A DNA stretch of 64,000 nucleotides, from positions 1 to 64,000 of the forward strand of contig CALIBN010000007.1 in NCBI GenBank assembly GCA_938045545.1, in the 5' to 3' direction. This document shows, piece after piece, positions 1 to 64,000 of the stretch. Positions within the stretch are counted from its first letter, which is position 1, and every line of letters starts with the position of its first letter. The DNA is from an uncultured archaeon. GTDB taxonomy: Archaea; Thermoproteota; EX4484-205; JAAOZP01. A model generated the notes under the pieces. The model did not search any database and was not told the DNA's origin. It worked only from the letters and a program-made list of their open reading frames with translations. The translations under genes were made by a program, and so were the position numbers.

Positions 1-670
1 GTTTCTAACGAACTCCTGCCATCTCTTTTCATCACTATTGGGGTGAGCCCGGTCATCTCCAAGTAGAGCCTTTCACTAGCCTCTGCTCTGATTACTGACC
101 TTGGCATTCTTATCCTGTCCAGCTGCAGCCCGTCTACATCATAGTTTGAAACTATTTCCTCGACGATCGACAGCAGCCTATTAACATACTTCTCGCTAGA
201 CGGGTCGACTCAACCGTTTTCGCCGCTTGCTGATGAAACCGCTAACTCGGGGTTTTTCAGATAGAAGTTTGGCTGCGTCTCCCCCTCTGCCAGCGCGTTT
301 ACATACGGGTATATCTGAAGTCCGTATTCCCTCGCTTTTGCGCAACATCCTTCAAAAGATCTCAGCTGTATTTCCCGGATAGTGGAGCATGCTTGGATTC
401 ATAGTAAACGTATCCCAAGGGGTCTTTAACTAGAAAAAAGATGGCGTCAATCCCCGCTTCTTTAAGAGAATTGAAGGCTTCGTCAACCTTTCTCAACCAT
501 TCTGTTCTTTCACTAGGCCAGTAGTCGCTATACATTCCCAACCAGACTCCTACGGTGAAATCCTTTTTTTCAGAAGAGCTTGGAGCGTTTAGCGTATTCC
601 GCATTGCTGAGGCCAACAGTATCGGAAAGAGTATGAGAACACTGTTCCTCAACCCTTACTCGAGAAACAT
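1..670 (-). pseudogene. GHL10 (DUF187/YddW-like) glycoside hydrolase pseudogene, runs off window start
   Basis: Manual translation beyond ORF 362..652 gives ...AGIDAIFFLVKD...APLSGKYS*DLLKDV/AKAREYGLQIYPYVNALAEG...NPELAV...G*VDPSSE...LLSIVEEIVSNYDVDGLQLDRIRMP, a GHL10-type sequence. In-frame TGA at 364-362 and 212-210, at least 2 frameshifts, hydrophobic N-terminus. Confidence 0.8.
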
Positions 671-742
671 GTGGCGACCGCCTTATTTAAAATCTATTTT
701 TAACCGGAAGTCTTAAACACGGTGTGAAAAGCCTTGTTCTAC

Positions 743-1474
743 ATGAGGCACAGCCTCCCCCCTGCTTCTTACGCTCGTCTTGCTGATTCTGGAAACGGTT
801 TTTATTATCAGGCGAGGCTCTGAAGAACCTGGCTCCAGACTATCCTGAATCAGTATGGAAGCCGGCTCTTAAGTCAAATTTTCCGAAGACGATAGGGAGG
901 CTAATGGGTTAAGGATTAGGTGGTTCATTATTCGCGACGTAGAGGGTGAAGCTCAGCCTGCCATAAACTGGTTTAAAGATCTCAGGGCTAAGGCTTCCTC
1001 GCATTACATTGTTGCTTACGATGGCACTGTCTACCAGATGGTTTAGAAGAAGGATATAGCTTGACACGCCGGTAACTGGGCTTACAACGAGCATTCTATC
1101 GGTATTGAGCATGCCGGCTATGCCGATCGAAAGATGTTTACCGAGGAAGAGTATAGGGCTTCAGCCAAGCTGGTAGCCTATCTCATTAAGAAGTACAATG
1201 TTTCACTAAACTGGCCTTAGGGCTGGCTTCCGCAGACCTTAACCGGGGGAGCAGAATAATAGGTCACGACCAGGTTCATGAACCTGGTGATCCTAGTGTC
1301 GGTGGAGGCAAGAGTCATCACTATGACGCTGGCGAGAACTGGGATTGGGTGCACTATATGAAGCTTGTGAAGCAATATTGTGAGGGTCGGCCCAAGGCCA
1401 GTTTAGAAAGTGAAAGCGGTAACGGCAAGCTTCAATACTCTTCTAGAAAATGTTTTCAACTTATGAACAATTAA
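743..1474 (+). pseudogene. N-acetylmuramoyl-L-alanine amidase (Amidase_2/AmpD-like) pseudogene with N-terminal membrane anchor
   Basis: Stitched frames: LLLTLVLLIL...DYPESVWKPALKSNF/SEDDREANGLRIRWFIIRDVEG...AINWFKD...ASSHYIVAYDGTVYQMV*KKDIA*HAGNWAYNEHSIGIEHAG...YRASAKLVAYLIKKY.../IIGHDQV...SHHYDAGENWDWVHYMKLV. Stops at 1044, 1062 and 1218 plus frameshifts. Confidence 0.88.
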
Positions 1475-1505
1475 GGTTTTTAAGCGCTTTCCCAATTCTG
1501 TTTAT

Positions 1506-2696
1506 GTGTCTAAGAGAAGCACAATGCTTGCTCTTCCAGTTATGATAGTGCTTCTGACAGCTGTATCATTACTGCTGTTGAACAGGATGATGACAAGGGA
1601 AGAGCCTCCGAAGCCGGAGGCGAGAGGCGTATTCCTATATATGTACGAGTTTCCCAACAGGTCTGTCGCGAGGAATTTCACCTCCTATGTAAGCAAGATC
1701 AAGGATAGCGGGTTCAACATTGTGCTGCCCTTCGTCATCCACGCGGGGGGCTTGGCTGACTACAGGAGTAAAATAGTACCTGTCGACACGGATTATCTTA
1801 GCAATTTTAAAAGCGACGAGGATCCTTTGAAAATGGTTGTTGAGGAAAGTCACAGGAACGGCCTGAAGGTCTGGGCGTGGGTTGTGGGCTTCAGGACAAG
1901 CAGGTCAGTGCTGCTTCAACATCCTGACTGGGGGATAGTTAACGAGAGTGGTGAGGACCAGCTTTCACACGGTTCCTTCCATCAATGGGGATGGTACTAC
2001 TTGTCGCCGGCAAGCGAGGGCGCCAGGAACTATATAAAGTCCTACATCGTTGAGTTGGTGGAGGAGTATGGTGTTGACGGTATAAACATAGAGGATGATT
2101 TCGGTTTTCCACCGGGCATTGAGGCTGACTTCAGCGAGGACGCGAGAAGGTCTTTCGAATCGTTCCTCGGCAGGAAGGTGCAGAACTGGCCTCGAGACGT
2201 GCTGGTCGGGGGAAGCCTAAGGGGCGAGTGGATTGATTGGAGAGCTAAGATTGTAACGGATTTTTTAAGAGAGATTAGGGATGCTGTGAAACAGATTAAT
2301 CCGGACGTGGTTTTGTCTGTGGATGTTTCTCACGATTCGGATTGGAGCAGGCAGGCTATGGGTGTTGATTGGAGCGAGTGGGTGCGGCAGGGTCTTGTCG
2401 ACGTGGTTTGCCCAATGCTTTACCACAGAGATAACAACATGCCTGTTAAATGGGTTGAAGATACTGTTAGGAGTATAGTTGAGCGGGTTGAGAAGATTAA
2501 TGGCAACGTCCTGGTTATGCCTTGCGTCGGCGGCTCGTTGTCTACAACTGGTAAAATGCCGGGCTGGGAGTGGGTTGAATCAGTTAAGGGGGCGATGAGA
2601 GGGGGAGCATCCGGGGTCCTTGTCTTCGCGGATGTTTGCCTGGATTCTTCAGGAGCATGGGTTGAACTCGCAAACTACTTTCAGCCTTCAGAGTAA
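1506..2696 (+). CDS. GHL10 (DUF187) family glycoside hydrolase, N-terminal membrane anchor
   Basis: EARGVF, GFNIVL, DPLKMVVEESHRNGLKVWAW, LSPAS, YGVDGINIEDD, DWSEWVRQGLVDVVCPMLY; TM helix at about aa 8-26; TATA-like TTTTTAAG at about 1477. Confidence 0.85.
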   Translation: MSKRSTMLALPVMIVLLTAVSLLLLNRMMTREEPPKPEARGVFLYMYEFPNRSVARNFTSYVSKIKDSGFNIVLPFVIHAGGLADYRSKIVPVDTDYLSNFKSDEDPLKMVVEESHRNGLKVWAWVVGFRTSRSVLLQHPDWGIVNESGEDQLSHGSFHQWGWYYLSPASEGARNYIKSYIVELVEEYGVDGINIEDDFGFPPGIEADFSEDARRSFESFLGRKVQNWPRDVLVGGSLRGEWIDWRAKIVTDFLREIRDAVKQINPDVVLSVDVSHDSDWSRQAMGVDWSEWVRQGLVDVVCPMLYHRDNNMPVKWVEDTVRSIVERVEKINGNVLVMPCVGGSLSTTGKMPGWEWVESVKGAMRGGASGVLVFADVCLDSSGAWVELANYFQPSE

Positions 2697-2717
2697 TTCT
2701 CCGGATAAGGCGGGTTG

Positions 2718-4244
2718 CTAGTAAATCCCGTATCCTTTCGAAATTAACGCGTACAGTGCTTCGTACTTTTCATAAAGCTTCAAGTAGGCTGAGTGATTCT
2801 CAGCTTTAGGCACGTATACTTTCCTTGTTCTCACAGTTGATTCAACAGCCTTCTGCACGCTCGTATACTGGCCTGTGCCGATTCCCGCCAGCATGGCTGC
2901 CCCCATGGCGGCTGCATCCTCAACCTCCGGAATTCTTATTCTCCTACCCATTACGTCTGCCTTAAGCTGGTTCCAGAAATCGCTCTTCGTCTCGCCTCCA
3001 ACCATGCTCACTTCGGCTATCTCGACGCCAAGGTCCTTCAGGAGTTCAAGCATCACTAGATAGTGGAAGGCCACTCCTTCTAATATGGCCCTTACGAAGT
3101 GTCCCTTCGAATGGGATAGGCTGATGCCGAAGAAAACGGCGCGCGCCTTACCGTTCGTTCTAGGTGGAAAAGCACCGGCTAGATAAGGATAGAAAAAGAG
3201 GCCGTCTGCGCCTAGGCTTATTTCAGAAGCGGCTTGGGTCATTAAATCATAGGGGTCCCTGCCGGTTCTCCTGGCCTCATCGATTTCCTTTTCCCCAAAG
3301 ACATCCCTGAACCAGCGTAGAGATGCACCCGTTGTCAAGATGGATGCTTCGTACTCCCATGCATCCGGAATCACATGACAACAACAGCTGATCCTTCCCT
3401 TTAAATCAGGGTTAGGTTTATTCAGCGGGGCTTCGAAAGTGGATCCCGTCCCCGTTCCTATGTTGACTTCTCCCTCCTTGATCACTCCCGCTCCCAGACA
3501 CTCACATGGCCTGTCGCCTCCCCCGTTTACAACGGGCAAGTCTCTAGGTAGAGATGTTTCAGCCGAGGCTTGGGAGGAGACTTCTCCGACGACGATGCTG
3601 GATTCCTTAGGTGTTGGGAGCTTGTCTACAGGTATGCCAAGGGTTGAGCATATCTCAGTGGACCACTTTTTCCTCCTTATGTCGAACAACATCGTCCTCG
3701 AGGCGAGTGAGTAATCGGTCACCTCCTCCCCGGTCAGCTTGTAAATGATGAAATCCTTCGCGAAAAGGAAGACTTTAGTCTTAGAAAATATTTTCGGAAA
3801 GTTCTCCTTAAGCCAGAGGATTTTCGACGCCGAGAAGAGGGGGTTTATTCCAACGCCCGTTGTGCGGAGGACCGTGTCCTCATCCAGCAGGCTCCTTATC
3901 CTCTCAGTCTGCTCCTCCGTCCTCCTGTCAAGCCATATTATGCTATTATAGAGTACTTCCCCGTTGGCTCCGACCGGCACCACAGCCTCCCGCTGAGAGT
4001 CTACGGCTAATCCAACTATCTGGCTGCCCTCTATCCCTCCTTTCGCGAGGCTCTTCCTTATGGTCTCGACGACTGCTCTCCACCATTCGAGTGGGTTCTG
4101 CTCCGCCCACCTTGGCTGGGGCTGAATAACCGGGTATTCCCTGTAGGCTGACGCAACCTTCCTTCCGTCTAAAGTGAAGACGACCGTCTTACAGGCTGAG
4201 GTCCCAAGGTCGACGCCAAGGATGAATGGAGCTCCAGTGCTCAC
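2718..4244 (-). CDS. FGGY-family carbohydrate kinase (xylulokinase-like)
   Basis: GVDLGTSACK, AEQNP, IWLDRR, SKILWL, TDYSLASRT, GGGD, RAILEGVA, GG..S..WNQLKADV. Confidence 0.9.
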   Translation of the reverse strand: MSTGAPFILGVDLGTSACKTVVFTLDGRKVASAYREYPVIQPQPRWAEQNPLEWWRAVVETIRKSLAKGGIEGSQIVGLAVDSQREAVVPVGANGEVLYNSIIWLDRRTEEQTERIRSLLDEDTVLRTTGVGINPLFSASKILWLKENFPKIFSKTKVFLFAKDFIIYKLTGEEVTDYSLASRTMLFDIRRKKWSTEICSTLGIPVDKLPTPKESSIVVGEVSSQASAETSLPRDLPVVNGGGDRPCECLGAGVIKEGEVNIGTGTGSTFEAPLNKPNPDLKGRISCCCHVIPDAWEYEASILTTGASLRWFRDVFGEKEIDEARRTGRDPYDLMTQAASEISLGADGLFFYPYLAGAFPPRTNGKARAVFFGISLSHSKGHFVRAILEGVAFHYLVMLELLKDLGVEIAEVSMVGGETKSDFWNQLKADVMGRRIRIPEVEDAAAMGAAMLAGIGTGQYTSVQKAVESTVRTRKVYVPKAENHSAYLKLYEKYEALYALISKGYGIY

Positions 4245-4397
4245 ATGAGTCTACTATCCTGCTCAAATTTATGTCTTAATTCCTTGAGCCCCACAGATTG
4301 GCTGTGGAAGCCCGCGAAGCTGGTTAAGGGGCACCTAGCACACGCTTTTTTTTAAACGGCTTCGAAAAGGCTGTTTTCATCCTCAGGCGGCCTATGC

Positions 4398-7300
4398 TTA
4401 ACTCGTGCCCATTATCCGCTTCTTTTCCTTAACCCAGAGCATCAGAATCCAGTGGACGTAGTCCACCGTCCTGTCTATCATGTTCTCCGGGATACTTGGG
4501 GCGGTTGGCTCAGTGACAAGTATAACCCTGTAATAGTCTTCGCCGGGAGTCTTGGTTAAGACTAGGCTGTTCCTGGTCCCATTCTTGCTCTCCACCGGCC
4601 CAAAATAATAATTGAACTTTATTGTTTTCGTTATAACGCCCTTAGAATCCATCGTTTCCGGAATATCCTCAACGTTTTCAATCCTCTCCCTATAGCCTGT
4701 TCTCAACTGGTTTAAGTGGTCGATGAGGAAACCCGTGAAGAAATCCTTTTCGTTAGCAAGTATTTTCACAGGCATGCTGACGCTTCTAGCTTGGTAAACC
4801 TTGAATATTTTCTCCTTCCGCTCCCTCCGCTGCTCCTCGGTTCTTCTAACCCTCTTAACCATGGAGGGAGTGTACGTTTGGATAGCTAGGGCCGCGGGCC
4901 TTGCGGCCGAGAATACTGAGACGGCTATTGCGAAGACGAATCCAAGTGCGCTCCACCACCATTCCAGTTTTTCCCTAACCATGAGGTTTTCTAAAAGGTT
5001 CTGCCCTATGAAAACCATGGTTCTGTAGAAGCCCAGTCCGGTTAAGTATCCGATGCTTCCACCAACCATTCCCATTATGATTGCTTCAGCTACGAACATT
5101 AACCCTATGTGCGTAGGGTTTAACCCCAGCGTTGAAAGAATCTTTATTTCTCTCTCACGCTCATAAACACTGTTAACCATAACCATGCCTATGCTTAAGA
5201 CGACCATCACCAGTGGGATCAGAAGCTCCGCAGCCCCTCCGAACTCTATGTATGAACCAATATAGTAGTAGCTTACAATGCCTTTAGACGATGCGTAAAC
5301 ATCGTAGTTGAAGAAGAAAATTATGCTTCTAACAACGGCTCCCACGTCTTCCGAATCCCCCAGCCTGAAAAGGATCTCGGAGGGGACGACGAGCTGTGGA
5401 GCATTTGCACCGTAAAGCCTGTTAATCTTCTCCTGAATCCTCTTCGCGGTCTCAATATTAATAACTATTATCTCGGAACCATTGCATCTTCTTACTGAAC
5501 CGTCTTGAAGCAGGCGTGCAGGGCCAAGAGGGCTGCCGTCAACATCCGTGAGACCCTCGTATTCTTCGTCTGTAATGAAACCCTTGACCACAATTGTTTC
5601 TGTTATCGTTGTACCTGGTATTTCTAACGTAATGTTGCTTCCTATCTTCAAGCCTAGTCTGCTTAACGTTCCAAACCCTAAGAGTGCTTCGCCATACGCT
5701 TTGTCGCTTAAATAACTGCCCTCAACCACTTCGTCGAGCAAAGTGTAGATGGATTCGTTTCCAGGTGATATGGCGAGCACACCGTAAATCGGATGGCTGC
5801 TGCGGGTGGCGGGGTTTACGAGTCTGGCAACAGGGTCATATCGTGGAACGTTTTTCATCCTTGGCGCGACGTTAATTGCAGGGACTATCTTTAAAAGGAC
5901 TTCTGCATCCCCTGGCCCCAAGGGGGAGAAGATTAGGGATGAGCCGTTGACCGTTCGTTTTATGAGTAATCCTTCTGAAGAAGGGGTTCTGTCTATTCTT
6001 CTAGAGATTATTCCGAAGGCTGTTCCGAAAGTGGTGAGTGCTGTGAATGCTAAAATAAGCATGCATATTGAAAATATTGTGAAAAAGCCACGTATCTTCT
6101 TGCGTTTTATCTGACGTTTGCTCATTGAGAATATCACTGAGATCGCGCTTCTCCATTGAACCTCCCCTTCAATATTTCTTTCCTTCCAGACGCGTGGAAT
6201 TCCGAAGACGATAATCGAAGTTATAATGAAGGAAACAGCAGCCGTCAACGAGAAAAGTGGAAGGTTTTCATTGATTACCACGTGAGTACCTGGGTTTATG
6301 AAATACATTATTCCCAATAATGCTACGTAGATGATGGGTAATGAAAGAACCTTTTTCTTGGGTTTTTCAAAGAAGAAGAATGCGAGCACAGTGCTGAATA
6401 CTACGATAACTGCTGAAAGATAAATCGCGTTAGTCTTTCCAACCAAATACTTATTTTCTATCGTCATAGCTACAAAATTTATTTCTCCAAGTATTTCGCG
6501 AAGCGTGAACCATGTTTTTTCAAAGTCTTCTTCTGTTTGCGCGTTTGACAGCAGGACGTTGGCCTCTATCAACTTCTGGTTCACATACTGCAATATACGC
6601 CTTTCTTCGAAGACTGTGAACCCGATTTCCTGGGCCTCGTCAACTATCGAGGAAACTCCTACGAGTGCTGATTTCACATACTCCAAACCCCTCCTAAGGC
6701 TGTACTCTGAAATTTTAACAGACGCGTAACCTCCCTGGGGAATTACGAAGGGTCGAGTCCCATTCATAATGTAGAAAACCTCTGATACTCGCTCACGCTC
6801 TCTTAGTACGAGCGAAATGCTAACCTCAAGGTCGAAAAGAGTCTCAGACGGAACTGGGATCATTTTCCGGTCTAGTCCCAGATAGAAAACGTCTATTGCA
6901 TCACCGTACTCTGTGATTAACGAGAAGTTAAAATCCTTCTGTTTCACTATGACCCTGATTATCATGTTGCCCTCCTGAAGGCTTGATGCTTGAACGATAT
7001 ATGGGATGCTTTCTAATTCAACTAGTGCACCGGGGACAAGTGAGAGGTTCACATTAATCCTCCCGGTTTCTCCGACGCGAACCTCTTTCTTGACAGGTGC
7101 AAAATCCATCCTCTTTTCTTTAAGGTTTCCCTTATAGGCGTAAACCCAGTAGATTCTACCGGGTTTTAACACTTCCTCAGGAACATTATACTCTCCATTT
7201 GCATCAGTAAAGTAAATTCCATGCCCCACCTCAGGCTTTCTGGGTTCCCTTAAGTCTAGAATTATTAAAGTAGCGTTCGGAATCGCTTCACCAGTTAAAG

Positions 7301-7493
7301 CATTAAAAACTTTTATATGCATTGAGACCACAGGGAAGGCTGCGGCATCGACCAGCGAGCCTTTTAGAAAGGAGGTCTGGCCCGCATTTAGAGTATGCTG
7401 CTTCGTAAGACTGGTTTCAAGAGGCGGCGTTAGGAAAGCTAGTGCCAATAGTATTATAACTAAAATCTTTTTACAGTTTCCCCGATGTCTCAT
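4398..7493 (-). CDS. Large FtsX/MacB-like permease with N-terminal carboxypeptidase-regulatory-like (Ig) domain
   Basis: Signal peptide; VFNALTGEAIPNATL...TDANGEY; several TM helices; FtsX signature SVYEREREIKILSTLGLNP...FVAEA...GG..GY; C-terminal TPS motif. Confidence 0.78.
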   Translation of the reverse strand: MRHRGNCKKILVIILLALAFLTPPLETSLTKQHTLNAGQTSFLKGSLVDAAAFPVVSMHIKVFNALTGEAIPNATLIILDLREPRKPEVGHGIYFTDANGEYNVPEEVLKPGRIYWVYAYKGNLKEKRMDFAPVKKEVRVGETGRINVNLSLVPGALVELESIPYIVQASSLQEGNMIIRVIVKQKDFNFSLITEYGDAIDVFYLGLDRKMIPVPSETLFDLEVSISLVLRERERVSEVFYIMNGTRPFVIPQGGYASVKISEYSLRRGLEYVKSALVGVSSIVDEAQEIGFTVFEERRILQYVNQKLIEANVLLSNAQTEEDFEKTWFTLREILGEINFVAMTIENKYLVGKTNAIYLSAVIVVFSTVLAFFFFEKPKKKVLSLPIIYVALLGIMYFINPGTHVVINENLPLFSLTAAVSFIITSIIVFGIPRVWKERNIEGEVQWRSAISVIFSMSKRQIKRKKIRGFFTIFSICMLILAFTALTTFGTAFGIISRRIDRTPSSEGLLIKRTVNGSSLIFSPLGPGDAEVLLKIVPAINVAPRMKNVPRYDPVARLVNPATRSSHPIYGVLAISPGNESIYTLLDEVVEGSYLSDKAYGEALLGFGTLSRLGLKIGSNITLEIPGTTITETIVVKGFITDEEYEGLTDVDGSPLGPARLLQDGSVRRCNGSEIIVINIETAKRIQEKINRLYGANAPQLVVPSEILFRLGDSEDVGAVVRSIIFFFNYDVYASSKGIVSYYYIGSYIEFGGAAELLIPLVMVVLSIGMVMVNSVYEREREIKILSTLGLNPTHIGLMFVAEAIIMGMVGGSIGYLTGLGFYRTMVFIGQNLLENLMVREKLEWWWSALGFVFAIAVSVFSAARPAALAIQTYTPSMVKRVRRTEEQRRERKEKIFKVYQARSVSMPVKILANEKDFFTGFLIDHLNQLRTGYRERIENVEDIPETMDSKGVITKTIKFNYYFGPVESKNGTRNSLVLTKTPGEDYYRVILVTEPTAPSIPENMIDRTVDYVHWILMLWVKEKKRIMGTS

Positions 7494-7926
7494 GCTGCTG
7501 AGAGTTGGAGGGAAAACCTTGTTATAAATGTTGTTGAAAAACTCCAGTGTCTATTTTGCCTGTCGAAGGAACGCGTATCAGACAACTCTAAGAACAGGTA
7601 AAAAAGCCATTTAGGACTTGTTTAGCGAGCACTTTACTTAAAATACTATGTTCTCCTGCAACACCAAGAAATACTGTCCAAGCGGCTTTTCACCCAAATA
7701 GGCTTGAATCGTTCAAGGCTGTTATGACTGTTATCCTGAAAACCCATTTGGGCTGAAATGATTAGTTTCCCAAGCCCCTGTTAAATACCTCCGAGGTTTC
7801 GATAAGTGTTGAAGCGTTGGAATTCGTGCAGCCTTCTAACGTTTTTTTTAAAAAAACGTAAGCCTCAGGAATGTTTCCAGAGGCACTTCGGGTTAAGTTT
7901 TTAAAGCGTGTTTGAAGATTTTTAAC

Positions 7927-8679
7927 ATGAGGTTTAATTGGCCGAATGGCTTTAAAGGAGCTGTTTCACTGACTTTCGACGATGGTTTGCCTTCGCAATT
8001 GAATCTAGGTGTGCCTTTGCTGGAGGAATACGGCTTTAAGGCCACGTTCTATGTGAATCCGAGAGACAACTATGAGAATGTTTTAAAAAAATGGAGAGAG
8101 GTTGCTGAGCGTGGCCATGAAATAGGTAATCACAGTGTTACACATCCCTGTTCCTGCAACTTTTCAGGAGACCCTTGTTGCAGAGGGCTGGAGAACATGA
8201 CCCTGGAGGATATTCGCCTGGACATATTTGAGGCTCACGAAAGAATTAGACGGTTCATACCTGATGGTAGCCGGACATTCGCATACCCATGTTACCAAAC
8301 CAGTGTCGGCAGAGGCTTGAATAAGAAGAGCTACGTACCGATCGTGGCTGAGATCTTTCAGGCTGCTAGGGCTTCCGGCGAAAAGGGCTATCCTAATTCA
8401 CCGCTTGCCTGCGACCTGCACGAGCTATGGTCATGGTCTGCTGACCGGATGAGATGCGAAGAGATGATAGGCTTAACAGTTAAAACTGTTTACGAGGGCA
8501 GGTGGGCCATATTCACTTTCCACGGTATTAACGAGGGGCACCTGCCTGTTTCAAGTGAAGATCTATCAGGCTTTTTAAGATTCCTGCATACGCATCGCGA
8601 CGAAATATGGGTTGCTCCTGTGGTAGAGGTTGCTGAGCATATAGCGGGTGAAAGAAAAAGGCTGGGCCTAGTTTTCTGA
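7927..8679 (+). CDS. Polysaccharide deacetylase (CE4/NodB-like)
   Basis: SLTFDDG, KATFYV, GHEIGNHSVTHP, FAYP, FTFHG. Start moved from 7912 to ATG 7927 based on TATA at about 7898. Confidence 0.88.
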   Translation: MRFNWPNGFKGAVSLTFDDGLPSQLNLGVPLLEEYGFKATFYVNPRDNYENVLKKWREVAERGHEIGNHSVTHPCSCNFSGDPCCRGLENMTLEDIRLDIFEAHERIRRFIPDGSRTFAYPCYQTSVGRGLNKKSYVPIVAEIFQAARASGEKGYPNSPLACDLHELWSWSADRMRCEEMIGLTVKTVYEGRWAIFTFHGINEGHLPVSSEDLSGFLRFLHTHRDEIWVAPVVEVAEHIAGERKRLGLVF

Positions 8680-8693
8680 AGAAGTTATCTTCT

Positions 8694-9911
8694 CTACTTC
8701 CAGAAGGATGGTGGGGCTACCGCAGGCTCCCCTTCTATTTCTAAGACGACCACGGTGTCTATCGGGTCTGGTGCGCGTGACGGTAGTCCACGTATGAACA
8801 GTCGGTCTTCCTTCTGCTCAAACCCGAGCTTTCTTCCGCTTGCCAGCATGTACGCCTTCAAAACCCTGTTCTTAATTCCGGCTACGCACATTTCTCTTCC
8901 AGGCCAGAACATGACGTGCACGTACACCTTGCTACCTTTCATAGTCACCTGGCCCAGATGAGGCTGGGGGAAGGGCGCAGCCCCAGCGCCATATATGGAC
9001 TCGCCGTTTCGCCGCAGCCATCTTCCAACAGCCCTCATTCTAGCCGCCTGCTCCAGCGGAATAGTGCCGTCTGCCTTCGGCCCAACGTTCAGCAGAAAAT
9101 TCCCGTTTCCCGAGACGCATTTAACCAGGTTCCTCACAAGCTGCATAGGCGATTTTAGATTCGGGTCACCAGGATGATAACCCCACCAGAGGTCATCTAT
9201 GGTCATGCATGCTTCCCAAGGCCTGTCGGAGCCTTCTATTCGTTGTTCAGGAGTGTCGAAATCCCCCGGTAATCCAGACCTGTTGTTTATTATGATTTCC
9301 GGTTGGAGGCTGCGAACCATCGCGTTAAGCTGTTCGGATCCCCATGCATCCGGACCGTGAGGCCACCCGCCGTCATACCAAAGTATGTCTATTTTTCCAT
9401 AATTAGTCATAAGCTCTCTCACCTGGGTGTGAACATAGTTCCGAAACTCTTTCCAGCCGTCTGGATTCTTTTCAGGCCCATCCCAATACGCTGGCCAACG
9501 CCAGTCCAGCAAGGAATAGTAGAAGCCGATGCGCATACCTGCTTTCCGGCAGGCCTCAACATACTCTGCGACGAAATCCCTTCTCGCAGCCGTCTTGACA
9601 GAAGTGAAGTCGGAGACACTGCTGTCCCACAGGCAGAAACCATCGTGATGCCTCGTGGTTAAAACCATGTACTTGGCTCCAGCCTGTTTAGCGAGCGCAA
9701 CCCATTTGTCCGCGTCAAACCTTTTAGGGTTAAACTTTTGAGCTAGACGAGCGTACTCGTCCTTAGGTATTCGCTCACAATACATTACCCATTCTCCACG
9801 AGCTGGAATAGCGTAGAGCCCCCAGTGGATGAACATGCCGAACCTTGCTTCAAGCCACCATGACATTCGCTTTTCAACCGTCTTCTTCTCCTCCTGAATC
9901 GAACCAGACAT
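8694..9911 (-). CDS. Alpha-L-fucosidase (GH29), no signal peptide
   Basis: RFGMFIHWG, GAKYMVLTTRHHDGF, FYYSLLDW, LWYDG, INNR, WEAC, NFLLNVGP. Confidence 0.93.
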   Translation of the reverse strand: MSGSIQEEKKTVEKRMSWWLEARFGMFIHWGLYAIPARGEWVMYCERIPKDEYARLAQKFNPKRFDADKWVALAKQAGAKYMVLTTRHHDGFCLWDSSVSDFTSVKTAARRDFVAEYVEACRKAGMRIGFYYSLLDWRWPAYWDGPEKNPDGWKEFRNYVHTQVRELMTNYGKIDILWYDGGWPHGPDAWGSEQLNAMVRSLQPEIIINNRSGLPGDFDTPEQRIEGSDRPWEACMTIDDLWWGYHPGDPNLKSPMQLVRNLVKCVSGNGNFLLNVGPKADGTIPLEQAARMRAVGRWLRRNGESIYGAGAAPFPQPHLGQVTMKGSKVYVHVMFWPGREMCVAGIKNRVLKAYMLASGRKLGFEQKEDRLFIRGLPSRAPDPIDTVVVLEIEGEPAVAPPSFWK

Positions 9912-10043
9912 TTTAAAAACCGTTACTTAATGCTATAATTTAAGCCTTTTGCCAGCCCTTTGTTTCTAGCCAAAAACCGTATTTTCCATGATCTTAAATC
10001 TGAAGGAAAAATATATAGCTTTTTATTAAGTAGGAGAACTGAA

Positions 10044-11012
10044 ATGGATGTTCTAACCATCGGCGAAATGCTTGTTGAATTCATAAGGAAAGGGAGAGAC
10101 ATGCCTCACTACGAGACCGGTGAGTATGCTGGTCCGTTTCCAAGCGGTGCTCCTGCGATATTCATAGATGCTGCCTCAAGGCTCGGCTTGAAATCAGCCA
10201 TAATCGGTGCTGTTGGAAACGATGATTTCGGGGGTCTTTTAAAGAGAAGGCTGGCTAATGATAATGTTGATATCACGCACGTGTTCACTCGTGAAGAATA
10301 CACTACTGGAATAGCTTTCGTAACATACTTCTCAGACGGTAGTAGGAGGTTCGTATTTAATCTGAGGCATTCCGCAGCCGCCAGAATCAAGCCGGAGGAT
10401 GTAGATGAGGATTTTGTGAAAATGTTTAAGGTTCTACACATCATGGGTTCCACGCTCTCCATGCATGAGGAAATAAGGGAATCTTGCTATAGGGCTGTTG
10501 AAATAGCTAATAGGACGGGCATGATAGTTACTTACGATCCAAACCTTAGAGCTGAGCTGATAGAGCCTTGGATGATAAGCAAAATATCTAAAAAAATTTT
10601 GGAGGTCGCTGAGATCGTAATGCCTTCTAAGGCTGAGCTGTATGACCTAACTGGAAAGAGAAATCTTGAGGAGGCTTCGAAGGAAATATTTAAGCATGGA
10701 GTGAAACTGTTAATAGTGAAAATCGGTGAGAGAGGCTCCATAGGTATAAGTAGACAGGAGACTGTTTTCGTGCCGGCCTACATCGTTCCAGAGGTTGACC
10801 CCACCGGGGCCGGTGATGCTTTCGATGCTGCAGCAGTATACGGCTATTTAAAGAAATGGGGGCTTAGAGAAATTCTTGAATTCGCCAATGCCGCTGGTGC
10901 ACTGAAAGTTACTAGAATGGGCCCCATGGAGGTTCCAGAGGACATTTCAGAGATCGAACATCTCATGAAAACATGTAGGAAAAGGGAGGTTGAAAACGTT
11001 TTTCAGGATTAG
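10044..11012 (+). CDS. PfkB-family sugar kinase
   Basis: IGEMLVEF, PSGAPAIF, GAVGNDDFG, YDPNLR, VDPTGAGDAF. Start at ATG 10044 preferred over 9960. Confidence 0.9.
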   Translation: MDVLTIGEMLVEFIRKGRDMPHYETGEYAGPFPSGAPAIFIDAASRLGLKSAIIGAVGNDDFGGLLKRRLANDNVDITHVFTREEYTTGIAFVTYFSDGSRRFVFNLRHSAAARIKPEDVDEDFVKMFKVLHIMGSTLSMHEEIRESCYRAVEIANRTGMIVTYDPNLRAELIEPWMISKISKKILEVAEIVMPSKAELYDLTGKRNLEEASKEIFKHGVKLLIVKIGERGSIGISRQETVFVPAYIVPEVDPTGAGDAFDAAAVYGYLKKWGLREILEFANAAGALKVTRMGPMEVPEDISEIEHLMKTCRKREVENVFQD

Positions 11013-11150
11013 ATGGTTCACCCTAGAATGAAACTAAGCCGAAGCCCTCTTCTTGGACCCGGTTTTTCGCACGGGAACTGCAGTATTACTCTCTCATGTT
11101 GAAAAATTCCAACCGTAGATTTTTAAAGTGGAAGACTCTTCTCTCAGAAG

Positions 11151-11786
11151 ATGATAATTAGGAAGTTTGTAGTAGGCCGGTTGCAAACCAATTGTTACTT
11201 GCTTGTTTGTCCGGAAACACGGCAAGCCATCGTGATAGATCCAGGTTTTGCTCTCGAGACCGAGGTTCAGATCATCCTTGGCGAAGCAGAGAAATATGAT
11301 GCAGATATTAAGTATATTGTCAATACGCATTGGCATCCTGACCATACTTCGGGAGACGAATGGTTGAAGAGGGAAACCGGCGCGTTAGTTTTAATCCATA
11401 AGGACGATGTGCCCATGCTGGTGGCCACGCGGGAAGTCGAGCCGTTGTTCGGCATTCGAGTTCAACCCATTACGCCTGATGCTACTTTAACCGATGGAAG
11501 CACTATAGTTTTCGGGAAGATTGATCTTAGGGTTGTGCACACGCCCGGCCATACCGAGGGGAGCATATCGCTGCTCAACCAGCTCGCCATCTTTACGGGA
11601 GATACTCTTTTCGCGGGTTCAGTTGGAAGGACTGACCTGCCCGGTGGCTCGTTCGGTAAACTCATGGACTCGATATGGAGAAGGCTAATGATCCTTCCCG
11701 ATGAAACCAAGATATATCCGGGCCACGGCCCATCCTCAACCATTGCAAGGGAAAAGAAGACGAATCCGTTTTTAACATCGATGTAG
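11151..11786 (+). CDS. MBL-fold metallo-hydrolase (glyoxalase II/YcbL-like)
   Basis: TNCY, IDPG, THWHPDH, HTPGHT, FTGDTLF, GRTDL, YPGHG. Confidence 0.9.
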   Translation: MIIRKFVVGRLQTNCYLLVCPETRQAIVIDPGFALETEVQIILGEAEKYDADIKYIVNTHWHPDHTSGDEWLKRETGALVLIHKDDVPMLVATREVEPLFGIRVQPITPDATLTDGSTIVFGKIDLRVVHTPGHTEGSISLLNQLAIFTGDTLFAGSVGRTDLPGGSFGKLMDSIWRRLMILPDETKIYPGHGPSSTIAREKKTNPFLTSM

Positions 11787-11831
11787 CGAGCTTGCTAGAA
11801 ATCCAAGTGAAAAGTCTTTTTTTCTCATGAG

Positions 11832-12638
11832 TTACATCCACCATCTTTTAAGAGCCTCGAGTATATCGTCGCCCTCGATCTTAATCGTCCTAGTATCGAT
11901 CTTCTTCACGCCCGGCCTTTCTGATAGCGTTTCGGCGGAGCTCTTATTTTCCTCCGTAAACTCGACTATCAACTCCACCGGCTTTCCCACTTTAAACGGC
12001 TTTATACTGCTCACCCTTGTCACCGCGTTCTTCGCGCCCTCCTTGATCATCGCCCTCGCCTTAGCAGGCGTTACGCTTATCGCCGCCCCGTGACTTAACC
12101 CCTCTTTAACGGCTACTGTTTCCAACCCGGGTATCAGTGATTCCGCCTCTTGGCATGCCGCCTTATCTCCCGTGACCAAGACCAGCGGAACGTCGAAATG
12201 CCCTGCTACGGCAGCAAATATCGCTATCTCGCCCGCTTTAACCCCGTTTATCCAAACGTTTTGAATAGCGATATGGCTCTCAGTGTGGCTCAAGTGAGCA
12301 TTCTTCACGCCGGCCATGGCGTGCTGCCCTATTATGAAGGCTGCTTCAAAACCCTTCTCCAAGCCCCATGGTAGTAGGAGGGGCCTGCCTGCAAGAAGCT
12401 TAGCCTCGGGGTTTAACTCTTCTATGTTTATCCCGCCGGCTCCGTGGCCGTCTACTACGAGCACTTCCCTCGCCCCTTGCTCTAACGCTCCCTCAATAGC
12501 AGCATTAACCTCTTGGGTCAAGAGCTTCCTCGAGAGGTCGTACCACCTGCCCTTGGGACTAGCGTGCTCGTCGAAGCTGAAAACCCCTGCAACTCCCTCA
12601 AGATCCGTCATGATCCATAATCTCATCTCATTCCTCAC
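11832..12638 (-). CDS. dppA: D-aminopeptidase, peptidase family M55
   Basis: DLEGVAG, EVNAAIEG, VDGHG, GQHA, SHT, GE, VTGD, VKEG. Confidence 0.88.
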   Translation of the reverse strand: MRNEMRLWIMTDLEGVAGVFSFDEHASPKGRWYDLSRKLLTQEVNAAIEGALEQGAREVLVVDGHGAGGINIEELNPEAKLLAGRPLLLPWGLEKGFEAAFIIGQHAMAGVKNAHLSHTESHIAIQNVWINGVKAGEIAIFAAVAGHFDVPLVLVTGDKAACQEAESLIPGLETVAVKEGLSHGAAISVTPAKARAMIKEGAKNAVTRVSSIKPFKVGKPVELIVEFTEENKSSAETLSERPGVKKIDTRTIKIEGDDILEALKRWWM

Positions 12639-12689
12639 CGCTTACCAGTGCTCAAAAGAAGCAATTAAAATTTGCTGAAAGCCGATGGC

Positions 12690-13748
12690 CTACGTCGTGC
12701 GCTCAAGGCCTTCGCTCAACCATTTCGCCATGAATTCATACGATTTCCTCCCGCTTATCTCGTGTCTCCCCTCGAAGAAGTCTGCGTCCAGTCTATCCTC
12801 GGCTTTCAGCAGGGCATAGGCCCTGCGTATTCGCTCATAGGCGTACTTCGCGGCCTCGATTGGGAATATTGGGTCCTTAGAACCGCTCTCTATCAGCAGG
12901 GGCCTCGGCGCGATTAGGGCCGCCACATCGTACATCTCGCCGTATTTGAGTATCCCCGGTACGTAATTGTCTATGCAGTGGTCCATCGCCAGTATGCTAC
13001 TTCTGAAGGTGTTTATGTAGCCGCTTATAACTACGACCCTAACCCTGTCGTCTAGCGCTGCAGTGAAAAGCGTCGTGGTACCGCCTCCCGATATCCCCAT
13101 CATGCCTATCCTTGAATGGTCGACATCGTCTCTAGTAAAAAGGTAATCCACCACCCTCATAGCATCCCATACCCTTCGGCCTATGGTCGTCGTCCCCATC
13201 ATCAACGCCCATAGGGAAAGCATTTTACACGAGCTCTGCTCGTTTCCCTTCGCGATATCCTCCTTGGTCCTGCGCTCCCCGAAGCCGCTCTGTTCAGGCA
13301 CTATTACGAGAAGCCCGCGTTTAACTAGCTCCAGCGCGAAATCCTTCTGGTATCCTCTGGATGAAGGATCAATACGATCGGTTCCATCCTCCCAAATGCC
13401 CACTAAGTCATCCTTGCCGTAACCGTGGCCGTGCATGGCCACTGCGGCGGGGAGAGGTTTTTCACGCTTCTCCGGGATCAAAACGTACGCAGGTATTGAG
13501 GTGTAAGGATCGCTTCTCAGGACTACTTTTTCCCTAACGTAGCCGGGGTACTGCTTCCTATCTACCGTTTGAGGGGAAATCTCAGAACGTTCGAAGAAAT
13601 CGAGCCCAATAAGCTCAGCAAGCTTTTCCCTGAAGCCTAGGTGCCAAGCCTTCCACTCCGAAAGATCTTTAGCATCGAAGGAGAAGACCCTCTTAACCTT
13701 CTCATACTTTTCTAGAAATATCGTTAAAGGATCGTAGTCCGCATTCAT
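12690..13748 (-). CDS. Alpha/beta hydrolase (acetyl-xylan-esterase-like / abhydrolase_7-like)
   Basis: PAYVLIP, HGHG, GFGER, GISGGG nucleophile elbow, HCIDNYVPG, IAPRPLL, DPIFP, GRH. Confidence 0.8.
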   Translation of the reverse strand: MNADYDPLTIFLEKYEKVKRVFSFDAKDLSEWKAWHLGFREKLAELIGLDFFERSEISPQTVDRKQYPGYVREKVVLRSDPYTSIPAYVLIPEKREKPLPAAVAMHGHGYGKDDLVGIWEDGTDRIDPSSRGYQKDFALELVKRGLLVIVPEQSGFGERRTKEDIAKGNEQSSCKMLSLWALMMGTTTIGRRVWDAMRVVDYLFTRDDVDHSRIGMMGISGGGTTTLFTAALDDRVRVVVISGYINTFRSSILAMDHCIDNYVPGILKYGEMYDVAALIAPRPLLIESGSKDPIFPIEAAKYAYERIRRAYALLKAEDRLDADFFEGRHEISGRKSYEFMAKWLSEGLERTT

Positions 13749-13845
13749 GCCTCTTAAGAGCTTTAACCTATTAATAAAGGTGATGTGAGGCCGGTAGGTC
13801 TAAGGCCAACAAAAACTTTAAAACCTATCTAAGGCCATGATCGCC

Positions 13846-14350
13846 ATGCCCTTACTCCTTTAATTTCGGTCCCGCTTTGGGTTTAGGTTTACCGCTGAGC
13901 AGTATCTTCATGTTCCGACATTCATTTTGATAAATGTCCTCATCGATTTAGAACCATTCCTTTTAATCCTCTTAGATTTGACATATTCTCTACATGGATG
14001 CTTGCACACTTTCTCGCTGGCTATCTCAATGGGCTTAGTTTTCGGTTATGTCCTGTATCTCCTTGAAAAATTTCTACATCCGTTCTACAAAATGCTCCTG
14101 CTGGAGACAGATGAGGACTTGAGGTCCTTCATTGTTGCTGGTGCTTTAGTGGGCGGGGCCTCATGTCCTCTTCGATTCCCAATTCCACAATGACATAAAA
14201 CCGTTCTACCCAATGGCAGAAAATCCACTCTATAATCCATTTCTAAGTCTGGAAATATACATACTTTGCATTTGGATGATGGTATTTGGAATGGTATACT
14301 ACCTTGGATTGCTGGGTCTTACAACCTACAGAAAACCGAAAAAGAAATAA
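13846..14350 (+). pseudogene. Frameshifted membrane protein (DUF4184/membrane-bound hydrolase-like, MPFTPFH-type)
   Basis: ATG 13846 gives MP../FGPALGLGLPL../YLHVPTFILINVLIDLEP...LHGCLHTF.../HVLFDSQFHNDIKPFYP..NPLY in shifting frames; ORF 13927..14193 is only the middle part. Confidence 0.65.
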
Positions 14351-14396
14351 CATCAGTCTAGTAATAAGATAATTATGAAAAAATAACTGGTATTTT

Positions 14397-15953
14397 TTAT
14401 TTGAGGATGTCCCATATGGGCCTCGGGTACTTGTTCTCGCCTAAGATGATGGGCTTCACATCGGTTATCTCACAGAAGTACTTCAATTCTTGAACGCGGT
14501 CTCCGGCGACGGCGTGGATATGGTTAGCCGGGAACATTTCTATGAACTCCTCATACGAGCATTTTAACCTGGCATGCACGTGCGGCCACGTGGGGTCGGT
14601 CTCCGAGTTTATCCTTCTCCTAGTTTCCTCGTCAAGCTCAATGCTCTCCCCTTTCACTATGATCATATAAATCTTATCTTCGAACAAGCCTAGTCTAGCG
14701 AAAGTTAGTTCTCCTGGGCCGGCGTCGAACGAGACCGAGGCCCCTCCAGCCTTAAAGTAGAGTTCTAAAGCAGGGTAGAGCGTAACCTTCCTCAGATTGT
14801 CCTTAGGGTCGAAGCTTCTCGAAGCATACCAGCTTGCATGGTTACCCGAGTTGCAGAAATCCCACACGTCCAAGTCAGGATGGTAAAGCCGAACATCCAT
14901 GAAGAGGACGGGTAGCCCGCCGCTGATATACTTCAGTATCTGCATGGTTAATGCTGCGAAAGCATCAGCTTCAGTAGCGCAGACAGTCGGCTCCTTCGGA
15001 CCGTTCCAGTCATACGGGTCGTTAAGCAACATCTCGGCGACATCAGGTATTACCACGTGTTCGGAAAGCTCCCTCTGGCCTTTTATCCCGCAGAAGTCGA
15101 ACCCCATCTCCTCGTTTATCCTCCTGACCGCAAGATACATTCTTATCTGCTTCCCGAGCGTTTCCCTCGTAAGCATTTTACCGTCGTATTTTATTTCTCC
15201 CACCTTTTCCTCCATCCATCTTAAGCCTTTCTCAACATCCTGATCGCTTATCTCCTTCATTTTCTTAACGAGGAGCAGCTGGTCGACCTGGCTTACAGTG
15301 GTTCCAAAAAACCTCTGTACCGGGACGAGATGGAAATAGCCCGTCTCCATCCCCATAGAATGCCCGCCATACATTCCGTAAACCTCATTCCTGATGTTTG
15401 TTGCAGCTATTGCCGCCATAACCCACTTCTTCACCTTCTCCTTTACCACGGGGTCTTCAGGGTCTCCGACAATCCTGTGCGTCCTGAAACCCGCCTGCCT
15501 CAGCGCGCCATCCGTAGCGAGCAGGCCAACGTTGCCCGGATACTTGCCCTCGTTGTTCGAAAGGCTGAGTATCGGCTTATCCTTCCCCAAGGTATTAACG
15601 AAGGGCCAAACCAGGTATGGAAAATCCCAGACGTTGTAGACTAGGATTACCTGCCTAACCCCCTTGCTCAGGAATTCCTCTCCAACCCTCCTGGCGGAAT
15701 TTATCGAGTTTATGAGCTCCGATGATACAACTGTCTCCGGGGAACCGCCGTCTGAAAACCTTATAGAATCCCTGATGAACCGGCTCCAGTTTTCAACAAC
15801 CCTGTAACATTTCTCATAGTAGTTCGGGTAAACATGTTTCCTCTCGTCGAGAAGCATCGTCAAACCTATTTTAGTATTCTTCATTTTTCCATCGAACAGA
15901 TCCATATTTCTGCTTCTATTAACTTTTTCTCTCGAGACCGCCAGCCCAACCAT
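14397..15953 (-). CDS. fucI: L-fucose/D-arabinose isomerase family protein
   Basis: PGNVGL, SMGM, GIKGQRE, LNDPYDWNG, ATEAD, MDVR, PTWPH, ANH (E/D/H Mn ligands). True start may be 15905 or 15884. Confidence 0.82.
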   Translation of the reverse strand: MVGLAVSREKVNRSRNMDLFDGKMKNTKIGLTMLLDERKHVYPNYYEKCYRVVENWSRFIRDSIRFSDGGSPETVVSSELINSINSARRVGEEFLSKGVRQVILVYNVWDFPYLVWPFVNTLGKDKPILSLSNNEGKYPGNVGLLATDGALRQAGFRTHRIVGDPEDPVVKEKVKKWVMAAIAATNIRNEVYGMYGGHSMGMETGYFHLVPVQRFFGTTVSQVDQLLLVKKMKEISDQDVEKGLRWMEEKVGEIKYDGKMLTRETLGKQIRMYLAVRRINEEMGFDFCGIKGQRELSEHVVIPDVAEMLLNDPYDWNGPKEPTVCATEADAFAALTMQILKYISGGLPVLFMDVRLYHPDLDVWDFCNSGNHASWYASRSFDPKDNLRKVTLYPALELYFKAGGASVSFDAGPGELTFARLGLFEDKIYMIIVKGESIELDEETRRRINSETDPTWPHVHARLKCSYEEFIEMFPANHIHAVAGDRVQELKYFCEITDVKPIILGENKYPRPIWDILK

Positions 15954-15990
15954 GGAACGACAACGCTAGCCGGGTTGAATGATAGGCTTG

Positions 15991-17085
15991 CTATAGGCGT
16001 TTTTTACACTGTTCTCTTAAAAATCTTAAAAATTCATCCTCGAACAGCTTAAGCCTGAGCGGCAGTGGTTCCCGCCATTCTTTTTTGAAGGCAAAGCCCG
16101 CGGTAATCCAGAGCTCACCGGGGCGACGCTCAAACACATAGGGGTAGCTTAACTGCCCACCTCTCTGCCTAGCGATAACCACCGGCTTAGTCCAGTTTTC
16201 ACCATCGTCCTCAGAAAAAGCTATTGAGAGCTCCTCCCTGTGCCAGGATGTGGGCCTTTCCGAAGCTGGTCCTGGTTTAGCTTTCTCCCATACTCTTCCC
16301 TCAGGGTTTAAACGGTTCCATACGAGGACTAGACGGTTGCTCTTCAACCTTAACAGGTATCCTGGAGAATTGCTAGCGTCTATCCGGCTTGGCTTAATTA
16401 TCCGCCAGTATTCTCCACCATCTTCGGAGAAAGCCTGCCAAAACCGGTCAAGAGTTGTCCTTATAAGCATGAGTAAGCGTCCGTCGCTCAACTCCGCTAC
16501 AGTGGGCTCCAACGCTCCATCATGGTGTCCGTGTCCACCAAGGTCGATGAAGTTGCTTCTCCTCCATGTTTTACCCTCATCATCCGAAATCAGGGAGCAG
16601 GCTATGAGTCGGCCAGGGTTTCTGGTTAAGTGTTCAACTGTGGCGACGATCCTCCCGCTCCTGGTCTGGATGAATCCGAAGAAACACGCATTGTAGCCGT
16701 CTAGAAGCCTCTGTCTGTCAACCCATGTCTTGCCACCGTCCAGGCTGCGGGCTGCCCACAATTCCAGCCGGCAGTCATCCTTAGGTTCGCCCTTTTCATC
16801 ATCCCAACTAAATTTGTAGGTTGAGAAATCCGCGTAAACTGTTACGAGCGTCTTTCTCTTAGTCTGTAGTATGTGATACGAGCCGGGCTCCTCACCGTTC
16901 ACGCCCGGTAATACAGATATTGGAGGCGACCAGCTTTTCCCGTCATCCCAGCTTATCTTAACCCCTTCACTGTCTATGGTCATTAAAACGTCATTGTCAA
17001 GAATGATGAAGGGGCCGTTTTTGCTTGCTTCAAGCGGGTGGCAGAGTGGATGCACCCACCGCCCGTTTCCAGATGAACTGTTCAT
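15991..17085 (-). CDS. BNR/Asp-box beta-propeller, sialidase-like, cytoplasmic
   Basis: Five Asp boxes (SWDDGKSW, SLDGGKTW, SDDEGKTW, SEDGGEYW, SEDDGENW), EPTVAEL, C-terminal SYP. Confidence 0.8.
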   Translation of the reverse strand: MNSSSGNGRWVHPLCHPLEASKNGPFIILDNDVLMTIDSEGVKISWDDGKSWSPPISVLPGVNGEEPGSYHILQTKRKTLVTVYADFSTYKFSWDDEKGEPKDDCRLELWAARSLDGGKTWVDRQRLLDGYNACFFGFIQTRSGRIVATVEHLTRNPGRLIACSLISDDEGKTWRRSNFIDLGGHGHHDGALEPTVAELSDGRLLMLIRTTLDRFWQAFSEDGGEYWRIIKPSRIDASNSPGYLLRLKSNRLVLVWNRLNPEGRVWEKAKPGPASERPTSWHREELSIAFSEDDGENWTKPVVIARQRGGQLSYPYVFERRPGELWITAGFAFKKEWREPLPLRLKLFEDEFLRFLREQCKKRL

Positions 17086-18281
17086 CTGCGATCAAACCCC
17101 CTTTCGAAGCTGATTGCTCTTCTCGGGCATATGGATAGGCAGAGACCACAGTTATCGCATTTCTCCTGATCCGGCTCCGGTGTGCTGGCGGGGCCTTCAC
17201 CTAAAGCATCGTAGGGGCAAACCCTTATGCAGACACCGCACTTGACGCATTTCTCAGCATCAATGTAAAGCTGGAATCGTTTTCTTCTTTCAAGCCTCGC
17301 TAAAGGCACGATTTTGTCCAGAGAGATGCCTGAAAAATCGACTATGCTCCGAAACCCTTTATTGGTCATCCACTTCTCAATGCCCCCCAGCATTTCCGGA
17401 ATAATCTTCAACCCGTTTATCATGATTGCTGTACACATCTGAACTGCCGACGCGCCTACGAGAATAAGCTGCACAGCGTCCTCCCACTTTGATACTCCGC
17501 CAGAGCCTATTATGGGCACGCCAAGCTTCTCCATGGCTATATGTGCAGTCCAGCCGACACTAATGGGTGTTTGCCAAGGGCCCCCGTATCCCCCGAAGCC
17601 CCCCCAGGAGGTTGGCTGCATTGTCTCCAGGTCGACGATTAAGCCTTGAAACCTGGCTGTTGAAACAAGAGCGCTAACACCGGATGAAACCATGATCTTC
17701 GCTAATTCAACCGGGTTCGCACCCTGGGGTGTCAACTTGCCTATTATGGGTAGTGACGTGGCTCGCCTAACCGTCTTGACTACTTCTGAAACTTTCTCAG
17801 GGCTGGAGGATACGGCTCTCCCCATCAACCCGCCCTTCTCCAAATGTGGACATGAAAGGTTGAGCTCAACCATGTCTACACCGGCTTCCTCAACAAGCCT
17901 GGCCAGTTTCTCCCATTCCTCAAAAGTTCTGCCAGCAATGCTTGCTATTATCACGCCCATGTAAGCCTTGACCTCTTTCTTTACTTCCCTGATTTGCCTG
18001 AGCCAGAGTTCAGGCTTATACTCTGACATCAGGTCTATAGAGTAGAAAGAGTAAAACCTGTTTCTTAAAGCATCCTCCGGGTTGACCACGAGCATCCTCG
18101 GCTTAGGCTGAACCTGCTGCGTCACGTCGTAAGTTATGGTTTTAGTAACAGCTCCCGCGGCACCAGCTCTTATACATTTCAAAACGTGTTGCGGTGAGAG
18201 CGTTGGAGGCCCAGAGGCCACGATCAGAGGATTCTTAAACTCCACCCCGGATATGTTGACGGACAGGTCTATTCCAGCCAT
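17082..18281 (-). CDS. Dihydropyrimidine dehydrogenase PreA/DHODH-like FMN enzyme with C-terminal 2x[4Fe-4S]
   Basis: NPLIVASGP, KTI, ELNLSCPH, KLTP, GGYGG, GSGGV, VQMCT; CVKCGVCIRVCP and CDNCGLCLSICP. Confidence 0.82.
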   Translation of the reverse strand: MAGIDLSVNISGVEFKNPLIVASGPPTLSPQHVLKCIRAGAAGAVTKTITYDVTQQVQPKPRMLVVNPEDALRNRFYSFYSIDLMSEYKPELWLRQIREVKKEVKAYMGVIIASIAGRTFEEWEKLARLVEEAGVDMVELNLSCPHLEKGGLMGRAVSSSPEKVSEVVKTVRRATSLPIIGKLTPQGANPVELAKIMVSSGVSALVSTARFQGLIVDLETMQPTSWGGFGGYGGPWQTPISVGWTAHIAMEKLGVPIIGSGGVSKWEDAVQLILVGASAVQMCTAIMINGLKIIPEMLGGIEKWMTNKGFRSIVDFSGISLDKIVPLARLERRKRFQLYIDAEKCVKCGVCIRVCPYDALGEGPASTPEPDQEKCDNCGLCLSICPRRAISFERGFDRR

Positions 18282-18285
18282 TTCC

Positions 18286-19221
18286 CTATAGCAGCTTCAG
18301 GCTTTTCAAAGCCTGTTTTATGGCTTCCTTCTCCTTCTCTGACACTGGCTGCAAAGGTGGCCTAACATACGATGTTTTCAACACTCCCATCATTACAAGA
18401 GCCTCCTTGAGACGCGCCCTATAGTCTCTAACTGGCTGTGCGAAAATGGCTTCTTCCAAGGGTATCAGCTCCTCCCATATTTCCCTAGCCTCAGTTACCC
18501 TGCCTTTAGCGAATAAGTTGAACATTTCAACCTGCTGGTCTACAGCTATTGTCCCGAAGCCCAGCAACCCGCCTTCCGCGCCAAGCACGAGGGACTCGTA
18601 TATGAAGTTATCATTCCCCGTGAGAATCATTATCTTCCTGCCTGCTTTCTTCAAAGTGTGGGCGACGTTGACGAACCTCCTAGCGTCGAAAGAAGCCTCC
18701 TTAATCGCTATAACGTTCTTAATACTGGCGAGTCTTAACAGTGTTTCAGGCGTGAAGACTACGCCGCCTAAAGCTTGTTGCAGTTGGAACAGGATGATTG
18801 GTAAACCAACTTTCTCAGATATCTCATAGTGATAGTTGTAGATTACGCTGTCGTTCGGCTCACCTACGAAGGCTGGATGTGGGAAAACCAGCAATCCGTC
18901 TGCACCCGCCTCCTTAGCTTCCAACCCGAGTCTCACCGCCTCCATAGTGTTTCGAGCATGCAGCCCTGCGATTACAGGCATCCTTCCAGCTATAATCTTA
19001 GAGAAGACTTTCAGAATTTTTACGCGTTCCTCAGGGTAAAGGTGAGGCCCTTCTCCCGTATCAACATTGACCGCAACCCCACCGATACCATGTTTCACCA
19101 GCCACCTTACGTAGTCTTCAAGCTGCTCATAGTCAACCTCGAAATCCTTCGTCATAGGTGTTAGAGTCGCTGGGATTAGGCAGTAGTTTTTCAAAGGGTT
19201 CTGAGCCCGCATCCTGGTCAT
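18286..19221 (-). CDS. DapA/NAL-superfamily Schiff-base enzyme (aldolase or dehydratase)
   Basis: TPM..D..VD, TGEG, GADG, IKEAS, TGND, RPPL. Start 19221 inferred from TATA at about 19250. Confidence 0.85.
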   Translation of the reverse strand: MTRMRAQNPLKNYCLIPATLTPMTKDFEVDYEQLEDYVRWLVKHGIGGVAVNVDTGEGPHLYPEERVKILKVFSKIIAGRMPVIAGLHARNTMEAVRLGLEAKEAGADGLLVFPHPAFVGEPNDSVIYNYHYEISEKVGLPIILFQLQQALGGVVFTPETLLRLASIKNVIAIKEASFDARRFVNVAHTLKKAGRKIMILTGNDNFIYESLVLGAEGGLLGFGTIAVDQQVEMFNLFAKGRVTEAREIWEELIPLEEAIFAQPVRDYRARLKEALVMMGVLKTSYVRPPLQPVSEKEKEAIKQALKSLKLL

Positions 19222-19327
19222 GGCAAGAGTCGGATAGCAAGCCATATTAAACATTTTCTTTTCTAGTTGCGAGCATTCTTTTTACAGCAACCGCATAACG
19301 CTGTTTTGGCGGTTGTTCGCGTATTGC

Positions 19328-20461
19328 CTAAGAGATTCCGAGCTTCTCATTTATTTCTTTCTGATATTCTTCAATCCGGAGTTCCTCCACGTCTCTAATG
19401 CTAACGGGTTTTTTAAGTAATGCCGATTCGTAAAATCCTAGGGGTATTGCCATATCCCTATAGGCCTCAAGGCCATTAACCTCCGGGGGCCGATGGTTCA
19501 CAACGGAGTCGTAAAAATCATAGAGCTCCGTGGCAACAGTGTCAGTAATACCCTTCGGGAACCATTTTGCTTTTTCTTCAGGCCGGAGGCTTTCGAACAT
19601 TCTACTTATAAGCGTGTTCATGCTCTGGGTTTCAATCAAGTTTTCCCTCTGAATGAAAAGCCCGTCGTTTCCTACTGCACCTTTAGAACCGTATATCAAT
19701 CTTAGGTTTATATCCTTTCCTGGAGCCGCTCTTGTCCATAGCCACTGTGCATAAACATCTCCATCGTAGATGACTATCGCCATCGTCACGTCGTCAACAG
19801 TAACTTTAACACCCTCTCGAACTGGTTCGAAGGTCTTTTGAACAGCATATACTTCTGTTGCTTCCTTTCTAAGCTGGTACCTATCTAAATCTGCCAGATG
19901 GACTCCGCCGTCGAAAACCCAGCTTCCCCCTGCAGCATACTTGTCCTCCCTCCAGCCCCAGGCCCCGGGGCTCCACCCAGCAGAGGACCAGACGATCATC
20001 CTCGGCTCACCTATCAATCCCTGCTCCAGAGCCCAGCGAATCGCCCTGTTCTCAGGGCTCCGCCTATAGTTCTCGGCAACAGCAAGTACCCTATTGTTCT
20101 TTCTCGCCTTCTCCAAGATAATCCTAGCAGCCCTCATTGTTATTCCCAGCGGCTTCTCTATGATGACGTCCAGCCCTTGTTCAAGACAGATGTTTGCAAC
20201 CGTGTGGTGCACGTTGTGAGGCAGAGCTATGTCTACAGCTTCGAGGCTTTCGTGCCTTAACATTTCTTCAACATTCGTGTAAACCTTTGGCTCCGAGTCT
20301 TGGAACTCCGCAACCAGCTTAGCCTTCTCCTTTGCGAGAGACTCCTTCACGTCGCAAACAGCCTTCACTTCAAAAACCCTTAGCCCTCTCGAATGCAACT
20401 GTCTAAGCCCGTTTACGTGTGCCCCCATCATGCCTCCACAACCAATTAAAGAAATGTTCAT
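19328..20461 (-). CDS. Gfo/Idh/MocA family sugar oxidoreductase
   Basis: IGCGG, AVCD, LPHNVH, EKPLG, AENYR, DGGVH. Confidence 0.9.
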   Translation of the reverse strand: MNISLIGCGGMMGAHVNGLRQLHSRGLRVFEVKAVCDVKESLAKEKAKLVAEFQDSEPKVYTNVEEMLRHESLEAVDIALPHNVHHTVANICLEQGLDVIIEKPLGITMRAARIILEKARKNNRVLAVAENYRRSPENRAIRWALEQGLIGEPRMIVWSSAGWSPGAWGWREDKYAAGGSWVFDGGVHLADLDRYQLRKEATEVYAVQKTFEPVREGVKVTVDDVTMAIVIYDGDVYAQWLWTRAAPGKDINLRLIYGSKGAVGNDGLFIQRENLIETQSMNTLISRMFESLRPEEKAKWFPKGITDTVATELYDFYDSVVNHRPPEVNGLEAYRDMAIPLGFYESALLKKPVSIRDVEELRIEEYQKEINEKLGIS

Positions 20462-20659
20462 TTTCTCCAACTTATTGCACCATTGTGGGGGCTTCAAACA
20501 AGTATAAAAATCTTACATAGCGTGTGCTAAGATTGCAAACCCTCCGTTCACCCCCATCTGAACTCGTAGGGCTTAAGCCGACTTATTGATACTTGGAAAG
20601 GTTAGGCCCTCTAAGCGAAAGATTTATCAAGAAGAGGCTTATGCCAGCCTTGAAGAAAC

Positions 20660-21307
20660 ATGTCTGAGGTAAGTCTACTTACGAAACTTAAGGATGCTAT
20701 AGTTAACCTGGATTTCGACGGCTCTAAGCATCTAGCGCAGGAGGCCCTTGCGAAAGGAATACCGCCCAACGAGATCATCACTAAAGCAATAAGCTCCGCC
20801 ATGGAGGAGGTTGGCAGAAAGTTCGAGGCTTCAGAATACTTTCTGTCAGAGCTGATAGTTGCAGGTGAAATAGGAAAGGAAATATCGCAAATGTTGCAAC
20901 CATACATGAAGGACGCGGAAATTAAGAAGATAGGCAAGGTTGTAATAGGAACCGTTAAGGGGGATCTTCACGACATCGGGAAGAATATTTTCGGAATGAT
21001 GCTTGAAGCAGCGGGATTCGAAGTCATAGACTTGGGTAACGATGTTCCGGCTGAAGCTTTCGTAGAGGCTGTGAAGAACCATAAGCCTGACATCATGGGC
21101 ATGTCAGCTCTTCTAACTGTTACGATGGTTGAGATGGAGAACGTGATAAAAGAGCTTAAGAAAGCCGGGTTACGGGAAAAGGTTAAAGTAATAATAGGCG
21201 GGGCTCCGATAACAGAGGAGTATGCCAAGAGGATAGGCGCCGACGGCTATGGTAAGGATGCTGTAGTCGGTGTAGATATTTGCAAGGCTTGGATAGGCAA
21301 GAAGTAA
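20660..21307 (+). CDS. mtaC: Methyltransferase corrinoid protein (MtaC/MtbC-like)
   Basis: B12-binding cap; GTVKGDLHDIGKN (DxHxxG), SALLT, IIGGAP, IGADGY. Confidence 0.9.
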   Translation: MSEVSLLTKLKDAIVNLDFDGSKHLAQEALAKGIPPNEIITKAISSAMEEVGRKFEASEYFLSELIVAGEIGKEISQMLQPYMKDAEIKKIGKVVIGTVKGDLHDIGKNIFGMMLEAAGFEVIDLGNDVPAEAFVEAVKNHKPDIMGMSALLTVTMVEMENVIKELKKAGLREKVKVIIGGAPITEEYAKRIGADGYGKDAVVGVDICKAWIGKK

Positions 21308-21343
21308 AAAAAGTAAGCACTGTTAAATCAGAGGGCAAGCGTA

Positions 21344-22711
21344 ATGGTTTTATTCAGTAAGCTAGAGATAGAAAAGCCTTCTGAATTAATCTTCGGGTCG
21401 GCTAAACACCCTTTGAATTATGGTTTCGGGCTTAATGTTGGAAAAGGGGAAGTAATTCCTGAAGTAAAATTTTTCCCAAGGGTTTTTTCGGATAAAGATC
21501 CTGAAGGGTTTAAAACTGAGGTTCAGACTATAACGCGAGATATACTTGACAGGGCTGTTGAGCTCGGCATTCCATCCCTTCAAATAGAGACTGAGCTGAC
21601 CTTCATGGAGACTAAGAACCCTAGGCTCGCTGCTGAAATAGCAAGTCTCCAAAAATGGTTGATGGAAAAATATTTTGACGAACATGGTATAAAACTCGGC
21701 TTCAGGGTTACGGTTGCCGATATAAGGGATTTCCGGGAGGGCTTGAGAACAACCGCAAACTATAATCTCATGATGGAAACTTTCGACGCTGTTTCTTCCA
21801 ACGGTGCAGACGTTCTGTCGATAGAGTCTGAAGGCGGTAAAGACGTTTTTAACCACAGCATAATTAGACAGGATATTGAAGGAATAGTCTTTTCAATCCT
21901 ATTGGCATCTTTGGACATGGGTTTTATTTGGAAGGACATTGTTAACGTTGCAAGGAGAAACGGCTGTATAGCGGGTGGGGATACTGCTTGCGCTATTGCG
22001 AACACGGCGATGAAGCTTGCAGGCGGTGTGAAATCAATGTCCTTGCCTCACACGCTCGCTGCAATAGTGAGAGCCATGTCGGCAGCCAGGTCCCTCGTCG
22101 CTTATGAGCAGGGTGCAACAGGCCCGGGGAAGGACTGCGGCTATGAAAACGTGATTCTGAAAGCAATAACCGGGTTCCCAATGTCGATGGAGGGTAAGAG
22201 TAGTGCTTGCGCGCACTCCAGTCTAATGGGGAATATTGCTTCCGCATGCTGCGATCTCTGGTCTAACGAGCAGGTTGAAAACCTAATGCTTTTCGGAGGG
22301 TCAGCTCCACAGGTTTTCCTGGAAATACTTCACTACGATTGCAAGCTGATGAATAGGGCAATAATGCTTGGGAAAGCTTTAGAGCTCAGAGACATGCTTG
22401 TCTTGTCGGATAAGTATGACGACCCTCAGGCCTTGGTTCTCTCCCCCGATGTGGCTATCGAGGTTGCAAACGCGATAGTCTCCGAGTATGGTGACTACTA
22501 TAGGAGAGTTAAGTCTGCATGCCGGAAAATAGTCGAGATACTTGAGAGCTCGTCGCCCCTACGCCTAAGCCACGCGGAGGCCCGCTTCCTGTCTCATGTT
22601 AAAAACATTATTGATTCTCTTCCGGATGATGGGGAAACGTTTAGAGAGCAGATGTGTAAGACTTTTACCGGGAAGGTGCCAACCTTCCGGGAGAAGGATT
22701 ACTGGCCCTAA
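21344..22711 (+). CDS. mtaB: Methanol:corrinoid methyltransferase MtaB family
   Basis: LIFGSAKHP, G.VIPE, SIESEGGK, GDTAC..ANTAM, RSLVAYE, GPGKDCGYEN, MEGKSSACAHSS.MGN, DLWSNE, YDC.LMN, DPQALVL. Confidence 0.9.
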   Translation: MVLFSKLEIEKPSELIFGSAKHPLNYGFGLNVGKGEVIPEVKFFPRVFSDKDPEGFKTEVQTITRDILDRAVELGIPSLQIETELTFMETKNPRLAAEIASLQKWLMEKYFDEHGIKLGFRVTVADIRDFREGLRTTANYNLMMETFDAVSSNGADVLSIESEGGKDVFNHSIIRQDIEGIVFSILLASLDMGFIWKDIVNVARRNGCIAGGDTACAIANTAMKLAGGVKSMSLPHTLAAIVRAMSAARSLVAYEQGATGPGKDCGYENVILKAITGFPMSMEGKSSACAHSSLMGNIASACCDLWSNEQVENLMLFGGSAPQVFLEILHYDCKLMNRAIMLGKALELRDMLVLSDKYDDPQALVLSPDVAIEVANAIVSEYGDYYRRVKSACRKIVEILESSSPLRLSHAEARFLSHVKNIIDSLPDDGETFREQMCKTFTGKVPTFREKDYWP

Positions 22712-24555
22712 TCCAATAAAGGAGCCTTCATAGCTATGGCTTTCATCACTCTTGGGAACATGTCCGTTTTCTTATGGGGGAATTGTGTTGCATCAATAAA
22801 TTCGCTTTGAAACCCGTTGATCGTATTTAAATCTATAGCCCTCACTTTCCTGGCCAAGATTTCAGCCTCTTCCTTGACCTTTCTGGAAAGAAGACTCATT
22901 GCTGCACCTTGGCCCGAACCATTTCCTATCTGTACGATCTTGCTTAAAGGAAGCTCAGGGATCATGCCGACTATCATCGCAGACCTTGGGTCAATATAGT
23001 TTCCAAAGGCTCCTGCAATATATACTTTGGATATCTCGCTCAAGCTTACCCCTCCAATTCTTAGGAGAAGCAGGCATGCAGTAAATATGGCTGCCTTAGC
23101 AAGTTGAAATCTTCTAATGTCTGTCTGCGTTATGCAGATTCTTCGGCCCTCCCTGTTAACCGCTAACACGAAGGCCTTATCCCCATCGATATTCACAATC
23201 CTCGGAGTATTTATGTCGGCAATCCTTCCCTTCTGGTCTAAAACTCCGGCTATAAGCATCCATGCTATCGCGTCGACAACTCCGGAGCCGCATATTCCCC
23301 TCGGATCCGCGTCGCCTATCGTCTTATAGTAAACGTCAAAGTTTTCCACGTTAATCGAAACCGATTCTATCGCGCCATTCATCCCTCTCATACCGTTGGA
23401 AAGCCCAGCTCCTTCAACAGCTGGTCCCGCCGCCGTGGAGGACGCGAGCATCAGGTCCCCCGCTTTCAAGACGACTTCACCATTTGTTCCAAGATCTATA
23501 AGCAGGGACTTCTCATCCTGCTCATGCATTCCTGAAACAAGTATGTCTGCAACCACGTCTCCACCAACGTAGCCGCTGATCAAGGGGAAAGTGTAGCCGA
23601 TCGCAGAATCGTTAACTCTAAGGCCTATTTCTCTAGCCTTGAAGCGAAGGCTAGACCTGAAAGGCGGCACGTATGGTGCTGATGCTATCGCCGAAACCTC
23701 CGCTCCATATAGGAGGCTGGTCATAACCGTGTTCCCGGCGAAGGATAATTCGTAAACGTCGAATGGAGAGCATTTCGCTTCATCAGCCGCATCCTGAATC
23801 AATTTGTTTATAGTTGCCACTACTTTGCCTTGAAGTTCCTCTAGGTTCTTGCCTCCTTTCACAGCGTAGGTTATTCTAGATATCACGTCGTCACCATACG
23901 CTATCTGACCGTTGTAATCCGATTTTACGGAGACGATTCGCCCGGTTTTCAGGCTGATCAGGTAGGCGACAACCGTGGTGGTGCCTACGTCTACAGCAAC
24001 ACCGTAAAAATCCTGGTCACGCCGCGGTCTAACATCTAGGATTTCACCATCATGTAGAATCGCCTCCAAGTCCCATTTTAATTCCCGCAGTTTACCGGGT
24101 AGCTTCTTTAAAAGCAGGCCGTCGATGGATTTCGCGTTCAATGCTTGTAGGAGGCGTTCAGCATCCGACCTCTGGTCGGTGAGCGAGGGAGCATAAATCT
24201 TAACGTTTACACTTCTCGTTGCAGGGTAAAACCCGAAATCCTTGACGCGTCCCCATTCCAGTATCTTGCCCCTGGTCTGCCTTGAGGACTGAGGAACCTT
24301 AATGACAACGTCACCAATGATTCGCGCCTGACAGGCCAGTCTGAACGATTTCGACATGCTTCTTACTTCTGCTTCCATCGAGGTTGGCTCGGTCAACCCG
24401 CTGCTGAAAACCTCGACGACGCATTTTTTACAAACCCCGCGCCCTCCACAAACGCTTTCAATGTTAACACCCGCTTCCTTAAGCACAGTTAACAGGTTCG
24501 ACCCGTAGGAAGCTTGAACTCTAACGCCTTCAGGCTGAATCGTTACCAGGGGCAT
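22708..24555 (-). CDS. ATP-dependent corrinoid reductive activator (RACo-type; N-terminal [2Fe-2S] + ASKHA/DUF4445)
   Basis: CGGRGVCKKC...RLACQ; DVGTTTV, GDDVISRI, GNTVM, YVGGD, DLGTNGE, AAGPA.EG, GICGSG, QLAKAA, AGAFG. Confidence 0.9.
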   Translation of the reverse strand: MPLVTIQPEGVRVQASYGSNLLTVLKEAGVNIESVCGGRGVCKKCVVEVFSSGLTEPTSMEAEVRSMSKSFRLACQARIIGDVVIKVPQSSRQTRGKILEWGRVKDFGFYPATRSVNVKIYAPSLTDQRSDAERLLQALNAKSIDGLLLKKLPGKLRELKWDLEAILHDGEILDVRPRRDQDFYGVAVDVGTTTVVAYLISLKTGRIVSVKSDYNGQIAYGDDVISRITYAVKGGKNLEELQGKVVATINKLIQDAADEAKCSPFDVYELSFAGNTVMTSLLYGAEVSAIASAPYVPPFRSSLRFKAREIGLRVNDSAIGYTFPLISGYVGGDVVADILVSGMHEQDEKSLLIDLGTNGEVVLKAGDLMLASSTAAGPAVEGAGLSNGMRGMNGAIESVSINVENFDVYYKTIGDADPRGICGSGVVDAIAWMLIAGVLDQKGRIADINTPRIVNIDGDKAFVLAVNREGRRICITQTDIRRFQLAKAAIFTACLLLLRIGGVSLSEISKVYIAGAFGNYIDPRSAMIVGMIPELPLSKIVQIGNGSGQGAAMSLLSRKVKEEAEILARKVRAIDLNTINGFQSEFIDATQFPHKKTDMFPRVMKAIAMKAPLLD

Positions 24556-24580
24556 GGTGAAGCTCCAATCAAATAGTAAA

Positions 24581-24600
24581 TAAACTTTAAAAAAAGTTTA
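24581..24600. promoter_or_regulatory. Inverted repeat TAAACTTT-N4-AAAGTTTA in the divergent RACo/URO-D promoter
   Basis: Perfect 8-bp arms overlapping a TTTAAA box; AT-rich, so it may be chance. Confidence 0.3.
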
Positions 24601-24665
24601 GCCTTTAACAACGCTGCTTACTGTTCGGCGAAAAATTTTTATTTAATCGCTTTAAACCAGTCCTA

Positions 24666-25781
24666 ATGTTCTTTAAAGAGGATTGGGCTGAGGCTAAGGA
24701 ACGGCTCTCAGCCTGGTGGGAAAAAGATGCTTTAGACAGACCAATTATACAAGTTTACGCTCCTCGAAGCAGCCCAAAGTATGCTTCTGAAGAGGATTTG
24801 AAGTTCAACTATGATCACTGGGGGTTTCCCAGAAACATTAAGGATCCTGCCGCTATAAGTGGAAACATAAAGGGTTTTCGTAGGCAGTGCGCGGAAACAT
24901 ATTACGGGGGGGAAGCCTATCCGAACCTTTGGGTAAACCTGGGCGCCGGTGTTCTCGGGGCATACTTGGGTGCAGAACCGGTCCTGGAGAGTGAAACAGT
25001 ATGGTTTGGAGCGCAGAGAAATAATGCGCTTGGGAAAAGCTGGGAGGAGTTGCGCCAATTAGAGTTTGATCACAGTAACGAGTGGTGGATATTTACGAAG
25101 AGAATAACTGAGGCTGCTTCTGAAACCTTGGCGGGATACAGCATTGTCGGCATGACCGACCTGGGAGGAATACTGGACGTCGCCGCCTCGCTGCGAGGCG
25201 CCGAAAACCTTATTGTCGACCTTACTAGGAATCCTCGAGATGTTAAATCACTATCTTCGAAAATCATAGACTACTGGCACGCCTGTTACGACGAGTTGGA
25301 CAGGATTATAAGAAGGAGAATAGAGGGTACTTCCGCCTGGATGGGCATATGGTGTCCTGAAAGATGGTACCCGATACAGTGTGATTTCGCCTTCATGCTT
25401 TCTCCGAGGCTTTTCGACGAGTTCGTTCTGCCTCATGTTAAAGAGCAGTGTGAAAGGCTTGACCGGGCGATATACCATCTCGACGGCCCTGGGGAAATAC
25501 CGCATCTAGACTCTCTGCTTAAAGTTGAGAGGCTGGATGGCATCCAGTGGGTACCGGGTGCGGGGGAAGAGCAACAGGGGAACGACTGTGGATCCCCAAA
25601 ATGGATGCCTCTTTACAAGAAGATCTTGGAAGCCGGGAAGCTTCTTGTGTTGTACATGCCCAGGGAAAAGGTGATTCCGATGCTTAAGGCGCTTGGCTCT
25701 AAGAAAGTATTAATCCAGACTTTCTGCATCAGTGAAGCAGAAGCTAAAAAGCTGGTGGTTGAGGCTGAAAACTCGCTGTGA
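24666..25781 (+). CDS. URO-D/MtaA-CmuA superfamily protein (putative corrinoid methyltransferase)
   Basis: W...R..AWW, LG.G...AYLG, LRG.E.L..DL, QCDF..MLSP..F.EF..P, YHLDGP, IQWVPG. Confidence 0.72.
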   Translation: MFFKEDWAEAKERLSAWWEKDALDRPIIQVYAPRSSPKYASEEDLKFNYDHWGFPRNIKDPAAISGNIKGFRRQCAETYYGGEAYPNLWVNLGAGVLGAYLGAEPVLESETVWFGAQRNNALGKSWEELRQLEFDHSNEWWIFTKRITEAASETLAGYSIVGMTDLGGILDVAASLRGAENLIVDLTRNPRDVKSLSSKIIDYWHACYDELDRIIRRRIEGTSAWMGIWCPERWYPIQCDFAFMLSPRLFDEFVLPHVKEQCERLDRAIYHLDGPGEIPHLDSLLKVERLDGIQWVPGAGEEQQGNDCGSPKWMPLYKKILEAGKLLVLYMPREKVIPMLKALGSKKVLIQTFCISEAEAKKLVVEAENSL

Positions 25782-25859
25782 GCGTGTGGGCCGACATGAA
25801 AAAATGTTTCACACGGTAAGTGGTTCCTTCGAATTTTAAAAGCTTGAAGCAAAGCTTGG

Positions 25860-27662
25860 TTATTTTGCTTTTATTTCAGGAGCTGCGCCGAACTGAAGCT
25901 CGTATAGCTTAGCATACGCACCACCCTTCTTCATAAGCTCCTCATGAGTCCCCTCCTCAACTATTCTTCCGTTCTCTAAGAACAATATTCTATGTGCAAG
26001 CTTAACTGTGGAAAGCCTGTGGGCAATTATTATGCATGTTCTTCCCTTCATAAGCTTAACCATGGCTTTCTGGAGGAGCGACTCAGTGTAGGAGTCCAAG
26101 CTGCTCGTCGCCTCATCCAGTATGAGGATCCTCGGATCCTTAAGCATGGCTCTTGCGAAGCTTATGAGCTGTCTTTCCCCGAGCGAAAGGTTTCCCCCTC
26201 CGGGGGACACTACTGTCTCATACTTCTGCGGCATCCTGTCTATCAATTCGTCTAAGCCAAGTTCCGAAGCCACTCTCTTAACATCTTCATCGGAAGCCTC
26301 CGTGTTGCCCAGCCTTATGTTCTCCAGAATAGTTCCGTTAAACAGGACTGGTTCCTGCGGCACCAGAGCCACCTGTTTCCTGAGGGATTTAAAGGAGAAT
26401 TCCTTAACATTATAATCGTCTATAAGAACTTCGCCTGACTTGGGGTCATAAAGCCTCAGTATGAGGTTCGTTAAGGTTGTTTTACCTGCTCCTGTTGGGC
26501 CAACTACAGCAACTATCTCACCCGGATCGACTTGTAGGCTCAACCCTTGGAAAACAGTGTTCCCATCGTAGTCGAAGTGAACATTCTTCAACTCTATTCT
26601 ACCGGCTTTTATCTCGATCCATCTCGCTTCTTTAGACTCTACAACACTGGGCTTCACCTGTAGGAAAAGGTAGACTCTTTCAGCAGCCGCTAAGGCCGCC
26701 TGCAACGTGCTGTAGAAGGTTGTTAGAGTGATTATGGGCCTGTAGAACATTTCAGCATATCCGTAGAATGCGATTAGAATGCCGATGCTGATTTCCCCGG
26801 AGACCACTAGGCTTCCCCCGTAAAGTATCAATATCACATAGGAAAGAGTTCTAACAGCGTCGAGCGAAGGCCTAATCATCGCGAAAACTATCCTCGCCCT
26901 AAGGTTTGTCCTCATCGTTTCAGCGCTAAGCTTGTCGAAAGAAGCGATGTCGACGTTTCTTCTCTCCGCGAATGATTGGGAGACCCTTGAACCCGAGACG
27001 CTTTGCTCAACGCTGCTAGTCAACTCGCTAAGCTTTTCCCTGCTTTGCCTGTATGCCTGTCTTGTTTTGATTGCGAAATACCTTGAGAGAAACAGCATTA
27101 AAGGCACTACGGTGAGTGTAGCTAGGCTTAGCCCCACGTGTAGGGTGAACATGACGTACAGTGAGCCGAGGAGTGTTGCCGAGCCTATCATTGCTTCTAT
27201 CGTTCCCGAGGTTGTTACTTCTCCGATAGAACTTATGTCGTTTATTATAAGTGAAATGATTTTACCGGTTCTCTCAACGTTAACGTGCGCGATATCCATT
27301 TCCTCCATGTGTTTAAAGACGGTGCTTCTCATGCTGTAAAGAAGCCTCTGGTTTATCCTGCCAGTCAAGTTGCCTCTGGCGAAACCTAAAAACCATCCTC
27401 CTGCAGCAATCCCCACCAGCACGAGGACATATTTCATCAAGGCGTCTGGATTACCCTGCATAATGCCTTCGTCTATCAGAAGCCTGCTAACGTATGGGCT
27501 CACTACATTAACCCCTATTGAGGCCAGTGCTACGATCACAAGCATGATTGCCTGGAGCTTCATAGGGGTTAACCACCGTAGGAGCCACGCGACGAGCTTT
27601 CTGGACGCTATTTCCCTAGGCTTCCCCTCGGCCTCAGCAGCTTGACGGAAATGCCAACCCAT
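25860..27662 (-). CDS. Heterodimeric ABC exporter subunit B (TM288-like)
   Basis: TMD+NBD; GPTGAGKT, degenerate signature LSLGERQ, ILDEATS, IAHRL. Confidence 0.9.
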   Translation of the reverse strand: MGWHFRQAAEAEGKPREIASRKLVAWLLRWLTPMKLQAIMLVIVALASIGVNVVSPYVSRLLIDEGIMQGNPDALMKYVLVLVGIAAGGWFLGFARGNLTGRINQRLLYSMRSTVFKHMEEMDIAHVNVERTGKIISLIINDISSIGEVTTSGTIEAMIGSATLLGSLYVMFTLHVGLSLATLTVVPLMLFLSRYFAIKTRQAYRQSREKLSELTSSVEQSVSGSRVSQSFAERRNVDIASFDKLSAETMRTNLRARIVFAMIRPSLDAVRTLSYVILILYGGSLVVSGEISIGILIAFYGYAEMFYRPIITLTTFYSTLQAALAAAERVYLFLQVKPSVVESKEARWIEIKAGRIELKNVHFDYDGNTVFQGLSLQVDPGEIVAVVGPTGAGKTTLTNLILRLYDPKSGEVLIDDYNVKEFSFKSLRKQVALVPQEPVLFNGTILENIRLGNTEASDEDVKRVASELGLDELIDRMPQKYETVVSPGGGNLSLGERQLISFARAMLKDPRILILDEATSSLDSYTESLLQKAMVKLMKGRTCIIIAHRLSTVKLAHRILFLENGRIVEEGTHEELMKKGGAYAKLYELQFGAAPEIKAK

Positions 27663-27663
27663 C

Positions 27664-29424
27664 CTATGGCTTCACCTCCTGAAAAGCGTACTGTGAAACA
27701 TACAGCTTAGCGTAGACTCCTCCTTTACTCATGAGTTCCTCATGAGTCCCGTCCTCAACCACCTTGCCGTCTTCAATAACAATTATTCTTTCGCTGAGTT
27801 TAAGCGTTGAAAGCCTCTGAGTGACTATGAAGACGGTCTTGTTCTTAACGAGTTCCCTCAGCGATTCGTATATTTCCTTTTCTGTCTCAACATCCACGCT
27901 TGAAGTTGAATCGTCCAGAATCAGTATTGAAGGGTTTACGAGGAGGGCTCGGGCAATAGCCAGCCTCTGTCTCTGCCCTCCTGAAAGAGTAACTCCTCTC
28001 TCGCCTATAACAGTATCATATCCTTTCGGAAGGCTGGTTATGAAGTCGTGTATTCTCGCCGCCTTCGCCGCCCTCTCTATTTCGTCCCGCGTAGCGTCAG
28101 GCTTACCGTAAGCAATGTTCTCCCTAATAGTTGTGGGGAATAGGAAAACGTCTTGATGAACTATGCCTATGTTCTTCCTGAGCGAGCTTATCTTTACTTC
28201 TCTAATATCCACGCCATCTATCATGATGCAGCCCTCCTGAGGATCGTAAAACCTTGGAATCAGCTTGATCACAGTGCTTTTCCCGGAGCCGGTTGCCCCC
28301 ACTAAAGCCACTTTCTCCCCTGGCTTAACTGTAAAACTCATCCCCTTAAGTATCGGCTTATCCTTATCGTAGCCGAACACCACATCCTTAAAACATACTT
28401 CTCCTCTAACGTTTTTCAGCTCTATTGCACCAGGCTTCTCCTTAACCTCGGGCTCAGTATCGAGGACTTCAAATATTCTTCGCGCTGACACCATTGCCTC
28501 CGCGTATCTCGACAATACGAATCCTATCGACATTATCGGCCAGACGAGCATGCCTAGGTACATCGTGAAGGTGACGAGCTGCCCCAGGCTGATCTCGCCC
28601 ATAATAGCCTGGAAGCCGCCATACCAGTATACAACTGCAGAGCCGACTCCGATTATCAACCCTAGCGAAGGCCATGTTAGCGAGCTAAGGAGAACGCTTC
28701 TCATGCCTATGCTGAATATTTCCTTGTTTTTCACCTCAAACCTTTTAAACATCTCTTCTTCTGCGCCCAGAGTCTTCAAAACCTTAAATCCTGAAACGGT
28801 TTCCTGAATCATCGCGCTCATCCCGCTTGTCTCCATCCAAATCCTTTCGAACAGGGGTCTTACAAAGCGGTTGAAAGATAGGGAAACAATGCCTATGAAA
28901 GGCGTTATTGCCAGCGCTATTAATGCTAGGCTTAAGTTGGTTGTTAAAAGTATTGTGACGACTATTATCAGAATGGCTACGGAGCCTATGATGTTTGGAA
29001 GCGCGAAACCGAGTAGTCTACCTATGTTCTCCGTGTCCCTTGTAACCCTGGTTATTATTTGCCCGGAGTCAACCCTGTCGTAGAAGCTGTACGATAAATC
29101 CTGAAGATGGCGGTAAATGCTTATTCTAATCCTGTAGACTATTCTCTGAGCTAAGGATTCACTTAAATACTCGTTCAGGAAAGATATCCCACCGGCTAAA
29201 AGCGTCAGGACCATTATTGCCGCCGCGTAAAACCATAATTCTGACAATGCTTTTACGATAGTTATGTCGATAACCCTCCCTGCAATGATTGGGCTAACTA
29301 TGTTCACTAAGGCTCCTAGTATGATCATGGTTAATGTTAATGGTAGCAGGGTTTTTTCCTGCCTAATGTATCCGAGAATTCTCAGGAAGGGATGTCGGCT
29401 ACTACTGGGCATTTTTGAAACCAC
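27664..29424 (-). CDS. Heterodimeric ABC exporter subunit A (TM287-like)
   Basis: GATGSGKS, LSGGQRQ, degenerate Walker B ILDDS and switch VTQR. Confidence 0.9.
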   Translation of the reverse strand: MVSKMPSSSRHPFLRILGYIRQEKTLLPLTLTMIILGALVNIVSPIIAGRVIDITIVKALSELWFYAAAIMVLTLLAGGISFLNEYLSESLAQRIVYRIRISIYRHLQDLSYSFYDRVDSGQIITRVTRDTENIGRLLGFALPNIIGSVAILIIVVTILLTTNLSLALIALAITPFIGIVSLSFNRFVRPLFERIWMETSGMSAMIQETVSGFKVLKTLGAEEEMFKRFEVKNKEIFSIGMRSVLLSSLTWPSLGLIIGVGSAVVYWYGGFQAIMGEISLGQLVTFTMYLGMLVWPIMSIGFVLSRYAEAMVSARRIFEVLDTEPEVKEKPGAIELKNVRGEVCFKDVVFGYDKDKPILKGMSFTVKPGEKVALVGATGSGKSTVIKLIPRFYDPQEGCIMIDGVDIREVKISSLRKNIGIVHQDVFLFPTTIRENIAYGKPDATRDEIERAAKAARIHDFITSLPKGYDTVIGERGVTLSGGQRQRLAIARALLVNPSILILDDSTSSVDVETEKEIYESLRELVKNKTVFIVTQRLSTLKLSERIIVIEDGKVVEDGTHEELMSKGGVYAKLYVSQYAFQEVKP

Positions 29425-29524
29425 TTCGTGTAAAACTATTTAAAAGTTACTGAGACGCTGGTTACGTGCACTATGTTTTGATTGAAGGTGTGCCAGTGAC
29501 GCATGACGAGGGTTTTAAAGGATT

Positions 29525-30040
29525 TTAAGTCACCGTTTCAAGAAGCACCCTGCTCCGCTCATCGACTTTATTAATGTCCTCAACTATGTAAACATTATCA
29601 TTAATATCGATAATCACGATCTTCTCCCCAGATCTGCTTACGCTTCTCCTTCCCCTTGTTCTGAACTCCCTCAATCCTCTATCCGTCTCAACATGCCATA
29701 TGAACTCGTCTCCACTTGTCTCCAACTTCCTAACTCTTCGGATCACAGGCATGAAGTAGAGCTTCCCTAAAACTTCTTCAAGAGTTCTCCGCGAAAAACC
29801 GTCCATCTTCCTGTAGTCCTCTACTACGCATATCTCGTTTCCCTGAGCATCGGTGAATATCAGGAAATACGGGTTGCTTATGGGGAAAGGCTTCTTAGGA
29901 ATCACCTCGAGAAATTCCCCGTTGCTTCCCACTATCTTCACCGTGTTCGCCCTATCCCCCTTGAAGACCCTTATCTGCTCCGCGTTCACGACCCATGTCT
30001 TGCTCAGAAAGCTTTCAAGCAACGGCAACCTGTTTCTCAC
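29525..30040 (-). CDS. DUF1854 domain protein
   Basis: FPISNP...GNEI...L...YFMP.I..V......WHVETDRG..F...IID....Y..D...D.RSR; overlaps the 3' end of the upstream ABC gene. Confidence 0.75.
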   Translation of the reverse strand: MRNRLPLLESFLSKTWVVNAEQIRVFKGDRANTVKIVGSNGEFLEVIPKKPFPISNPYFLIFTDAQGNEICVVEDYRKMDGFSRRTLEEVLGKLYFMPVIRRVRKLETSGDEFIWHVETDRGLREFRTRGRRSVSRSGEKIVIIDINDNVYIVEDINKVDERSRVLLETVT

Positions 30041-32192
30041 CCTCCGTAAACTGCGCCCTATATATTTTAGCGTATAACCCGTTCAGCCTTAAAAGCTCGT
30101 CATGGGTCCCGATTTCAACGATCCTGCCCTTATCCATCACCACTATCTTATTCGATCTTTGAAGGGTTGAGAGCCTATGTGCAATCACTATCGTTGTTCT
30201 CTCCTTAGAAATATTGTCTAAGGCCTGCTGTATCTGCCTCTCTGCCAACGTGTCCACCGAAGAAGTCGCCTCGTCCATTATTAGGATCTTGGGCTCAAGG
30301 ATTATTGCCCTAGCTATAGCGATCCTCTGCCTCTCTCCTCCTGAAAGCCTAGATCCCCTCTCTCCAACAGGTGAATCATACGCTAAGGGGAGGTTCATTA
30401 TTGTCTCATGAATATTCGCAGCCTTCGCAGCCGCTATCACCTTCTTCAAATCCACCTTCTCAAGACCGTATGTTATGTTGAACAACACGGAGTTGTCGAA
30501 TAGAAACGGGTCTTGAGCGACTATCCCTATGCTCTTCCTCAATCTTTCCAGCTTGATTTTCCTGATGTCGACACCGTCTATAAGAATCCTGCCCTCGTTC
30601 ACGTCGTAAAACCTTAACAGTAGTTTAGTCAGAGTCGTCTTCCCTGAGCCGCTTTGCCCGACTATTCCAACCATCTCTCCTTTCCTGATTTCAAGGTTTA
30701 TGTTTTTCAAAACAGGGATGAAGGGTTCATACCCGAAGGTAACATTTTCGAACTTTATGTCCCCCATTATCTCGAAATCCTTAGCGTCAGGAGCGTCTTT
30801 CACAGCAGGGTCAATCCTCAGTATTTCAAGGATTCGTTCTCCAGAAGTTATTGCCTGCTGCAATGGTTCGGCAAGGTTTGTCACTGTTTGAATCGGCCCG
30901 TAGAACATCCACATGTAGCTAACGAACGCTACAAGCGTGCCTGGAGATATGTCTCCGCTGATGACGTGTAATCCGCCGACATACCAAACTATCGCAGCTC
31001 CTGCGGAGCTTACGAAGCCCAAGATTGGGAAAAAGCCAAGATGTAGCCTCGTTATGTCAAGATTCGCCCTCACCACTTCATTCATTCTTTCAGTAAACCT
31101 ATTAACTTCACCTTTTTCCCTAGCAAAAGACTTCACAACAGATATTCCAGGTATCGTGTCTACGAGTAGAGAACTAACGTCCGCCCATTTTCTCCAGGCT
31201 TTATGGTAGACAAGCCTAGCTTTAGACCTGAATCGTGGGAGTCCAAGCATTATGAGCGGTAGAGGCAATAGTGCGAAAAGAGACAACCTATAGTCCATTG
31301 TGAATATTATGATGCCTATTCCAATTATTGAGAGAACGTTAATTATCAGGCTTGGTATTCCCCACACTAAGAACCATTGGACTCTCCCAATATCATCAGT
31401 AATCCTTGAAATAACTCTGCCAGTGCTCATCTTGTCGTAGAAAGACATTGAGAGCTCCTGCACGTGGCTATACAGGTCTCTCCTCATTTCATACACCAGT
31501 TTCTGGCTTAGCAGTGAAAGCGAATAGTTTTGAAGTATTCCAAGCAGAGTGTTCAACGCATAAATGGTTATTAAGAGGATAGTCAGGTTTAGCAGCGTGG
31601 CCTCCTGTTTCTGAGCGGCTATCTGGTCTATGAGTGTCCTAAGCAGGGAAGGAGGAACTAGGTTTAAGCCTGTTATAACGACGGATAGGGTTAAACCAGT
31701 TAAGACCAGGTACCAGTGAGGCTTGAGATAGGACATGAGCCATATTATGGCGTTCCTCTTACTCTTCCCATTGTTTTCAAGGTAGAGTTTGAATTCTATT
31801 TCCCGGGGGTCCCTATACTGGAGAAGCGCGTTTATCACGCCAGCCGCATGCCTGAACTCGCCTACTTTATCTCTTGAAAACCTTGCCAAGGAAAACTCTT
31901 TACCATCAACAATTAGGATGAGCTCGCTGTTTCCAAGATAATCGTTAAAGACTACCTGCGTAGCCTTCTTGATTTCCAGTTCTACAATTTTATTCCCATA
32001 TTCCACGTCTATCTTCAACACCCGTTCGTTCGTAACTATTAAGAGGTATGTTGAGAAACTACCGTCTTCACCAAGGTCGCCTTTCGCAACTGATAAAACC
32101 ATCTCCCCTGGCTTAAGCGATTTTTCAATCAGCATTCTTTCTTTCTCGCTCAGCTTTTCCAGCAGGATTCTATGGGCTTCGTCATCCCCCAA
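30015..32192 (-). CDS. ABC transporter ATP-binding/permease with N-terminal PH-like extension (DUF1854-associated type)
   Basis: DL..DG.F....L.VT..R N-terminal domain, TMD, GQSGSGKT, LSGGERQ, IMDEATS, IAHRL. Start TTG 32192 inferred from TATA at about 32225. Confidence 0.88.
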   Translation of the reverse strand: MGDDEAHRILLEKLSEKERMLIEKSLKPGEMVLSVAKGDLGEDGSFSTYLLIVTNERVLKIDVEYGNKIVELEIKKATQVVFNDYLGNSELILIVDGKEFSLARFSRDKVGEFRHAAGVINALLQYRDPREIEFKLYLENNGKSKRNAIIWLMSYLKPHWYLVLTGLTLSVVITGLNLVPPSLLRTLIDQIAAQKQEATLLNLTILLITIYALNTLLGILQNYSLSLLSQKLVYEMRRDLYSHVQELSMSFYDKMSTGRVISRITDDIGRVQWFLVWGIPSLIINVLSIIGIGIIIFTMDYRLSLFALLPLPLIMLGLPRFRSKARLVYHKAWRKWADVSSLLVDTIPGISVVKSFAREKGEVNRFTERMNEVVRANLDITRLHLGFFPILGFVSSAGAAIVWYVGGLHVISGDISPGTLVAFVSYMWMFYGPIQTVTNLAEPLQQAITSGERILEILRIDPAVKDAPDAKDFEIMGDIKFENVTFGYEPFIPVLKNINLEIRKGEMVGIVGQSGSGKTTLTKLLLRFYDVNEGRILIDGVDIRKIKLERLRKSIGIVAQDPFLFDNSVLFNITYGLEKVDLKKVIAAAKAANIHETIMNLPLAYDSPVGERGSRLSGGERQRIAIARAIILEPKILIMDEATSSVDTLAERQIQQALDNISKERTTIVIAHRLSTLQRSNKIVVMDKGRIVEIGTHDELLRLNGLYAKIYRAQFTEGEKQVAVA

Positions 32193-32274
32193 CGTCAGAA
32201 GCGTGCACCGGAACGATTCTCTATTTAAGGCTTTTTGATTTACTGATGTAAAAAGTTGTTTGGGGACTACATAT

Positions 32275-32288
32275 AGAATCTTTATATA
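32275..32288 (+). promoter_or_regulatory. Archaeal BRE/TATA promoter (TTTATATA) for mscS-like gene
   Basis: AGAATCTTTATATA, with ATG 26 nt after the box; similar boxes precede many genes here. Confidence 0.6.
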
Positions 32289-32313
32289 ACGCTGATGGAT
32301 AACCACTGGCTAC

Positions 32314-33294
32314 ATGAGAAGCTTTAAGACGATGGGACTAGTCTTAGCTATACTTGTAATTCTATTATTATTTGTGATTTACGGCAGGACGGTAATTCCT
32401 TTCCTGCCTCCTATTTTCACCATAGAAGTTGAGCCTGCAGCCATTATCCAAGCCGCGCTGGTTGCAGCTGGTGTCTACATAACTTACGTTATACTATCCT
32501 ACATGATTTCCTCCACCATAATACGTGCGGGAGGGAAACGCGGGGATGTGAAAATGCTGACGAATTTTCTGCGTTCAATCATATTTTTCATCGGAATCCT
32601 GTTGATCGCAAGCATTTTCACCGGAGGCGGCTTGACCTTCGCCACCGCGCTCGGAGCATTCGGAGGAATGTTCCTAGGATGGTCGCTGCAGCAGCCGGTC
32701 ACCGGGCTCGCAGCATGGTTTCTGATAAACATAAGGCGCCCGTTTAAAGTCGGCGACCGTATTTTCCTACCAGCATGGGGCCTTATAGGCGATGTTCTAG
32801 ACGTTGGAATGATGTACACGACTCTGAACCAGGTCGGCGGCACTATAGGAAGCGAGGAGCCGTCTGGAAGGAGAATCCTAATACCTAACGCTATACTCTT
32901 TTCAAACGTCATAATAAACTATACGAGCGAGATCAAGACAACTCAACCATACATACTGGATGAGGTCGTTGTGAGGATAACCTACGATTCAGACTGGGAG
33001 GAGGCGGAGAGGATAATGAAGATGGTTGCAACAGAGGTGACTCCAGACATAATAAAGGAGACTGGTGTAGAGCCCTATGTAAGATCTGATTTCTACGATT
33101 ACGGCGTATACCTTAGGCTTAGGTATATGACTCTTGCTGTTGACCGCCCGAGGATAGCGCACGAAATAAACAGGAGGATATTCGAAGAGTTCCAGAAGAA
33201 TGAGAAGGTGGACTTCGCGATCCCATTCATATACTCCTACAAGAAGGGTGAGAAGGCCTTTAGAACCCTTGGAGACTCTGAGGTCCCGTCTTAA
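32314..33294 (+). CDS. mscS: Small-conductance mechanosensitive channel family protein
   Basis: TM helices; LGWSLQ, RPFKVGDRI, GDV..VG..YT, IPN, INY. Confidence 0.85.
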   Translation: MRSFKTMGLVLAILVILLLFVIYGRTVIPFLPPIFTIEVEPAAIIQAALVAAGVYITYVILSYMISSTIIRAGGKRGDVKMLTNFLRSIIFFIGILLIASIFTGGGLTFATALGAFGGMFLGWSLQQPVTGLAAWFLINIRRPFKVGDRIFLPAWGLIGDVLDVGMMYTTLNQVGGTIGSEEPSGRRILIPNAILFSNVIINYTSEIKTTQPYILDEVVVRITYDSDWEEAERIMKMVATEVTPDIIKETGVEPYVRSDFYDYGVYLRLRYMTLAVDRPRIAHEINRRIFEEFQKNEKVDFAIPFIYSYKKGEKAFRTLGDSEVPS

Positions 33295-33321
33295 AGCTTT
33301 TAACCCGGAAACCAGAAAAAT

Positions 33322-34050
33322 ATGCGTGAGACATTGAATTACAGGGAGTTCATCAGAAAGGGTTTGCACTTAGTTCTTTCACTGATACTGCTTTTACCGT
33401 TCGCGCTGAGCCATTTCGAAATAACTTTTAACGCTTCGGTTTTCTACGCGATCTTAAGCATAGTGGCCCTGACTCTGAATGCAATCCAGATTAAACGGCC
33501 TCTCTTAAGGAGTGAGGTTAAGAGCTTCATGAGGGAGAGGAGGGAGAAATTCTTCAACGATATCAGAAACTATATCCCTTTGAAAAGCAGGGTTACCAGT
33601 CAGGTTGTAGACAGGATTGAGGAGAAGATCCGCGGGGTAGAGGACCTTATAGACCACCAGTTGACGACTCTTGAGAGAGACTATGAGAAGAGAGGCGGAT
33701 ACATAGGTTTAACCTACGGGGTCCTCGGCGTAACCCTGTCCTACTTCCTATTTGAAAAGTACGCGTTCTACGGGGTTATTTCCCTAGCGACTACTGATGC
33801 TGTAGCGACCCTGGTGGGTGGGCTGAGGGGTGCTCACAGGCTTCCTTTAACAAGTAAGACTTTTGAGGGAAGCGTTTCAGGCTTCGCAACCTTTTTCACT
33901 GTTTTAATTTTAACGGGTGTTTCCCCACTCGCCTCGTTTATTCTCTCAACAGTGGCTGCAGTGGTTGAGGCTTACACGGTGGAGGATAATCTGCTCCTGC
34001 CGATAGCTGTGTCCTTCCTGTCAACATTCATCGTTAAAGGGTTTCCTTGA
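33322..34050 (+). CDS. Polyprenol/dolichol/phytol kinase family (SEC59-like)
   Basis: E..RKGLH, DAVATLVG, KTFEGS, EDNLLLP. Confidence 0.75.
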   Translation: MRETLNYREFIRKGLHLVLSLILLLPFALSHFEITFNASVFYAILSIVALTLNAIQIKRPLLRSEVKSFMRERREKFFNDIRNYIPLKSRVTSQVVDRIEEKIRGVEDLIDHQLTTLERDYEKRGGYIGLTYGVLGVTLSYFLFEKYAFYGVISLATTDAVATLVGGLRGAHRLPLTSKTFEGSVSGFATFFTVLILTGVSPLASFILSTVAAVVEAYTVEDNLLLPIAVSFLSTFIVKGFP

Positions 34051-34804
34051 ACCATTCTGTCGTAACCTGTATAACCCTGTCCTCCCAGTCTCTCCGGCTG
34101 AAAGTATGGTCTGCCCCCTCTATTATTACGAGCTTCTTAGGCTCCCCCGCCCTATCGTAGAGCATATGCGCGTGTGTAACTGGGACAACAGTGTCTTCTG
34201 AGCCATGTATAATAAGCAGGGGCCTTGGAGAAATCTTTGAACAACTATCCAATATGTCGTGCTTCAAAACGTCTGTGAAGAAATCTCTGCCAACCCTGTA
34301 GCCACTGGGCAGGTCAGCGTAACCCTTTTCTAAAATGCTTTTCAAATCCATTCCGAAAGCCTTCTCACCGTCCGAGAGGAGCCTGAATTCAGCGGGGGAG
34401 GACCATGTGCACACGGCCTTCACACTCTGGTTTCGTACAGCAGTTAAGATGGAGACTGCTCCGCCTAAGCTTAGCCCTAAGACGCCAATTTTATCGCGAG
34501 CAACCTCGCTCCTCTCAAGCAGGAAGCTTAAGACAGCGTTCAGATCACTGATTTCTGAGGAGACAGTCATTTTTTCAAACTCGCCCTCGCTCTCGCCGGA
34601 CCCTCTGAAGTCGAACCTAACTGCAGTGATTCCTTCTCTACTCATTTTCCTAGCGGCACGCACAAACAGCCTATGCGCCTCAATCCTGTTTCCCGTGAAA
34701 CCATGGCAGAAGACGACTGTCGGCGCGGGTGTTACTTTGGGAACATGTATGACACCATGTATTCTCTCTCCCATAACGTTTACAAATATCGGTATCTCCT
34801 CCAT
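34034..34804 (-). CDS. Alpha/beta hydrolase (esterase)
   Basis: HGFTG, FDFRGSGES, GLSLGG, HGSED, GADH. Confidence 0.85.
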   Translation of the reverse strand: MEEIPIFVNVMGERIHGVIHVPKVTPAPTVVFCHGFTGNRIEAHRLFVRAARKMSREGITAVRFDFRGSGESEGEFEKMTVSSEISDLNAVLSFLLERSEVARDKIGVLGLSLGGAVSILTAVRNQSVKAVCTWSSPAEFRLLSDGEKAFGMDLKSILEKGYADLPSGYRVGRDFFTDVLKHDILDSCSKISPRPLLIIHGSEDTVVPVTHAHMLYDRAGEPKKLVIIEGADHTFSRRDWEDRVIQVTTEWFKETL

Positions 34805-34871
34805 TTCTGTGGGATCAGGTTGTAAACACTATTTATAAGTTAATCATCTGGAAAGCCTTAGCCTTGAGGGT

Positions 34872-35834
34872 TTACTCAAACTCTATTGTTGCAGGAGGTT
34901 TGTCAGAAATATCGTAAAGCACCCTGGAGACTTCAGGGATATTCCTAATTATCATGTCCCTTACCCCATCAAGCCTGGCCCAGTCTAACCTAACGTATTT
35001 TGCAGTAATAGCGTCTTCGGACTCAACTATTCTCAGGGCAATCATGTATCCGTATTTTCTGGCCGAATCACTGTCTAACCCTGTAGCCCTACCTTCGAGA
35101 AGAACGGGGAAAGCCTGGAAACACTCTAAGTCTTCAAGCTCATCGTCAACTATGGCTGTTGCCTTCTTTATTATTGAAAGCTTCTCCTCAGTGACCTCGC
35201 CGAGTATTCTGATTGCCAGCCCCGGCCCAGGGAAGGGTCTTCGATTAACTATCTCGTCGGGAAGCCCGAGTTCTCTCGCAACCATCCTAACCTGGCTCTT
35301 GTAAAGCTCCTTCAACGGTTCAACTATTTTAAACCCGTATTTCTCAAGCGGGTTTATGCCTATCTGCTCCAGCACGTTATGCTGGGTTTTCACTCCTCCA
35401 GCGGTCTCAACTATGTCCGCTGCTATCGTTCCCTGCAGAATAATCTTTGCACCCGCCTGTCCAGCAATCCTTGAAAACGTCTTGTAGAAGGTGTCTCTGA
35501 AGGCCTTCCTCTTCTCCTCGGCATCCCTAATGCCTTTTAAAGCCGTTAAAAACTCTCTTTGAACATTATGCACATCCACGTTGATTCCAAGGTTTCTGAA
35601 AACCCTGCTAATCTTCTCAGCCTCCCCTATCCGCATGAAGCCGTCTTCGAGGAAAACTGCCCTCAGGTTTTTGCCAACCGCCTTGAACCCTAATACGGCT
35701 GTTACGGAGCTGTCGACTCCGCCAGATAGGGCGACAATAGCCATTTCTCCACCGATCTCTCTTCTTAAAAAACCTATTTTTTCATCGATGAATTCTCGCG
35801 GGTTGAACCGCATCATTTTGCCCTCCTTCCTCAT
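34872..35834 (-). CDS. guaAB: GMP synthase subunit B (ATP pyrophosphatase)
   Basis: ALSGGVDS, EEKRK, QGTI, KTQHNV, EPL, PFPGPGL, KPPATIEFE; no glutaminase domain. Confidence 0.92.
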   Translation of the reverse strand: MRKEGKMMRFNPREFIDEKIGFLRREIGGEMAIVALSGGVDSSVTAVLGFKAVGKNLRAVFLEDGFMRIGEAEKISRVFRNLGINVDVHNVQREFLTALKGIRDAEEKRKAFRDTFYKTFSRIAGQAGAKIILQGTIAADIVETAGGVKTQHNVLEQIGINPLEKYGFKIVEPLKELYKSQVRMVARELGLPDEIVNRRPFPGPGLAIRILGEVTEEKLSIIKKATAIVDDELEDLECFQAFPVLLEGRATGLDSDSARKYGYMIALRIVESEDAITAKYVRLDWARLDGVRDMIIRNIPEVSRVLYDISDKPPATIEFE

Positions 35835-35909
35835 ACGGGCTTAATTTAAGTTTTCCGGTGTTTCTGTTTCCGAAAATGATGTGCTAAAATATTTTTTAAT
35901 CAACCGTTT

Positions 35910-36917
35910 TTAAGCTTTTAATCTCTTATTGAAAACCTTTGTGAAGCCTATCTTCATAAGAGCCGGTAGCCCTATTAGATCAGTCGCTGTGTAGAAGAAC
36001 CGGTAGAGGAGCGATACGGACACGCCCTCTGGGAGAGAAGTACCGAACAGCTGTAGCAATGCTGCTAAAACACCCTCCTGCACGCCTAGGCCAGCTAGGG
36101 TTAAAGGTAGGTAGGTGAAGCTTGAAACAAGCGAGTATATGAAGATGAATAACACAGGGTTCAACTCAACGCCGACGGAGAGGGAGAGAAAGTAGAGGGC
36201 CATCGAGTCCAAGATGGATGTTGACAGCATTGATAAGACAACCGGCCCCAGGGCCCTCTTGGCTCTAATACTCTCCCTCTGAAAGTTTTCAATTCTCTCC
36301 AAGTAAGGGTTTAGAACTCTACTTACCATTCTGAACGAGCTTAGCCTCAACGCGAGTTTCCTAGGCTTATCGGACCAGAGGAGTGCCGCGAAGAATAAGG
36401 CGCTGGCTGCCAGAATAAGGGCACTTAAAACAACAATCAACTTTACTCCTGAAATCGATTCAAGAGGACCTATTAGATATGCTACTGAAACTATAGTCAG
36501 TAAAGCCCTTATGAGGAAGTCAACCATTCCCGATAGGACTGTCGCCACCAAGCATGCTTCAAAAGGTGTTTCGCTGAGCACCTCCATTACGAATGGGGTT
36601 ATGAAGTATCCTGCACGTCCAGGTGTAAGGTCACTCGCCAACTGGCCTGCAAAATTTGCTTGGATACAGCTTGACAGCCTTGCTTTGTATTTTAATGATG
36701 AAAGGATAAAGAAGAAGGATAGCGCGATCATCGTTGAAGCCGCTATTATCAGGGAAGAGCCGATTAGGACGTATTTGGTATCGGCTTTAAGCAGGGCTTT
36801 AAAAGTCTCTTCAAAATCTGCCTGTTGAAGCAGGATAATCAGGATGAGTAGGCCTAGTGCTAACTGGCAGATTACTAAAACCCCCTTCTTGGCGCCTTCC
36901 CCGTATCTCATGCTCAT
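35910..36917 (-). CDS. Lysylphosphatidylglycerol-synthase TM/flippase-like membrane protein (UPF0104)
   Basis: TPGRAG, PLTLAGLGVQEG, LLYR; multiple TM helices. Confidence 0.8.
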   Translation of the reverse strand: MSMRYGEGAKKGVLVICQLALGLLILIILLQQADFEETFKALLKADTKYVLIGSSLIIAASTMIALSFFFILSSLKYKARLSSCIQANFAGQLASDLTPGRAGYFITPFVMEVLSETPFEACLVATVLSGMVDFLIRALLTIVSVAYLIGPLESISGVKLIVVLSALILAASALFFAALLWSDKPRKLALRLSSFRMVSRVLNPYLERIENFQRESIRAKRALGPVVLSMLSTSILDSMALYFLSLSVGVELNPVLFIFIYSLVSSFTYLPLTLAGLGVQEGVLAALLQLFGTSLPEGVSVSLLYRFFYTATDLIGLPALMKIGFTKVFNKRLKA

Positions 36918-37074
36918 GTCACTTGGAGGATGCGAGGATTATTAATGGTTGCTGGCTGACACTGGGCAAGATCACTGCCGCGTGTATCGAGTTAAGAGTC
37001 TTAATCACTCCAGACACCGGTTTTCCCTGTTCCGCTTAACTGCCTCCAGTAAAGGTTCCAGTCATAGTTTAGAT

Positions 37075-37866
37075 TCAACTCGGCTGAGAAAGATCTTTCT
37101 CAGCCAACCTGTTCAATATTATTTTCCTTTCAGCCTCCAGCTCATCCAGCATTTTTCTAAGCCTCGCGCTCAGCCTATCATATGCTTCTCCAGATATTAT
37201 GTTATCCTTCTTCTCATCCTCCAAAACAATTAGAAAGGCCCTAATTCTCGTCATCTCCTCTTCTACAACGTTTAGGCTGGTTGACAGGGCTGGTGCTGTT
37301 GGCTCAGATACTTGAGAAGGCTCAGCCGAAGAAATTTGAGCCTCCTCCTTTGTGCCTGATAATGGTTTAAAGAGATCTATAGGTGGGCCGGATGTTTCCA
37401 CAACCTCCTCAACAGGCGGCTGGGTTACTGCTGAAACAACCTTCCTCCTAGCGTTAGGCCTAAACTTGCCTATTATGATTGCAGCCGCTGAGGCTGCCCA
37501 GACGACGAAATAACCTACCCCGTAGCTCGGAACGTTAAAGCCCAATACAGGGTTGAAGACGGTTACTGTGGTTACGAGTACCATTCCAAGAATACCCATG
37601 ACGCCGGAGCGCAACGGATAGAGCCCTAGGGCTCCGGCAGCGGTCAGGATTATGAATGATGCTAGAATTATGATCTCGTAGATTAAAAGGTTCATGGGCT
37701 GCTGTATGCCGCTCGCGACGTTTTCAATAAATTGTACCACCATGCTGAATAAGGTTGCTTGCCCTGGCTGGCCGGAGGGAAGTAGAAAGGAGCCGAAAGG
37801 CAGTAGGAATGTTGCTAGAATCATCACCAAGCCCAGTGTTATCCCGGCAATCCTGTCCATATCCAT
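37075..37866 (-). CDS. Hypothetical membrane protein with Pro/Glu linker and SHOCT-like C-terminal helix
   Basis: 4 TM helices, then a low-complexity linker, then IISGEAYDRL coiled-coil. Confidence 0.6.
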   Translation of the reverse strand: MDMDRIAGITLGLVMILATFLLPFGSFLLPSGQPGQATLFSMVVQFIENVASGIQQPMNLLIYEIIILASFIILTAAGALGLYPLRSGVMGILGMVLVTTVTVFNPVLGFNVPSYGVGYFVVWAASAAAIIIGKFRPNARRKVVSAVTQPPVEEVVETSGPPIDLFKPLSGTKEEAQISSAEPSQVSEPTAPALSTSLNVVEEEMTRIRAFLIVLEDEKKDNIISGEAYDRLSARLRKMLDELEAERKIILNRLAEKDLSQPS

Positions 37867-37977
37867 CTTTACATTATTTTTATCTTGTTGAAAACATATA
37901 TTAAGCTTCCCTTTCAGATTCCCTGGGGTTAACCCTGGAGAATGCTGATTCTCGCCTTACTTGCCTGTTTTTTCCTG

Positions 37978-40578
37978 CTACACTGAAGGAGGTGGAGGCG
38001 GCGGAGGGAATGGTTGGGCGTAGGAAGGCTTCCTTCTTCTCAGCAGGAGTATGGCAACGATGACAACAATTAGGGCTAAGACGGCTGCGTATAGCCAAAT
38101 AGGTATGCCGACAGTGTATTTTGACACGGGTGTTCTGGCCTCATTGCCCACGTTATCAACCGCCTCAACATAGTACTGAACCTCTTTGAAAAACATTTGA
38201 GAAGGTATGGAGCCCCTGTAAACCCCTTCTACAAGAACCATCGTGACCTTTGTCCAGGTGGAGCCTCCGTCTGTTGAGTAGTAAAGGCTGGCCTCCTTGA
38301 CTCCTGAAACCGCGTCTGAAACCTGGCATATTATTGTTGTTTGTTCTCCGAAGACAGGGTTTGAGGGCTCTGACAAGCCTGTGATCGTGGGCGGAGAATT
38401 GTCCACCTTAAGCATGAAAGAGCCGCTCCAAGACGCCGCATTATCCATGTTGTCAACTGCTTCAACACTCCAATTGTGGCTTCCCTCGGAAAGGGTTATT
38501 GTCTTAGAATACTCGCTGCCGCCAGCCATGGTTCCCTGCGGAATCCCGTCGACAGTGAGCCTAACCTCCTTAACTCCTGAGCCGGCATCCTCAACCCTGA
38601 CTGTGAGCTTTACGGACGTTGAGCCCATGACTATGCTTCCGGTGGGTGAAGCCCCACTTATGGCGGGAGGAGTGCTATCAAGGATTACGGATACTGTTTT
38701 CTCAGCCTCATTGTTATCGGCCCTGTCTATACTGTAGTATCCTATCGTATGGGGGCCGTCTGAAAGGGCTGAGAGAGTAAAGCCTGATGTGTAAATATTC
38801 CAAGAGCCGCCATCAATCCTATACTTAGTCTGTTTAACCCCGCTTGCATCGTCTGTCGCTGAAAGCTCGAACAACGTTGAGCCTGAAACAAAGATTGTTG
38901 CACCACTCGAATGCTTCGGATCATAGCTTATTGTTGTTACTGGGGGATTTGTATCAGGGATGACTGTGACTGTTGCTGTGCCGAGGGTTAGGCCTGTTGC
39001 TGAGGCCGTTAAGATCCATGTCCCCCCTTTCACATCGTAATAGTCAACCTTAACCATACTTGAGCCCGCTGGAATTGTTATGCTCGTTATCCTGGTTGTG
39101 GTTCCGAATTTTCTGAACTCCCCCTCAGGCGATGTTGTTGAAAGGCTTACGATTATGGGTGTGGCGCTGGTGGTTTCATATCCGTTAGCATCCCTGATAG
39201 AGATGTTGAGATGTGAGTATGTTACTCCAGCAGCCATGGTGAAGCTTGAAGGCGTTAAAGCAAGCTTCTCTGGAGGACCCGCCTTAACGTTGAAGGGGTT
39301 GCTCTCACCAGTCTTACCCGCGCCGCTAGTAGAAATCTTAACACTGTCCCCTATCCTGCTTATAGTCACCATGCCGGTCCACTTCCCGTTTACGAACGCA
39401 CCTGTTAACCTAGGCTCTATGGTTCCAGTGGTGTCTGAAAGGGTGTTTGTCCCAGTGTAGTCGGTCTTAACATTGCCATAAGCATCATAGGCAGTAATGG
39501 TTATTGAGAATGGCACTGCAACCTGCTTCGGCGAAGTTATGGTGTCGAATGCGAAACGGTCAAGCGGCCCCGGCTTAACGGTCAACTGTTTAGCATCGTC
39601 ACCGTAATTAGGCACGAAAATTATGAAGCCGCCGCTCCAAGTAAAATACATGTAATCGTCTGTCCAAACATGAATATCCCATGTCCCAGCCTTATCATCA
39701 TAATACCAGAACTCTTTAGAGTTTCCATCGGATTCAGATATTGTCAGCTCCGTTATCGCTGACCCGCCTTGGGTTAGAGAGAACTTCTTGTTGGCTGAGG
39801 TTGAGGTTGAGCTAAGCTTAACCTTTAAATCTCCACGGGTCACGGGCTCACCGTTATAGGTTTTCCGGGTGACAGTCAACTTAACCCATTTACCAGCTTC
39901 AAGCGTGGTGCTTGCAAGACTAAGCTCCAAGTGAGGAGGATAATACTTAACCTCAAGGTAGGGACGCAGGCTTGAATCATCGTGTTCCTTAGAATACATA
40001 TACCAATAAATTTGAGTAGCGGCCGATTCAGTGCTGTCCTTAAGCCTCCAACCGAAGTTTGGCATCGCGCCAGCAATATCCTTCGACGCAAACTTTTCAA
40101 CTGAACTCTTCACATCAACACTAAGCCAAACGTTTGAAGTAGTGCCGACTGTTATGGATGATACTGAAACCATGGCTGGAGGCTGATTGTTCCACGTGAT
40201 TGTTCCCTCATCCCAACCATCTGCATTAACAAGATGACACGCCAACGTTCTGCTTGAAGAAGGAGCTTTATACATGAATAGCTTGAGGCTGGCTGAAACG
40301 ATTACTGAGCCCGGAGGAATCGTGTTCAGATCAAACTTTATGAAGGAGCGCCAAACTTGAGAATCGCTGGAACCAGCACTAACCCCTATATGTGTAAGAG
40401 CACCGTAATTGTTACTGCTAAAGGATCCTCCTGCAACTAACGCGTCACCTGTAGGGGAGAAACGTCTGGCGAGCAGAGGAACCTCGTCACCTGCTACTCT
40501 CGTAACGATGCATGGTGTTTCCGAGCATACGATTATTATGATTATTAAAAGGCCTAATACTAGACTTGACTTATTCAA
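37978..40578 (-). CDS. Large surface protein: DNRLRE domain + Ig-like repeats + C-terminal TM + polyproline tail
   Basis: Signal peptide; RSFIKFDL..IP.G..I.SA.L.L, WDE.TITWNNQP, SKE...RPYL; DDASGV..TKY.IDG Ig modules; TM; PFPPPPPPP. Confidence 0.8.
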   Translation of the reverse strand: MNKSSLVLGLLIIIIIVCSETPCIVTRVAGDEVPLLARRFSPTGDALVAGGSFSSNNYGALTHIGVSAGSSDSQVWRSFIKFDLNTIPPGSVIVSASLKLFMYKAPSSSRTLACHLVNADGWDEGTITWNNQPPAMVSVSSITVGTTSNVWLSVDVKSSVEKFASKDIAGAMPNFGWRLKDSTESAATQIYWYMYSKEHDDSSLRPYLEVKYYPPHLELSLASTTLEAGKWVKLTVTRKTYNGEPVTRGDLKVKLSSTSTSANKKFSLTQGGSAITELTISESDGNSKEFWYYDDKAGTWDIHVWTDDYMYFTWSGGFIIFVPNYGDDAKQLTVKPGPLDRFAFDTITSPKQVAVPFSITITAYDAYGNVKTDYTGTNTLSDTTGTIEPRLTGAFVNGKWTGMVTISRIGDSVKISTSGAGKTGESNPFNVKAGPPEKLALTPSSFTMAAGVTYSHLNISIRDANGYETTSATPIIVSLSTTSPEGEFRKFGTTTRITSITIPAGSSMVKVDYYDVKGGTWILTASATGLTLGTATVTVIPDTNPPVTTISYDPKHSSGATIFVSGSTLFELSATDDASGVKQTKYRIDGGSWNIYTSGFTLSALSDGPHTIGYYSIDRADNNEAEKTVSVILDSTPPAISGASPTGSIVMGSTSVKLTVRVEDAGSGVKEVRLTVDGIPQGTMAGGSEYSKTITLSEGSHNWSVEAVDNMDNAASWSGSFMLKVDNSPPTITGLSEPSNPVFGEQTTIICQVSDAVSGVKEASLYYSTDGGSTWTKVTMVLVEGVYRGSIPSQMFFKEVQYYVEAVDNVGNEARTPVSKYTVGIPIWLYAAVLALIVVIVAILLLRRRKPSYAQPFPPPPPPPSV
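39000..39829 (-). repeat. Intragenic protein-level repeat (two copies of an Ig-like module)
   Basis: VKLSSTS...ITELTI...YYDDKAGTW (about 39664-39829) versus VSLSTTS...ITSITI...YYDVKGGTW (about 39000-39156). Confidence 0.65.
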
Positions 40579-40738
40579 CTCTTTTCATCTTAAAAGCGGC
40601 TTCCTAGGATATAAACGTTTCCATGTTAAAGCGAATATCTTGGCTCATCCTTTTTCCTTCTAAACATCTTTTTCACTACTTCTTAAGAACCCGTATAATA
40701 ATTAAGCGACTGTGCTTTAAAAAGTTAAATAACTCCTT

Positions 40739-43738
40739 ATGGCTCGTCAATTTAAAATGATAGAAGAAAATAAATTTAGAAAACCTGTTTCAATATTCAA
40801 GGGCGCTCCATTCTGGTCGATAAACGACCTGTTAACTGAGGATAAAGTTAGGAGAGAGGTTCAGATCTTATGCAGTGCTGGATACGGAGGCGCGTTCTTT
40901 CACGCTAGAGAAGGCCTCGTCACACCGTTCCTAAGTGAGGAATGGTTTAATGCTTTCAGAGTTGCGGTTGAAGAAGCGGAGAAAAACCACATGTTAATCT
41001 GGATTTACGACGAGCTCTGGTGGCCCTCCGGCTTCGCAGGGGGGCTTGTCCCTTTTTTAAGCTCTAAACACAGGGCTAAGGCGCTGGTCATGATGGTTGA
41101 CACGAGAAGCTACAAGGGGGAAGACATCATAGCGAGCTTCGAATGTGTTACAGATGGAAACGGTCTTCCGACAGAATTTAAGAGGGTTTTCGAAGAGAAG
41201 GCGGATTCAGAGAAGCTCTATCTGACATTTCTGAGGTACGTGGCGCCAGTCGGGGAGGCCTGGTACAATAGCTCATGCTACGTCGACCTTCTTGATTACG
41301 GGACAGTCAAGCAATTCTTAAACCTGGCCTACAAGCCTTACGTCGACCTTTTTAAGAAGGATATTGGAAGGACTATTCCAGGGGTTTTCACGGATGAGCC
41401 CAACTTCTCGTCAAGCAGGCCGCCTCCTAGGCAAGCCATGCCCCCGAGAGGGCCGAGGATACCACCCTTCTCAGTGCCATGGACAGACGGGCTTCCAGAG
41501 AGGTTCAGGGAGGTCAACGGGTATGATTTAATAGATCATCTTCCGAAGCTTTTCTTCGACGTCGGCGACTACATGAAGGTGCGGTATGATTTCTGGAGAA
41601 CTGTTACTCTTCTTTTCTTAGAGTCTTTCTCGAAACAGATATACGAGTGGTGCGATAGGAATAATCTGAAGTTTACCGGCCACTATTTGAGCGAGGACGA
41701 CCTTCTTGGTCAAACAATCCGCATAGGTGCAGCGATGCCTCATTACGAGTATCAGCATGTTCCTGGAATAGATCACCTGGGTATGCATGTCTGGAGGAGC
41801 CTGCTAACCGCTAAACAGGTTTCCTCGGCGGCGAACCAGCTTGGAAAAGAAAGGGTTCTATGCGAAGTCTACGGCTGCACCGGGAACTACCCGACTTTCG
41901 AGGACAGGAAGTGGATTGGCGACTGGCTTATAACGATGGGCGTGAACCTGATGTGCCACCACCTAGTTCCCTACTCGATGAGGGGTAGGAGGAAAAGGGA
42001 CTACGGGTTGAACTTCCACTGGGGTCAACCATGGTGGGATTACAACGAGTACATAGAGGATCATTTCTCAAGACTGTGCTACGTGCTTTCCAGCGGGAGG
42101 AGGATCGTAAACGTGCTCGTTATCCATTCGATTGGAAGCGCCTGGGCAAGCTATTCTCCGCTGAACGATTCCACTGTAAGGGTTCTGGACAGTCAGCTTA
42201 AAGGGTTGCTAATGTCCCTTCTGAAACTACATGTTGACTTCGACCTTGGCGACGAGATGCTTATGGAGAAACACGCTAGTGTCGAAGGCTCTAGGCTTAA
42301 GGTTGGGAATGCTTTCTACGACGTCGTGGTTGTACCGCCTTGTCTAACGCTTGCTGGAAGCACGATTAGGCTCTTAAAGAAGTTTAAAGACTCAGGAGGA
42401 GAATTAGTGTTCGTTAAACCGCTTCCGAGCCTGGTTGATGGGAAGCCGAGCGTAGAACTGGCGGAGCTCATCAACAGGTGTACAGTTAAAGAGGATTATG
42501 ACACAGGATCTTTGAGCGACGTTTTGCCGGACCACTGTAAAATTTTGAAAATAGATGGCGATGAAGAGGGTAATCTCCTATACCATTTGAGGAGAGACGA
42601 TTCTGGCGACATGTTTCTGTTCGTTTTTAACTCGAGCAGGGATAAGGCTGTGAACGCTAGAATCGGGCTTCACGGTTCTTTCAGCATTAAACTGTTAGAT
42701 ACTCTAAGCGGTTTAACATCGGAGTTTGAAGGCTATGTGGAAAACGGTTGGACGTATCTGGAGCATGTTTTCCAACCTGTTTCCTCACTCCTCCTTGCTT
42801 TCTCGCCTGGAAAGCCGAAGAACATGTCCGTCAAGCCTAGGAAAACCTTAGAAATACCACTGTCTTCAGACTGGAGTGTTAAACGGATTGATCCTAACGT
42901 GCTGGTTTTAGATTACTGTAGGTACAGGACGAGTGGTGATTGGAGTGAAAAAATGCCTCTTTGCAAGGCTAGAAAACAGATAGTTGCAGAAGGTGTTGGA
43001 ACAAGGTTTACTTTAAAATTCGATTTCGAGTTGAAAACTACTCCTCTAGGTAAGAGTATTAAGCTGGCCATGGAGACACCCCACTTGTTCAAGATTAGGA
43101 TAAACGGGAAAGACGCTCTCTGGAAGGATGAAGGAAACTGGGTTGACGACTGCCTCAGGGTGATGAGTGTAACCGAATATTTGAGAGAAGGTATGAACGA
43201 GATTGAGCTTGAAGGACTTGTCGGAATCGAGCCTGAGATGGAGAACATTTTCCTCATCGGCGAGTTCGGGGTTGAGCTTCCCCCTGGAAAAAATCCAGTG
43301 ATTGTCGATGAGCTTGCTCAGGTTGAAACTAGGGATCTGGCTAAACAGGGCTACCCGTTTTACGTCGGCTCCTTCGAACTGCGCAACGAGTTTCAGTATG
43401 GTGAGGACCCTAGCAGTAAGACGGTTGTCCTGAGGCTGGATGGCTTAAAGGCTGCGCTCGCCGTAGTCTATATTAACGGTCAGGAGGCTGGCAAGGTCTT
43501 CATGCATCCTTTCACTCTTGATGTGACAAGGCTTGTTAGAAAAGGGGTGAACGAGCTTAAAGTGAAGATCGTTGGGACGCTGAGAAATGCTTTCGGACCG
43601 CTGCACTACGCGGGAGGAGACCCGCTCTACATAGGCCCGGAGACTTTCGAGGATGAAAGACACTGGACTGATGAGTACGTTTTAAAACCGTTTGGGCTGG
43701 AGAAAGCGGAAATCGTTATTTACGAGAAAAGCCTTTAG
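40739..43738 (+). CDS. GH106-like glycoside hydrolase (alpha-L-rhamnosidase-like)
   Basis: PFWSIN, GGAFFHAREGL, WIYDE..WPSG.AGG, GVFTDEP, PGID.L, KQVSSAA.Q, CEVYG; C-terminal sugar-binding domain. Confidence 0.78.
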   Translation: MARQFKMIEENKFRKPVSIFKGAPFWSINDLLTEDKVRREVQILCSAGYGGAFFHAREGLVTPFLSEEWFNAFRVAVEEAEKNHMLIWIYDELWWPSGFAGGLVPFLSSKHRAKALVMMVDTRSYKGEDIIASFECVTDGNGLPTEFKRVFEEKADSEKLYLTFLRYVAPVGEAWYNSSCYVDLLDYGTVKQFLNLAYKPYVDLFKKDIGRTIPGVFTDEPNFSSSRPPPRQAMPPRGPRIPPFSVPWTDGLPERFREVNGYDLIDHLPKLFFDVGDYMKVRYDFWRTVTLLFLESFSKQIYEWCDRNNLKFTGHYLSEDDLLGQTIRIGAAMPHYEYQHVPGIDHLGMHVWRSLLTAKQVSSAANQLGKERVLCEVYGCTGNYPTFEDRKWIGDWLITMGVNLMCHHLVPYSMRGRRKRDYGLNFHWGQPWWDYNEYIEDHFSRLCYVLSSGRRIVNVLVIHSIGSAWASYSPLNDSTVRVLDSQLKGLLMSLLKLHVDFDLGDEMLMEKHASVEGSRLKVGNAFYDVVVVPPCLTLAGSTIRLLKKFKDSGGELVFVKPLPSLVDGKPSVELAELINRCTVKEDYDTGSLSDVLPDHCKILKIDGDEEGNLLYHLRRDDSGDMFLFVFNSSRDKAVNARIGLHGSFSIKLLDTLSGLTSEFEGYVENGWTYLEHVFQPVSSLLLAFSPGKPKNMSVKPRKTLEIPLSSDWSVKRIDPNVLVLDYCRYRTSGDWSEKMPLCKARKQIVAEGVGTRFTLKFDFELKTTPLGKSIKLAMETPHLFKIRINGKDALWKDEGNWVDDCLRVMSVTEYLREGMNEIELEGLVGIEPEMENIFLIGEFGVELPPGKNPVIVDELAQVETRDLAKQGYPFYVGSFELRNEFQYGEDPSSKTVVLRLDGLKAALAVVYINGQEAGKVFMHPFTLDVTRLVRKGVNELKVKIVGTLRNAFGPLHYAGGDPLYIGPETFEDERHWTDEYVLKPFGLEKAEIVIYEKSL

Positions 43739-43840
43739 CAAAACATCTTTCACACCGTTTTTATTTCTGCTGACCTTTTTAACGCGATTCAAATGGAAGG
43801 TTTAAAAGCCTCTTTAAAAGCCTCCGTTCAGTAAAAACGG

Positions 43841-44635
43841 TTGCTGAAAATAATTGTTCTCATAAAACAGGTTCCGGATATCGAGAGGGTAAGGTTCGAC
43901 GTAGAAACAGGTAGAATAGATAGGAGTTCAGCGCCGGCAGAGATAAACCCGTTTGACCTGAACGCTCTCGAGGCGGCTGTACAGATTAAGGAGAAGGTTG
44001 GAGGTTTCATCACTGCCATAAGCATGGGTCCGATGCAGGCCCTAAGCTCTCTGAGGGACGCTATGGCTAGGGGTGCTGACGACGCGATCCTTCTTGAAGA
44101 CAGGAGGTTCGCCGGAGCCGATACTTTGGCTACTTCCAACACTCTCGCTGCTGCTATTAGAAAGATCGGGTCCTACGATATTATTCTCTGCGGGGAGAAG
44201 ACTGTCGACGGTGACACCGGGCAGGTTGGCGCAGAGGTTGCGGAGCTTCTTGAAATCCCTCATGTCTACTATGTTTCAAGGATTGTTAACGTTTCTGAAA
44301 ACTCTATTACCGTCGTCTCCGAGATGGAGGATGCTTCCTACGTTTTGGAATCTGGTTTCCCGGTTCTGGTCAGCGTCACGAGGGATGTCAACAAGCCTAG
44401 GCTGCCAACATTGAAGAGCAAGATGAAGGCTATGAAAAGCGAGGTTAAAATATGGCACGCTGAGGACTTGAGCGGTTTTCTAGACCCGGATAAGGCTGGT
44501 TACGCTGGCTCTCCCACATGGGTTCACAAGGTTGTTGTTCAAAGGGAGAAAACCAGGCAGGTTAGGATATACAGACAGGTTGAAGAGGGGATTCAAGAGT
44601 TGATGCGCCTCTTAGAGTCTAAAGGGTTGATTTAA
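43841..44635 (+). CDS. etfB: Electron transfer flavoprotein beta subunit
   Basis: IKQVPD, NPFD..ALE, SMGP, GADTLAT, DGDTGQVG, GSPT.V. Confidence 0.93.
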   Translation: MLKIIVLIKQVPDIERVRFDVETGRIDRSSAPAEINPFDLNALEAAVQIKEKVGGFITAISMGPMQALSSLRDAMARGADDAILLEDRRFAGADTLATSNTLAAAIRKIGSYDIILCGEKTVDGDTGQVGAEVAELLEIPHVYYVSRIVNVSENSITVVSEMEDASYVLESGFPVLVSVTRDVNKPRLPTLKSKMKAMKSEVKIWHAEDLSGFLDPDKAGYAGSPTWVHKVVVQREKTRQVRIYRQVEEGIQELMRLLESKGLI

Positions 44636-44636
44636 A

Positions 44637-45641
44637 ATGGAGGGTAGAGGCTCAGGTGGAAAAGTACTCGTGGTCGCGGAGCTTAGGGGGGAGGCAATAC
44701 ACCCTGTTACTTTCGAGCTTCTCGGAAAAGGCAGGGAGATAGTGGAGCATACTGGTGGGGAACTCTGGAGCGTGGTTTTCGGCAGCAACGTGGATAAGGC
44801 TAAGGCTTCAGAGCTAATATATTACGGTGCAGACCGGGTTTTCCTCTTCAACGACCCTGTTTTTTCCGGTTTAAACACGATGGTTTACGCACACAATCTC
44901 ACTAGGCTTTGTAGGGAGGAGAAGCCGGACGTAATCCTGATAGGGGCAACATGCTTCGGAAGGTCTCTGGGTCCAAGGGTTGCGGCAGCGCTTAAAACGG
45001 GTTTAACAGCAGACTGCATAGATTTAAGGATGGACGAGAACGGTGAGCTGATACAGATCAGGCCAGCATTCGTGGGGAACATCTTAGCGTACATTAAGAC
45101 TAAGACTAAGCCCGTGATGTCTACTGTGCGGTACAAGGTTATGAGGGCGAGGGAGAAGGATGAGAGTAGAAGCGGCCTGATTATCGAAAAAACGGCTGAG
45201 AAACCTTTCCAAGACAGGATCAGGCTTATTGGGGAGGCAATACCCAAGAAGCTTAACATAGCGGATGCTGAAATCATAGTTGCAGGCGGCAGGGGGCTGG
45301 GGTCTGCGGAAGGATTCAAGCTACTGGGGGAGCTCGCCAGCCTGCTTGGAGGAGTTGTGGGCTCAAGCAGGCCGCCTGTGGACGACGGGTGGATAAGGAA
45401 GGAGCATCAAGTCGGCTATAGCGGGAGCATAGTTAAGCCTAGGCTGTATATTGCTTGCGGAATCTCCGGCTCGCCGCAACACCTGTTCGGCATGAAGGAT
45501 GCCGAAACAATAATAGCCATTAACAGCGACCCTTCGGCACCCATATTCAGGGTTGCTGACTACGGTATTGTGGGAGACCTTTATCAGATCATACCCCTTA
45601 TGGTAAAAGAGATAAAAGCCAGGAGGGGCGGCGTAGGTTGA
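44637..45641 (+). CDS. etfA: Electron transfer flavoprotein alpha subunit
   Basis: GLTADC, RPA, AGGRG, SRPPVD, QVGYSG, GISGSPQH, AINSD. Confidence 0.93.
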   Translation: MEGRGSGGKVLVVAELRGEAIHPVTFELLGKGREIVEHTGGELWSVVFGSNVDKAKASELIYYGADRVFLFNDPVFSGLNTMVYAHNLTRLCREEKPDVILIGATCFGRSLGPRVAAALKTGLTADCIDLRMDENGELIQIRPAFVGNILAYIKTKTKPVMSTVRYKVMRAREKDESRSGLIIEKTAEKPFQDRIRLIGEAIPKKLNIADAEIIVAGGRGLGSAEGFKLLGELASLLGGVVGSSRPPVDDGWIRKEHQVGYSGSIVKPRLYIACGISGSPQHLFGMKDAETIIAINSDPSAPIFRVADYGIVGDLYQIIPLMVKEIKARRGGVG

Positions 45642-47002
45642 TGGAGGGTTTAGCAGAGCGACTTGAGGAAATCGTAGGCAGGGAAGCGGTGGTAAGCGGT
45701 AAAGACAAGATTGAGAGCTACTTGTTCGATGAAACGTGCATTCCGGTGAGACCGTCTGCCATATCAGACTGCATAGTGGTTAAGCCTGCTAACAGCGCCG
45801 AGGTTTCGAGAATCCTTAGGCTGGCTAACGAAAAAAGAATTCCAGTATACCCTAGGGGAGGCGGGACAGGCCTTGTGGGAGGGGCTGTGCCGACTAGAAG
45901 CGGGATAATCGTTTCCCTGGAGAGGATGAATCGGATTGAAGTGGACGAGGAAAACCTGATGGCTGTCGCAGAAGCCGGGGCGACACTGGGGGAGCTCCTG
46001 AAGGCTGCTGAGGAAGCAGGCCTCTCTTTCCCGCCGCATCCCGGGGACGAGGGTGCTCAGATAGGCGGCCTCGTGGCCTGCAACGCTGGCGGGGCCAGGG
46101 CGGTTAAGCATGGTGTCATGAGGGGCTTCGTAAAGGGCTTGGAGGTTGTTCTGCCCACCGGGGAAATCGTAACGTTTGGCGGTAGGCTTCTGAAAGACAA
46201 CATGGGCTACAGCTTGATGCACTTGATCATAGGAAGCGAGGGCACGCTTGGAATTATAACTAAGGTTGTTTTAAGGCTTAACCCTAAAGCGCCATACTCC
46301 TTCACCCTGCTGCTTCCTTTCAACTCGAGGCATGACGCGCTTAATACTGTCCCAAGAATACTGCGCTCCGGGGTGACTCCCCTTGCTCTAGAGTATGTCG
46401 AGAAGGAGTTGATGGAGCTGTCTGCTGAACACTTGGGCGAGAAATGGGTTTTCGAGGGAAAAGTCTTTCTCATAGCAATACTGGCTGGGGAGGAGAACGT
46501 TGTCTACTCTGAGGCTGAAAAGCTTTCCCAGCTATGCGTTGAGAACAACGGGCTTGAGCCTTCAGTTGCAGAGAGAAGGGACGAGCAGGAATCCATTTTG
46601 AGAATAAGAAGCAATATTTACACCGCTCTTAAACGCGACTCCATGGATATTCTTGACACGACGGTTCCACCATCTGCAATTGGAAAGCTGGCGGACGCTA
46701 TCGACACTATTGCCGAGAAATATGGCGCGCACATTCCTGTTTACGGTCATGCTGCAGATGGAAATGTTCACTCCCACGTAATGAAGAGGGATGCTGAGAA
46801 ATATGAGTTGATTAAGAGAGAAATATATGAGACTACGATAGGCCTTGGAGGAACCATCAGCGGTGAACACGGTGTCGGGAAAATACGGGTGAAGGAGCTT
46901 TACCGGTTCACGCATCCGAAGAAAATCGAGCTTATGAAGGCGGTTAAAAGGCTTTTTGACCCGAATAATATTCTAAATCCTTCCACGGTGCTAGAGGTTT
47001 AG
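45638..47002 (+). CDS. FAD-linked 2-hydroxyacid (lactate/glycolate) dehydrogenase, LctD/GlcD-like
   Basis: RGGGTGL.GG, NAGG, GSEGTLG, GHAADGNVH, SGEHGVG, FDPNNILNP. Confidence 0.88.
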   Translation: MMEGLAERLEEIVGREAVVSGKDKIESYLFDETCIPVRPSAISDCIVVKPANSAEVSRILRLANEKRIPVYPRGGGTGLVGGAVPTRSGIIVSLERMNRIEVDEENLMAVAEAGATLGELLKAAEEAGLSFPPHPGDEGAQIGGLVACNAGGARAVKHGVMRGFVKGLEVVLPTGEIVTFGGRLLKDNMGYSLMHLIIGSEGTLGIITKVVLRLNPKAPYSFTLLLPFNSRHDALNTVPRILRSGVTPLALEYVEKELMELSAEHLGEKWVFEGKVFLIAILAGEENVVYSEAEKLSQLCVENNGLEPSVAERRDEQESILRIRSNIYTALKRDSMDILDTTVPPSAIGKLADAIDTIAEKYGAHIPVYGHAADGNVHSHVMKRDAEKYELIKREIYETTIGLGGTISGEHGVGKIRVKELYRFTHPKKIELMKAVKRLFDPNNILNPSTVLEV

Positions 47003-47080
47003 GAAATTAACAGGTGAAAATAAAGCAAACATAGAGGGTTAAACCTCCGTGAAGGATACAGGTATCCTCTTGAAACGTAA

Positions 47081-47461
47081 ATCGCATTCTATGTTTCTGA
47101 TTTAAAGAAGGCAGTAAAATTCTATGAAGAGATACTCGGTCTGGAAAAGAAATACGAGTATTCTAGCTATGCGGGTTTTGAATGCGGTGGAGTTGAGGTA
47201 GGATTAATTCCGAAACTTGAAGAGTGTAAACATGACACTTCAAAATCGCCGTCAGTGGAGTTTCTGGTTGAAAATGTAGAAAGGTTTTATGAGGAGTTAA
47301 AAGGTAAGGGTGTAAAGTTTACTAGGGAGTTGCATGAGGAGCCGTGGGGTGGGAAGCAAGCGACTTTTACAGACTCTGATGGAAACATTTTAGAGATAGT
47401 GCAGATTGATTGGGAGAAATACTTTAACGTATCTGCCCAGGGAGCGAAAAAGAGGGCATAA
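47081..47461 (+). pseudogene. VOC/glyoxalase family gene lacking its 5' end
   Basis: Open frame IAFYVSDLKKAVKFYEEILGL...VEFLVENVE...EPWGGKQATFTDSDGNILEI, preceded by in-frame TAA at 47078-47080 with no standard start codon. Confidence 0.7.
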
Positions 47462-47551
47462 GTATTCGTGCGCACTGCTACGAAGGCATGTAAAACCTCT
47501 CAGGGTCGTTCATAATGGATCTGTAACGTTACTCGCCCTAAAACAATACTG

Positions 47552-48691
47552 TTACGACTCGAACAAGATTCCTCCTATGAAGGTCATTCGAACCCTGAAG
47601 TCTTCCCTTATTACAACCATGTCAGCATCCTTTCCTTCCTCTATGCTTCCTTTACACTCTTCAACACCGAGCAACCTAGCCGGGTTATGCGAGGCTACTT
47701 TAGCTACTGAGCTTAAAGGAACACCCGTAAACTTGACGAAGCGTCTAGCCAGCTCGTTCATGCCTGCTGATGTTCCAATCAATATGCCGTCCACGTATCT
47801 CGCCGTCCCGTTTGAAGATATGAATTCAATACCGTTGTAAACATACTTGCCGTCAGGTAAACCCGTCGACCTCACTCCATCTGTTATCAATACGATTCGG
47901 TCTTCACCCAAAATCCTTGCCGCGAATCTCACCATGGATGGGTGAATGTGAACCCCATCGGATATCATCTGTACAGTCACATCCTTAGACTCGAATATGG
48001 CTAGCACTGGACCTGGAGCCCTATGGTGAATAGGCGGCATAGTGTTGAAGAAATGAGTAACATGCTTAACACCCATTCTTATGGCCTTCAAGGTCTCCTC
48101 GTAGTCTGCTGAAGAATGCCCGAGGGACACTATCACCCTGTTTTCAAGCAGAAGGCTTATAACCTGCTCCGCGCCCTCAAGCTCAGGAGCCACAGTCATC
48201 ATCCTGAGCCAACCCTTACACTTATCCATTATCTCAGACAGAACTTTAACCGAAGGCTTACAGATCGAGGATTCTTGGATCATTCCTCTTCTCTCCATGG
48301 AGATAAACGGGCCTTCCAAATGGAATCCTAGAAACCTAGCTCCGTTTAAGCCCCTCGAGACCCCGTTCAACGCAGCCTCTAAATGCTTGTTTTCAAAACC
48401 CGGCTTATAGACGGTGGTTGCAAGGAAACCGGTGACCCCAAACTTGGCGCATGTTTCAGATATAGTGCTGACTGCTTCCTCATCCTCGTCGAGAATGTCA
48501 GCTCCTCCTGCACCCTGTATGTGAACATCGATAAAGCCTGGGAACAAAAAGTCACCTTCCAGGTCAATACTCTCCCCCTCAGTGTAGCCGTAGATTGGTT
48601 TACCGATCTTCCTTATCCTCCCGCGGTCGATTAGAACGTCTCCAAAGGTTTCCCCCCAAGGGTTAACTATCCTAGCGTTTTTAATTAGCAT
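47552..48691 (-). CDS. nagA: N-acetylglucosamine-6-phosphate deacetylase
   Basis: PGFIDVH, HLEGPF, TVAPE, GHS, THFFN.M...HHR, DGVH, TD, NPA. Confidence 0.9.
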   Translation of the reverse strand: MLIKNARIVNPWGETFGDVLIDRGRIRKIGKPIYGYTEGESIDLEGDFLFPGFIDVHIQGAGGADILDEDEEAVSTISETCAKFGVTGFLATTVYKPGFENKHLEAALNGVSRGLNGARFLGFHLEGPFISMERRGMIQESSICKPSVKVLSEIMDKCKGWLRMMTVAPELEGAEQVISLLLENRVIVSLGHSSADYEETLKAIRMGVKHVTHFFNTMPPIHHRAPGPVLAIFESKDVTVQMISDGVHIHPSMVRFAARILGEDRIVLITDGVRSTGLPDGKYVYNGIEFISSNGTARYVDGILIGTSAGMNELARRFVKFTGVPLSSVAKVASHNPARLLGVEECKGSIEEGKDADMVVIREDFRVRMTFIGGILFES

Positions 48692-48749
48692 TCAAATCTG
48701 CTTGAAACAATTGACTATTAAACCTTCCTTCTAGGGACCCAGCGGGCCT

Positions 48750-49826
48750 TTAAAACTTGAAGAAGGAGCCAGACTCTTTAAAATCGAGCACCTCTATTCC
48801 AATCTCCTGCCCCGCTTTTTTAAGGTTCAGCCAGTAATTGTAGCCTCCTTGAAGCTCCAGTTCCCTAGCTGTTTTCAACCCGGTTTCCAAAACGCCCTCC
48901 GTGAGGTTTAAGCCGGATATTTCCATCCTCACGCCTCTGATAACCATGTATTTTTCGAAAAACTTTACACTAGCACGTTTGGGAACGTACAGGCTTATTT
49001 TTACCGAGCTAAACTTGTTTTCCCGTATTAAGCTGATGCTTGAAGAGACACTCCATAGATCAACACGGTCTTTACTCACCAAATACAGCCGGTCATCCTC
49101 GATTCTCCCCAGCGTGAACTCAATCATTTTCCTAGCGTCAATAAGTATGCTTCTCGCCCTGCCGATGGAACTGATTCTAGCTACTCCTTGCTCTACCAGC
49201 TCCTTCTCTTTTTCTTCAAAGGCTCTCGGAGTACCGTAAGCGTGCAGAAAAAATCTTTTTTCAACAAAATCCCCGTCCATCTTGATCTTGCAGCACGCGG
49301 GCTCCGGCTGCAAATGGTAATAAAGCTTAGCCAGCTCCTCAACTGTGTGGAAGCACGTATTGCTTTCCAACGAGGCGCCGATAAACAGTATCTTGCCGCC
49401 TAGCTCAGCTATCTTAAAGTATGGAGTGCCTTTTCCGCATGGAGTTTCAGCCTCCTCGTGACCTTCAATTATTCTTCTAGCCATTTCGCCTATGGCGGCA
49501 ACAGAATGAGTCGGATGCCTGCTCCTATATGCTTCCCCTCTTTTCCTCAATGTTTCGGGAACCACCCCGGTCCAGCAAGGTTTATCTTTAGAATAACTTG
49601 GAGGGTTCTCCGGAGAGTCGGATATCCGGCCGGTTATTGTGGGGGCAACTATCGTACCGTCCTCCCCAACGCTTTCAAGGAGAGCGTCTACCAGTGTTTC
49701 TGCACCACCAGGCACGTATCCGATGCTGCTTAAAGAGCTGTGAACAAGAACCGTGTCCCCCTTTTCTACCCCGATTTTTATTAAGTCCCCAACGATTTCC
49801 TCCTTTGTAAACTGGAATCTTTGCAT
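48750..49826 (-). CDS. AAC(3)/YokD-family N-acetyltransferase with extra C-terminal domain
   Basis: LVHSSLSSIG, APT, TG..PE, RSRHPTHS, G....NTCFH..EE; about 100 aa unrecognised tail. Confidence 0.85.
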   Translation of the reverse strand: MQRFQFTKEEIVGDLIKIGVEKGDTVLVHSSLSSIGYVPGGAETLVDALLESVGEDGTIVAPTITGRISDSPENPPSYSKDKPCWTGVVPETLRKRGEAYRSRHPTHSVAAIGEMARRIIEGHEEAETPCGKGTPYFKIAELGGKILFIGASLESNTCFHTVEELAKLYYHLQPEPACCKIKMDGDFVEKRFFLHAYGTPRAFEEKEKELVEQGVARISSIGRARSILIDARKMIEFTLGRIEDDRLYLVSKDRVDLWSVSSSISLIRENKFSSVKISLYVPKRASVKFFEKYMVIRGVRMEISGLNLTEGVLETGLKTARELELQGGYNYWLNLKKAGQEIGIEVLDFKESGSFFKF

Positions 49827-49898
49827 GCCGGCTGGGATTAAGGGAGTCTAAAAATATTTTATGCTTTTAGAATCAAGCATCCTGCGCTTAAACCCGCC

Positions 49899-51194
49899 TT
49901 ATGAAGCCAACTTTCTAGCTCTTTCAGCGAGTTCCCCACGCTTCCACATTATATCCTTCGGCAGGGTTAACGAGGCGGCGGTGAGAACCACAGCGCATAT
50001 CGACCAGGTTATGGTTATTATTACCACCATTCCCCATTCCAATCCCATGATGTCTGCCAAGTAGCCGGTAATAAGCGGCGCAAAAGCGGAGCCCGCGTTT
50101 TCAACGAACACCTGTACTGATTGAATGGTGCTCCTGACCTCGGGAAGAGCTATGTCTTGAAGGGAAGCTGTTACGGCAGGGCCCGCCATAGGAATGAAGA
50201 AGCCGGTAAGCGCTCCGAACACGGCGAAAAGCTCCACGCCACCCTTCGTTAAAAGCGTCAGGTCGAAAAAGACTAGGCCCACGGCCACCGATATCCCGGC
50301 GAAAATCGCCCTTCCTTTCAAGGTCTTCCTGAACGCCCAGTCGCTCGTTATTCCTGCAACCACGTTACCGGCAACCATTGCTGCAATCGCAACAAGCATG
50401 ATGAACAGCTGTGAATCCGGGTCGAACCCCCTCTCATAAGTCATGTAGGCAAAAAGCCAATAGGTTATTATCTGCCAAGGGAAAACCCCGAAGAAGCCTT
50501 GCGTAAAAAGGAAGATCATCGATTTTCTCCTCAGCACTTCGATCAACGACTCCTTCCTAAAAGTATCCTTCAGCTTATCCTTCACAGCGAGCAGTTCCGG
50601 CTCAGTGGAACCCCTCGGCTTGTCTCTTAACGTGGCCGCTATTAGGACTGCCAATAGCAAGCCGGGCACCCCAGTTATCATGAAGGCGCTGCGCCACCCT
50701 AGGGTGCTGCCCATGATGGTTCCAATAATGGTTCCCAGTAGGGCCCCGATTGCAGCGGAAGTATTCAGTATGCCGAAAGCCGTAGACCTCTTCTCAGGGG
50801 GGAAATGGTCGCCGATGAACGAGACTATCCCGCTGGTTGCCTCATTGTCAATACCGGTTAAGGCCCTGGTAAAGGCTAGCTCTACGAAATTCCTTGAGAA
50901 GGTTGAGAACACGGTTGTTCCCCCCCAGATAGCGCTGGCTAAAGCGGCTAGGTGGGGTCTAGCGTACTTGTCGAAAAGGTAGCCCCAGAGGGGCATGAAA
51001 ACCACTGCAACTACTGCGACGCCAGTCTGTATGGCGCCCAGCTGGGTATATGAGAGAGTAAACTCATCCTTTATCGAGGGAAGGAGCGGCGAGATTAGAA
51101 ACTTATCCGAATTATGGAGCACCATGAATAGGAAGAAAACGAAGACCGCATACCACGCTTCGCGCGATATACTGTAGGACGGAATCCTAGCCAT
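49899..51194 (-). CDS. MFS transporter (Spinster-like)
   Basis: About 12 TM helices; D...ISP, G.L.D...R, R.LTG, RS.A.G, GWR. ATG 51194 with GGGGTGA SD. Confidence 0.88.
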   Translation of the reverse strand: MARIPSYSISREAWYAVFVFFLFMVLHNSDKFLISPLLPSIKDEFTLSYTQLGAIQTGVAVVAVVFMPLWGYLFDKYARPHLAALASAIWGGTTVFSTFSRNFVELAFTRALTGIDNEATSGIVSFIGDHFPPEKRSTAFGILNTSAAIGALLGTIIGTIMGSTLGWRSAFMITGVPGLLLAVLIAATLRDKPRGSTEPELLAVKDKLKDTFRKESLIEVLRRKSMIFLFTQGFFGVFPWQIITYWLFAYMTYERGFDPDSQLFIMLVAIAAMVAGNVVAGITSDWAFRKTLKGRAIFAGISVAVGLVFFDLTLLTKGGVELFAVFGALTGFFIPMAGPAVTASLQDIALPEVRSTIQSVQVFVENAGSAFAPLITGYLADIMGLEWGMVVIITITWSICAVVLTAASLTLPKDIMWKRGELAERARKLAS

Positions 51195-51207
51195 CCTATG
51201 CTCACCC

Positions 51208-52083
51208 CTATCTAAGGTTCCTCCAGCCAACCAGAGTGAAACCCAGTTCCTCAACTATTTGTCGAGCCTCCTTAGAGGTGACCAGCTGGTAATCCAGATA
51301 CCTGTCTACGTTGCTCGTCACGCCATGGCTAGGTATTATTGCCTTCATCTCCTCTTCGGGAAGGCCAAGGTGTACTATTATCTGAGTCAGGGTTCCCGGC
51401 TTAATATCCTTCAAAACATGTCTAAACCATTTTATTCTTTCCTGCAGGTCGGAGCCGAATGTAATGCCGATGAAATTATCAAGCATAGGCGTACCGGATT
51501 TAAGAATCCTGCTTACAAGATCCTCGGATATCGTTATGCCCATCTGCTTAGCCACTTCGAACGCGCTTTCAGTGGGTTTAATCAACATTGGGATAAGGCC
51601 ATTATCCAGGGCAACCTTAACATAGGTCTCTAAGAGGTCCGGCCTGAAGAAAACCGTGCCCATGTGAGTGTCAAGATGAGAGGGCTGTAGACCAAGGTCG
51701 AAAGCCTTTTTCACCTGCGCCCTCAGCTCAGCCTCAACCTCCTTCCGCGAGGCTTTTGCAGCATCCTTCGCCTCCTTGTGAAGGTATCCCTGCTCATCTA
51801 AGAGGGTTGGAACCTCACTCGTTGAACTAACCGGGCCCCACCTGTAGAGCCTCCACTCGCTCGTCAGCGTCGAATGTATCCCGTAGTCGTAATCCGGGTT
51901 CTCCTTGAAGAACTCAACCGCCTCTAGTATCCATGGGCATGGTATCATAAGGCTGCAGCTTGAAACCACGCCGTTTTGAAACCCTAGGAAGGTTGCCTTA
52001 TTCTCTGCGTGACACATGCCGACATCGTCTGCATGGATAATCAGAAGCTTGTCATTCCGGTCGAAGCCGCCAGTCAACGGCAT
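51208..52083 (-). CDS. YdjC/ChbG family carbohydrate deacetylase
   Basis: IIHADDVG, SLM, GIH.TLTSEW, HLDTHMG. Confidence 0.85.
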   Translation of the reverse strand: MPLTGGFDRNDKLLIIHADDVGMCHAENKATFLGFQNGVVSSCSLMIPCPWILEAVEFFKENPDYDYGIHSTLTSEWRLYRWGPVSSTSEVPTLLDEQGYLHKEAKDAAKASRKEVEAELRAQVKKAFDLGLQPSHLDTHMGTVFFRPDLLETYVKVALDNGLIPMLIKPTESAFEVAKQMGITISEDLVSRILKSGTPMLDNFIGITFGSDLQERIKWFRHVLKDIKPGTLTQIIVHLGLPEEEMKAIIPSHGVTSNVDRYLDYQLVTSKEARQIVEELGFTLVGWRNLR

Positions 52084-52308
52084 ACTTGTGAACTAGAAAT
52101 GCTAAAATATAAATTTTTAAAAAACAAGGCAGTTTCTCGCCATGTATGCAATATATTACTGCATCCTCAATAAACTCCTCATCTTAAGATAGTTGAATAA
52201 TCCTTACGTATTATCAGTCTCCTGACTATCTTTTAGAGACAGGTTGACTTTCCGCGAAGCGTTTTAGCTTAAATGACTAAAATATTCCTTTTTCAAGACG
52301 CGCAAAAA

Positions 52309-53580
52309 TTACGACTCAGCGTATTGCTTGATTCTGATTCGATACGTCAGTAAAGCTAAAGCCAAGAGTATAGCAGTCGAGGAAAATATCTTAACAGAGT
52401 CGAGAATCAGGGTCTCGGCAAAAGTTTCGAACACGAGTATCCTGCGGCTGGTCTCAATACTCCAGGCTGGGGGAAAGATTACAGCCAGCAATCTTACGGG
52501 TTGAGGCATCCATTCCAAGGGAAACCAGATCCCGGTGGTAAAACTGAGAAGAAGGCCGAGGACGGTACCCATGCCTGAAGCACCTCTCACCGTTTTTGAT
52601 AGCAGTGAGACTAGTGCTCCGATGCTCATGCTCATCAGGGCTCCGCAGACCATGAAGGCAACAGCTAGAAGGTGTATCGGATTCAACGGGTCTAAAACGA
52701 TGCGTGCCCCCACAGCTGGAGAGACTCCTACAAGTATCAGTATCAATGCGGATATTAGTAGAGTCGTTAGTTGAGATAGGAAGCTTCCAACCAGAAACTC
52801 TCCTTCAGTAAGCGGGGTTGAGAAAAGCTTCCTAAGAGTCCCCCTCTCCTTCTCGGAGACTACGAGTATCGCGCCGCTGTTAAACCCGAAGTAGAGGAAC
52901 ATCATGCCTATTGCTTCAATCGTATACCAGCCCAGTGTTCTCACACGATCTTCAAAGAACTCTGGCGATACGTGGTCAACAGTTAAGTCTAATGGTCGCA
53001 TGATGCCTTGTACAGTAGCGTTAAACCACAGTTTCTCCTCCTCTGAGATAGGCAGCCATTTGATTATGTTCACCGCGTTTTCAACCATCTTAAACGAGAC
53101 TCCTTCAGAGAACCTTTCGAGAAAGCCTATTATTATTGAGGAAGATATTTGTGCAGACTCGGGGGTTCTTGAACCAACGTATGCGTGAAGCCTCGCTTTC
53201 TCAACCGGATTGATTACAGCGTAGCCGAATCCTTCAGGCACAACTATTACGCCGTCAAGCTCACCTCTCCTCAAAGCCCGTAACGCTTCCTCCTCAGATT
53301 GATATAATTTTACGTTAAACAGCTTTGAATCGTTATACTCTGCCTCCTCCAAGATCTTAATTAAAGACGAGCCGTTAAGCGGTGTTTGAGAGCTGTCTAA
53401 GTTTACAATCCCAAGGTTAAGCACTATTGTTCCCCCGTCACCGGTCGGCGGCACGAAAATGTATGCAGTCATGAAGATCCATATCAGCGGCCATGCTACA
53501 AGCCAGAAAACAAACGTCTTATCTCTAGTCATCAGCTTTAAATCACGAATGATGAATGAAACCATTGGTTTTATTCTCAT
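52309..53580 (-). CDS. ABC-2 type exporter permease
   Basis: RD....W...P, large extracellular loop, EKERGTL, TG.WFP..WMP. Confidence 0.88.
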   Translation of the reverse strand: MRIKPMVSFIIRDLKLMTRDKTFVFWLVAWPLIWIFMTAYIFVPPTGDGGTIVLNLGIVNLDSSQTPLNGSSLIKILEEAEYNDSKLFNVKLYQSEEEALRALRRGELDGVIVVPEGFGYAVINPVEKARLHAYVGSRTPESAQISSSIIIGFLERFSEGVSFKMVENAVNIIKWLPISEEEKLWFNATVQGIMRPLDLTVDHVSPEFFEDRVRTLGWYTIEAIGMMFLYFGFNSGAILVVSEKERGTLRKLFSTPLTEGEFLVGSFLSQLTTLLISALILILVGVSPAVGARIVLDPLNPIHLLAVAFMVCGALMSMSIGALVSLLSKTVRGASGMGTVLGLLLSFTTGIWFPLEWMPQPVRLLAVIFPPAWSIETSRRILVFETFAETLILDSVKIFSSTAILLALALLTYRIRIKQYAES

Positions 53581-54509
53581 TCCTCCAGCCTCCTTCCGGT
53601 TAGCTTTAGAAAAACATCTTCAAGCGTAGGCTTGACTACGCTTACACTCAACATCCTTACTCTTTTCTCACCGAGGATTAGTATGGTCTTAGGCAGATCC
53701 TCGTCGGGGTCGTCAGTATGAACATGTACTTCGCCGTTACAACTATAAACGTTTCCCCAACGGCTCTTTAAAACAGCAGAAGCATTCTCGACTTGTTCAG
53801 GAACGGGCTTAATCACTAGCACAGCTGGCGGGGCATAGAGTTTTTTAAGCTCCTCAGCACTGCCCTCCGCGATTAACTTACCCTTGTCTATTATTGCAAC
53901 CCTGTTTGCAAGTCCTTCTGCCTCGTCAACAAGATGAGTCGCCATGAGGATGGTAACTCTGTTTGAAACTTTTTTGCGTAGCAATTCTAGGACGCTTCTG
54001 CGCATAGCCGGGTCTAAAGCTGTAGTCGGCTCATCAAGTATCAGCAGCTCAGCCTCAATGGCTAGGGATAGTATGATTGAAGCGAGTTTCATCTGCCCCG
54101 TTGACAGTTTGGAAGAGAGCCTGGTTGCTAACTCCTGAACACCCAATTTTTCAAAAAGCCACTTAGCCTCCTGCCGGACAGTATTCCTGTTGAAACCGTA
54201 TAACGATGCGTAGAAATCAACATTCTCCATTACTGTTAGCCAAGGGTATAATGGTGGAGTCGCTGGAAGATAGGAGATTTTTAAACGCGTTGACGGATCG
54301 AAAGGACTACCCCCAAGAACCCTAATGCTTCCAGACGTCGGCTTCATAACGCCAGCTATAATGTTGAACAACGTTGACTTGCCTGCACCATTCGGCCCTA
54401 TGAAAACGTATACCTCGCTAGGCCTAACCGTGAAGCTGACCGCGTCCAGCGCGACGACACTGTTATATGATTTAGAAATCCCTTGAGCAGCAACCACTTC
54501 CTGCCCCAT
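53577..54509 (-). CDS. ABC-2 type exporter ATP-binding protein
   Basis: GPNGAGKST, LSTGQ, LDEPT.ALD, TH, PTLEDVFL. Confidence 0.9.
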   Translation of the reverse strand: MGQEVVAAQGISKSYNSVVALDAVSFTVRPSEVYVFIGPNGAGKSTLFNIIAGVMKPTSGSIRVLGGSPFDPSTRLKISYLPATPPLYPWLTVMENVDFYASLYGFNRNTVRQEAKWLFEKLGVQELATRLSSKLSTGQMKLASIILSLAIEAELLILDEPTTALDPAMRRSVLELLRKKVSNRVTILMATHLVDEAEGLANRVAIIDKGKLIAEGSAEELKKLYAPPAVLVIKPVPEQVENASAVLKSRWGNVYSCNGEVHVHTDDPDEDLPKTILILGEKRVRMLSVSVVKPTLEDVFLKLTGRRLEE

Positions 54510-55016
54510 GATTCTATCACATTTTTTCAATCACTATCTTTAAGTCTTATTCTTAATCTATTATCCTAAAAGATTAGGCTCATATTTCCTAATGTGCAAG
54601 CCATATGGAAATCTATATCAGGTTGTTTAATCTGGAACCCATGTATATGCCTAAACGTACGTTCAGACTACTTGAGCCAAAAATTTATGGGACTACGATT
54701 TGCGAGTTAGGGATTATTTCACCCTCAGGTGGATAAGGATTTGCTTAATGCTCAAGGTTAGAACGACCTAGGTTTTGATTTGTGCAGGGTTCGGCCCCTG
54801 CTATAACTCGGAAGAAAACTGGATTGAAGAGGCTAAACGACTTATAAAGTGGCTTCCCAAATGGAGGTCATTTCATCGGTTTCTCTAACGAGATGCGCCC
54901 GCTCCACTCCTTGAAAGCATCTAGCATTCCATAAGACTGTCAACGAGTATGGCAGACATCCTGCAGGAAGGAAAACATGTTTCTAAACTGCCGAGCAATC
55001 GGTATCCTGTTATCAA

Positions 55017-55520
55017 CTATCTTCTCGCTTCTCTGACCATGTGGCCGATTTCAGGAAGTATCAGCCTCCTAATCGCTAATTCCACAGCATTCTTCGAACC
55101 CGGTAGACATATAAGTATCTTTCCCTTTACAACTCCTGCGAACGCTCTTGTAAGCATCGCAGCCGTACCTATTTCACTGTAGCTGAGGAACCTGAAAAGC
55201 TCGCCGAACCCCTCAATCCTCTTCTCAACTGTTTTAGAGACTGTTTCAACCGTAACGTCCCTCCTGCTCAACCCGGTTCCTCCCATAGTCAGTATAACGT
55301 CGATTCCCCCGTTGCTAAGCAGCTCTTCAATGATCCTCCTTATCTCCCCCTCGTCGTTCCGCACGATAATCCTCTTGCACACCTCGTGCCCACTGCTCTT
55401 CAAAATATCCTCCGCTATCCTACCGGATTCGTCTGTTTCAACCGTTCTGGAGTCGCTTACAGTAACCAGTGCGAAAACGAGGCTTCTGGGAGAAGCCTTC
55501 CTATGTTCTAAATAGTCCAA
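55017..55520 (-). CDS. moaB: Molybdenum cofactor biosynthesis protein B (MoaB/Mog)
   Basis: TVSDSR, DESG, GGTG...RDVT, GFGE.FR, LPGS. Confidence 0.9.
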   Translation of the reverse strand: MDYLEHRKASPRSLVFALVTVSDSRTVETDESGRIAEDILKSSGHEVCKRIIVRNDEGEIRRIIEELLSNGGIDVILTMGGTGLSRRDVTVETVSKTVEKRIEGFGELFRFLSYSEIGTAAMLTRAFAGVVKGKILICLPGSKNAVELAIRRLILPEIGHMVREARR

Positions 55521-55969
55521 TCCTTAACCTTCTCCTCGATAACTATGCTTTCTATCGCTGTGAACGGATACTGCCCTTTCTCATCCTTCTCAATCTCCTT
55601 AACCATGTCCCAGACCGTTAGTAAAGCTGCAGCCACCCCGGTTAAAGCCTCCATCTCCACACCGGTCTTAGACTCTGAGACAACCCGACATACTACTGAA
55701 ACCCTGTCTTCCCCCGTTTGAAACTCGACAGCTATATGTGTTAGAGGAATAGGGTGGCAGCCGGGTATCAGCTCAGGAGTCTTCTTAACAGCTAGGATTG
55801 CTGAAACCTTTGCAACAGTAAGAACATCGCCTTTCGCAATCCTACCGGTTTTCAACGCATCCACTGTTTCGCGCCTAAGCCTTATCCATCCCTTTGCAAC
55901 AGCCATCCTGCGTGAAGGCTCCTTGCCGCTTATGTCGACCATCTCCAGCCCCTTTTCGTTCCAGTTCAA
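55508..55969 (-). CDS. moaC: Cyclic pyranopterin monophosphate synthase
   Basis: MVDISGK, KGDV, CHPI, TGVEMEAL, WDMVK. Confidence 0.93.
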   Translation of the reverse strand: MNWNEKGLEMVDISGKEPSRRMAVAKGWIRLRRETVDALKTGRIAKGDVLTVAKVSAILAVKKTPELIPGCHPIPLTHIAVEFQTGEDRVSVVCRVVSESKTGVEMEALTGVAAALLTVWDMVKEIEKDEKGQYPFTAIESIVIEEKVKDWTI

Positions 55970-55972
55970 GGT

Positions 55973-56383
55973 TTAAACAGCCTCCTTAACCCATCTTTCC
56001 CCTCTGGGTGTAACCTCTTTTTTCCATATTGGTGCACGTGCCTTAACCTCGTCTATAATCCAGCTGCAGGCTTTGAAAGCCTCCCTCCGACTTTCGGCTG
56101 AGGCGGCCACCAGAACTATGTTTTCTGCCTGCTTCAGTCTTCCAACCCTATGAATAATGGCTGCATCAATTATTCTGAATTTTTCTAAAGCGTTTCTCCT
56201 TATTTTTTCAAGCTCCGCCTCCGCAACCTCCCTGTATGCTTCGACAATCATCTCGCTAACAGTCTCCCCTTCCCTAAACCCCTTCACAACACCTAGGAAA
56301 AACACTATTGCGCCGGTTTCCATTCCCTTCAGTGTTGAAGCAACCTCGTCTATTGAGAAATCATCCTCGGTAACGCGGATCAT
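55973..56383 (-). CDS. moaE: Molybdopterin synthase catalytic subunit
   Basis: GAIV.F.G.V, EAY, HRVG.L, R.EAF, K..PIWKKE. Confidence 0.92.
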   Translation of the reverse strand: MIRVTEDDFSIDEVASTLKGMETGAIVFFLGVVKGFREGETVSEMIVEAYREVAEAELEKIRRNALEKFRIIDAAIIHRVGRLKQAENIVLVAASAESRREAFKACSWIIDEVKARAPIWKKEVTPRGERWVKEAV

Positions 56384-56384
56384 T

Positions 56385-56624
56385 CTAACCGCCTCCGGCT
56401 GGAGGGAACACGGCTACTACATCTCCCTCGTTTAAACAGGTGTTCAAATCCACTGTTCTCCCGTTAACAGCTATAAGGAAGTTCTCCCCAGCCAGGTCAG
56501 CATGCCTCCCCCTGAGTTTTTCAACGATTTTCCCAACGGTTGTCCCCTCGTCAACCTCCAGTGTCTCCTTCTCGCCGACTTTCTCCCTAATCCAAGCGTA
56601 ATATTTTACTTCGATCCTCATCAT
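56385..56624 (-). CDS. moaD: MoaD/SAMP-like ubiquitin-fold sulfur carrier
   Basis: YA..RE, AVNG, GD.VA.FPPAGGG C-terminus. Confidence 0.9.
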   Translation of the reverse strand: MMRIEVKYYAWIREKVGEKETLEVDEGTTVGKIVEKLRGRHADLAGENFLIAVNGRTVDLNTCLNEGDVVAVFPPAGGG

Positions 56625-56697
56625 TATTCCTCCGGCTAACGTAATGATTTAAAGCTGGCTATAAAAGGTTTCTAACAGAAAAGCGTTTAAGCATGCT

Positions 56698-59157
56698 CTA
56701 GTAGTGCGATACTGTTATTCTCTTCCTGAGCTCTGGTTTTGAGAGCGGCCTATACAGCTTTACCAGAATCCTTTTCTCAATACGCGGGGGAAGGTCGAAG
56801 AAGTTATCGCTGAACTCTGCTTTCACCCCTCTAATCCTTACTTCGCATGATTTTACAACATTGTTCGAAACCAGGGTTAGCTCATAGGTTGCACTGTCCT
56901 TTCTGCTAAGCTTCATTCTAATTCTAGGCTTGGGAAGCGTAATATGCTTCACTTTTTCAAGGAATACCACGTCATACCTTGGCTCAGAGTCTTCAGGCTC
57001 GAAAACGCATACTAGAAAATTGCTGAACCTGTCTTTCACGCTTAACTCGCTTAGGCTTAGCTCCATACAGGGCTTTGAAGAATTCGCCTCTACAACAACC
57101 TCCATCTCTACTCCCGCCTTCCTGTTCCCCTTCAGGTCGAAAGACATGATCCTAAGCCTGCCCTTCACCGGTTTAAGAAGATCATTGCAAACCCAGGCCT
57201 CCACCTTATCCTGTTTAACAAGCAGGCTAACGTTAACGGGGTCGAATGCCCTCTTCACGTAGTAGTATGAAGCCTTAAGGTTACCGTAATAGTCGATCAG
57301 GCTCCAGCTGAACACTGGCCAACAGTCGTTGAGCTGCCATATCAAAGCTCCCCCCGTCTTAAACTTTCTCCTCCTCCAGTGTTCTACACCCGTCTTCATA
57401 GCTTCCCCTTGGTTTATTTGAGTCAAGAAGACAAACCTGCTCATTTTTACAGCCAGCTTGAAATGCAACAGAATGAAAAACCAGAGTCTCTCCTGCCCAA
57501 AATGCTGCTTATTATGGAATTCGATGACTCTGCTCTGCGGATCCCTGTCCCCGGGAAGAGTAAACCTTCTAATCGTTTCCATCGAGGGTGCCGACTGGAA
57601 GCCGAATTCGCTTATGAACCTGCCCTTATCATTAAGATACTCCGTGTAATCTCTTAGCATAGACCAAACCTCCCAGTTATGCCTGTCTCCCTCGCTCTGC
57701 GAATTAGGATCGTCACCCCCATATGGGCTACTCGGCCAGTAGAAGGTTGTAGGGTCAAGTTTAGAGCAAACCTCGGGAAGTATTTTGTGGTAGATCGTCT
57801 CGCCATAGAACCTATCCTTGATGCCGTACCAATGCGCTTTGAACCCCCAGTGATTCTCGTTGTTACCACACCATATTGCTAGGCAAGCGTGATTCCTGAG
57901 CCTCTTCACCACTTTCTCAGCCTCCTTTCTAACTAATTCGAAGAACCATTCTTCCTCAGGGTACTCTGCGCATGCGAACATGAAGTCCTGCCAGACAAGT
58001 ATCCCCTTCTCGTCGCAAAGCTCATAGAAAGCCTCATCCTCATACACACCGCCGCCCCAGACTCTTACCATGTTCATATGCGCCTCCTTCGCCCTGCTTA
58101 GAAGATAATCGTAAACCTGCCTGCTGACCCTAGGTAGGAAGGAGTCTGCAGGAACCCAGTTTACCCCTTTGCAGAAAACTGGAACATTGTTAACTCTGAA
58201 GAAGAACGTTTTACCCTCTTCATCCCTCTCCTGAACTACTTCGATCCTTCTTATTCCAACTTTCTTTTTAACCATATCTAAAACACCCTTCGAGCCCTCA
58301 ACAACAATCTCCAAGTCGTAAAGGTTCTGCTCACCATAACCGTTTGGCCACCATAGTTTCGGATTCTGAATGTTAAACTCGATTTTAACATCGTTTAATC
58401 CGGGTGAAACATCCATATGTTCCTCCCTAACCTGATCTTCGCCGAAACCCTTCACCCGAGTCCTCAGCTTTACACCTCCCGTTTCGAAGGCCTCTATAGA
58501 GACGCTTACACTTATCTTCGAGCTTTTAAGGTCACTGCTAAGTTCGCTGGAAAAATGGAAGCTTTCAATCTTACACACATCGTAAGCTTTAAGCTCCACG
58601 CTTCGCCAAATCCCTGAGGTTCCCAGTCTCGGGCCCCAATCCCAGCCGAAGGAGTATTGCGCCTTCCTACCGTAAACAACCGGGGGATAGAACGCTCCGC
58701 CCAGCTTAACGCTGCTCTTGTCATACATTTCCTCAAGAACCCTTTTAGGCGAATCAAGCCTAACTACTAGTATGTTTTTCCCTTCTTTTAAAAGATCTTT
58801 AACATTAAACTCATGCTCGTGAAACATGTTAGCTGTCCTGCCGACCTCTTTCCCATTGAGCCAGATTGTTGCAAAAGTATCCAAGCCGTGAAACTTGAGC
58901 TCAACATGGTCATGGTTGAGAAACTCTTTGCCTACGTGAAACTCTTTCATATACCACCAATCCTTATCCTCCACCCAAGCTACCTCAAGCTCGTTCATTC
59001 TGAAGAACGGGTCGGGGATCTTTCTATTCCTAAAAAGGTCAAGATGGACAACGCCCGGCACGGTTGCCTTAAACCATGGGCCTGAGCTCGGCGGCGTCTT
59101 CTCATCTCTCCCGCATTCTTTGAAAAACCATTCCCCGTTAAGACTTATGGTTTCCAT
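56698..59157 (-). CDS. Beta-mannosidase-like glycoside hydrolase (GH2)
   Basis: VPG.VH.DL, GLDT, RKAQYSFGWDWGP, KG.NWVP, RVWGGG.YE, WQDFMFAC, WCGNNE, SEFG, WQLNDCWP. Confidence 0.92.
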   Translation of the reverse strand: METISLNGEWFFKECGRDEKTPPSSGPWFKATVPGVVHLDLFRNRKIPDPFFRMNELEVAWVEDKDWWYMKEFHVGKEFLNHDHVELKFHGLDTFATIWLNGKEVGRTANMFHEHEFNVKDLLKEGKNILVVRLDSPKRVLEEMYDKSSVKLGGAFYPPVVYGRKAQYSFGWDWGPRLGTSGIWRSVELKAYDVCKIESFHFSSELSSDLKSSKISVSVSIEAFETGGVKLRTRVKGFGEDQVREEHMDVSPGLNDVKIEFNIQNPKLWWPNGYGEQNLYDLEIVVEGSKGVLDMVKKKVGIRRIEVVQERDEEGKTFFFRVNNVPVFCKGVNWVPADSFLPRVSRQVYDYLLSRAKEAHMNMVRVWGGGVYEDEAFYELCDEKGILVWQDFMFACAEYPEEEWFFELVRKEAEKVVKRLRNHACLAIWCGNNENHWGFKAHWYGIKDRFYGETIYHKILPEVCSKLDPTTFYWPSSPYGGDDPNSQSEGDRHNWEVWSMLRDYTEYLNDKGRFISEFGFQSAPSMETIRRFTLPGDRDPQSRVIEFHNKQHFGQERLWFFILLHFKLAVKMSRFVFLTQINQGEAMKTGVEHWRRRKFKTGGALIWQLNDCWPVFSWSLIDYYGNLKASYYYVKRAFDPVNVSLLVKQDKVEAWVCNDLLKPVKGRLRIMSFDLKGNRKAGVEMEVVVEANSSKPCMELSLSELSVKDRFSNFLVCVFEPEDSEPRYDVVFLEKVKHITLPKPRIRMKLSRKDSATYELTLVSNNVVKSCEVRIRGVKAEFSDNFFDLPPRIEKRILVKLYRPLSKPELRKRITVSHY

Positions 59158-59305
59158 GAGTTTCCACAATATCGTCGCAAATATAAAACTTTATGCCTTT
59201 CAGTTTAAGACTTAGATAAATAGGTTTGCAAGCCCTTATCGAACCATTTTAACTTGAGTCGAAATCGGCGGTTGAGAAAACCATATATACTGCAAACAAC
59301 GAGGG

Positions 59306-60883
59306 TTGGGAAACCAACTGAAAGGGAAATTGCTCAGAGAAGCCTCTTCAAAAAGGCAGGATGGCGGAAAGAAAATAGTGTTAACCGCGTCTGCAGTGGA
59401 AATGAGCGATTTCAACCTAAACCCGTTCATAGCCTTTTCAGCAGGGTTCCCCCTGCCATTTTCTAAGAGGCTCCTCAGGGAAAGGCTTTATCCTCCGCCA
59501 CCGTTAAACGATGATGGAACCATTAAGCATGCCCCATACGGCTTGAGAAAAATAGAGTCTCTCCTTGTAGACGAGTTTGGCGAGGAGAACGTTGCAACCG
59601 TTTACCCGACCATGCTTGAAATGTTCGTAGGAAAGGAAACAAGGGTTGTAGGGATTTCTTCAATGGATCCGTTGGGGATAGGGTTTGTAAGCAGGACCTA
59701 CACGAGCCTTATCGGTATAGATGGTAAGCCCGTCACAAGAGTGGAGTTTGAAACACTTCTTTCCAACCCTGTTTTCAAGAAGTACAGGCCTAAAGTAGTG
59801 TTGGGTGGAAGCGGTGCTTGGCAAGTTGTCAAGACAGGGGTTCAGCAGAAGCTAGGGATAGACAGTGTGGTGATGGGCGAGGCTGAGGAGGATGTTGTAA
59901 ACCTCTTCAGAAAAGCCTTGAACGGTGAAGAGCTTCCGAAGCAGCTGGTGTGTAGTAGGCCCGTGCTTGAAAAAGTTCCGTGCATTAAGAAAGCATCCCT
60001 GTTCGGTGTTGTTGAAGTCACGCGGGGATGCGGAAGAGGATGTCAATTCTGCTCTCCCACGCTTAGACAGAGATACTCATTTCCTCTGGAACACGTATTG
60101 AAAGAGGTTGACATAAACGCTAGAAGCGGAACCAGGATGATAACTCTTCAGACTGACGATATATTTCTGTATAAGGCGGATTCTAGTTTCACGCCGAACG
60201 GGGATGCGGTGTTTGAACTGGTTGACTCAGTAGCTAAAGTTAAAGGAGTAAAGTATATTCAGGTGGCGCACGCGGCTCTTACGCCTGTAGTCTATGACCG
60301 TGGGCTTGTTGAAAAAATAGCGCCCACGCTCGTTGAGAAGTCCAGATGGACTTACTTGAACAATCAGAGGTATGCGACTTTCGAAATAGGTATTGAAACC
60401 GGGAGTGTCAGACTGATGGAGAAATACATGAGGGGGAAGGCGCTGCCATACACGCCTGAAAAGTGGCCTGATATTGTGGTTCAAGCTCTTGGGATACTTA
60501 ACGACAACCAGATATATCCTTTAGCGACACTCGTAATGGGTCTTCCCACTGAAAACGAGGAGGACGTTACTGCAACCCTTGAGCTGCTCGACAGGTTGAA
60601 GAATAATAGGGTCTTCTTTGTCCCCCTGCTATTCACATCTGAGGAGGATTGCGTTTTAAACAGGGAGAACCATGCCGACTTGCATAGTTTATCAGAGCTT
60701 CACTGGGATGTTTTCTCAACGTGTTGGAGGCACAACGTGAAAACGTGGAGGGGAAACGGCTTTCAACATTTTATCAGAATCGGGGGATTATTCGCCTACT
60801 TGGTTTACTACAGGCGGCTGCACGGCCCCTGGGTCCTAAAACATATTCTAAAGGTTTCAGGTTGGGGTGAAGAACTGCAATAG
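59306..60883 (+). CDS. Archaeal radical SAM protein of the Grs/Gms (tetraether-lipid-modifying) type
   Basis: PYGLRKIE, DPLG.G..S.T, GGSGAWQ, EVTRGCGRGCQFC, GIETGS.RL, KALP...E.WP, GLP.E...DV, VPL.F. Confidence 0.7.
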   Translation: MGNQLKGKLLREASSKRQDGGKKIVLTASAVEMSDFNLNPFIAFSAGFPLPFSKRLLRERLYPPPPLNDDGTIKHAPYGLRKIESLLVDEFGEENVATVYPTMLEMFVGKETRVVGISSMDPLGIGFVSRTYTSLIGIDGKPVTRVEFETLLSNPVFKKYRPKVVLGGSGAWQVVKTGVQQKLGIDSVVMGEAEEDVVNLFRKALNGEELPKQLVCSRPVLEKVPCIKKASLFGVVEVTRGCGRGCQFCSPTLRQRYSFPLEHVLKEVDINARSGTRMITLQTDDIFLYKADSSFTPNGDAVFELVDSVAKVKGVKYIQVAHAALTPVVYDRGLVEKIAPTLVEKSRWTYLNNQRYATFEIGIETGSVRLMEKYMRGKALPYTPEKWPDIVVQALGILNDNQIYPLATLVMGLPTENEEDVTATLELLDRLKNNRVFFVPLLFTSEEDCVLNRENHADLHSLSELHWDVFSTCWRHNVKTWRGNGFQHFIRIGGLFAYLVYYRRLHGPWVLKHILKVSGWGEELQ

Positions 60884-60888
60884 AGGTT

Positions 60889-61182
60889 CTAAGGGTCTGC
60901 AATCATATCTCTAAGCGCTTTATCAACTATTCTCGCTATCTCGACTAGCCCAACCAGTATGCAGGGCACTCCCCTAAGCCTAGCCAAGTCAGCCGTCATC
61001 TGGTCCTGCGTGATGATTACGAGGCTGTTTCTAGCCGCGTGTTCAACTATTATCTCGTCCTCCGCCCCCTTTAAACCCACGTCGTCAACCGTCTGAGCAT
61101 CCCACCCAAGTGTTTTAAGAAACGGCTTTAAACCGGAGTACATTTCGTCCAATAGTATCTTGACGTTTTTCACGAATAGCAT
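60889..61182 (-). CDS. PIN-like domain protein (DUF5615/Mut7-C type)
   Basis: ILLDEM, L..LG.D, D..I...A, IITQD. Confidence 0.75.
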   Translation of the reverse strand: MLFVKNVKILLDEMYSGLKPFLKTLGWDAQTVDDVGLKGAEDEIIVEHAARNSLVIITQDQMTADLARLRGVPCILVGLVEIARIVDKALRDMIADP

Positions 61183-61268
61183 CCTGTTCAGGCTTTTCTT
61201 TAATCTTTTCTCTACTAAAGTTGAAGACAATCTTAAACGCAAAAGTCTTATAAAAGAGAGGCTGCTTT

Positions 61269-62399
61269 ATGATTCGTCGGATGTGGGTTCTCAGAAGCGA
61301 TGCGGTAACCGTGTGGAACAATAAGGATGTTCAGAAAAGGCTCTCATGGTATAGGGCTGTTATGAAAAACCTTAAACCAGCCAAATTCCTAATAGCTAAA
61401 AGCATCCCGGCACAGGTCGGGGTTAAGGATTTAGAGAACATGAAGGAGGAGGAGCTCTGGAGGCTTCATGAAAAGCTTAGCTTAGAGTTCAGGAGAATCC
61501 ATGAGTCTGTGAAGACAGGTAAGGCTGGTGAGACCACTCCTGCAGAAGTAAGCTTCCTAGATGTAAAGATAATGCTCTCTGAAAGACTTGTTGAACACTG
61601 CGAGTTTTGCGAGAGAAGGTGCAGAGTGAACCGGAGGAGGGGGGAGCAAGGGTTCTGCAGAGTAGGGTTTGTAAGCAGGGTTTCAACATGGTTCCACCAC
61701 TTCGGGGAGGAGGGACCGTTAATAGGCGAGGGAGGCTCTGGAACAATATTCTTCGCAGGCTGCAACCTCGGGCCTTGCGTCTACTGTCAGAACTGGGATA
61801 TCTCTTCAGATCCTGGGAACGGGGGCGAGGTTAATCCGAGAACACTGGCGCTAATCAGCAGGAGGCTTAGTGCCGAGAATGCTGCAAACATAAACTACGT
61901 GGGGGGAGACCCGACGCCGAATCTCCATACAATACTCTCATCCCTTAAACATTTGGATGTAAACATTCCGCAGCTCTGGAACAGCAACATGTATTGCAGC
62001 ACTGAGGCTATGAGGCTTCTCGCTGAAGTCATAGACATATGGCTACCGGACTTCAAGTATGGCAGCGACGAATGCGCCAGAAGGCTTTCAAAGGTGGAAA
62101 AATATTTCGAAGTGGTGGCGAGAAACCACAGGATTGCCTACGAGAACGGCGATATGATAATAAGACACCTGGTTCTTCCTAACCATCTAGAGTGTTGCAC
62201 CAAGCCTGTTTTAAAATGGATATCTGAAAACACTCCTAACGTTCTCGTGAACATAATGGGCCAGTATCATCCGGATTACTTGGTGGCGAGAAACCCTGGA
62301 GCGTATCCAGATATCGCTAGAAGGCCTAGTGCGAGAGAGATGCAGGAAGCCTATGATTACGCGAGAAGGCTTAACATAGTTTTCGAACCGGTGTCCTAG
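61269..62399 (+). CDS. PflX-like radical SAM protein
   Basis: CEFCERRCRVNR..G.C, HFGEE, SGTIFF.GC..CVYCQNWDIS, NIN.VGG.PTP, DFKYG, IRHLVLP.H, NIM.QY.P. Start may be 61281. Confidence 0.85.
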   Translation: MIRRMWVLRSDAVTVWNNKDVQKRLSWYRAVMKNLKPAKFLIAKSIPAQVGVKDLENMKEEELWRLHEKLSLEFRRIHESVKTGKAGETTPAEVSFLDVKIMLSERLVEHCEFCERRCRVNRRRGEQGFCRVGFVSRVSTWFHHFGEEGPLIGEGGSGTIFFAGCNLGPCVYCQNWDISSDPGNGGEVNPRTLALISRRLSAENAANINYVGGDPTPNLHTILSSLKHLDVNIPQLWNSNMYCSTEAMRLLAEVIDIWLPDFKYGSDECARRLSKVEKYFEVVARNHRIAYENGDMIIRHLVLPNHLECCTKPVLKWISENTPNVLVNIMGQYHPDYLVARNPGAYPDIARRPSAREMQEAYDYARRLNIVFEPVS

Positions 62400-63322
62400 C
62401 TAACCCGGTTATCCCAATATGGTTTTTTCAACATAATTGCCTCAATAAACCTCCTTTTTAAATCATCATCGCCGCCGCCTGAACGCATTAACCCCACTAT
62501 GTCCACCAAATTATCGTTTCTCAACAAGCAGGGCTTCAGCCTCCCGTCGCAAGTAACCCTGAGCTTAGAGCAGTGGGAGCAGAAGTCAGGGTTCCCAGTG
62601 GGCGAGACTATTTCGACTAGAACCGTCCTTCCGTTTCTGGGGAGCATGTAGATGGGGCGTTGTCCAGTGTAGTTGACAGTTTTCCCGGCTGATTTTGAGG
62701 AGATGGTTTTTTCAACATACTTAAGGCTGACGTGAAACTCTTGGAAAACCTTCTCACCACCCGGAATCGGCTGGAGCTCTATGAGCTGGAGAACAGCCCC
62801 AATGGAGCCAGCGTAATCCAGCATCTTTTCAACATCCTCTTCGTTAACCCCTTTCAGAACAACCATATTTATCTTAACAGGGTTTAGGCCACTCTCTAAT
62901 GCAGCATTTATCCCTTTGAAAACCCTTGAAACATCCCCGCCACCAGTTATCAGGCTGTACTTTGAAGAATCGAGACTAGGAAGGTTAACGTTAACTCTTG
63001 CTAGTCCCGCGTCCTTAAGATCCCCAGCGTATTTTTCAAGGAGGACACCGTTTGTAACGAGCGAAACCTCCCTGACGAGCGGGGAGATCGCTTTCACCAT
63101 GTCGACAACGTCTTCTCTAACCAGTGGTTCTCCACCGGTTATCTTAACAGTTTCAACGCCTATGCTGCTAGCGACCTCGACGATTTTTCTAACCTCGTTT
63201 AAAGCCATGCTTCTCCTAGGAGGAGGGTTCCATTCCCTGTGGCAGAAGAAGCAATTAAGGTTGCAGTTCTCCGTAACGGATATCCTGAGGTTTTTCAATG
63301 GCCCTTCGGCCTGTTGAAACAT
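62396..63322 (-). CDS. moaA: GTP 3',8-cyclase
   Basis: LRISVT..CNLNCFFCH, TGGEPL, TNG, K.NMV, CSHCSKLR.T.DG.LKPCL. Confidence 0.92.
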   Translation of the reverse strand: MFQQAEGPLKNLRISVTENCNLNCFFCHREWNPPPRRSMALNEVRKIVEVASSIGVETVKITGGEPLVREDVVDMVKAISPLVREVSLVTNGVLLEKYAGDLKDAGLARVNVNLPSLDSSKYSLITGGGDVSRVFKGINAALESGLNPVKINMVVLKGVNEEDVEKMLDYAGSIGAVLQLIELQPIPGGEKVFQEFHVSLKYVEKTISSKSAGKTVNYTGQRPIYMLPRNGRTVLVEIVSPTGNPDFCSHCSKLRVTCDGRLKPCLLRNDNLVDIVGLMRSGGGDDDLKRRFIEAIMLKKPYWDNRVS

Positions 63323-63503
63323 TGCGAAAATACTAAAACTCGGTTATAAAAAATTTTACTGGTTACTATGAATGGTCGATGTTTAAACGTTTACAAAACG
63401 CCTCCTGAAAACGTCTTTCAGTTTAAAAAAAGCATGATCTAATGATTTTTATACCCCAAAACTTTATAAGTTCAAAAAAAGTATTTTACATGGTGAAAAG
63501 AGT

Positions 63504-64000
63504 TTGAGTGAGACGAAAACAGTCTCCGTCATAGAAGAGTTAAAAGCAGGTTTCACCGTTAAAGCAATAATCCTCGCAATAGTCTTCGGAATAATAGGGC
63601 TCTTCGCAAACATAGCTACTTGGTGGGGCCTAGGGATAAGCTTAGAACCTGTTTTTGCAGGCAGAGTAGGGGCACCAATATACCCACCATACGGGCTCGT
63701 TTTCATACTTATTCTTGTAAGTCTGTTCATAAAGGCTTTGACGATCCAGGAGATCGCGGTGATCACTACAATAGCGTTCATAACTGCAGACAGCCCGTTC
63801 GTCATCGGCGCTTTCCTACAATTCATATTTGCAGGAACCTACTTGGTTAAGACCAACCCCAACGTAGAGGCCCTGCTAAAGTATTACCCGCCGCTGTGGA
63901 CCCCGGGCGACTATGACCTGATCGCCCCCGCTTGGGCGGGAAGGGCAGCTGTACCATTGGGCAGGTTGCTCCCATACCTAGCGTTCTGGATGATAATTAT
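63504..64000 (+). CDS. Partial polytopic membrane protein (DUF6785/OPT-like transporter), runs off window
   Basis: TTG start with GGTGA SD; open frame SETKT...GFTVKAIILAIV...LTIQEIAV...YPPLWTP...G..AVP....PYLAFW; not in the ORF track because it has no stop in the window. Confidence 0.6.
   Translation, partial: MSETKTVSVIEELKAGFTVKAIILAIVFGIIGLFANIATWWGLGISLEPVFAGRVGAPIYPPYGLVFILILVSLFIKALTIQEIAVITTIAFITADSPFVIGAFLQFIFAGTYLVKTNPNVEALLKYYPPLWTPGDYDLIAPAWAGRAAVPLGRLLPYLAFWMII

Follow-up and report, generated by a model that had tools for sequence, protein, structure and literature searches.

Peptidoglycan makes up a large share of microbial necromass, and the organisms that mineralise it in hot, anoxic sediments remain poorly known. 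In E. coli, the amidases AmiA, AmiB and AmiC act before the GHL10 protein DigH (YddW), which degrades the denuded glycans of the septum (PMC12288456). In C. difficile, the GHL10 lytic transglycosylase Cwp19 (PDB 5oq2), an autolysin with CWB2 wall-binding repeats, provides the only solved GHL10 structure; its products are 1,6-anhydromuropeptides (PMC6016235) and its acidic pair Asp195-Asp196 sits where beta-strand 4 ends (PMC5765458). In B. subtilis, the murQ-murR-murP-amiE-nagZ-namZ operon, with an exported amidase and glycosidases, NamZ, a NagZ-type GH3 enzyme and MurQ, recovers peptidoglycan MurNAc (PMC8054146). Among archaea, modular peptidoglycan hydrolases of bacterial type have been described with a patchy distribution in 175 of 3,706 genomes (Strock et al., 2025, PLoS Biol; PMC12352652); discussion of such archaeal enzymes has until now cast them as weapons, and they were found through their cell-wall-binding domains.

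Here we describe a locus at the start of a 64-kb stretch of archaeal DNA (hereafter, the window) that carries a broken amidase gene between two GHL10 genes, designated GHL10_L and GHL10_R (Table 1). We consider it probable that the locus served as the membrane-anchored front end of a system that scavenges peptidoglycan from bacteria, and that this front end has decayed here while uptake and catabolism persist. Profile matches bear out the original prediction of its layout, with the amidase divergent from a broken GHL10 gene and directly upstream of an intact, anchored one, and both flanking genes are indeed GHL10 members and homologues of DigH (E = 1e-17 for GHL10_R and 4e-12 for GHL10_L). A glycan-catabolism island surrounds the locus and many other glycosidases are found in the window; a tRNA scan of the window found none. 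The polysaccharide deacetylase may belong to the module; its matches to PgdA/PdaB models are weak and far under the cut-offs. The D-aminopeptidase, which scores 184.6 bits against the NCBIfam DppA model (under its cut-off of 430), could act on D-amino-acid stem peptides.

Table 1. Positions of the locus and of functionally related genes in the window.
Feature	Position	Strand	Evidence or remark
GHL10_L pseudogene, N-terminal about 55%	1..655	-	Remainder on contig C15; pieces 72-83% identical to P0002
AT-rich intergenic spacer separating the divergent GHL10_L and amidase genes; presumed shared promoter region	656..742	.	Sequence read
Amidase_2 (N-acetylmuramoyl-L-alanine amidase) pseudogene, N-terminal membrane anchor	743..1474	+	Lesions and profile matches
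GHL10_R, intact 396-aa GHL10 glycosidase, N-terminal hydrophobic anchor	1506..2696	+	PF02638, 109.4 bits
Polysaccharide deacetylase (CE4-type)	7912..8679	+	PF01522, E = 5.2e-18; synteny with the module in the genus
D-aminopeptidase (M55, DppA-like)	11832..12638	-	PF04951, E = 8.8e-76
NagA, N-acetylglucosamine-6-phosphate deacetylase; follows MurQ in the pathway	47552..48691	-	TIGR00221, 312 bits (cut-off 225.65)

The locus would follow the same two-step logic as the E. coli system, and its GHL10 proteins are homologous to DigH, but they are only 23-26% identical to it and carry transmembrane segments rather than a lipobox as anchor. The amidase belongs to Amidase_2 whereas those of E. coli are Amidase_3, the coupling of amidase and GHL10 is hard-wired by gene fusion in archaeal relatives, and the archaeal enzymes would act on foreign walls, no peptidoglycan synthesis genes having been found in the genome. 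The archaeal genome shares NamZ and MurQ with the B. subtilis operon and places NamZ beside MurQ and a sugar kinase. The archaeal NamZ differs in lacking a signal segment and is probably cytoplasmic, a BadF/G kinase and AnmK stand in place of a MurP-type PTS, GHL10 and Amidase_2 proteins would be the extracellular enzymes instead of AmiE and NagZ, and the purpose would be feeding on foreign walls rather than recycling of the cell's own. An anhMurNAc product of the Cwp19 type would suit the archaeon's AnmK, although the archaeal proteins have transmembrane anchors where Cwp19 has wall-binding repeats. Finally, the module resembles the set of Strock et al. in placing peptidoglycan-cleaving enzymes, patchily distributed, in archaea without murein (PMC12352652). 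The definition used in that study requires a Pfam cell-wall-binding domain, so proteins such as these, which have none, would be missed; in its main text, leaving aside the supplementary tables, the terms Amidase_2, PF01510, GHL10, PF02638 and Brockarchae are absent.

Two stop-free pieces of the amidase gene match Pfam Amidase_2, at 873-1043 (E = 2.5e-4) and 1065-1217 (E = 3.6e-13), and a read-through of 909-1208, with one TGA and one TAG inside, reaches 87.5 bits against a cut-off of 26; the intact amidase of a congener (P0001) scores 112.8 bits with the same model (PF01510). Comparison with the intact orthologue P0005 (tblastn) places frame changes near 760, 835, 880 and 1220, hence at least four frameshifts, and in-frame stops at 1044 (TAG), 1062 (TGA) and 1218 (TAG). 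An N-terminal hydrophobic stretch is encoded at 747-845, and homology to intact orthologues stops near 1390. The original prediction, a hidden and multiply broken Amidase_2 gene with an N-terminal anchor, thus describes this gene well. The zinc-binding/catalytic His/His/Asp triad of such enzymes is known from AmpD and T7 lysozyme. The window copy has Arg in place of the first His, a residue conserved in 207 of 207 aligned domains, and the codon of an invariant-class Trp is TGA; H178, E125, N118 and D198 are retained there, and all these residues are retained by intact orthologues. The position equivalent to the Asp of the triad is visible in the alignment with AmpD. In a FastTree tree of the 207 amidase domains, all six rows named archaeal, and none named bacterial, fall in one clade of 48 rows (SH-like support 88), most of which, like those of its sister groups, carry no organism label. 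A phylogeny had been proposed as a means of finding the donor: it groups the archaeal rows, while the unlabelled sister groups of their clade leave no bacterial donor nameable. Dating of the pseudogene by dN/dS was likewise set aside, as the values of its pieces against the congener (0.07-0.27) show only that most divergence predates the decay.

GHL10_L is also broken. The window begins at a contig end, and the gene runs on into contig C15 through an exact 141-nt overlap. The broken divergent gene that had been predicted is real, and its extent had to be corrected. Over its whole length it has three frame changes and at least four in-frame stops, TGA among them. Its fragments score 13.8, 20.3 and 21.7 bits against PF02638, each under the cut-off of 27.9; the intact congener protein P0002, to which they are 72-83% identical, itself scores 78.7 bits.

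Could these breaks be artefacts of assembly or sequencing, reflect an altered code, or come from a bacterial or chimeric contig? That the window opens where a contig breaks off within GHL10_L, that the 141-nt overlap marks a branch point of the assembly graph, and that variants differ between runs would be in keeping with an artefact. Against this, an independent Logan contig from a second assembler (31.8x) covers 1-2700 in full, extends 160 nt further, differs by just six substitutions and one insertion, and reproduces all lesions; the comparison is between contigs, not raw reads, and the best-covering run may be the source sample itself. This answers, at the level of contigs, the concern over assembly error raised with the original prediction. 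Two further runs have more indels and a truncation in the amidase. Runs X2 and X5 cover only parts of the stretch at a depth of 2-7, and their gaps are uninformative. Stops of all three kinds occur across the amidase and GHL10_L, which excludes a single reassigned codon. Moreover, an invariant catalytic-site His is replaced in the amidase, neighbour genes (396 to 1031 aa) are unbroken and match their counterparts in congeners over the full length, and the amidase is missing altogether from three congeners. The genome is archaeal, not bacterial: it contains an archaeal SSU rRNA and L24e, is 92% complete with 1.4% contamination, and the locus shows synteny with long archaeal contigs. We regard an artefactual or recoded origin of the breaks, or a bacterial or chimeric contig, as very improbable.

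By contrast with GHL10_L, GHL10_R remains intact, as predicted: it is a full open reading frame with a hydrophobic segment at residues 7-25, and matches PF02638 at E = 2.4e-31 (cut-off 27.9 bits). It is 26% identical to DigH over 276 aa and matches Cwp19 at E = 5e-14, Cwp19 being the best PDB sequence match for both GHL10 paralogues. Its dN/dS of 0.13-0.155 is similar to that of neighbour genes, and it is under purifying selection. The two GHL10 proteins share only about 26% identity and the genes are not equivalent, GHL10_R representing a narrow archaeal lineage. The E-D-D motif of GHL10_R lines up with the D-D of DigH and Cwp19. In GHL10_L an Arg takes the place of the second Asp (D-R), so that it has no equivalent of Cwp19 Asp196; this Arg is found in 16 of 16 aligned members of the GHL10_L subfamily, with the first Asp invariant. 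Among the 150 best representatives the motif is D-Y in 109, D-R in 13 and D-D in one, and no motif was found in 26. Because D-Y prevails in these best relatives, the second Asp does not define the wider GHL10 family and only the first is general; for the same reason we dropped the idea that loss of the second Asp makes GHL10_L inactive.

Relatives of the host clarify the ancestral state. An intact syntenic copy, which the original prediction had suggested looking for, exists in one congener, where GHL10_R, the amidase and GHL10_L are all intact in the same order and adjoin the same FGGY kinase, FtsX-like protein, deacetylase and fucosidase. Three other congeners are without the amidase and their GHL10 genes abut, with spacers of 288, 95 and 173 nt. 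As both GHL10 genes are intact in two of these amidase-less congeners, they do not strictly need the amidase. The amidase is decaying or gone in four of the five congeneric genomes that carry the locus, so the module is, as had been proposed, decaying in this lineage. Here the amidase and GHL10_L recently became pseudogenes, while GHL10_R and the cytoplasmic pathway are still under selection.

Gene fusions identify the partner of the amidase. In other Thermoproteota, fusions join Amidase_2 to members of the GHL10_L subfamily in three Pfam-verified architectures: a type A amidase with GHL10_L, GH18 followed by a type A amidase and GHL10_L, and a PGRP-like type B amidase with GHL10_L. The two amidase types are unrelated. 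At the 14 GHL10_L loci of archaeal species representatives, eight are fused to an amidase, two are adjacent to one and four are without, and the nearest bacterial loci have an amidase in none of eight. Further fusions, Amidase_3-GHL10 (P0284) and Amidase_2-GHL10 (P0266), were found among 53 scanned representatives. Since it is GHL10_L that is fused elsewhere in Thermoproteota, domain architecture points to GHL10_L, not GHL10_R, as the true partner of the amidase. A Pfam search of P0001, P0002, the intact GHL10_R protein P0003 and the fusions found no cell-wall-binding domain, only Amidase_2, GHL10/GHL6/DUF4015 and GH18. Each of the three module proteins has an N-terminal hydrophobic segment, and GHL10_L and most fusions also carry C-terminal transmembrane anchors. 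Together with the 23-26% identity to DigH and Cwp19, the fusions suggest substrate and bond specificity, and a DigH-like preference for denuded glycan would be consistent with them.

The genome also encodes a MurNAc catabolic pathway. MurQ scores 365-397 bits, above three cut-offs (for example TIGR00274, 365.4 against 302), AnmK reaches 431.7 (NF007148, cut-off 387), and NamZ (NamZ_N 233.7 bits, NamZ_C 144 bits) adjoins MurQ and the BadF/G kinase. At 92% completeness, MurB (MurB_C), FtsW/RodA, Amidase_3 and LdcA (Peptidase_S66) were not found; the lack of MurB and FtsW/RodA agrees with the earlier statement that archaea do not make this polymer. The module was found in 17 of 401 genomes of the phylum sample. 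Every one of the 13 genomes that match the module strongly, from five families, encodes MurQ, whereas the phylum sample as a whole has it in 37 of 401; the counts are non-independent because the genomes are related. The GHL10_L gene of an unrelated family has GH3, BadF/G kinase and MurQ genes at a distance of 15 kb.

Building on the observed gene states and homologies, and on the fusions, co-occurrence and selection described above, we infer the following scheme. The host would be a Brockarchaeota-like thermoproteotal archaeon and the locus the extracellular front end of peptidoglycan feeding. In the ancestral state, three membrane-tethered enzymes would have faced outward: the Amidase_2 enzyme would remove stem peptides from MurNAc, GHL10_L and probably GHL10_R would then cleave the peptide-free glycan, and the fragments would be imported by a putative uptake step. 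In the cell, fragments would be trimmed by NamZ and GH3 enzymes, phosphorylated by AnmK and the BadF/G-type kinase, freed of the lactyl ether by MurQ and deacetylated by NagA. This species probably lives now on fragments pre-stripped by other organisms.

The original prediction had left room for the digestion of bacterial walls or for an attack on bacteria. If the module were a weapon, the surface amidase and glycosidases would lyse live bacteria on contact, and an arms race would account for their patchy gain and loss. Bacteria-killing archaeal peptidoglycan hydrolases are documented, with patchiness read as arms-race turnover (PMC12352652), and the present module is patchy too, both in the phylum sample and through repeated loss in the genus; its enzymes are predicted from their hydrophobic segments to be exported. 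However, they are tethered to the membrane rather than diffusible and have no cell-wall-binding domain, a glycan-catabolism island surrounds the locus, and the consistent presence of MurQ in module genomes, along with the placement of the module in a catabolic locus in one lineage, would be needless for a pure weapon. Because the module belongs to a broader and intact capacity for MurNAc catabolism, feeding is favoured over attack; wall digestion is thus the part of the prediction that gains support, attack losing ground, and we judge a weapon unlikely. Strock et al. interpret their enzymes as agents of killing (PMC12352652), whereas the present data favour catabolism. Killing and feeding are compatible with each other.

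It is also improbable, in our view, that GHL10 acts on another glycan (an alpha-glucan, a chitin- or PNAG-like polymer or an exopolysaccharide) and that the amidase was acquired independently. The family is not peptidoglycan-specific in the literature, since DogH, a GHL10 protein of D. radiodurans, has reported activity on starch, cellobiose and melibiose (PMC9967864), and PgaB, a PNAG deacetylase, is among the closest structural neighbours of Cwp19 (PMC5765458). Deinococcus proteins occur among the distant matches of GHL10_L patterns. The GH18 domain in some fusions, the persistence of the GHL10 pair without the amidase in two congeners and the many other glycosidases in the window would fit such a substrate as well. 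But at least three independent fusions to GHL10 (Amidase_2 type A, Amidase_2 type B and Amidase_3) are hard to explain without a common substrate, and both the position of GHL10_L near MurQ, GH3 and kinase genes in another family and the presence of MurQ in every genome with a strong module match argue for peptidoglycan.

Searches of the literature found, as judged by title and abstract, no prior description of archaeal peptidoglycan use through MurQ and AnmK, and nothing relevant on peptidoglycan in Brockarchaeota; the main text of the Brockarchaeota description does not contain muram, murein or amidase, though its supplements may list such genes. A MurNAc-specific catabolic pathway in 37 of the 401 sampled Thermoproteota, together with a family of fused amidase-GHL10 proteins, points to feeding on bacterial walls. 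The fusions offer an easy biochemical route to the bond specificity of GHL10, and thermostable wall-degrading enzymes may have practical use. More tentatively, and with somewhat less than an even chance, a set of thermophilic Thermoproteota may be dedicated consumers of bacterial murein, using a hitherto undescribed family of membrane-anchored amidase-GHL10(-GH18) enzymes that would combine peptide stripping and bare-glycan cleavage in one polypeptide and feed a complete pathway of AnmK, a MurK-like kinase, MurQ and NagA. The would-be consumers comprise the Brockarchaeota-like order and several lineages recorded as Desulfurococcales, Sulfolobales and Thermoproteales. If this is true, GHL10_L would be the first glycosidase clade with denuded-glycan specificity written into its domain architecture, and species such as this one, which lost the amidase yet retained uptake and catabolism, would cheat by using fragments that other organisms release.

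The 64-kb window is the start of a 152-kb contig (C7) in an assembly of 2.03 Mb and 51 contigs, and begins with two GHL10 (PF02638) genes, GHL10_L and GHL10_R, flanking an Amidase_2 (PF01510) pseudogene (see table). The multiply broken amidase of the original prediction is borne out by Pfam: two stop-free pieces match Amidase_2 by themselves (873-1043, E 2.5e-4; 1065-1217, E 3.6e-13), and a read-through of 909-1208, across one TGA and one TAG, reaches 87.5 bits (cut-off 26). Relative to the intact orthologue P0005, frame changes lie near 760, 835, 880 and 1220, and stops interrupt the gene at 1044, 1062 and 1218; an Arg occupies a His position that is invariant in 207/207 aligned domains. GHL10_L extends past the contig start onto contig C15 via an exact 141-nt overlap and has, over both contigs, three frame changes and at least four stops. 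The N-terminus of GHL10_R is hydrophobic.

Features of the window discussed in the text
Feature	Coordinates	Strand	Description
GHL10_L pseudogene	655-1	-	second GHL10 gene; frame changes and stops
Amidase_2 pseudogene	743-1474	+	Pfam matches of pieces and read-through; frame changes, stops
GHL10_R, intact, 396 aa	1506-2696	+	PF02638, 109.4 bits
Giant FtsX-domain membrane protein, 1031 aa	4398-7493	-	two genes from GHL10_R; syntenic in congeners
Sugar genes	8694-19254		alpha-L-fucosidase, PfkB kinase, fucose isomerase, BNR sialidase-like, DHDPS/NanA-like aldolase, GFO/IDH/MocA oxidoreductase
Methyltransferase group	20660-24555		MtaC-like corrinoid protein, methanol:cobalamin methyltransferase MtaB (E 7.5e-175), RACo reductive activator
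ABC exporters	25860-32306		three genes (fused TMD-NBD) grouped with a DUF1854 protein
NagA cluster	47552-52083		NagA adjoining AAC(3)-family N-acetyltransferase homologue, MFS transporter, YdjC-type carbohydrate deacetylase

Assembly error, a caveat of the original prediction, was addressed with assembled Logan contigs rather than reads. The lesions recur in a separate contig of run X1 (31.8x, 32.8 kb), possibly the source sample, which spans the whole 1-2700 stretch plus 160 nt beyond the window start and differs from the window by six substitutions and one insertion. The contig of run X2 has an additional 8-nt deletion at 1108, and that of X3, from another study, shows 44 substitutions and six gaps over 1050-2700 and diverges from the window sequence at position 1050, within the amidase. 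All three kinds of stop occur among the lesions, which excludes reassignment of a single codon. Nearby genes, encoding as many as 1031 aa, have no breaks and match their congeneric counterparts over the full length.

The host is archaeal, as had been assumed, and not bacterial: the archaeal SSU rRNA model matches its genome twice, an L24e gene is present, and MurB_C and FtsW/RodA were not found (genome 92% complete, 1.4% contaminated), which leaves the organism with no recognisable route to murein synthesis. Depositors titled the named relatives Thaumarchaeota, Candidatus Brockarchaeota, Thermoproteota or Nitrososphaerota archaeon. Both SSU rRNA matches are full-length (C36:171-1653 and C16:29805-31302) with differing scores (1545 vs 1445 bits), and may represent two operons or, alternatively, rRNA of another organism that ended up in the bin. 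Besides many glycosidases, the window encodes MtaB, MtaC and RACo, a group that fits the methylotrophy described for Brockarchaeota. The sugar genes look like a fucose and sialic-acid-type island, and the NagA cluster, whose AAC(3)-family homologue scores 146.8 bits (below the cut-off of 270), probably serves amino-sugar processing rather than drug resistance.

The locus is held by 4/16 other genomes of the genus. An intact syntenic copy, which the original prediction proposed to look for, exists in G008, with all three genes intact, in identical order and with identical neighbours. The amidase is absent from the other three congeners: G007 and G016 have intact GHL10_R and GHL10_L around spacers of 288 and 95 nt, and G002 has an intact GHL10_R, a 173-nt spacer and a frameshifted GHL10_L. 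GHL10_R is thus unbroken in 5/5 locus-bearing genomes, and its dN/dS (0.13-0.155) is similar to that of the adjacent FGGY kinase and FtsX-like gene (0.09-0.14). Amidase_2 occurs in 6/61 relatives, counting the genome under study; leaving that genome out, the tally is 1/16 for the genus, 4/6 for the sister family and 0/35 for the remaining genomes of the phylum sample. Elsewhere in the phylum, in another family, a type A amidase match (G095:C3:123662-124288) contains one internal TAA, perhaps as another instance of decay, perhaps through a start-site effect.

The partner of the amidase is GHL10_L, which is about 26% identical to GHL10_R. One sister-family genome encodes the amidase and a GHL10_L-type domain as a single fused protein, and a protein search with this fusion gave three architectures, with all named members from Thermoproteota: type A amidase-GHL10_L (about 590 aa), GH18-type A amidase-GHL10_L (860-925 aa) and PGRP-like type B amidase-GHL10_L (520-585 aa); the domains were verified by Pfam for seven proteins. 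A GHL10_L-motif scan of species-representative genomes returned 49 loci. The 14 archaeal GHL10_L loci (38-100% identity) comprise eight fused, two with an adjacent amidase and four without amidase; among the next eight (Endomicrobiia, Elusimicrobia, one cyanobacterial), an amidase lies within the flanks in 0/8. When 1.84 billion representatives were searched with a profile, 1183 proteins passed E <= 1e-30, and Pfam scanning of 53 of the best 150 revealed amidase combined with GHL10 in 3/53: P0247 and P0266 (Amidase_2) and P0284 (Amidase_3). In a FastTree phylogeny of 207 amidase domains, the window amidase groups with the two-domain fusions (starred clade, 30 rows), and the three-domain fusions form their own starred clade; a single 48-row clade (support 88, not starred), most rows of which are nameless, takes in every one of the tree's six rows with an archaeal name and no row with a bacterial one. 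Muramoyl-alanine amidases and GHL10 domains have been fused on several independent occasions, which is the strongest evidence in our analysis for one shared substrate.

E. coli DigH (YddW), a GHL10 protein reportedly first described by Yakhnina and Bernhardt in 2020, shares (annotated K-12 record) 26% identity with GHL10_R over 276 aa (E 1e-17) and 23% with GHL10_L over 367 aa (E 4e-12); the corresponding E values for C. difficile Cwp19 (PDB 5oq2) are 5e-14 and 0.0027. DigH is described as breaking down the peptide-free glycans that amidases leave (PMC12288456), and 1,6-anhydromuropeptides as the Cwp19 products (PMC6016235). At the position of the D-D motif discussed for Cwp19 (PMC5765458), GHL10_R has E-D-D, whereas GHL10_L has D-R in 16/16 members; since D-Y stands there in 109 of the best 150 relatives, only the first Asp is general. 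A dissenting report has the Deinococcus GHL10 protein DogH active on starch, cellobiose and melibiose (PMC9967864).

MurQ of the genome (365-397 bits) exceeds three curated cut-offs, and neighbours NamZ, a BadF/G-type sugar kinase, a PIG-L deacetylase and a GHL6 protein; this MurNAc-utilisation cluster (L072, C6:75000-92000) also includes a GNAT gene, and its GHL6 protein has 728 aa. No signal segment was found in NamZ. AnmK (431.7 bits, cut-off 387) adjoins a PBP4B-like beta-lactamase-family gene (L073, C14:8000-18312); the same contig encodes an HdrA-like Fe-S flavoprotein of 1165 aa whose sequence is split by an intein carrying a LAGLIDADG homing endonuclease domain (L073:2033-5527). There are four GH3 genes, and NagA lies inside the window. 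For B. subtilis, peptidoglycan digestion upstream of the MurQ step is reported to be the joint work of NamZ, NagZ and the amidase AmiE (PMC8054146). Neither Amidase_3 nor a second Amidase_2 was found in the genome under study, so that, with its amidase broken, the species is apparently without a working muramoyl-alanine amidase.

Among the 61 relatives, MurQ occurs in 17, NamZ in 15 and AnmK in 16, mostly in the same genomes; in an even phylum sample, MurQ occurs in 37/401 (36 above cut-off). MurQ is present in 13/13 genomes, from five families, that match the fusion query strongly, and in 1/4 with weak GHL10 matches only; kinship between genomes makes these counts non-independent. In an unrelated family, an OPT transporter, an Orn/DAP-type decarboxylase, GH3, a BadF/G kinase and MurQ lie within 17 kb of GHL10_L; an FtsX-like protein of 1471 aa that includes an M28 peptidase domain, likewise from an unrelated family, is encoded near GHL10_L and MurQ (L075:7060-11472). 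Bacterial wall hydrolases are controlled by FtsEX-type proteins, and FtsX-like proteins may have a link to the GHL10 loci.

The original prediction had allowed for feeding on bacterial walls or for attack on bacteria. A module that kills bacteria appears improbable: linkage to catabolic genes, tethering of the enzymes and the lack of wall-binding domains argue against it, and for these reasons feeding is favoured. Peptidoglycan hydrolases in archaea have already been published (PMC12352652); that survey demanded a cell-wall-binding domain (section 14), and its main text names none of these families. Among the literature covered by our search, no paper was found on amidase-GHL10 fusions or archaeal MurQ/AnmK catabolism; supplementary tables may list such genes, and the NCBI and JGI pipelines already label such proteins amidases or YddW-like.

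Sequence comparison makes it fairly likely that the ancestral module was a membrane-anchored front end of amidase and glycosidase scavenging bacterial murein, for which we infer substrates, bond specificity, step order and transporter. Murein fragments released by this front end would enter the archaeal MurNAc pathway. In the present organism, the amidase and its partner GHL10_L have become pseudogenes, while GHL10_R and the genes for catabolism have been retained.

Follow-up and report, generated by a model that had tools for sequence, protein, structure and literature searches.

The genome examined here contains one corrinoid methyl-transfer island, which holds the only corrinoid protein, the only MtaB and the only reductive activase found in it. 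We regard this island, with a probability of about 60% for the reading as a whole, as the genome's single corrinoid methyl-carrier station, with the enzymes that would unload it encoded elsewhere. By homology, MtaB would move the methyl group of methanol onto the Co(I) form of an MtaC-type protein, and a RACo-type activase would restore Co(I) from the accidentally oxidised Co(II) form at the expense of ATP and a low-potential electron. An adjoining 371-aa protein of the UroD fold would also dock on this corrinoid protein as a second methyltransferase, its methyl donor most likely being something other than methanol. From methyl-Co(III), a core-MetE would pass the methyl group into methionine and an MtrH/MtgA-like enzyme of a folate gene cluster would form methyl-tetrahydrofolate, while a thiol may be the acceptor for two zinc methyltransferases of the MtaA/CmuA type; methane would not be formed. 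The weakest step is that about 29 other UroD-like paralogs may use the same carrier. The genome is a MAG (G000 among the compared genomes) of 92.05% completeness, so that "only one" and "none" mean "found" throughout.

Composition of the island

Within the window, i.e., the whole 64,000-nt stretch of DNA analysed, the four open reading frames that a first-pass annotation had assigned to the island were recovered with exactly the same coordinates and strands. The first, mtaC (20660–21307, + strand), encodes a 215-aa MtaC-type corrinoid (cobalamin-binding) methyl-carrier protein with matches to Pfam B12-binding_2 (PF02607, 59 bits) and B12-binding (PF02310, 105 bits). It possesses a cap domain and a Rossmann B12-binding domain with the D-x-H-x-x-G loop, and is the single PF02310 match among 13 scored candidates in the genome. 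The loop, GDLHDIGKN, aligns to those of MttC (7xcn_M, E 4.5e-51) and 1y80, with a further PDB match to 4jgi, whereas M. barkeri MtaC (2i2x_B) is matched only at E 2.8e-20; the protein is thus more similar to MttC, MtgC and the carriers of O-demethylases than to the MtaC of methanogens. Its best NCBIfam matches, MtgC and pyl_corrinoid, each fall under their cut-offs, as do the methanogen MtaC equivalogs (106 and 128 bits; cut-offs 420 and 450) and TIGR02370 (197 bits; cut-off 215.3).

The mtaB gene (21344–22711, + strand) follows after 36 nt, with a GAGGG motif 8 nt ahead of its ATG, and encodes a 455-aa MtaB, the methanol:corrinoid methyltransferase (MT1). It matches PF12176 with 582.6 bits (cut-off 25) over model positions 4–459 of 460 and is present in a single copy in the genome. 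Alignment to 2i2x_A (E 7.9e-127) places E, C and C at chain positions 164, 220 and 269, which we take to be the zinc ligands Glu164, Cys220 and Cys269 of M. barkeri MtaB. The NCBIfam methanogen equivalog NF040651 is reached with 560.6 bits only (cut-off 720), and MtaB appears, judged from its sequence, to be a divergent, non-methanogen branch.

Convergent with this pair lies the gene of a 615-aa RACo-type ATP-dependent reductive activase of corrinoid proteins (22708–24555, − strand), likewise in a single copy. Its [2Fe-2S] ferredoxin, linker, middle and ASKHA ATPase domains all exceed their Pfam cut-offs (Fer2 38.6, RACo_linker 52.8, Raco_middle 193.4 and RACo_C_ter 288.7 bits), and residues 5–603 match RACo of C. 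hydrogenoformans (3zyy, E 2.4e-106) with all four cluster cysteines aligned. The NCBIfam models AcsV (468.9 bits; cut-off 800) and RamA-type TIGR04270 (137 bits; cut-off 500) are not reached. The stop codons of mtaB (TAA, 22709–22711) and activase (TAG, 22710–22708 on the minus strand) overlap as had been described; the genes have 4 nt in common, 2 of which belong to both stop codons. The 371-aa gene diverges from activase, and the AT-rich spacer of 110 nt between them (24556–24665) contains A/T runs about 25–35 nt ahead of each start codon. These runs are candidate archaeal TATA elements, and the shared divergent promoter of the first-pass annotation is in this sense presumed, while the gene arrangement on which it was based is confirmed.

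The annotation of a methanol:corrinoid methyl-transfer module with its own RACo-type activase thus agrees with the Pfam and PDB matches of all three genes. The island resembles the Methanosarcina MtaABC/RamA system (2i2x) in its clearly homologous MtaB, the corrinoid gene directly upstream and the ATP-dependent activase. It differs in that MCR was not found, MtaA-type genes are unlinked, the NCBIfam methanogen equivalogs are not reached, and the activase carries a [2Fe-2S] RACo-type N-terminus and does not reach the RamA model.

The host is a hot-spring archaeon. Its genome is a Brockarchaeota MAG, with an MtaB 97% identical to that of isolate GD2_1, where the gene order is the same. For this lineage, the main text of De Anda et al. 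(2021; PMC8065059) describes mtaB with a colocalised corrinoid gene and no MCR, and proposes an H4F route. The core reading, MtaB plus corrinoid protein without MCR, is therefore already known for the phylum.

The UroD-fold neighbour

The fourth gene (24666–25781, + strand) encodes the 371-aa protein, a candidate corrinoid-dependent methyltransferase that had been labelled URO-D-like. Family models do not bear this label out: Pfam URO-D (PF01208) is matched with 14.3 bits only (E 0.021; cut-off 23.9), NCBIfam returned no family, and a profile search of PDB sequences gave nothing better than E 0.93. Structure and profile–profile comparison do support it. The AF2 model (pLDDT 96.3, pTM 0.93) has MtaA as its top Foldseek matches (4ay8/4ay7; E 1.6e-7 for 4ay8_A, TM 0.62–0.66), followed by UROD structures, with 27 matches in total at E ≤ 0.001, and hhalign relates the profile of the protein to that of 26 URO-D paralogs from the same genome (98.4%, E 5.7e-15). 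The protein is confidently predicted to adopt the UroD/MtaA (beta-alpha)8 fold and to be homologous to bona fide members. Of 6122 candidates, 1871 proved to be homologs at E ≤ 0.001 and make up its family; Pfam assigns a domain to hardly any of them.

In the profile alignment, H271-L-D273-G of the protein aligns to H-I-C-G of an MtaA-like paralog, and the H-x-C...C zinc motif of MtaA/MtbA-type methylcobamide:thiol methyltransferases is missing. This leaves room for corrinoid-dependent methyl transfer, because zinc-free MT1 enzymes of the UroD superfamily are known: CdmB is described as lacking zinc and having a cavity lined by aromatics, besides the O-demethylases MtvB, OdmB, VdmB and MtoB (PMC13222342). 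Compared by that description, the 371-aa family is similar to CdmB in lacking the Cys motif and being rich in tryptophan; 7 of its 28 invariant columns are tryptophan and 7 more tryptophans are nearly invariant, a pattern compatible with a pocket for sugars or aromatics. New here is the description of this large UroD-fold family, which is unannotated and has H-x-D-G in place of H-x-C-G.

The synteny check across MAGs proposed with the first-pass annotation placed the 371-aa gene beside mtaB or activase in all ten same-genus genomes that have it (10/10). According to the reading we prefer, this adjacency would reflect a shared carrier. Alternatively, the protein and its paralogs could be corrinoid-independent barrel enzymes of sugar metabolism (e.g., decarboxylases or isomerases) and the adjacency a lineage-specific accident of gene order. 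We consider this unlikely, albeit a serious alternative. It gains from the fact that adjacency is confined to one genus; outside it, the family is without a link to corrinoid genes. At 20 homolog loci in other genomes, no corrinoid protein, activase, MtaB or MtaA occurs within three genes on either side (0/20; one locus has an MttB-like gene), and the neighbours are MFS transporters (5 loci), GFO/AP_endonuc_2/DUF6807 genes and glycoside hydrolases. Moreover, MtaB and the family are never within 10 kb of each other in 13 further genomes having both, 24 of the 46 genomes that encode the family lack MtaB, true UROD, which has the same fold, decarboxylates its substrate without a cofactor, and the missing motif is that of the MtaA zinc-thiol enzymes.

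An accident of gene order, however, does not sit well with the retention of the 371-aa gene beside mtaC and activase where mtaB has been deleted (G164) or is a remnant (G079), nor with the co-directional array of mtaC, mtaB, a 371-aa homolog and two URO-D-like genes in G103. In two further genomes (G055 and G095) a different URO-D-like clade follows activase, and a Phycisphaeraceae contig has mtaB and, at a distance of 3 kb, a homolog with 32% identity. Among 401 sampled Thermoproteota, the PF14574 activase occurs in 45 of the 46 genomes with the 371-aa family, against 155/401 overall (positive control: 47/47 MtaB genomes), although such counts overstate the support since related genomes are not independent, and an anaerobic, heterotrophic way of life may be all that the genomes with activase have in common. 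A corrinoid-independent role also has against it that the best structural match is MtaA rather than UROD, and that a complex model of the protein with MtaC reached an ipSAE of 0.77, compared to 0.39 for the best of three controls. Of 157 solved complexes, 116 attain this ipSAE mark, as do 2 of 215 mismatched pairs; since the model was built on self-made alignments, these counts apply to it only approximately. Runs of the model share at least 94% of their contacts, with a partner pLDDT of at least 92, and the interface on MtaC (residues 103, 105–106, 109, 151–153 and 182–185) is the B12 loop face, on which the 371-aa protein is predicted to dock; the model may pass through its likeness to solved TIM-barrel/B12-domain complexes.

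Methylated glycans and the UroD-like paralogs

The island does lie in a sugar-catabolic setting, as had been noted: the window contains genes for fucosidase, fucose isomerase, FGGY and PfkB kinases, an aldolase of the DHDPS type and BNR, GFO and GH2 proteins, as well as a GH106-like gene. From this, the first-pass annotation had concluded that the island captures methyl groups from methylated glycans. Put in its strongest form, this would be its main task, the methyl groups coming from methyl-ester methanol or O-methyl sugars and the 371-aa protein and its paralogs being O-methyl-sugar demethylases that feed one corrinoid protein. We regard this as rather doubtful, and the methylated-glycan link as circumstantial.

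The paralogs provide most of what speaks for it. The genome has 32 URO-D matches, 28 of them over the cut-off, and most contain H-x-D-G. About 29 UroD-like paralogs beyond the 371-aa protein lie among sugar genes, the 135 neighbours of the paralogs including 12 GH/CBM/BNR proteins, 8 AP_endonuc_2 (xylose-isomerase-like) barrels, 5 GFO and 3 MFS proteins. The single corrinoid protein and activase, and the tryptophans conserved in the 371-aa family, fit this proposal as well. In the sample, 54 of 56 genomes with at least 10 URO-D first-look candidates carry the PF14574 activase, the two without it being 70% and 82% complete. MtaB with an adjoining MtaC also occurs in contigs of Verrucomicrobiota and Planctomycetota, and UroD-superfamily O-demethylases are an established kind of enzyme (PMC13222342). 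As described there, the four-part systems (MtvB/OdmB/VdmB/MtoB, CdmBCA) resemble the island in combining a carrier and an activase with exchangeable UroD-fold MT1s. They differ in that here the UroD-fold gene is far under the Pfam threshold, one carrier would serve many scattered MT1s instead of one carrier per operon, and no pterin-binding MT2 was found in the genome (Pterin_bind, PF00809).

On the other hand, no pectinesterase (pectin methylesterase) was found in the genome, and the nearby esterase resembles acetyl-xylan esterases rather than a methyl-ester enzyme. Only in G103, G055 and G095 do paralogs adjoin corrinoid genes, and one genome (G171, 70% complete) has 15 URO-D matches with neither corrinoid protein nor activase found. 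Furthermore, a literature search gave no enzyme of the UroD family with activity on methyl sugars, and the sugar context is equally compatible with a different, corrinoid-free sugar chemistry.

Fate of the methyl groups

Domain searches confirm that mcr, mtr and a canonical MtaA are absent from the window. Extended to the genome, the search found no match to MCR_alpha (PF02249), which control methanogens do match, together with one MtrH-family and two MtaA/CmuA-family genes; of the pair MCR and MtaA, which the first-pass annotation had taken as the mark of an ordinary methanogen, only the second thus has counterparts here, and its non-methanogenic interpretation stands. An ordinary or cryptic methylotrophic methanogen, in which the zinc-motif MtaA-type enzymes would serve coenzyme M and an MCR unassembled in this 92%-complete genome would yield methane, is very improbable given the MCR result, an MtrH that stands alone in a folate cluster rather than in an mtrA-H operon, the report of De Anda et al. 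(2021; PMC8065059) of no mcr in MAGs or source metagenomes, the wide occurrence of MtaA-like proteins in non-methanogens described in the preprint of Kountz and Balskus and, weakly, the lack of ComA matches, which the M. acetivorans control shares.

For the carrier station that we favour, three kinds of unloading enzymes are candidates for the second methyltransferase reported as missing. Firstly, an MtrH-family gene (C15:24685–25593; PF02007, 287 bits; NF002142, 303.3 bits, cut-off 287) is located in the run FTHFS-MtrH-PurN-FolD-(5-FCL/ECF)-FolC, so that family model and folate context both identify it as an MtrH/MtgA-type methyl-corrinoid:pterin methyltransferase, although it stays under the cut-offs of TIGR01114 (266.5 vs. 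271.4) and MtgA (264.8 vs. 550). In a relative (G143), MtrH, activase and a corrinoid gene are adjacent. MtrH is absent, however, from four same-genus genomes with MtaBC and activase (G071, G127, G103 and G023), and the first of these has no URO-D match either; hence neither MtrH nor URO-D is a universal partner. That MTHFR was not found in the genome also counts against the methyl-H4F branch of this reading.

Secondly, a core-MetE of about 305 aa is encoded on contig C34, away from mtaC, and is the sole methionine-synthase candidate found. It consists of Meth_synt_2 only (PF01717, 74.8 bits; cut-off 21), with H189-x-C191, E214 and C281 invariant in five sequences and no match to Meth_synt_1 (PF08267) in the genome, i.e., a zinc-motif catalytic domain without the folate-binding N-terminal domain; the NCBIfam methionine synthase NF002119 is not reached (155.8 bits; cut-off 258). 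Size, domain and H-x-C, E and C motifs are those of the core methionine synthases MesA, MesB and MesC, whose predicted methyl source is corrinoid proteins (Price et al., 2021; PMC7857596). That paper proposes MtrA or CoFeSP as donors, for organisms that are methanogenic or possess the Wood–Ljungdahl pathway, and does not mention MtaB, MtaC or methanol. Here, in contrast, the neighbour of core-MetE in relatives is the MtaC-MtaB pair, in a lineage reported without CODH/ACS, which makes methyl-MtaC a candidate donor. Core-MetE lies directly beside mtaC or activase in six genomes of two genera (G071, G127, G103, G111, G039 and G055), and the small genomes with this adjacency also carry split MetE. 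Corrinoid genes were found at 0/80 metagenome loci of core-MetE relatives, only two of which are close relatives, both cut at the relevant side.

Thirdly, the two MtaA/CmuA-family genes are unlinked to the carrier. The one at C34:28909–29925 belongs to the family including its zinc motif (TIGR01463, 243.3 bits, cut-off 235.4; NF004889, 266.2 bits, cut-off 244; 4ay7, E 4.6e-55, HICG and PGC aligned), though not to the MtaA_Meth equivalog (248 bits; cut-off 400). The non-methanogen Mlp clusters, as described in the preprint of Kountz and Balskus, are similar in that a corrinoid protein and an activase of bacterial type accompany MtaA-like zinc methyltransferases, with no H4folate methylase in the cluster. 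They have no MtaB and two to three Mlp genes side by side, whereas here the MtaA-like genes are unlinked and the carrier's neighbour belongs to a much more divergent UroD-fold family.

The main text of De Anda et al. (2021; PMC8065059) assigned the second transfer to an "undescribed protein" and stated that MtaA proteins are lacking; activase (or activat-), uroporphyrinogen, MtrH and methionine do not occur in it, while the supplementary tables list mtrH (K00584) and COG0407 genes. Beyond that main text, the present analysis adds the two MtaA/CmuA-family genes, the MtrH/MtgA-like gene of the folate cluster, the link to core-MetE and the conserved UroD-fold neighbour, part of which the Supplementary Discussion may already treat. 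In relatives, the genes nearby include core-MetE, a gene resembling thymidylate synthase, purine genes and a folate cluster, and these neighbourhoods favour an anabolic use of the methyl groups no less than glycan-linked C1 catabolism.

Layout and genomic setting of the island

The island consists of four genes whose first-pass coordinates proved exact. The first (20660-21307, plus strand) encodes a 215-aa MtaC-type corrinoid protein that combines a B12-binding_2 cap with a B12-binding domain of Rossmann type (Pfam); its D-x-H-x-x-G loop aligns to MttC 7xcn_M (E 4.5e-51) and to 1y80. After 36 nt, and preceded by GAGGG, follows mtaB (21344-22711, plus strand; PF12176, 582.6 bits; 2i2x_A, E 7.9e-127), whose product retains E, C and C at the 2i2x_A chain positions that we take to be zinc ligands. 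It converges on the gene of a RACo-type activase with [2Fe-2S] ferredoxin, linker, middle and ASKHA domains (22708-24555, minus strand; 3zyy, E 2.4e-106), the two overlapping by 4 nt (TAA at 22709-22711 on the plus strand, TAG at 22710-22708 on the other). An AT-rich spacer of 110 nt separates the activase gene from the divergent gene of a 371-aa protein (24666-25781, plus strand), to which a UroD fold was assigned by fold and profile-profile comparison. In two environmental sequencing runs that are labelled metatranscriptomic and flagged 'probably DNA', every one of the 30 bins of the island is covered by contigs from relatives of approximately 90% identity.

Downstream of the 371-aa gene (25860-32306), a DUF1854 gene accompanies three genes for large ABC exporters of 600, 586 and 763 aa. 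The nearest NCBIfam models for the exporters, below their cut-off, include a cyanophycin-associated ABC transporter, and the first exporter gene adjoins the 371-aa gene in six loci of relatives (L034, L035, L036, L039, L040, L056). Farther along, at 43841-47002, EtfB, EtfA and an FAD-linked oxidase are encoded consecutively, an arrangement known from electron-bifurcating dehydrogenase complexes for lactate or glycolate, with a GH106-like rhamnosidase alongside.

The source MAG comprises 2.03 Mb in 51 contigs (92.05% complete, 1.37% contaminated), and the window makes up the first 64 kb of its contig C7. Two full-length archaeal 16S rRNA genes (C36:171-1653 and C16:29805-31302; 1545 and 1445 bits) could represent two operons or a binning artefact. 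The closest MtaB (97%) stems from a 'Candidatus Brockarchaeota archaeon', and the brockarchaeal contig GD2_1 has the identical order GFO-mtaC-mtaB-activase-371aa-ABC at 97-98% identity. For Brockarchaeota, the available text of De Anda et al. (2021; PMC8065059) describes mtaB colocalised with a corrinoid gene, homologs of MttB, polysaccharide fermentation, and a lack of MCR, the H4MPT branch and CODH/ACS. These organisms were presented there as the first archaea using methanol without producing methane, the step after the corrinoid protein being ascribed to an 'undescribed protein'. The first-pass interpretation thus has partial support: its core, methylotrophy without methanogenesis, is correct but has been in print since 2021, and the evidence for its second part, methylated glycans as the methyl source, is circumstantial. 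As far as the main text of that study was available, the words activase or activat-, uroporphyrinogen, MtrH, pectin and methionine do not occur in it, and its supplementary tables include mtrH (K00584) and COG0407 genes. New here are the proposed single-carrier hub, the RACo-type activase, concrete candidates for the MT2 enzyme that unloads the carrier, the possible link to core-MetE (a methionine synthase with the Meth_synt_2 domain only), and a UroD-fold family tied to the carrier.

A family of UroD-fold proteins around the carrier

The 371-aa protein is not a member of Pfam URO-D (E 0.021; 14.3 bits vs. 23.9) and has no NCBIfam match. Its homologs at E<=0.001 number 1871 among 6122 candidates, nearly all without a Pfam domain, and a profile of 47 family members reached at best E 0.93 against PDB sequences. 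The AlphaFold2 model built from the 47-sequence alignment (pLDDT 96.3) found Methanosarcina mazei MtaA as its top PDB matches in Foldseek (4ay8 and 4ay7; E 1.6e-7 and 4.6e-7; TM 0.60-0.66), with numerous uroporphyrinogen decarboxylases next in rank. Profile-profile comparison with the URO-D paralogs of the same genome gave a probability of 98.4%, and in that alignment an MtaA-like paralog has H-I-C-G at the place of H271-L-D273-G. By fold and superfamily the original label 'URO-D-like' is therefore right, but Pfam and NCBIfam do not support it, and the protein carries other residues in place of the MtaA zinc-thiol motif. Of the 28 columns that are invariant in the family, 7 hold tryptophan. 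Look-alikes in the ESM Atlas, no more than a lead, are clusters of 'hypothetical protein' from Verrucomicrobiota and Bacillota, one of which carries PF01208 on 12% of its members. According to the part of PMC13222342 available, the UroD superfamily contains zinc-free MT1 enzymes, which load corrinoid carriers, and 'uncharacterised clades' of MTIs. We consider it somewhat probable that the 371-aa family belongs among such MT1-type clades.

A predicted complex of the 371-aa protein with MtaC passed its controls, with an ipSAE of 0.77 against 0.39 for the best of three controls. Among solved complexes 116 out of 157 attain this mark, compared with 2 out of 215 mismatched pairs; these figures are only rough because our own alignments were used. 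The runs share at least 94% of contacts, with partner pLDDT of at least 92, and in the model MtaC contacts the barrel mouth through its B12-loop face (residues 103-109, 151-153, and 182-185). This pass may partly reflect likeness to solved complexes of barrels with B12 domains.

The association of these genes in relatives might be a mere accident of gene order, and some observations speak against a functional link: neither corrinoid protein, activase, MtaB nor MtaA was found near any of 20 loci of 371-aa homologs in other lineages, and relative G071, which has MtaBC and the activase, has no URO-D match. Among 401 Thermoproteota genomes, 47 encode MtaB, 46 the 371-aa family (E<=1e-30), and 22 both. 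A distance of at most 3.5 kb between the two genes is confined to the genus of the window, where it occurs in all nine genomes having both, including G079 with a broken mtaB; in the 13 other genomes they are unlinked. An accident is argued against by the retention of the remaining genes upon loss of mtaB, by deviating arrangements, and by co-occurrence with the activase. In G164 (L082:5485-9732) mtaB is cleanly deleted and mtaC, activase and 371-aa genes are still together; in G079 (L088:5228-9810) a 155-aa remnant of MtaB is accompanied by the intact other three. Contigs from environmental runs X12 and X14 join position 21486 to 22430 and 21432 to 22683, omitting most of mtaB (window 21432-22683). 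The island thus occurs in nature without a complete mtaB, the other three genes being intact. In G103, mtaC, mtaB, the 371-aa homolog and two more URO-D-like genes are co-directional with short gaps, and beside the activase gene of G055 and G095 stands a URO-D-like gene from a different clade. The activase (PF14574) occurs in 45 of the 46 genomes with the 371-aa family, the exception being the 82% complete G178, vs. 155 of 401 overall, in 54 of the 56 listed genomes with at least 10 URO-D first-look candidates, and, as positive control, in 47 of 47 MtaB genomes; these counts overstate the evidence because the genomes are related.

Bacterial MtaB homologs (L043-L058; 40-44% identity), mostly with an adjacent MtaC, were found in MAGs of Verrucomicrobiota (Opitutales, Puniceicoccaceae), Planctomycetota (Phycisphaeraceae, Brocadiaceae), Nitrospirales and Bacteroidetes. 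At one of these loci, L058, an activase is encoded too, as is a homolog sharing 32% identity with the 371-aa protein.

Candidate routes for unloading the carrier

The following inventory refers to the 92%-complete genome. The genome check for mcrA, MtaA and folate/H4MPT methyltransferases proposed in the first-pass annotation yielded no MCR_alpha match, two MtaA/CmuA-family ORFs, and one MtrH-family gene; the methanogen reading is rejected. ComA of coenzyme M synthesis gave no match either, a result of little weight because the M. acetivorans control likewise gave none. MtaB and the RACo/RamA-type ASKHA domain are each present once, and among 13 scored candidates a single B12-binding domain was found, so that the island MtaC is the only corrinoid protein identified. 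The MttB superfamily is represented by two loci. One gene (C8:85687-88431; L080:5873-8432) is cut by an in-frame TGA into pieces of 100 and 313 aa and directly adjoins a 410-aa URO-D-like gene; the other (C45, 465 aa) adjoins a GH28-like gene.

For transfer to tetrahydrofolate (H4F), the best candidate is the MtrH-family protein encoded at C15:24685-25593, which scores above the NF002142 cut-off and is MtgA-like. MtgA is the methyl-corrinoid:tetrahydrofolate methyltransferase of the glycine-betaine system. The candidacy as the 'undescribed' link from carrier to H4F is drawn from this likeness, from the position of the gene in a folate run outside the window, and from relative G143, which lacks MtaB and has MtrH, activase and corrinoid genes adjacent. 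The run (C15:22764-30200; L079:765-8196) encodes FTHFS, the MtrH-like protein, a PurN-like formyltransferase, FolD, a 451-aa protein in which 5-formyl-THF cyclo-ligase is fused to an ECF-type substrate (S) component, and a FolC-like Mur ligase. MtrH was found in no more than 14 of the 26 genomes that represent the order and is missing from four same-genus genomes having MtaBC and the activase, and MTHFR was not found in the genome under study.

URO-D gave 32 matches in the genome, 28 above the cut-off, corresponding to 29 ORFs. Two of these are full-length MtaA/CmuA-family proteins, so MtaA-family genes are not lacking. The first (C34:28909-29925) passed both TIGR01463 (243.3; cut-off 235.4) and NF004889 (266.2; cut-off 244) and matches MtaA 4ay7 (E 4.6e-55) with H-I-C-G and P-G-C conserved, but with 248 bits it did not reach the 400 of the methanogen MtaA equivalog model; the second (C7:101720-102745) lies just below the cut-off (241.5 vs. 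244). Both enzymes could methylate a thiol. MtaA-like proteins accompanied by corrinoid proteins and activases are described as common in non-methanogens in the available text of the Kountz and Balskus preprint. The remaining paralogs (343-476 aa) matched only the C-terminal half of the models, with H-[ST]-D-G in most. A URO-D-like match at C28:11620-12186 with three TGA and one TAA internally is probably a decayed paralog.

Core-MetE (307 aa; C34:25445-26368), with the H-x-C, E and C motifs kept, is the only methionine synthase candidate in the genome because neither a MetH-type pterin domain (Pterin_bind) nor Meth_synt_1 was found. At E<=1e-20 the order has homologs in 19 of its 26 genomes, and in six genomes from two genera the gene directly adjoins mtaC or the activase gene (judged from coordinates in G111 and G103). 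The order is GH127, ThyA-like, core-MetE, mtaC, mtaB, activase and two PurP genes in G071 and G127, and core-MetE, mtaC, mtaB, ThyA-like and activase in G055 and G039. In the genome under study core-MetE and mtaC are unlinked, and among metagenomic relatives of core-MetE none of 80 loci had corrinoid-system genes, the only two at least 55% identical lying on contigs that end beside the gene. A reading of core-MetE as half of a split MetE is disfavored, as Meth_synt_1 stood beside it in none of the loci covered and was not found in the MAG. A separate tandem split MetE is, however, encoded elsewhere in seven small same-genus genomes, including those showing the core-MetE adjacency. Core methionine synthases were predicted to draw methyl groups from corrinoid proteins (Price et al., 2021; PMC7857596); the donors named in the available text are MtrA and CoFeSP, and it mentions neither methanol nor MtaB or MtaC.

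The ThyA-like gene (approximately 280 aa) lies inside or beside the cluster in all four relatives (L089, L095, L091, L092), and on C34 of the MAG a ThyA-like gene adjoins a URO-D-like gene.

Methyl sources and the proposed hub

That the methyl groups handled by the island come from methylated glycans, as the first-pass annotation proposed, appears doubtful to us. Among 135 scanned neighbors of URO-D-like genes (within 4.5 kb) are 12 glycoside hydrolase, CBM or BNR proteins (types GH127, two GH4, GH2, two GH38, GH20, GHL6/10, GxGYxYP, and CBM96), eight xylose-isomerase-like barrels, five GFO oxidoreductases, and three MFS transporters. This neighborhood is compatible with the removal of methyl ethers from sugars, but equally with other sugar chemistry. 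No methanol-releasing esterase was identified among those checked in the 92%-complete genome: pectinesterase (PF01095) had no match, and the nearby Abhydrolase_7 protein (12690-13748) resembles putative acetyl-xylan esterases rather than glucuronoyl or methyl esterases. The literature searched yielded neither a corrinoid-dependent methyl-sugar demethylase nor any paper connecting corrinoid methyltransferases with methylated sugars, and the glycan source is therefore kept as a rival only.

The most far-reaching reading combines the elements into a hub with a single MtaC-type carrier, many UroD-fold loaders, and core-MetE drawing the methyl group directly; as a whole this has a probability of roughly one in five. 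As loaders, MtaB would act alongside the 371-aa family and a large share of the approximately 29 paralogs in glycan loci, fed by methanol and by methyl ethers of sugars or similar compounds. Core-MetE, as the organism's only methionine synthase, would take the methyl group straight from the hub. These elements yield several directly testable hypotheses, and with the MtrH/MtgA-like, core-MetE and MtaA/CmuA-like enzymes, concrete clonable candidates are now named for the 'undescribed' step. Moreover, a large unannotated UroD-fold family has been identified that travels with carrier and activase. If the hub exists, methanol or methyl groups obtained by scavenging would sustain methionine synthesis in these archaea, with no need of methyl-folate, MtrA or CoFeSP. 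Should the link between core-MetE and the carrier hold, methanol via MtaBC would join the known donors of folate-independent methionine synthases as a new methyl source. If the UroD-like expansions are corrinoid-dependent, many sugar-degrading archaea and bacteria would possess an unrecognised demethylation capacity.
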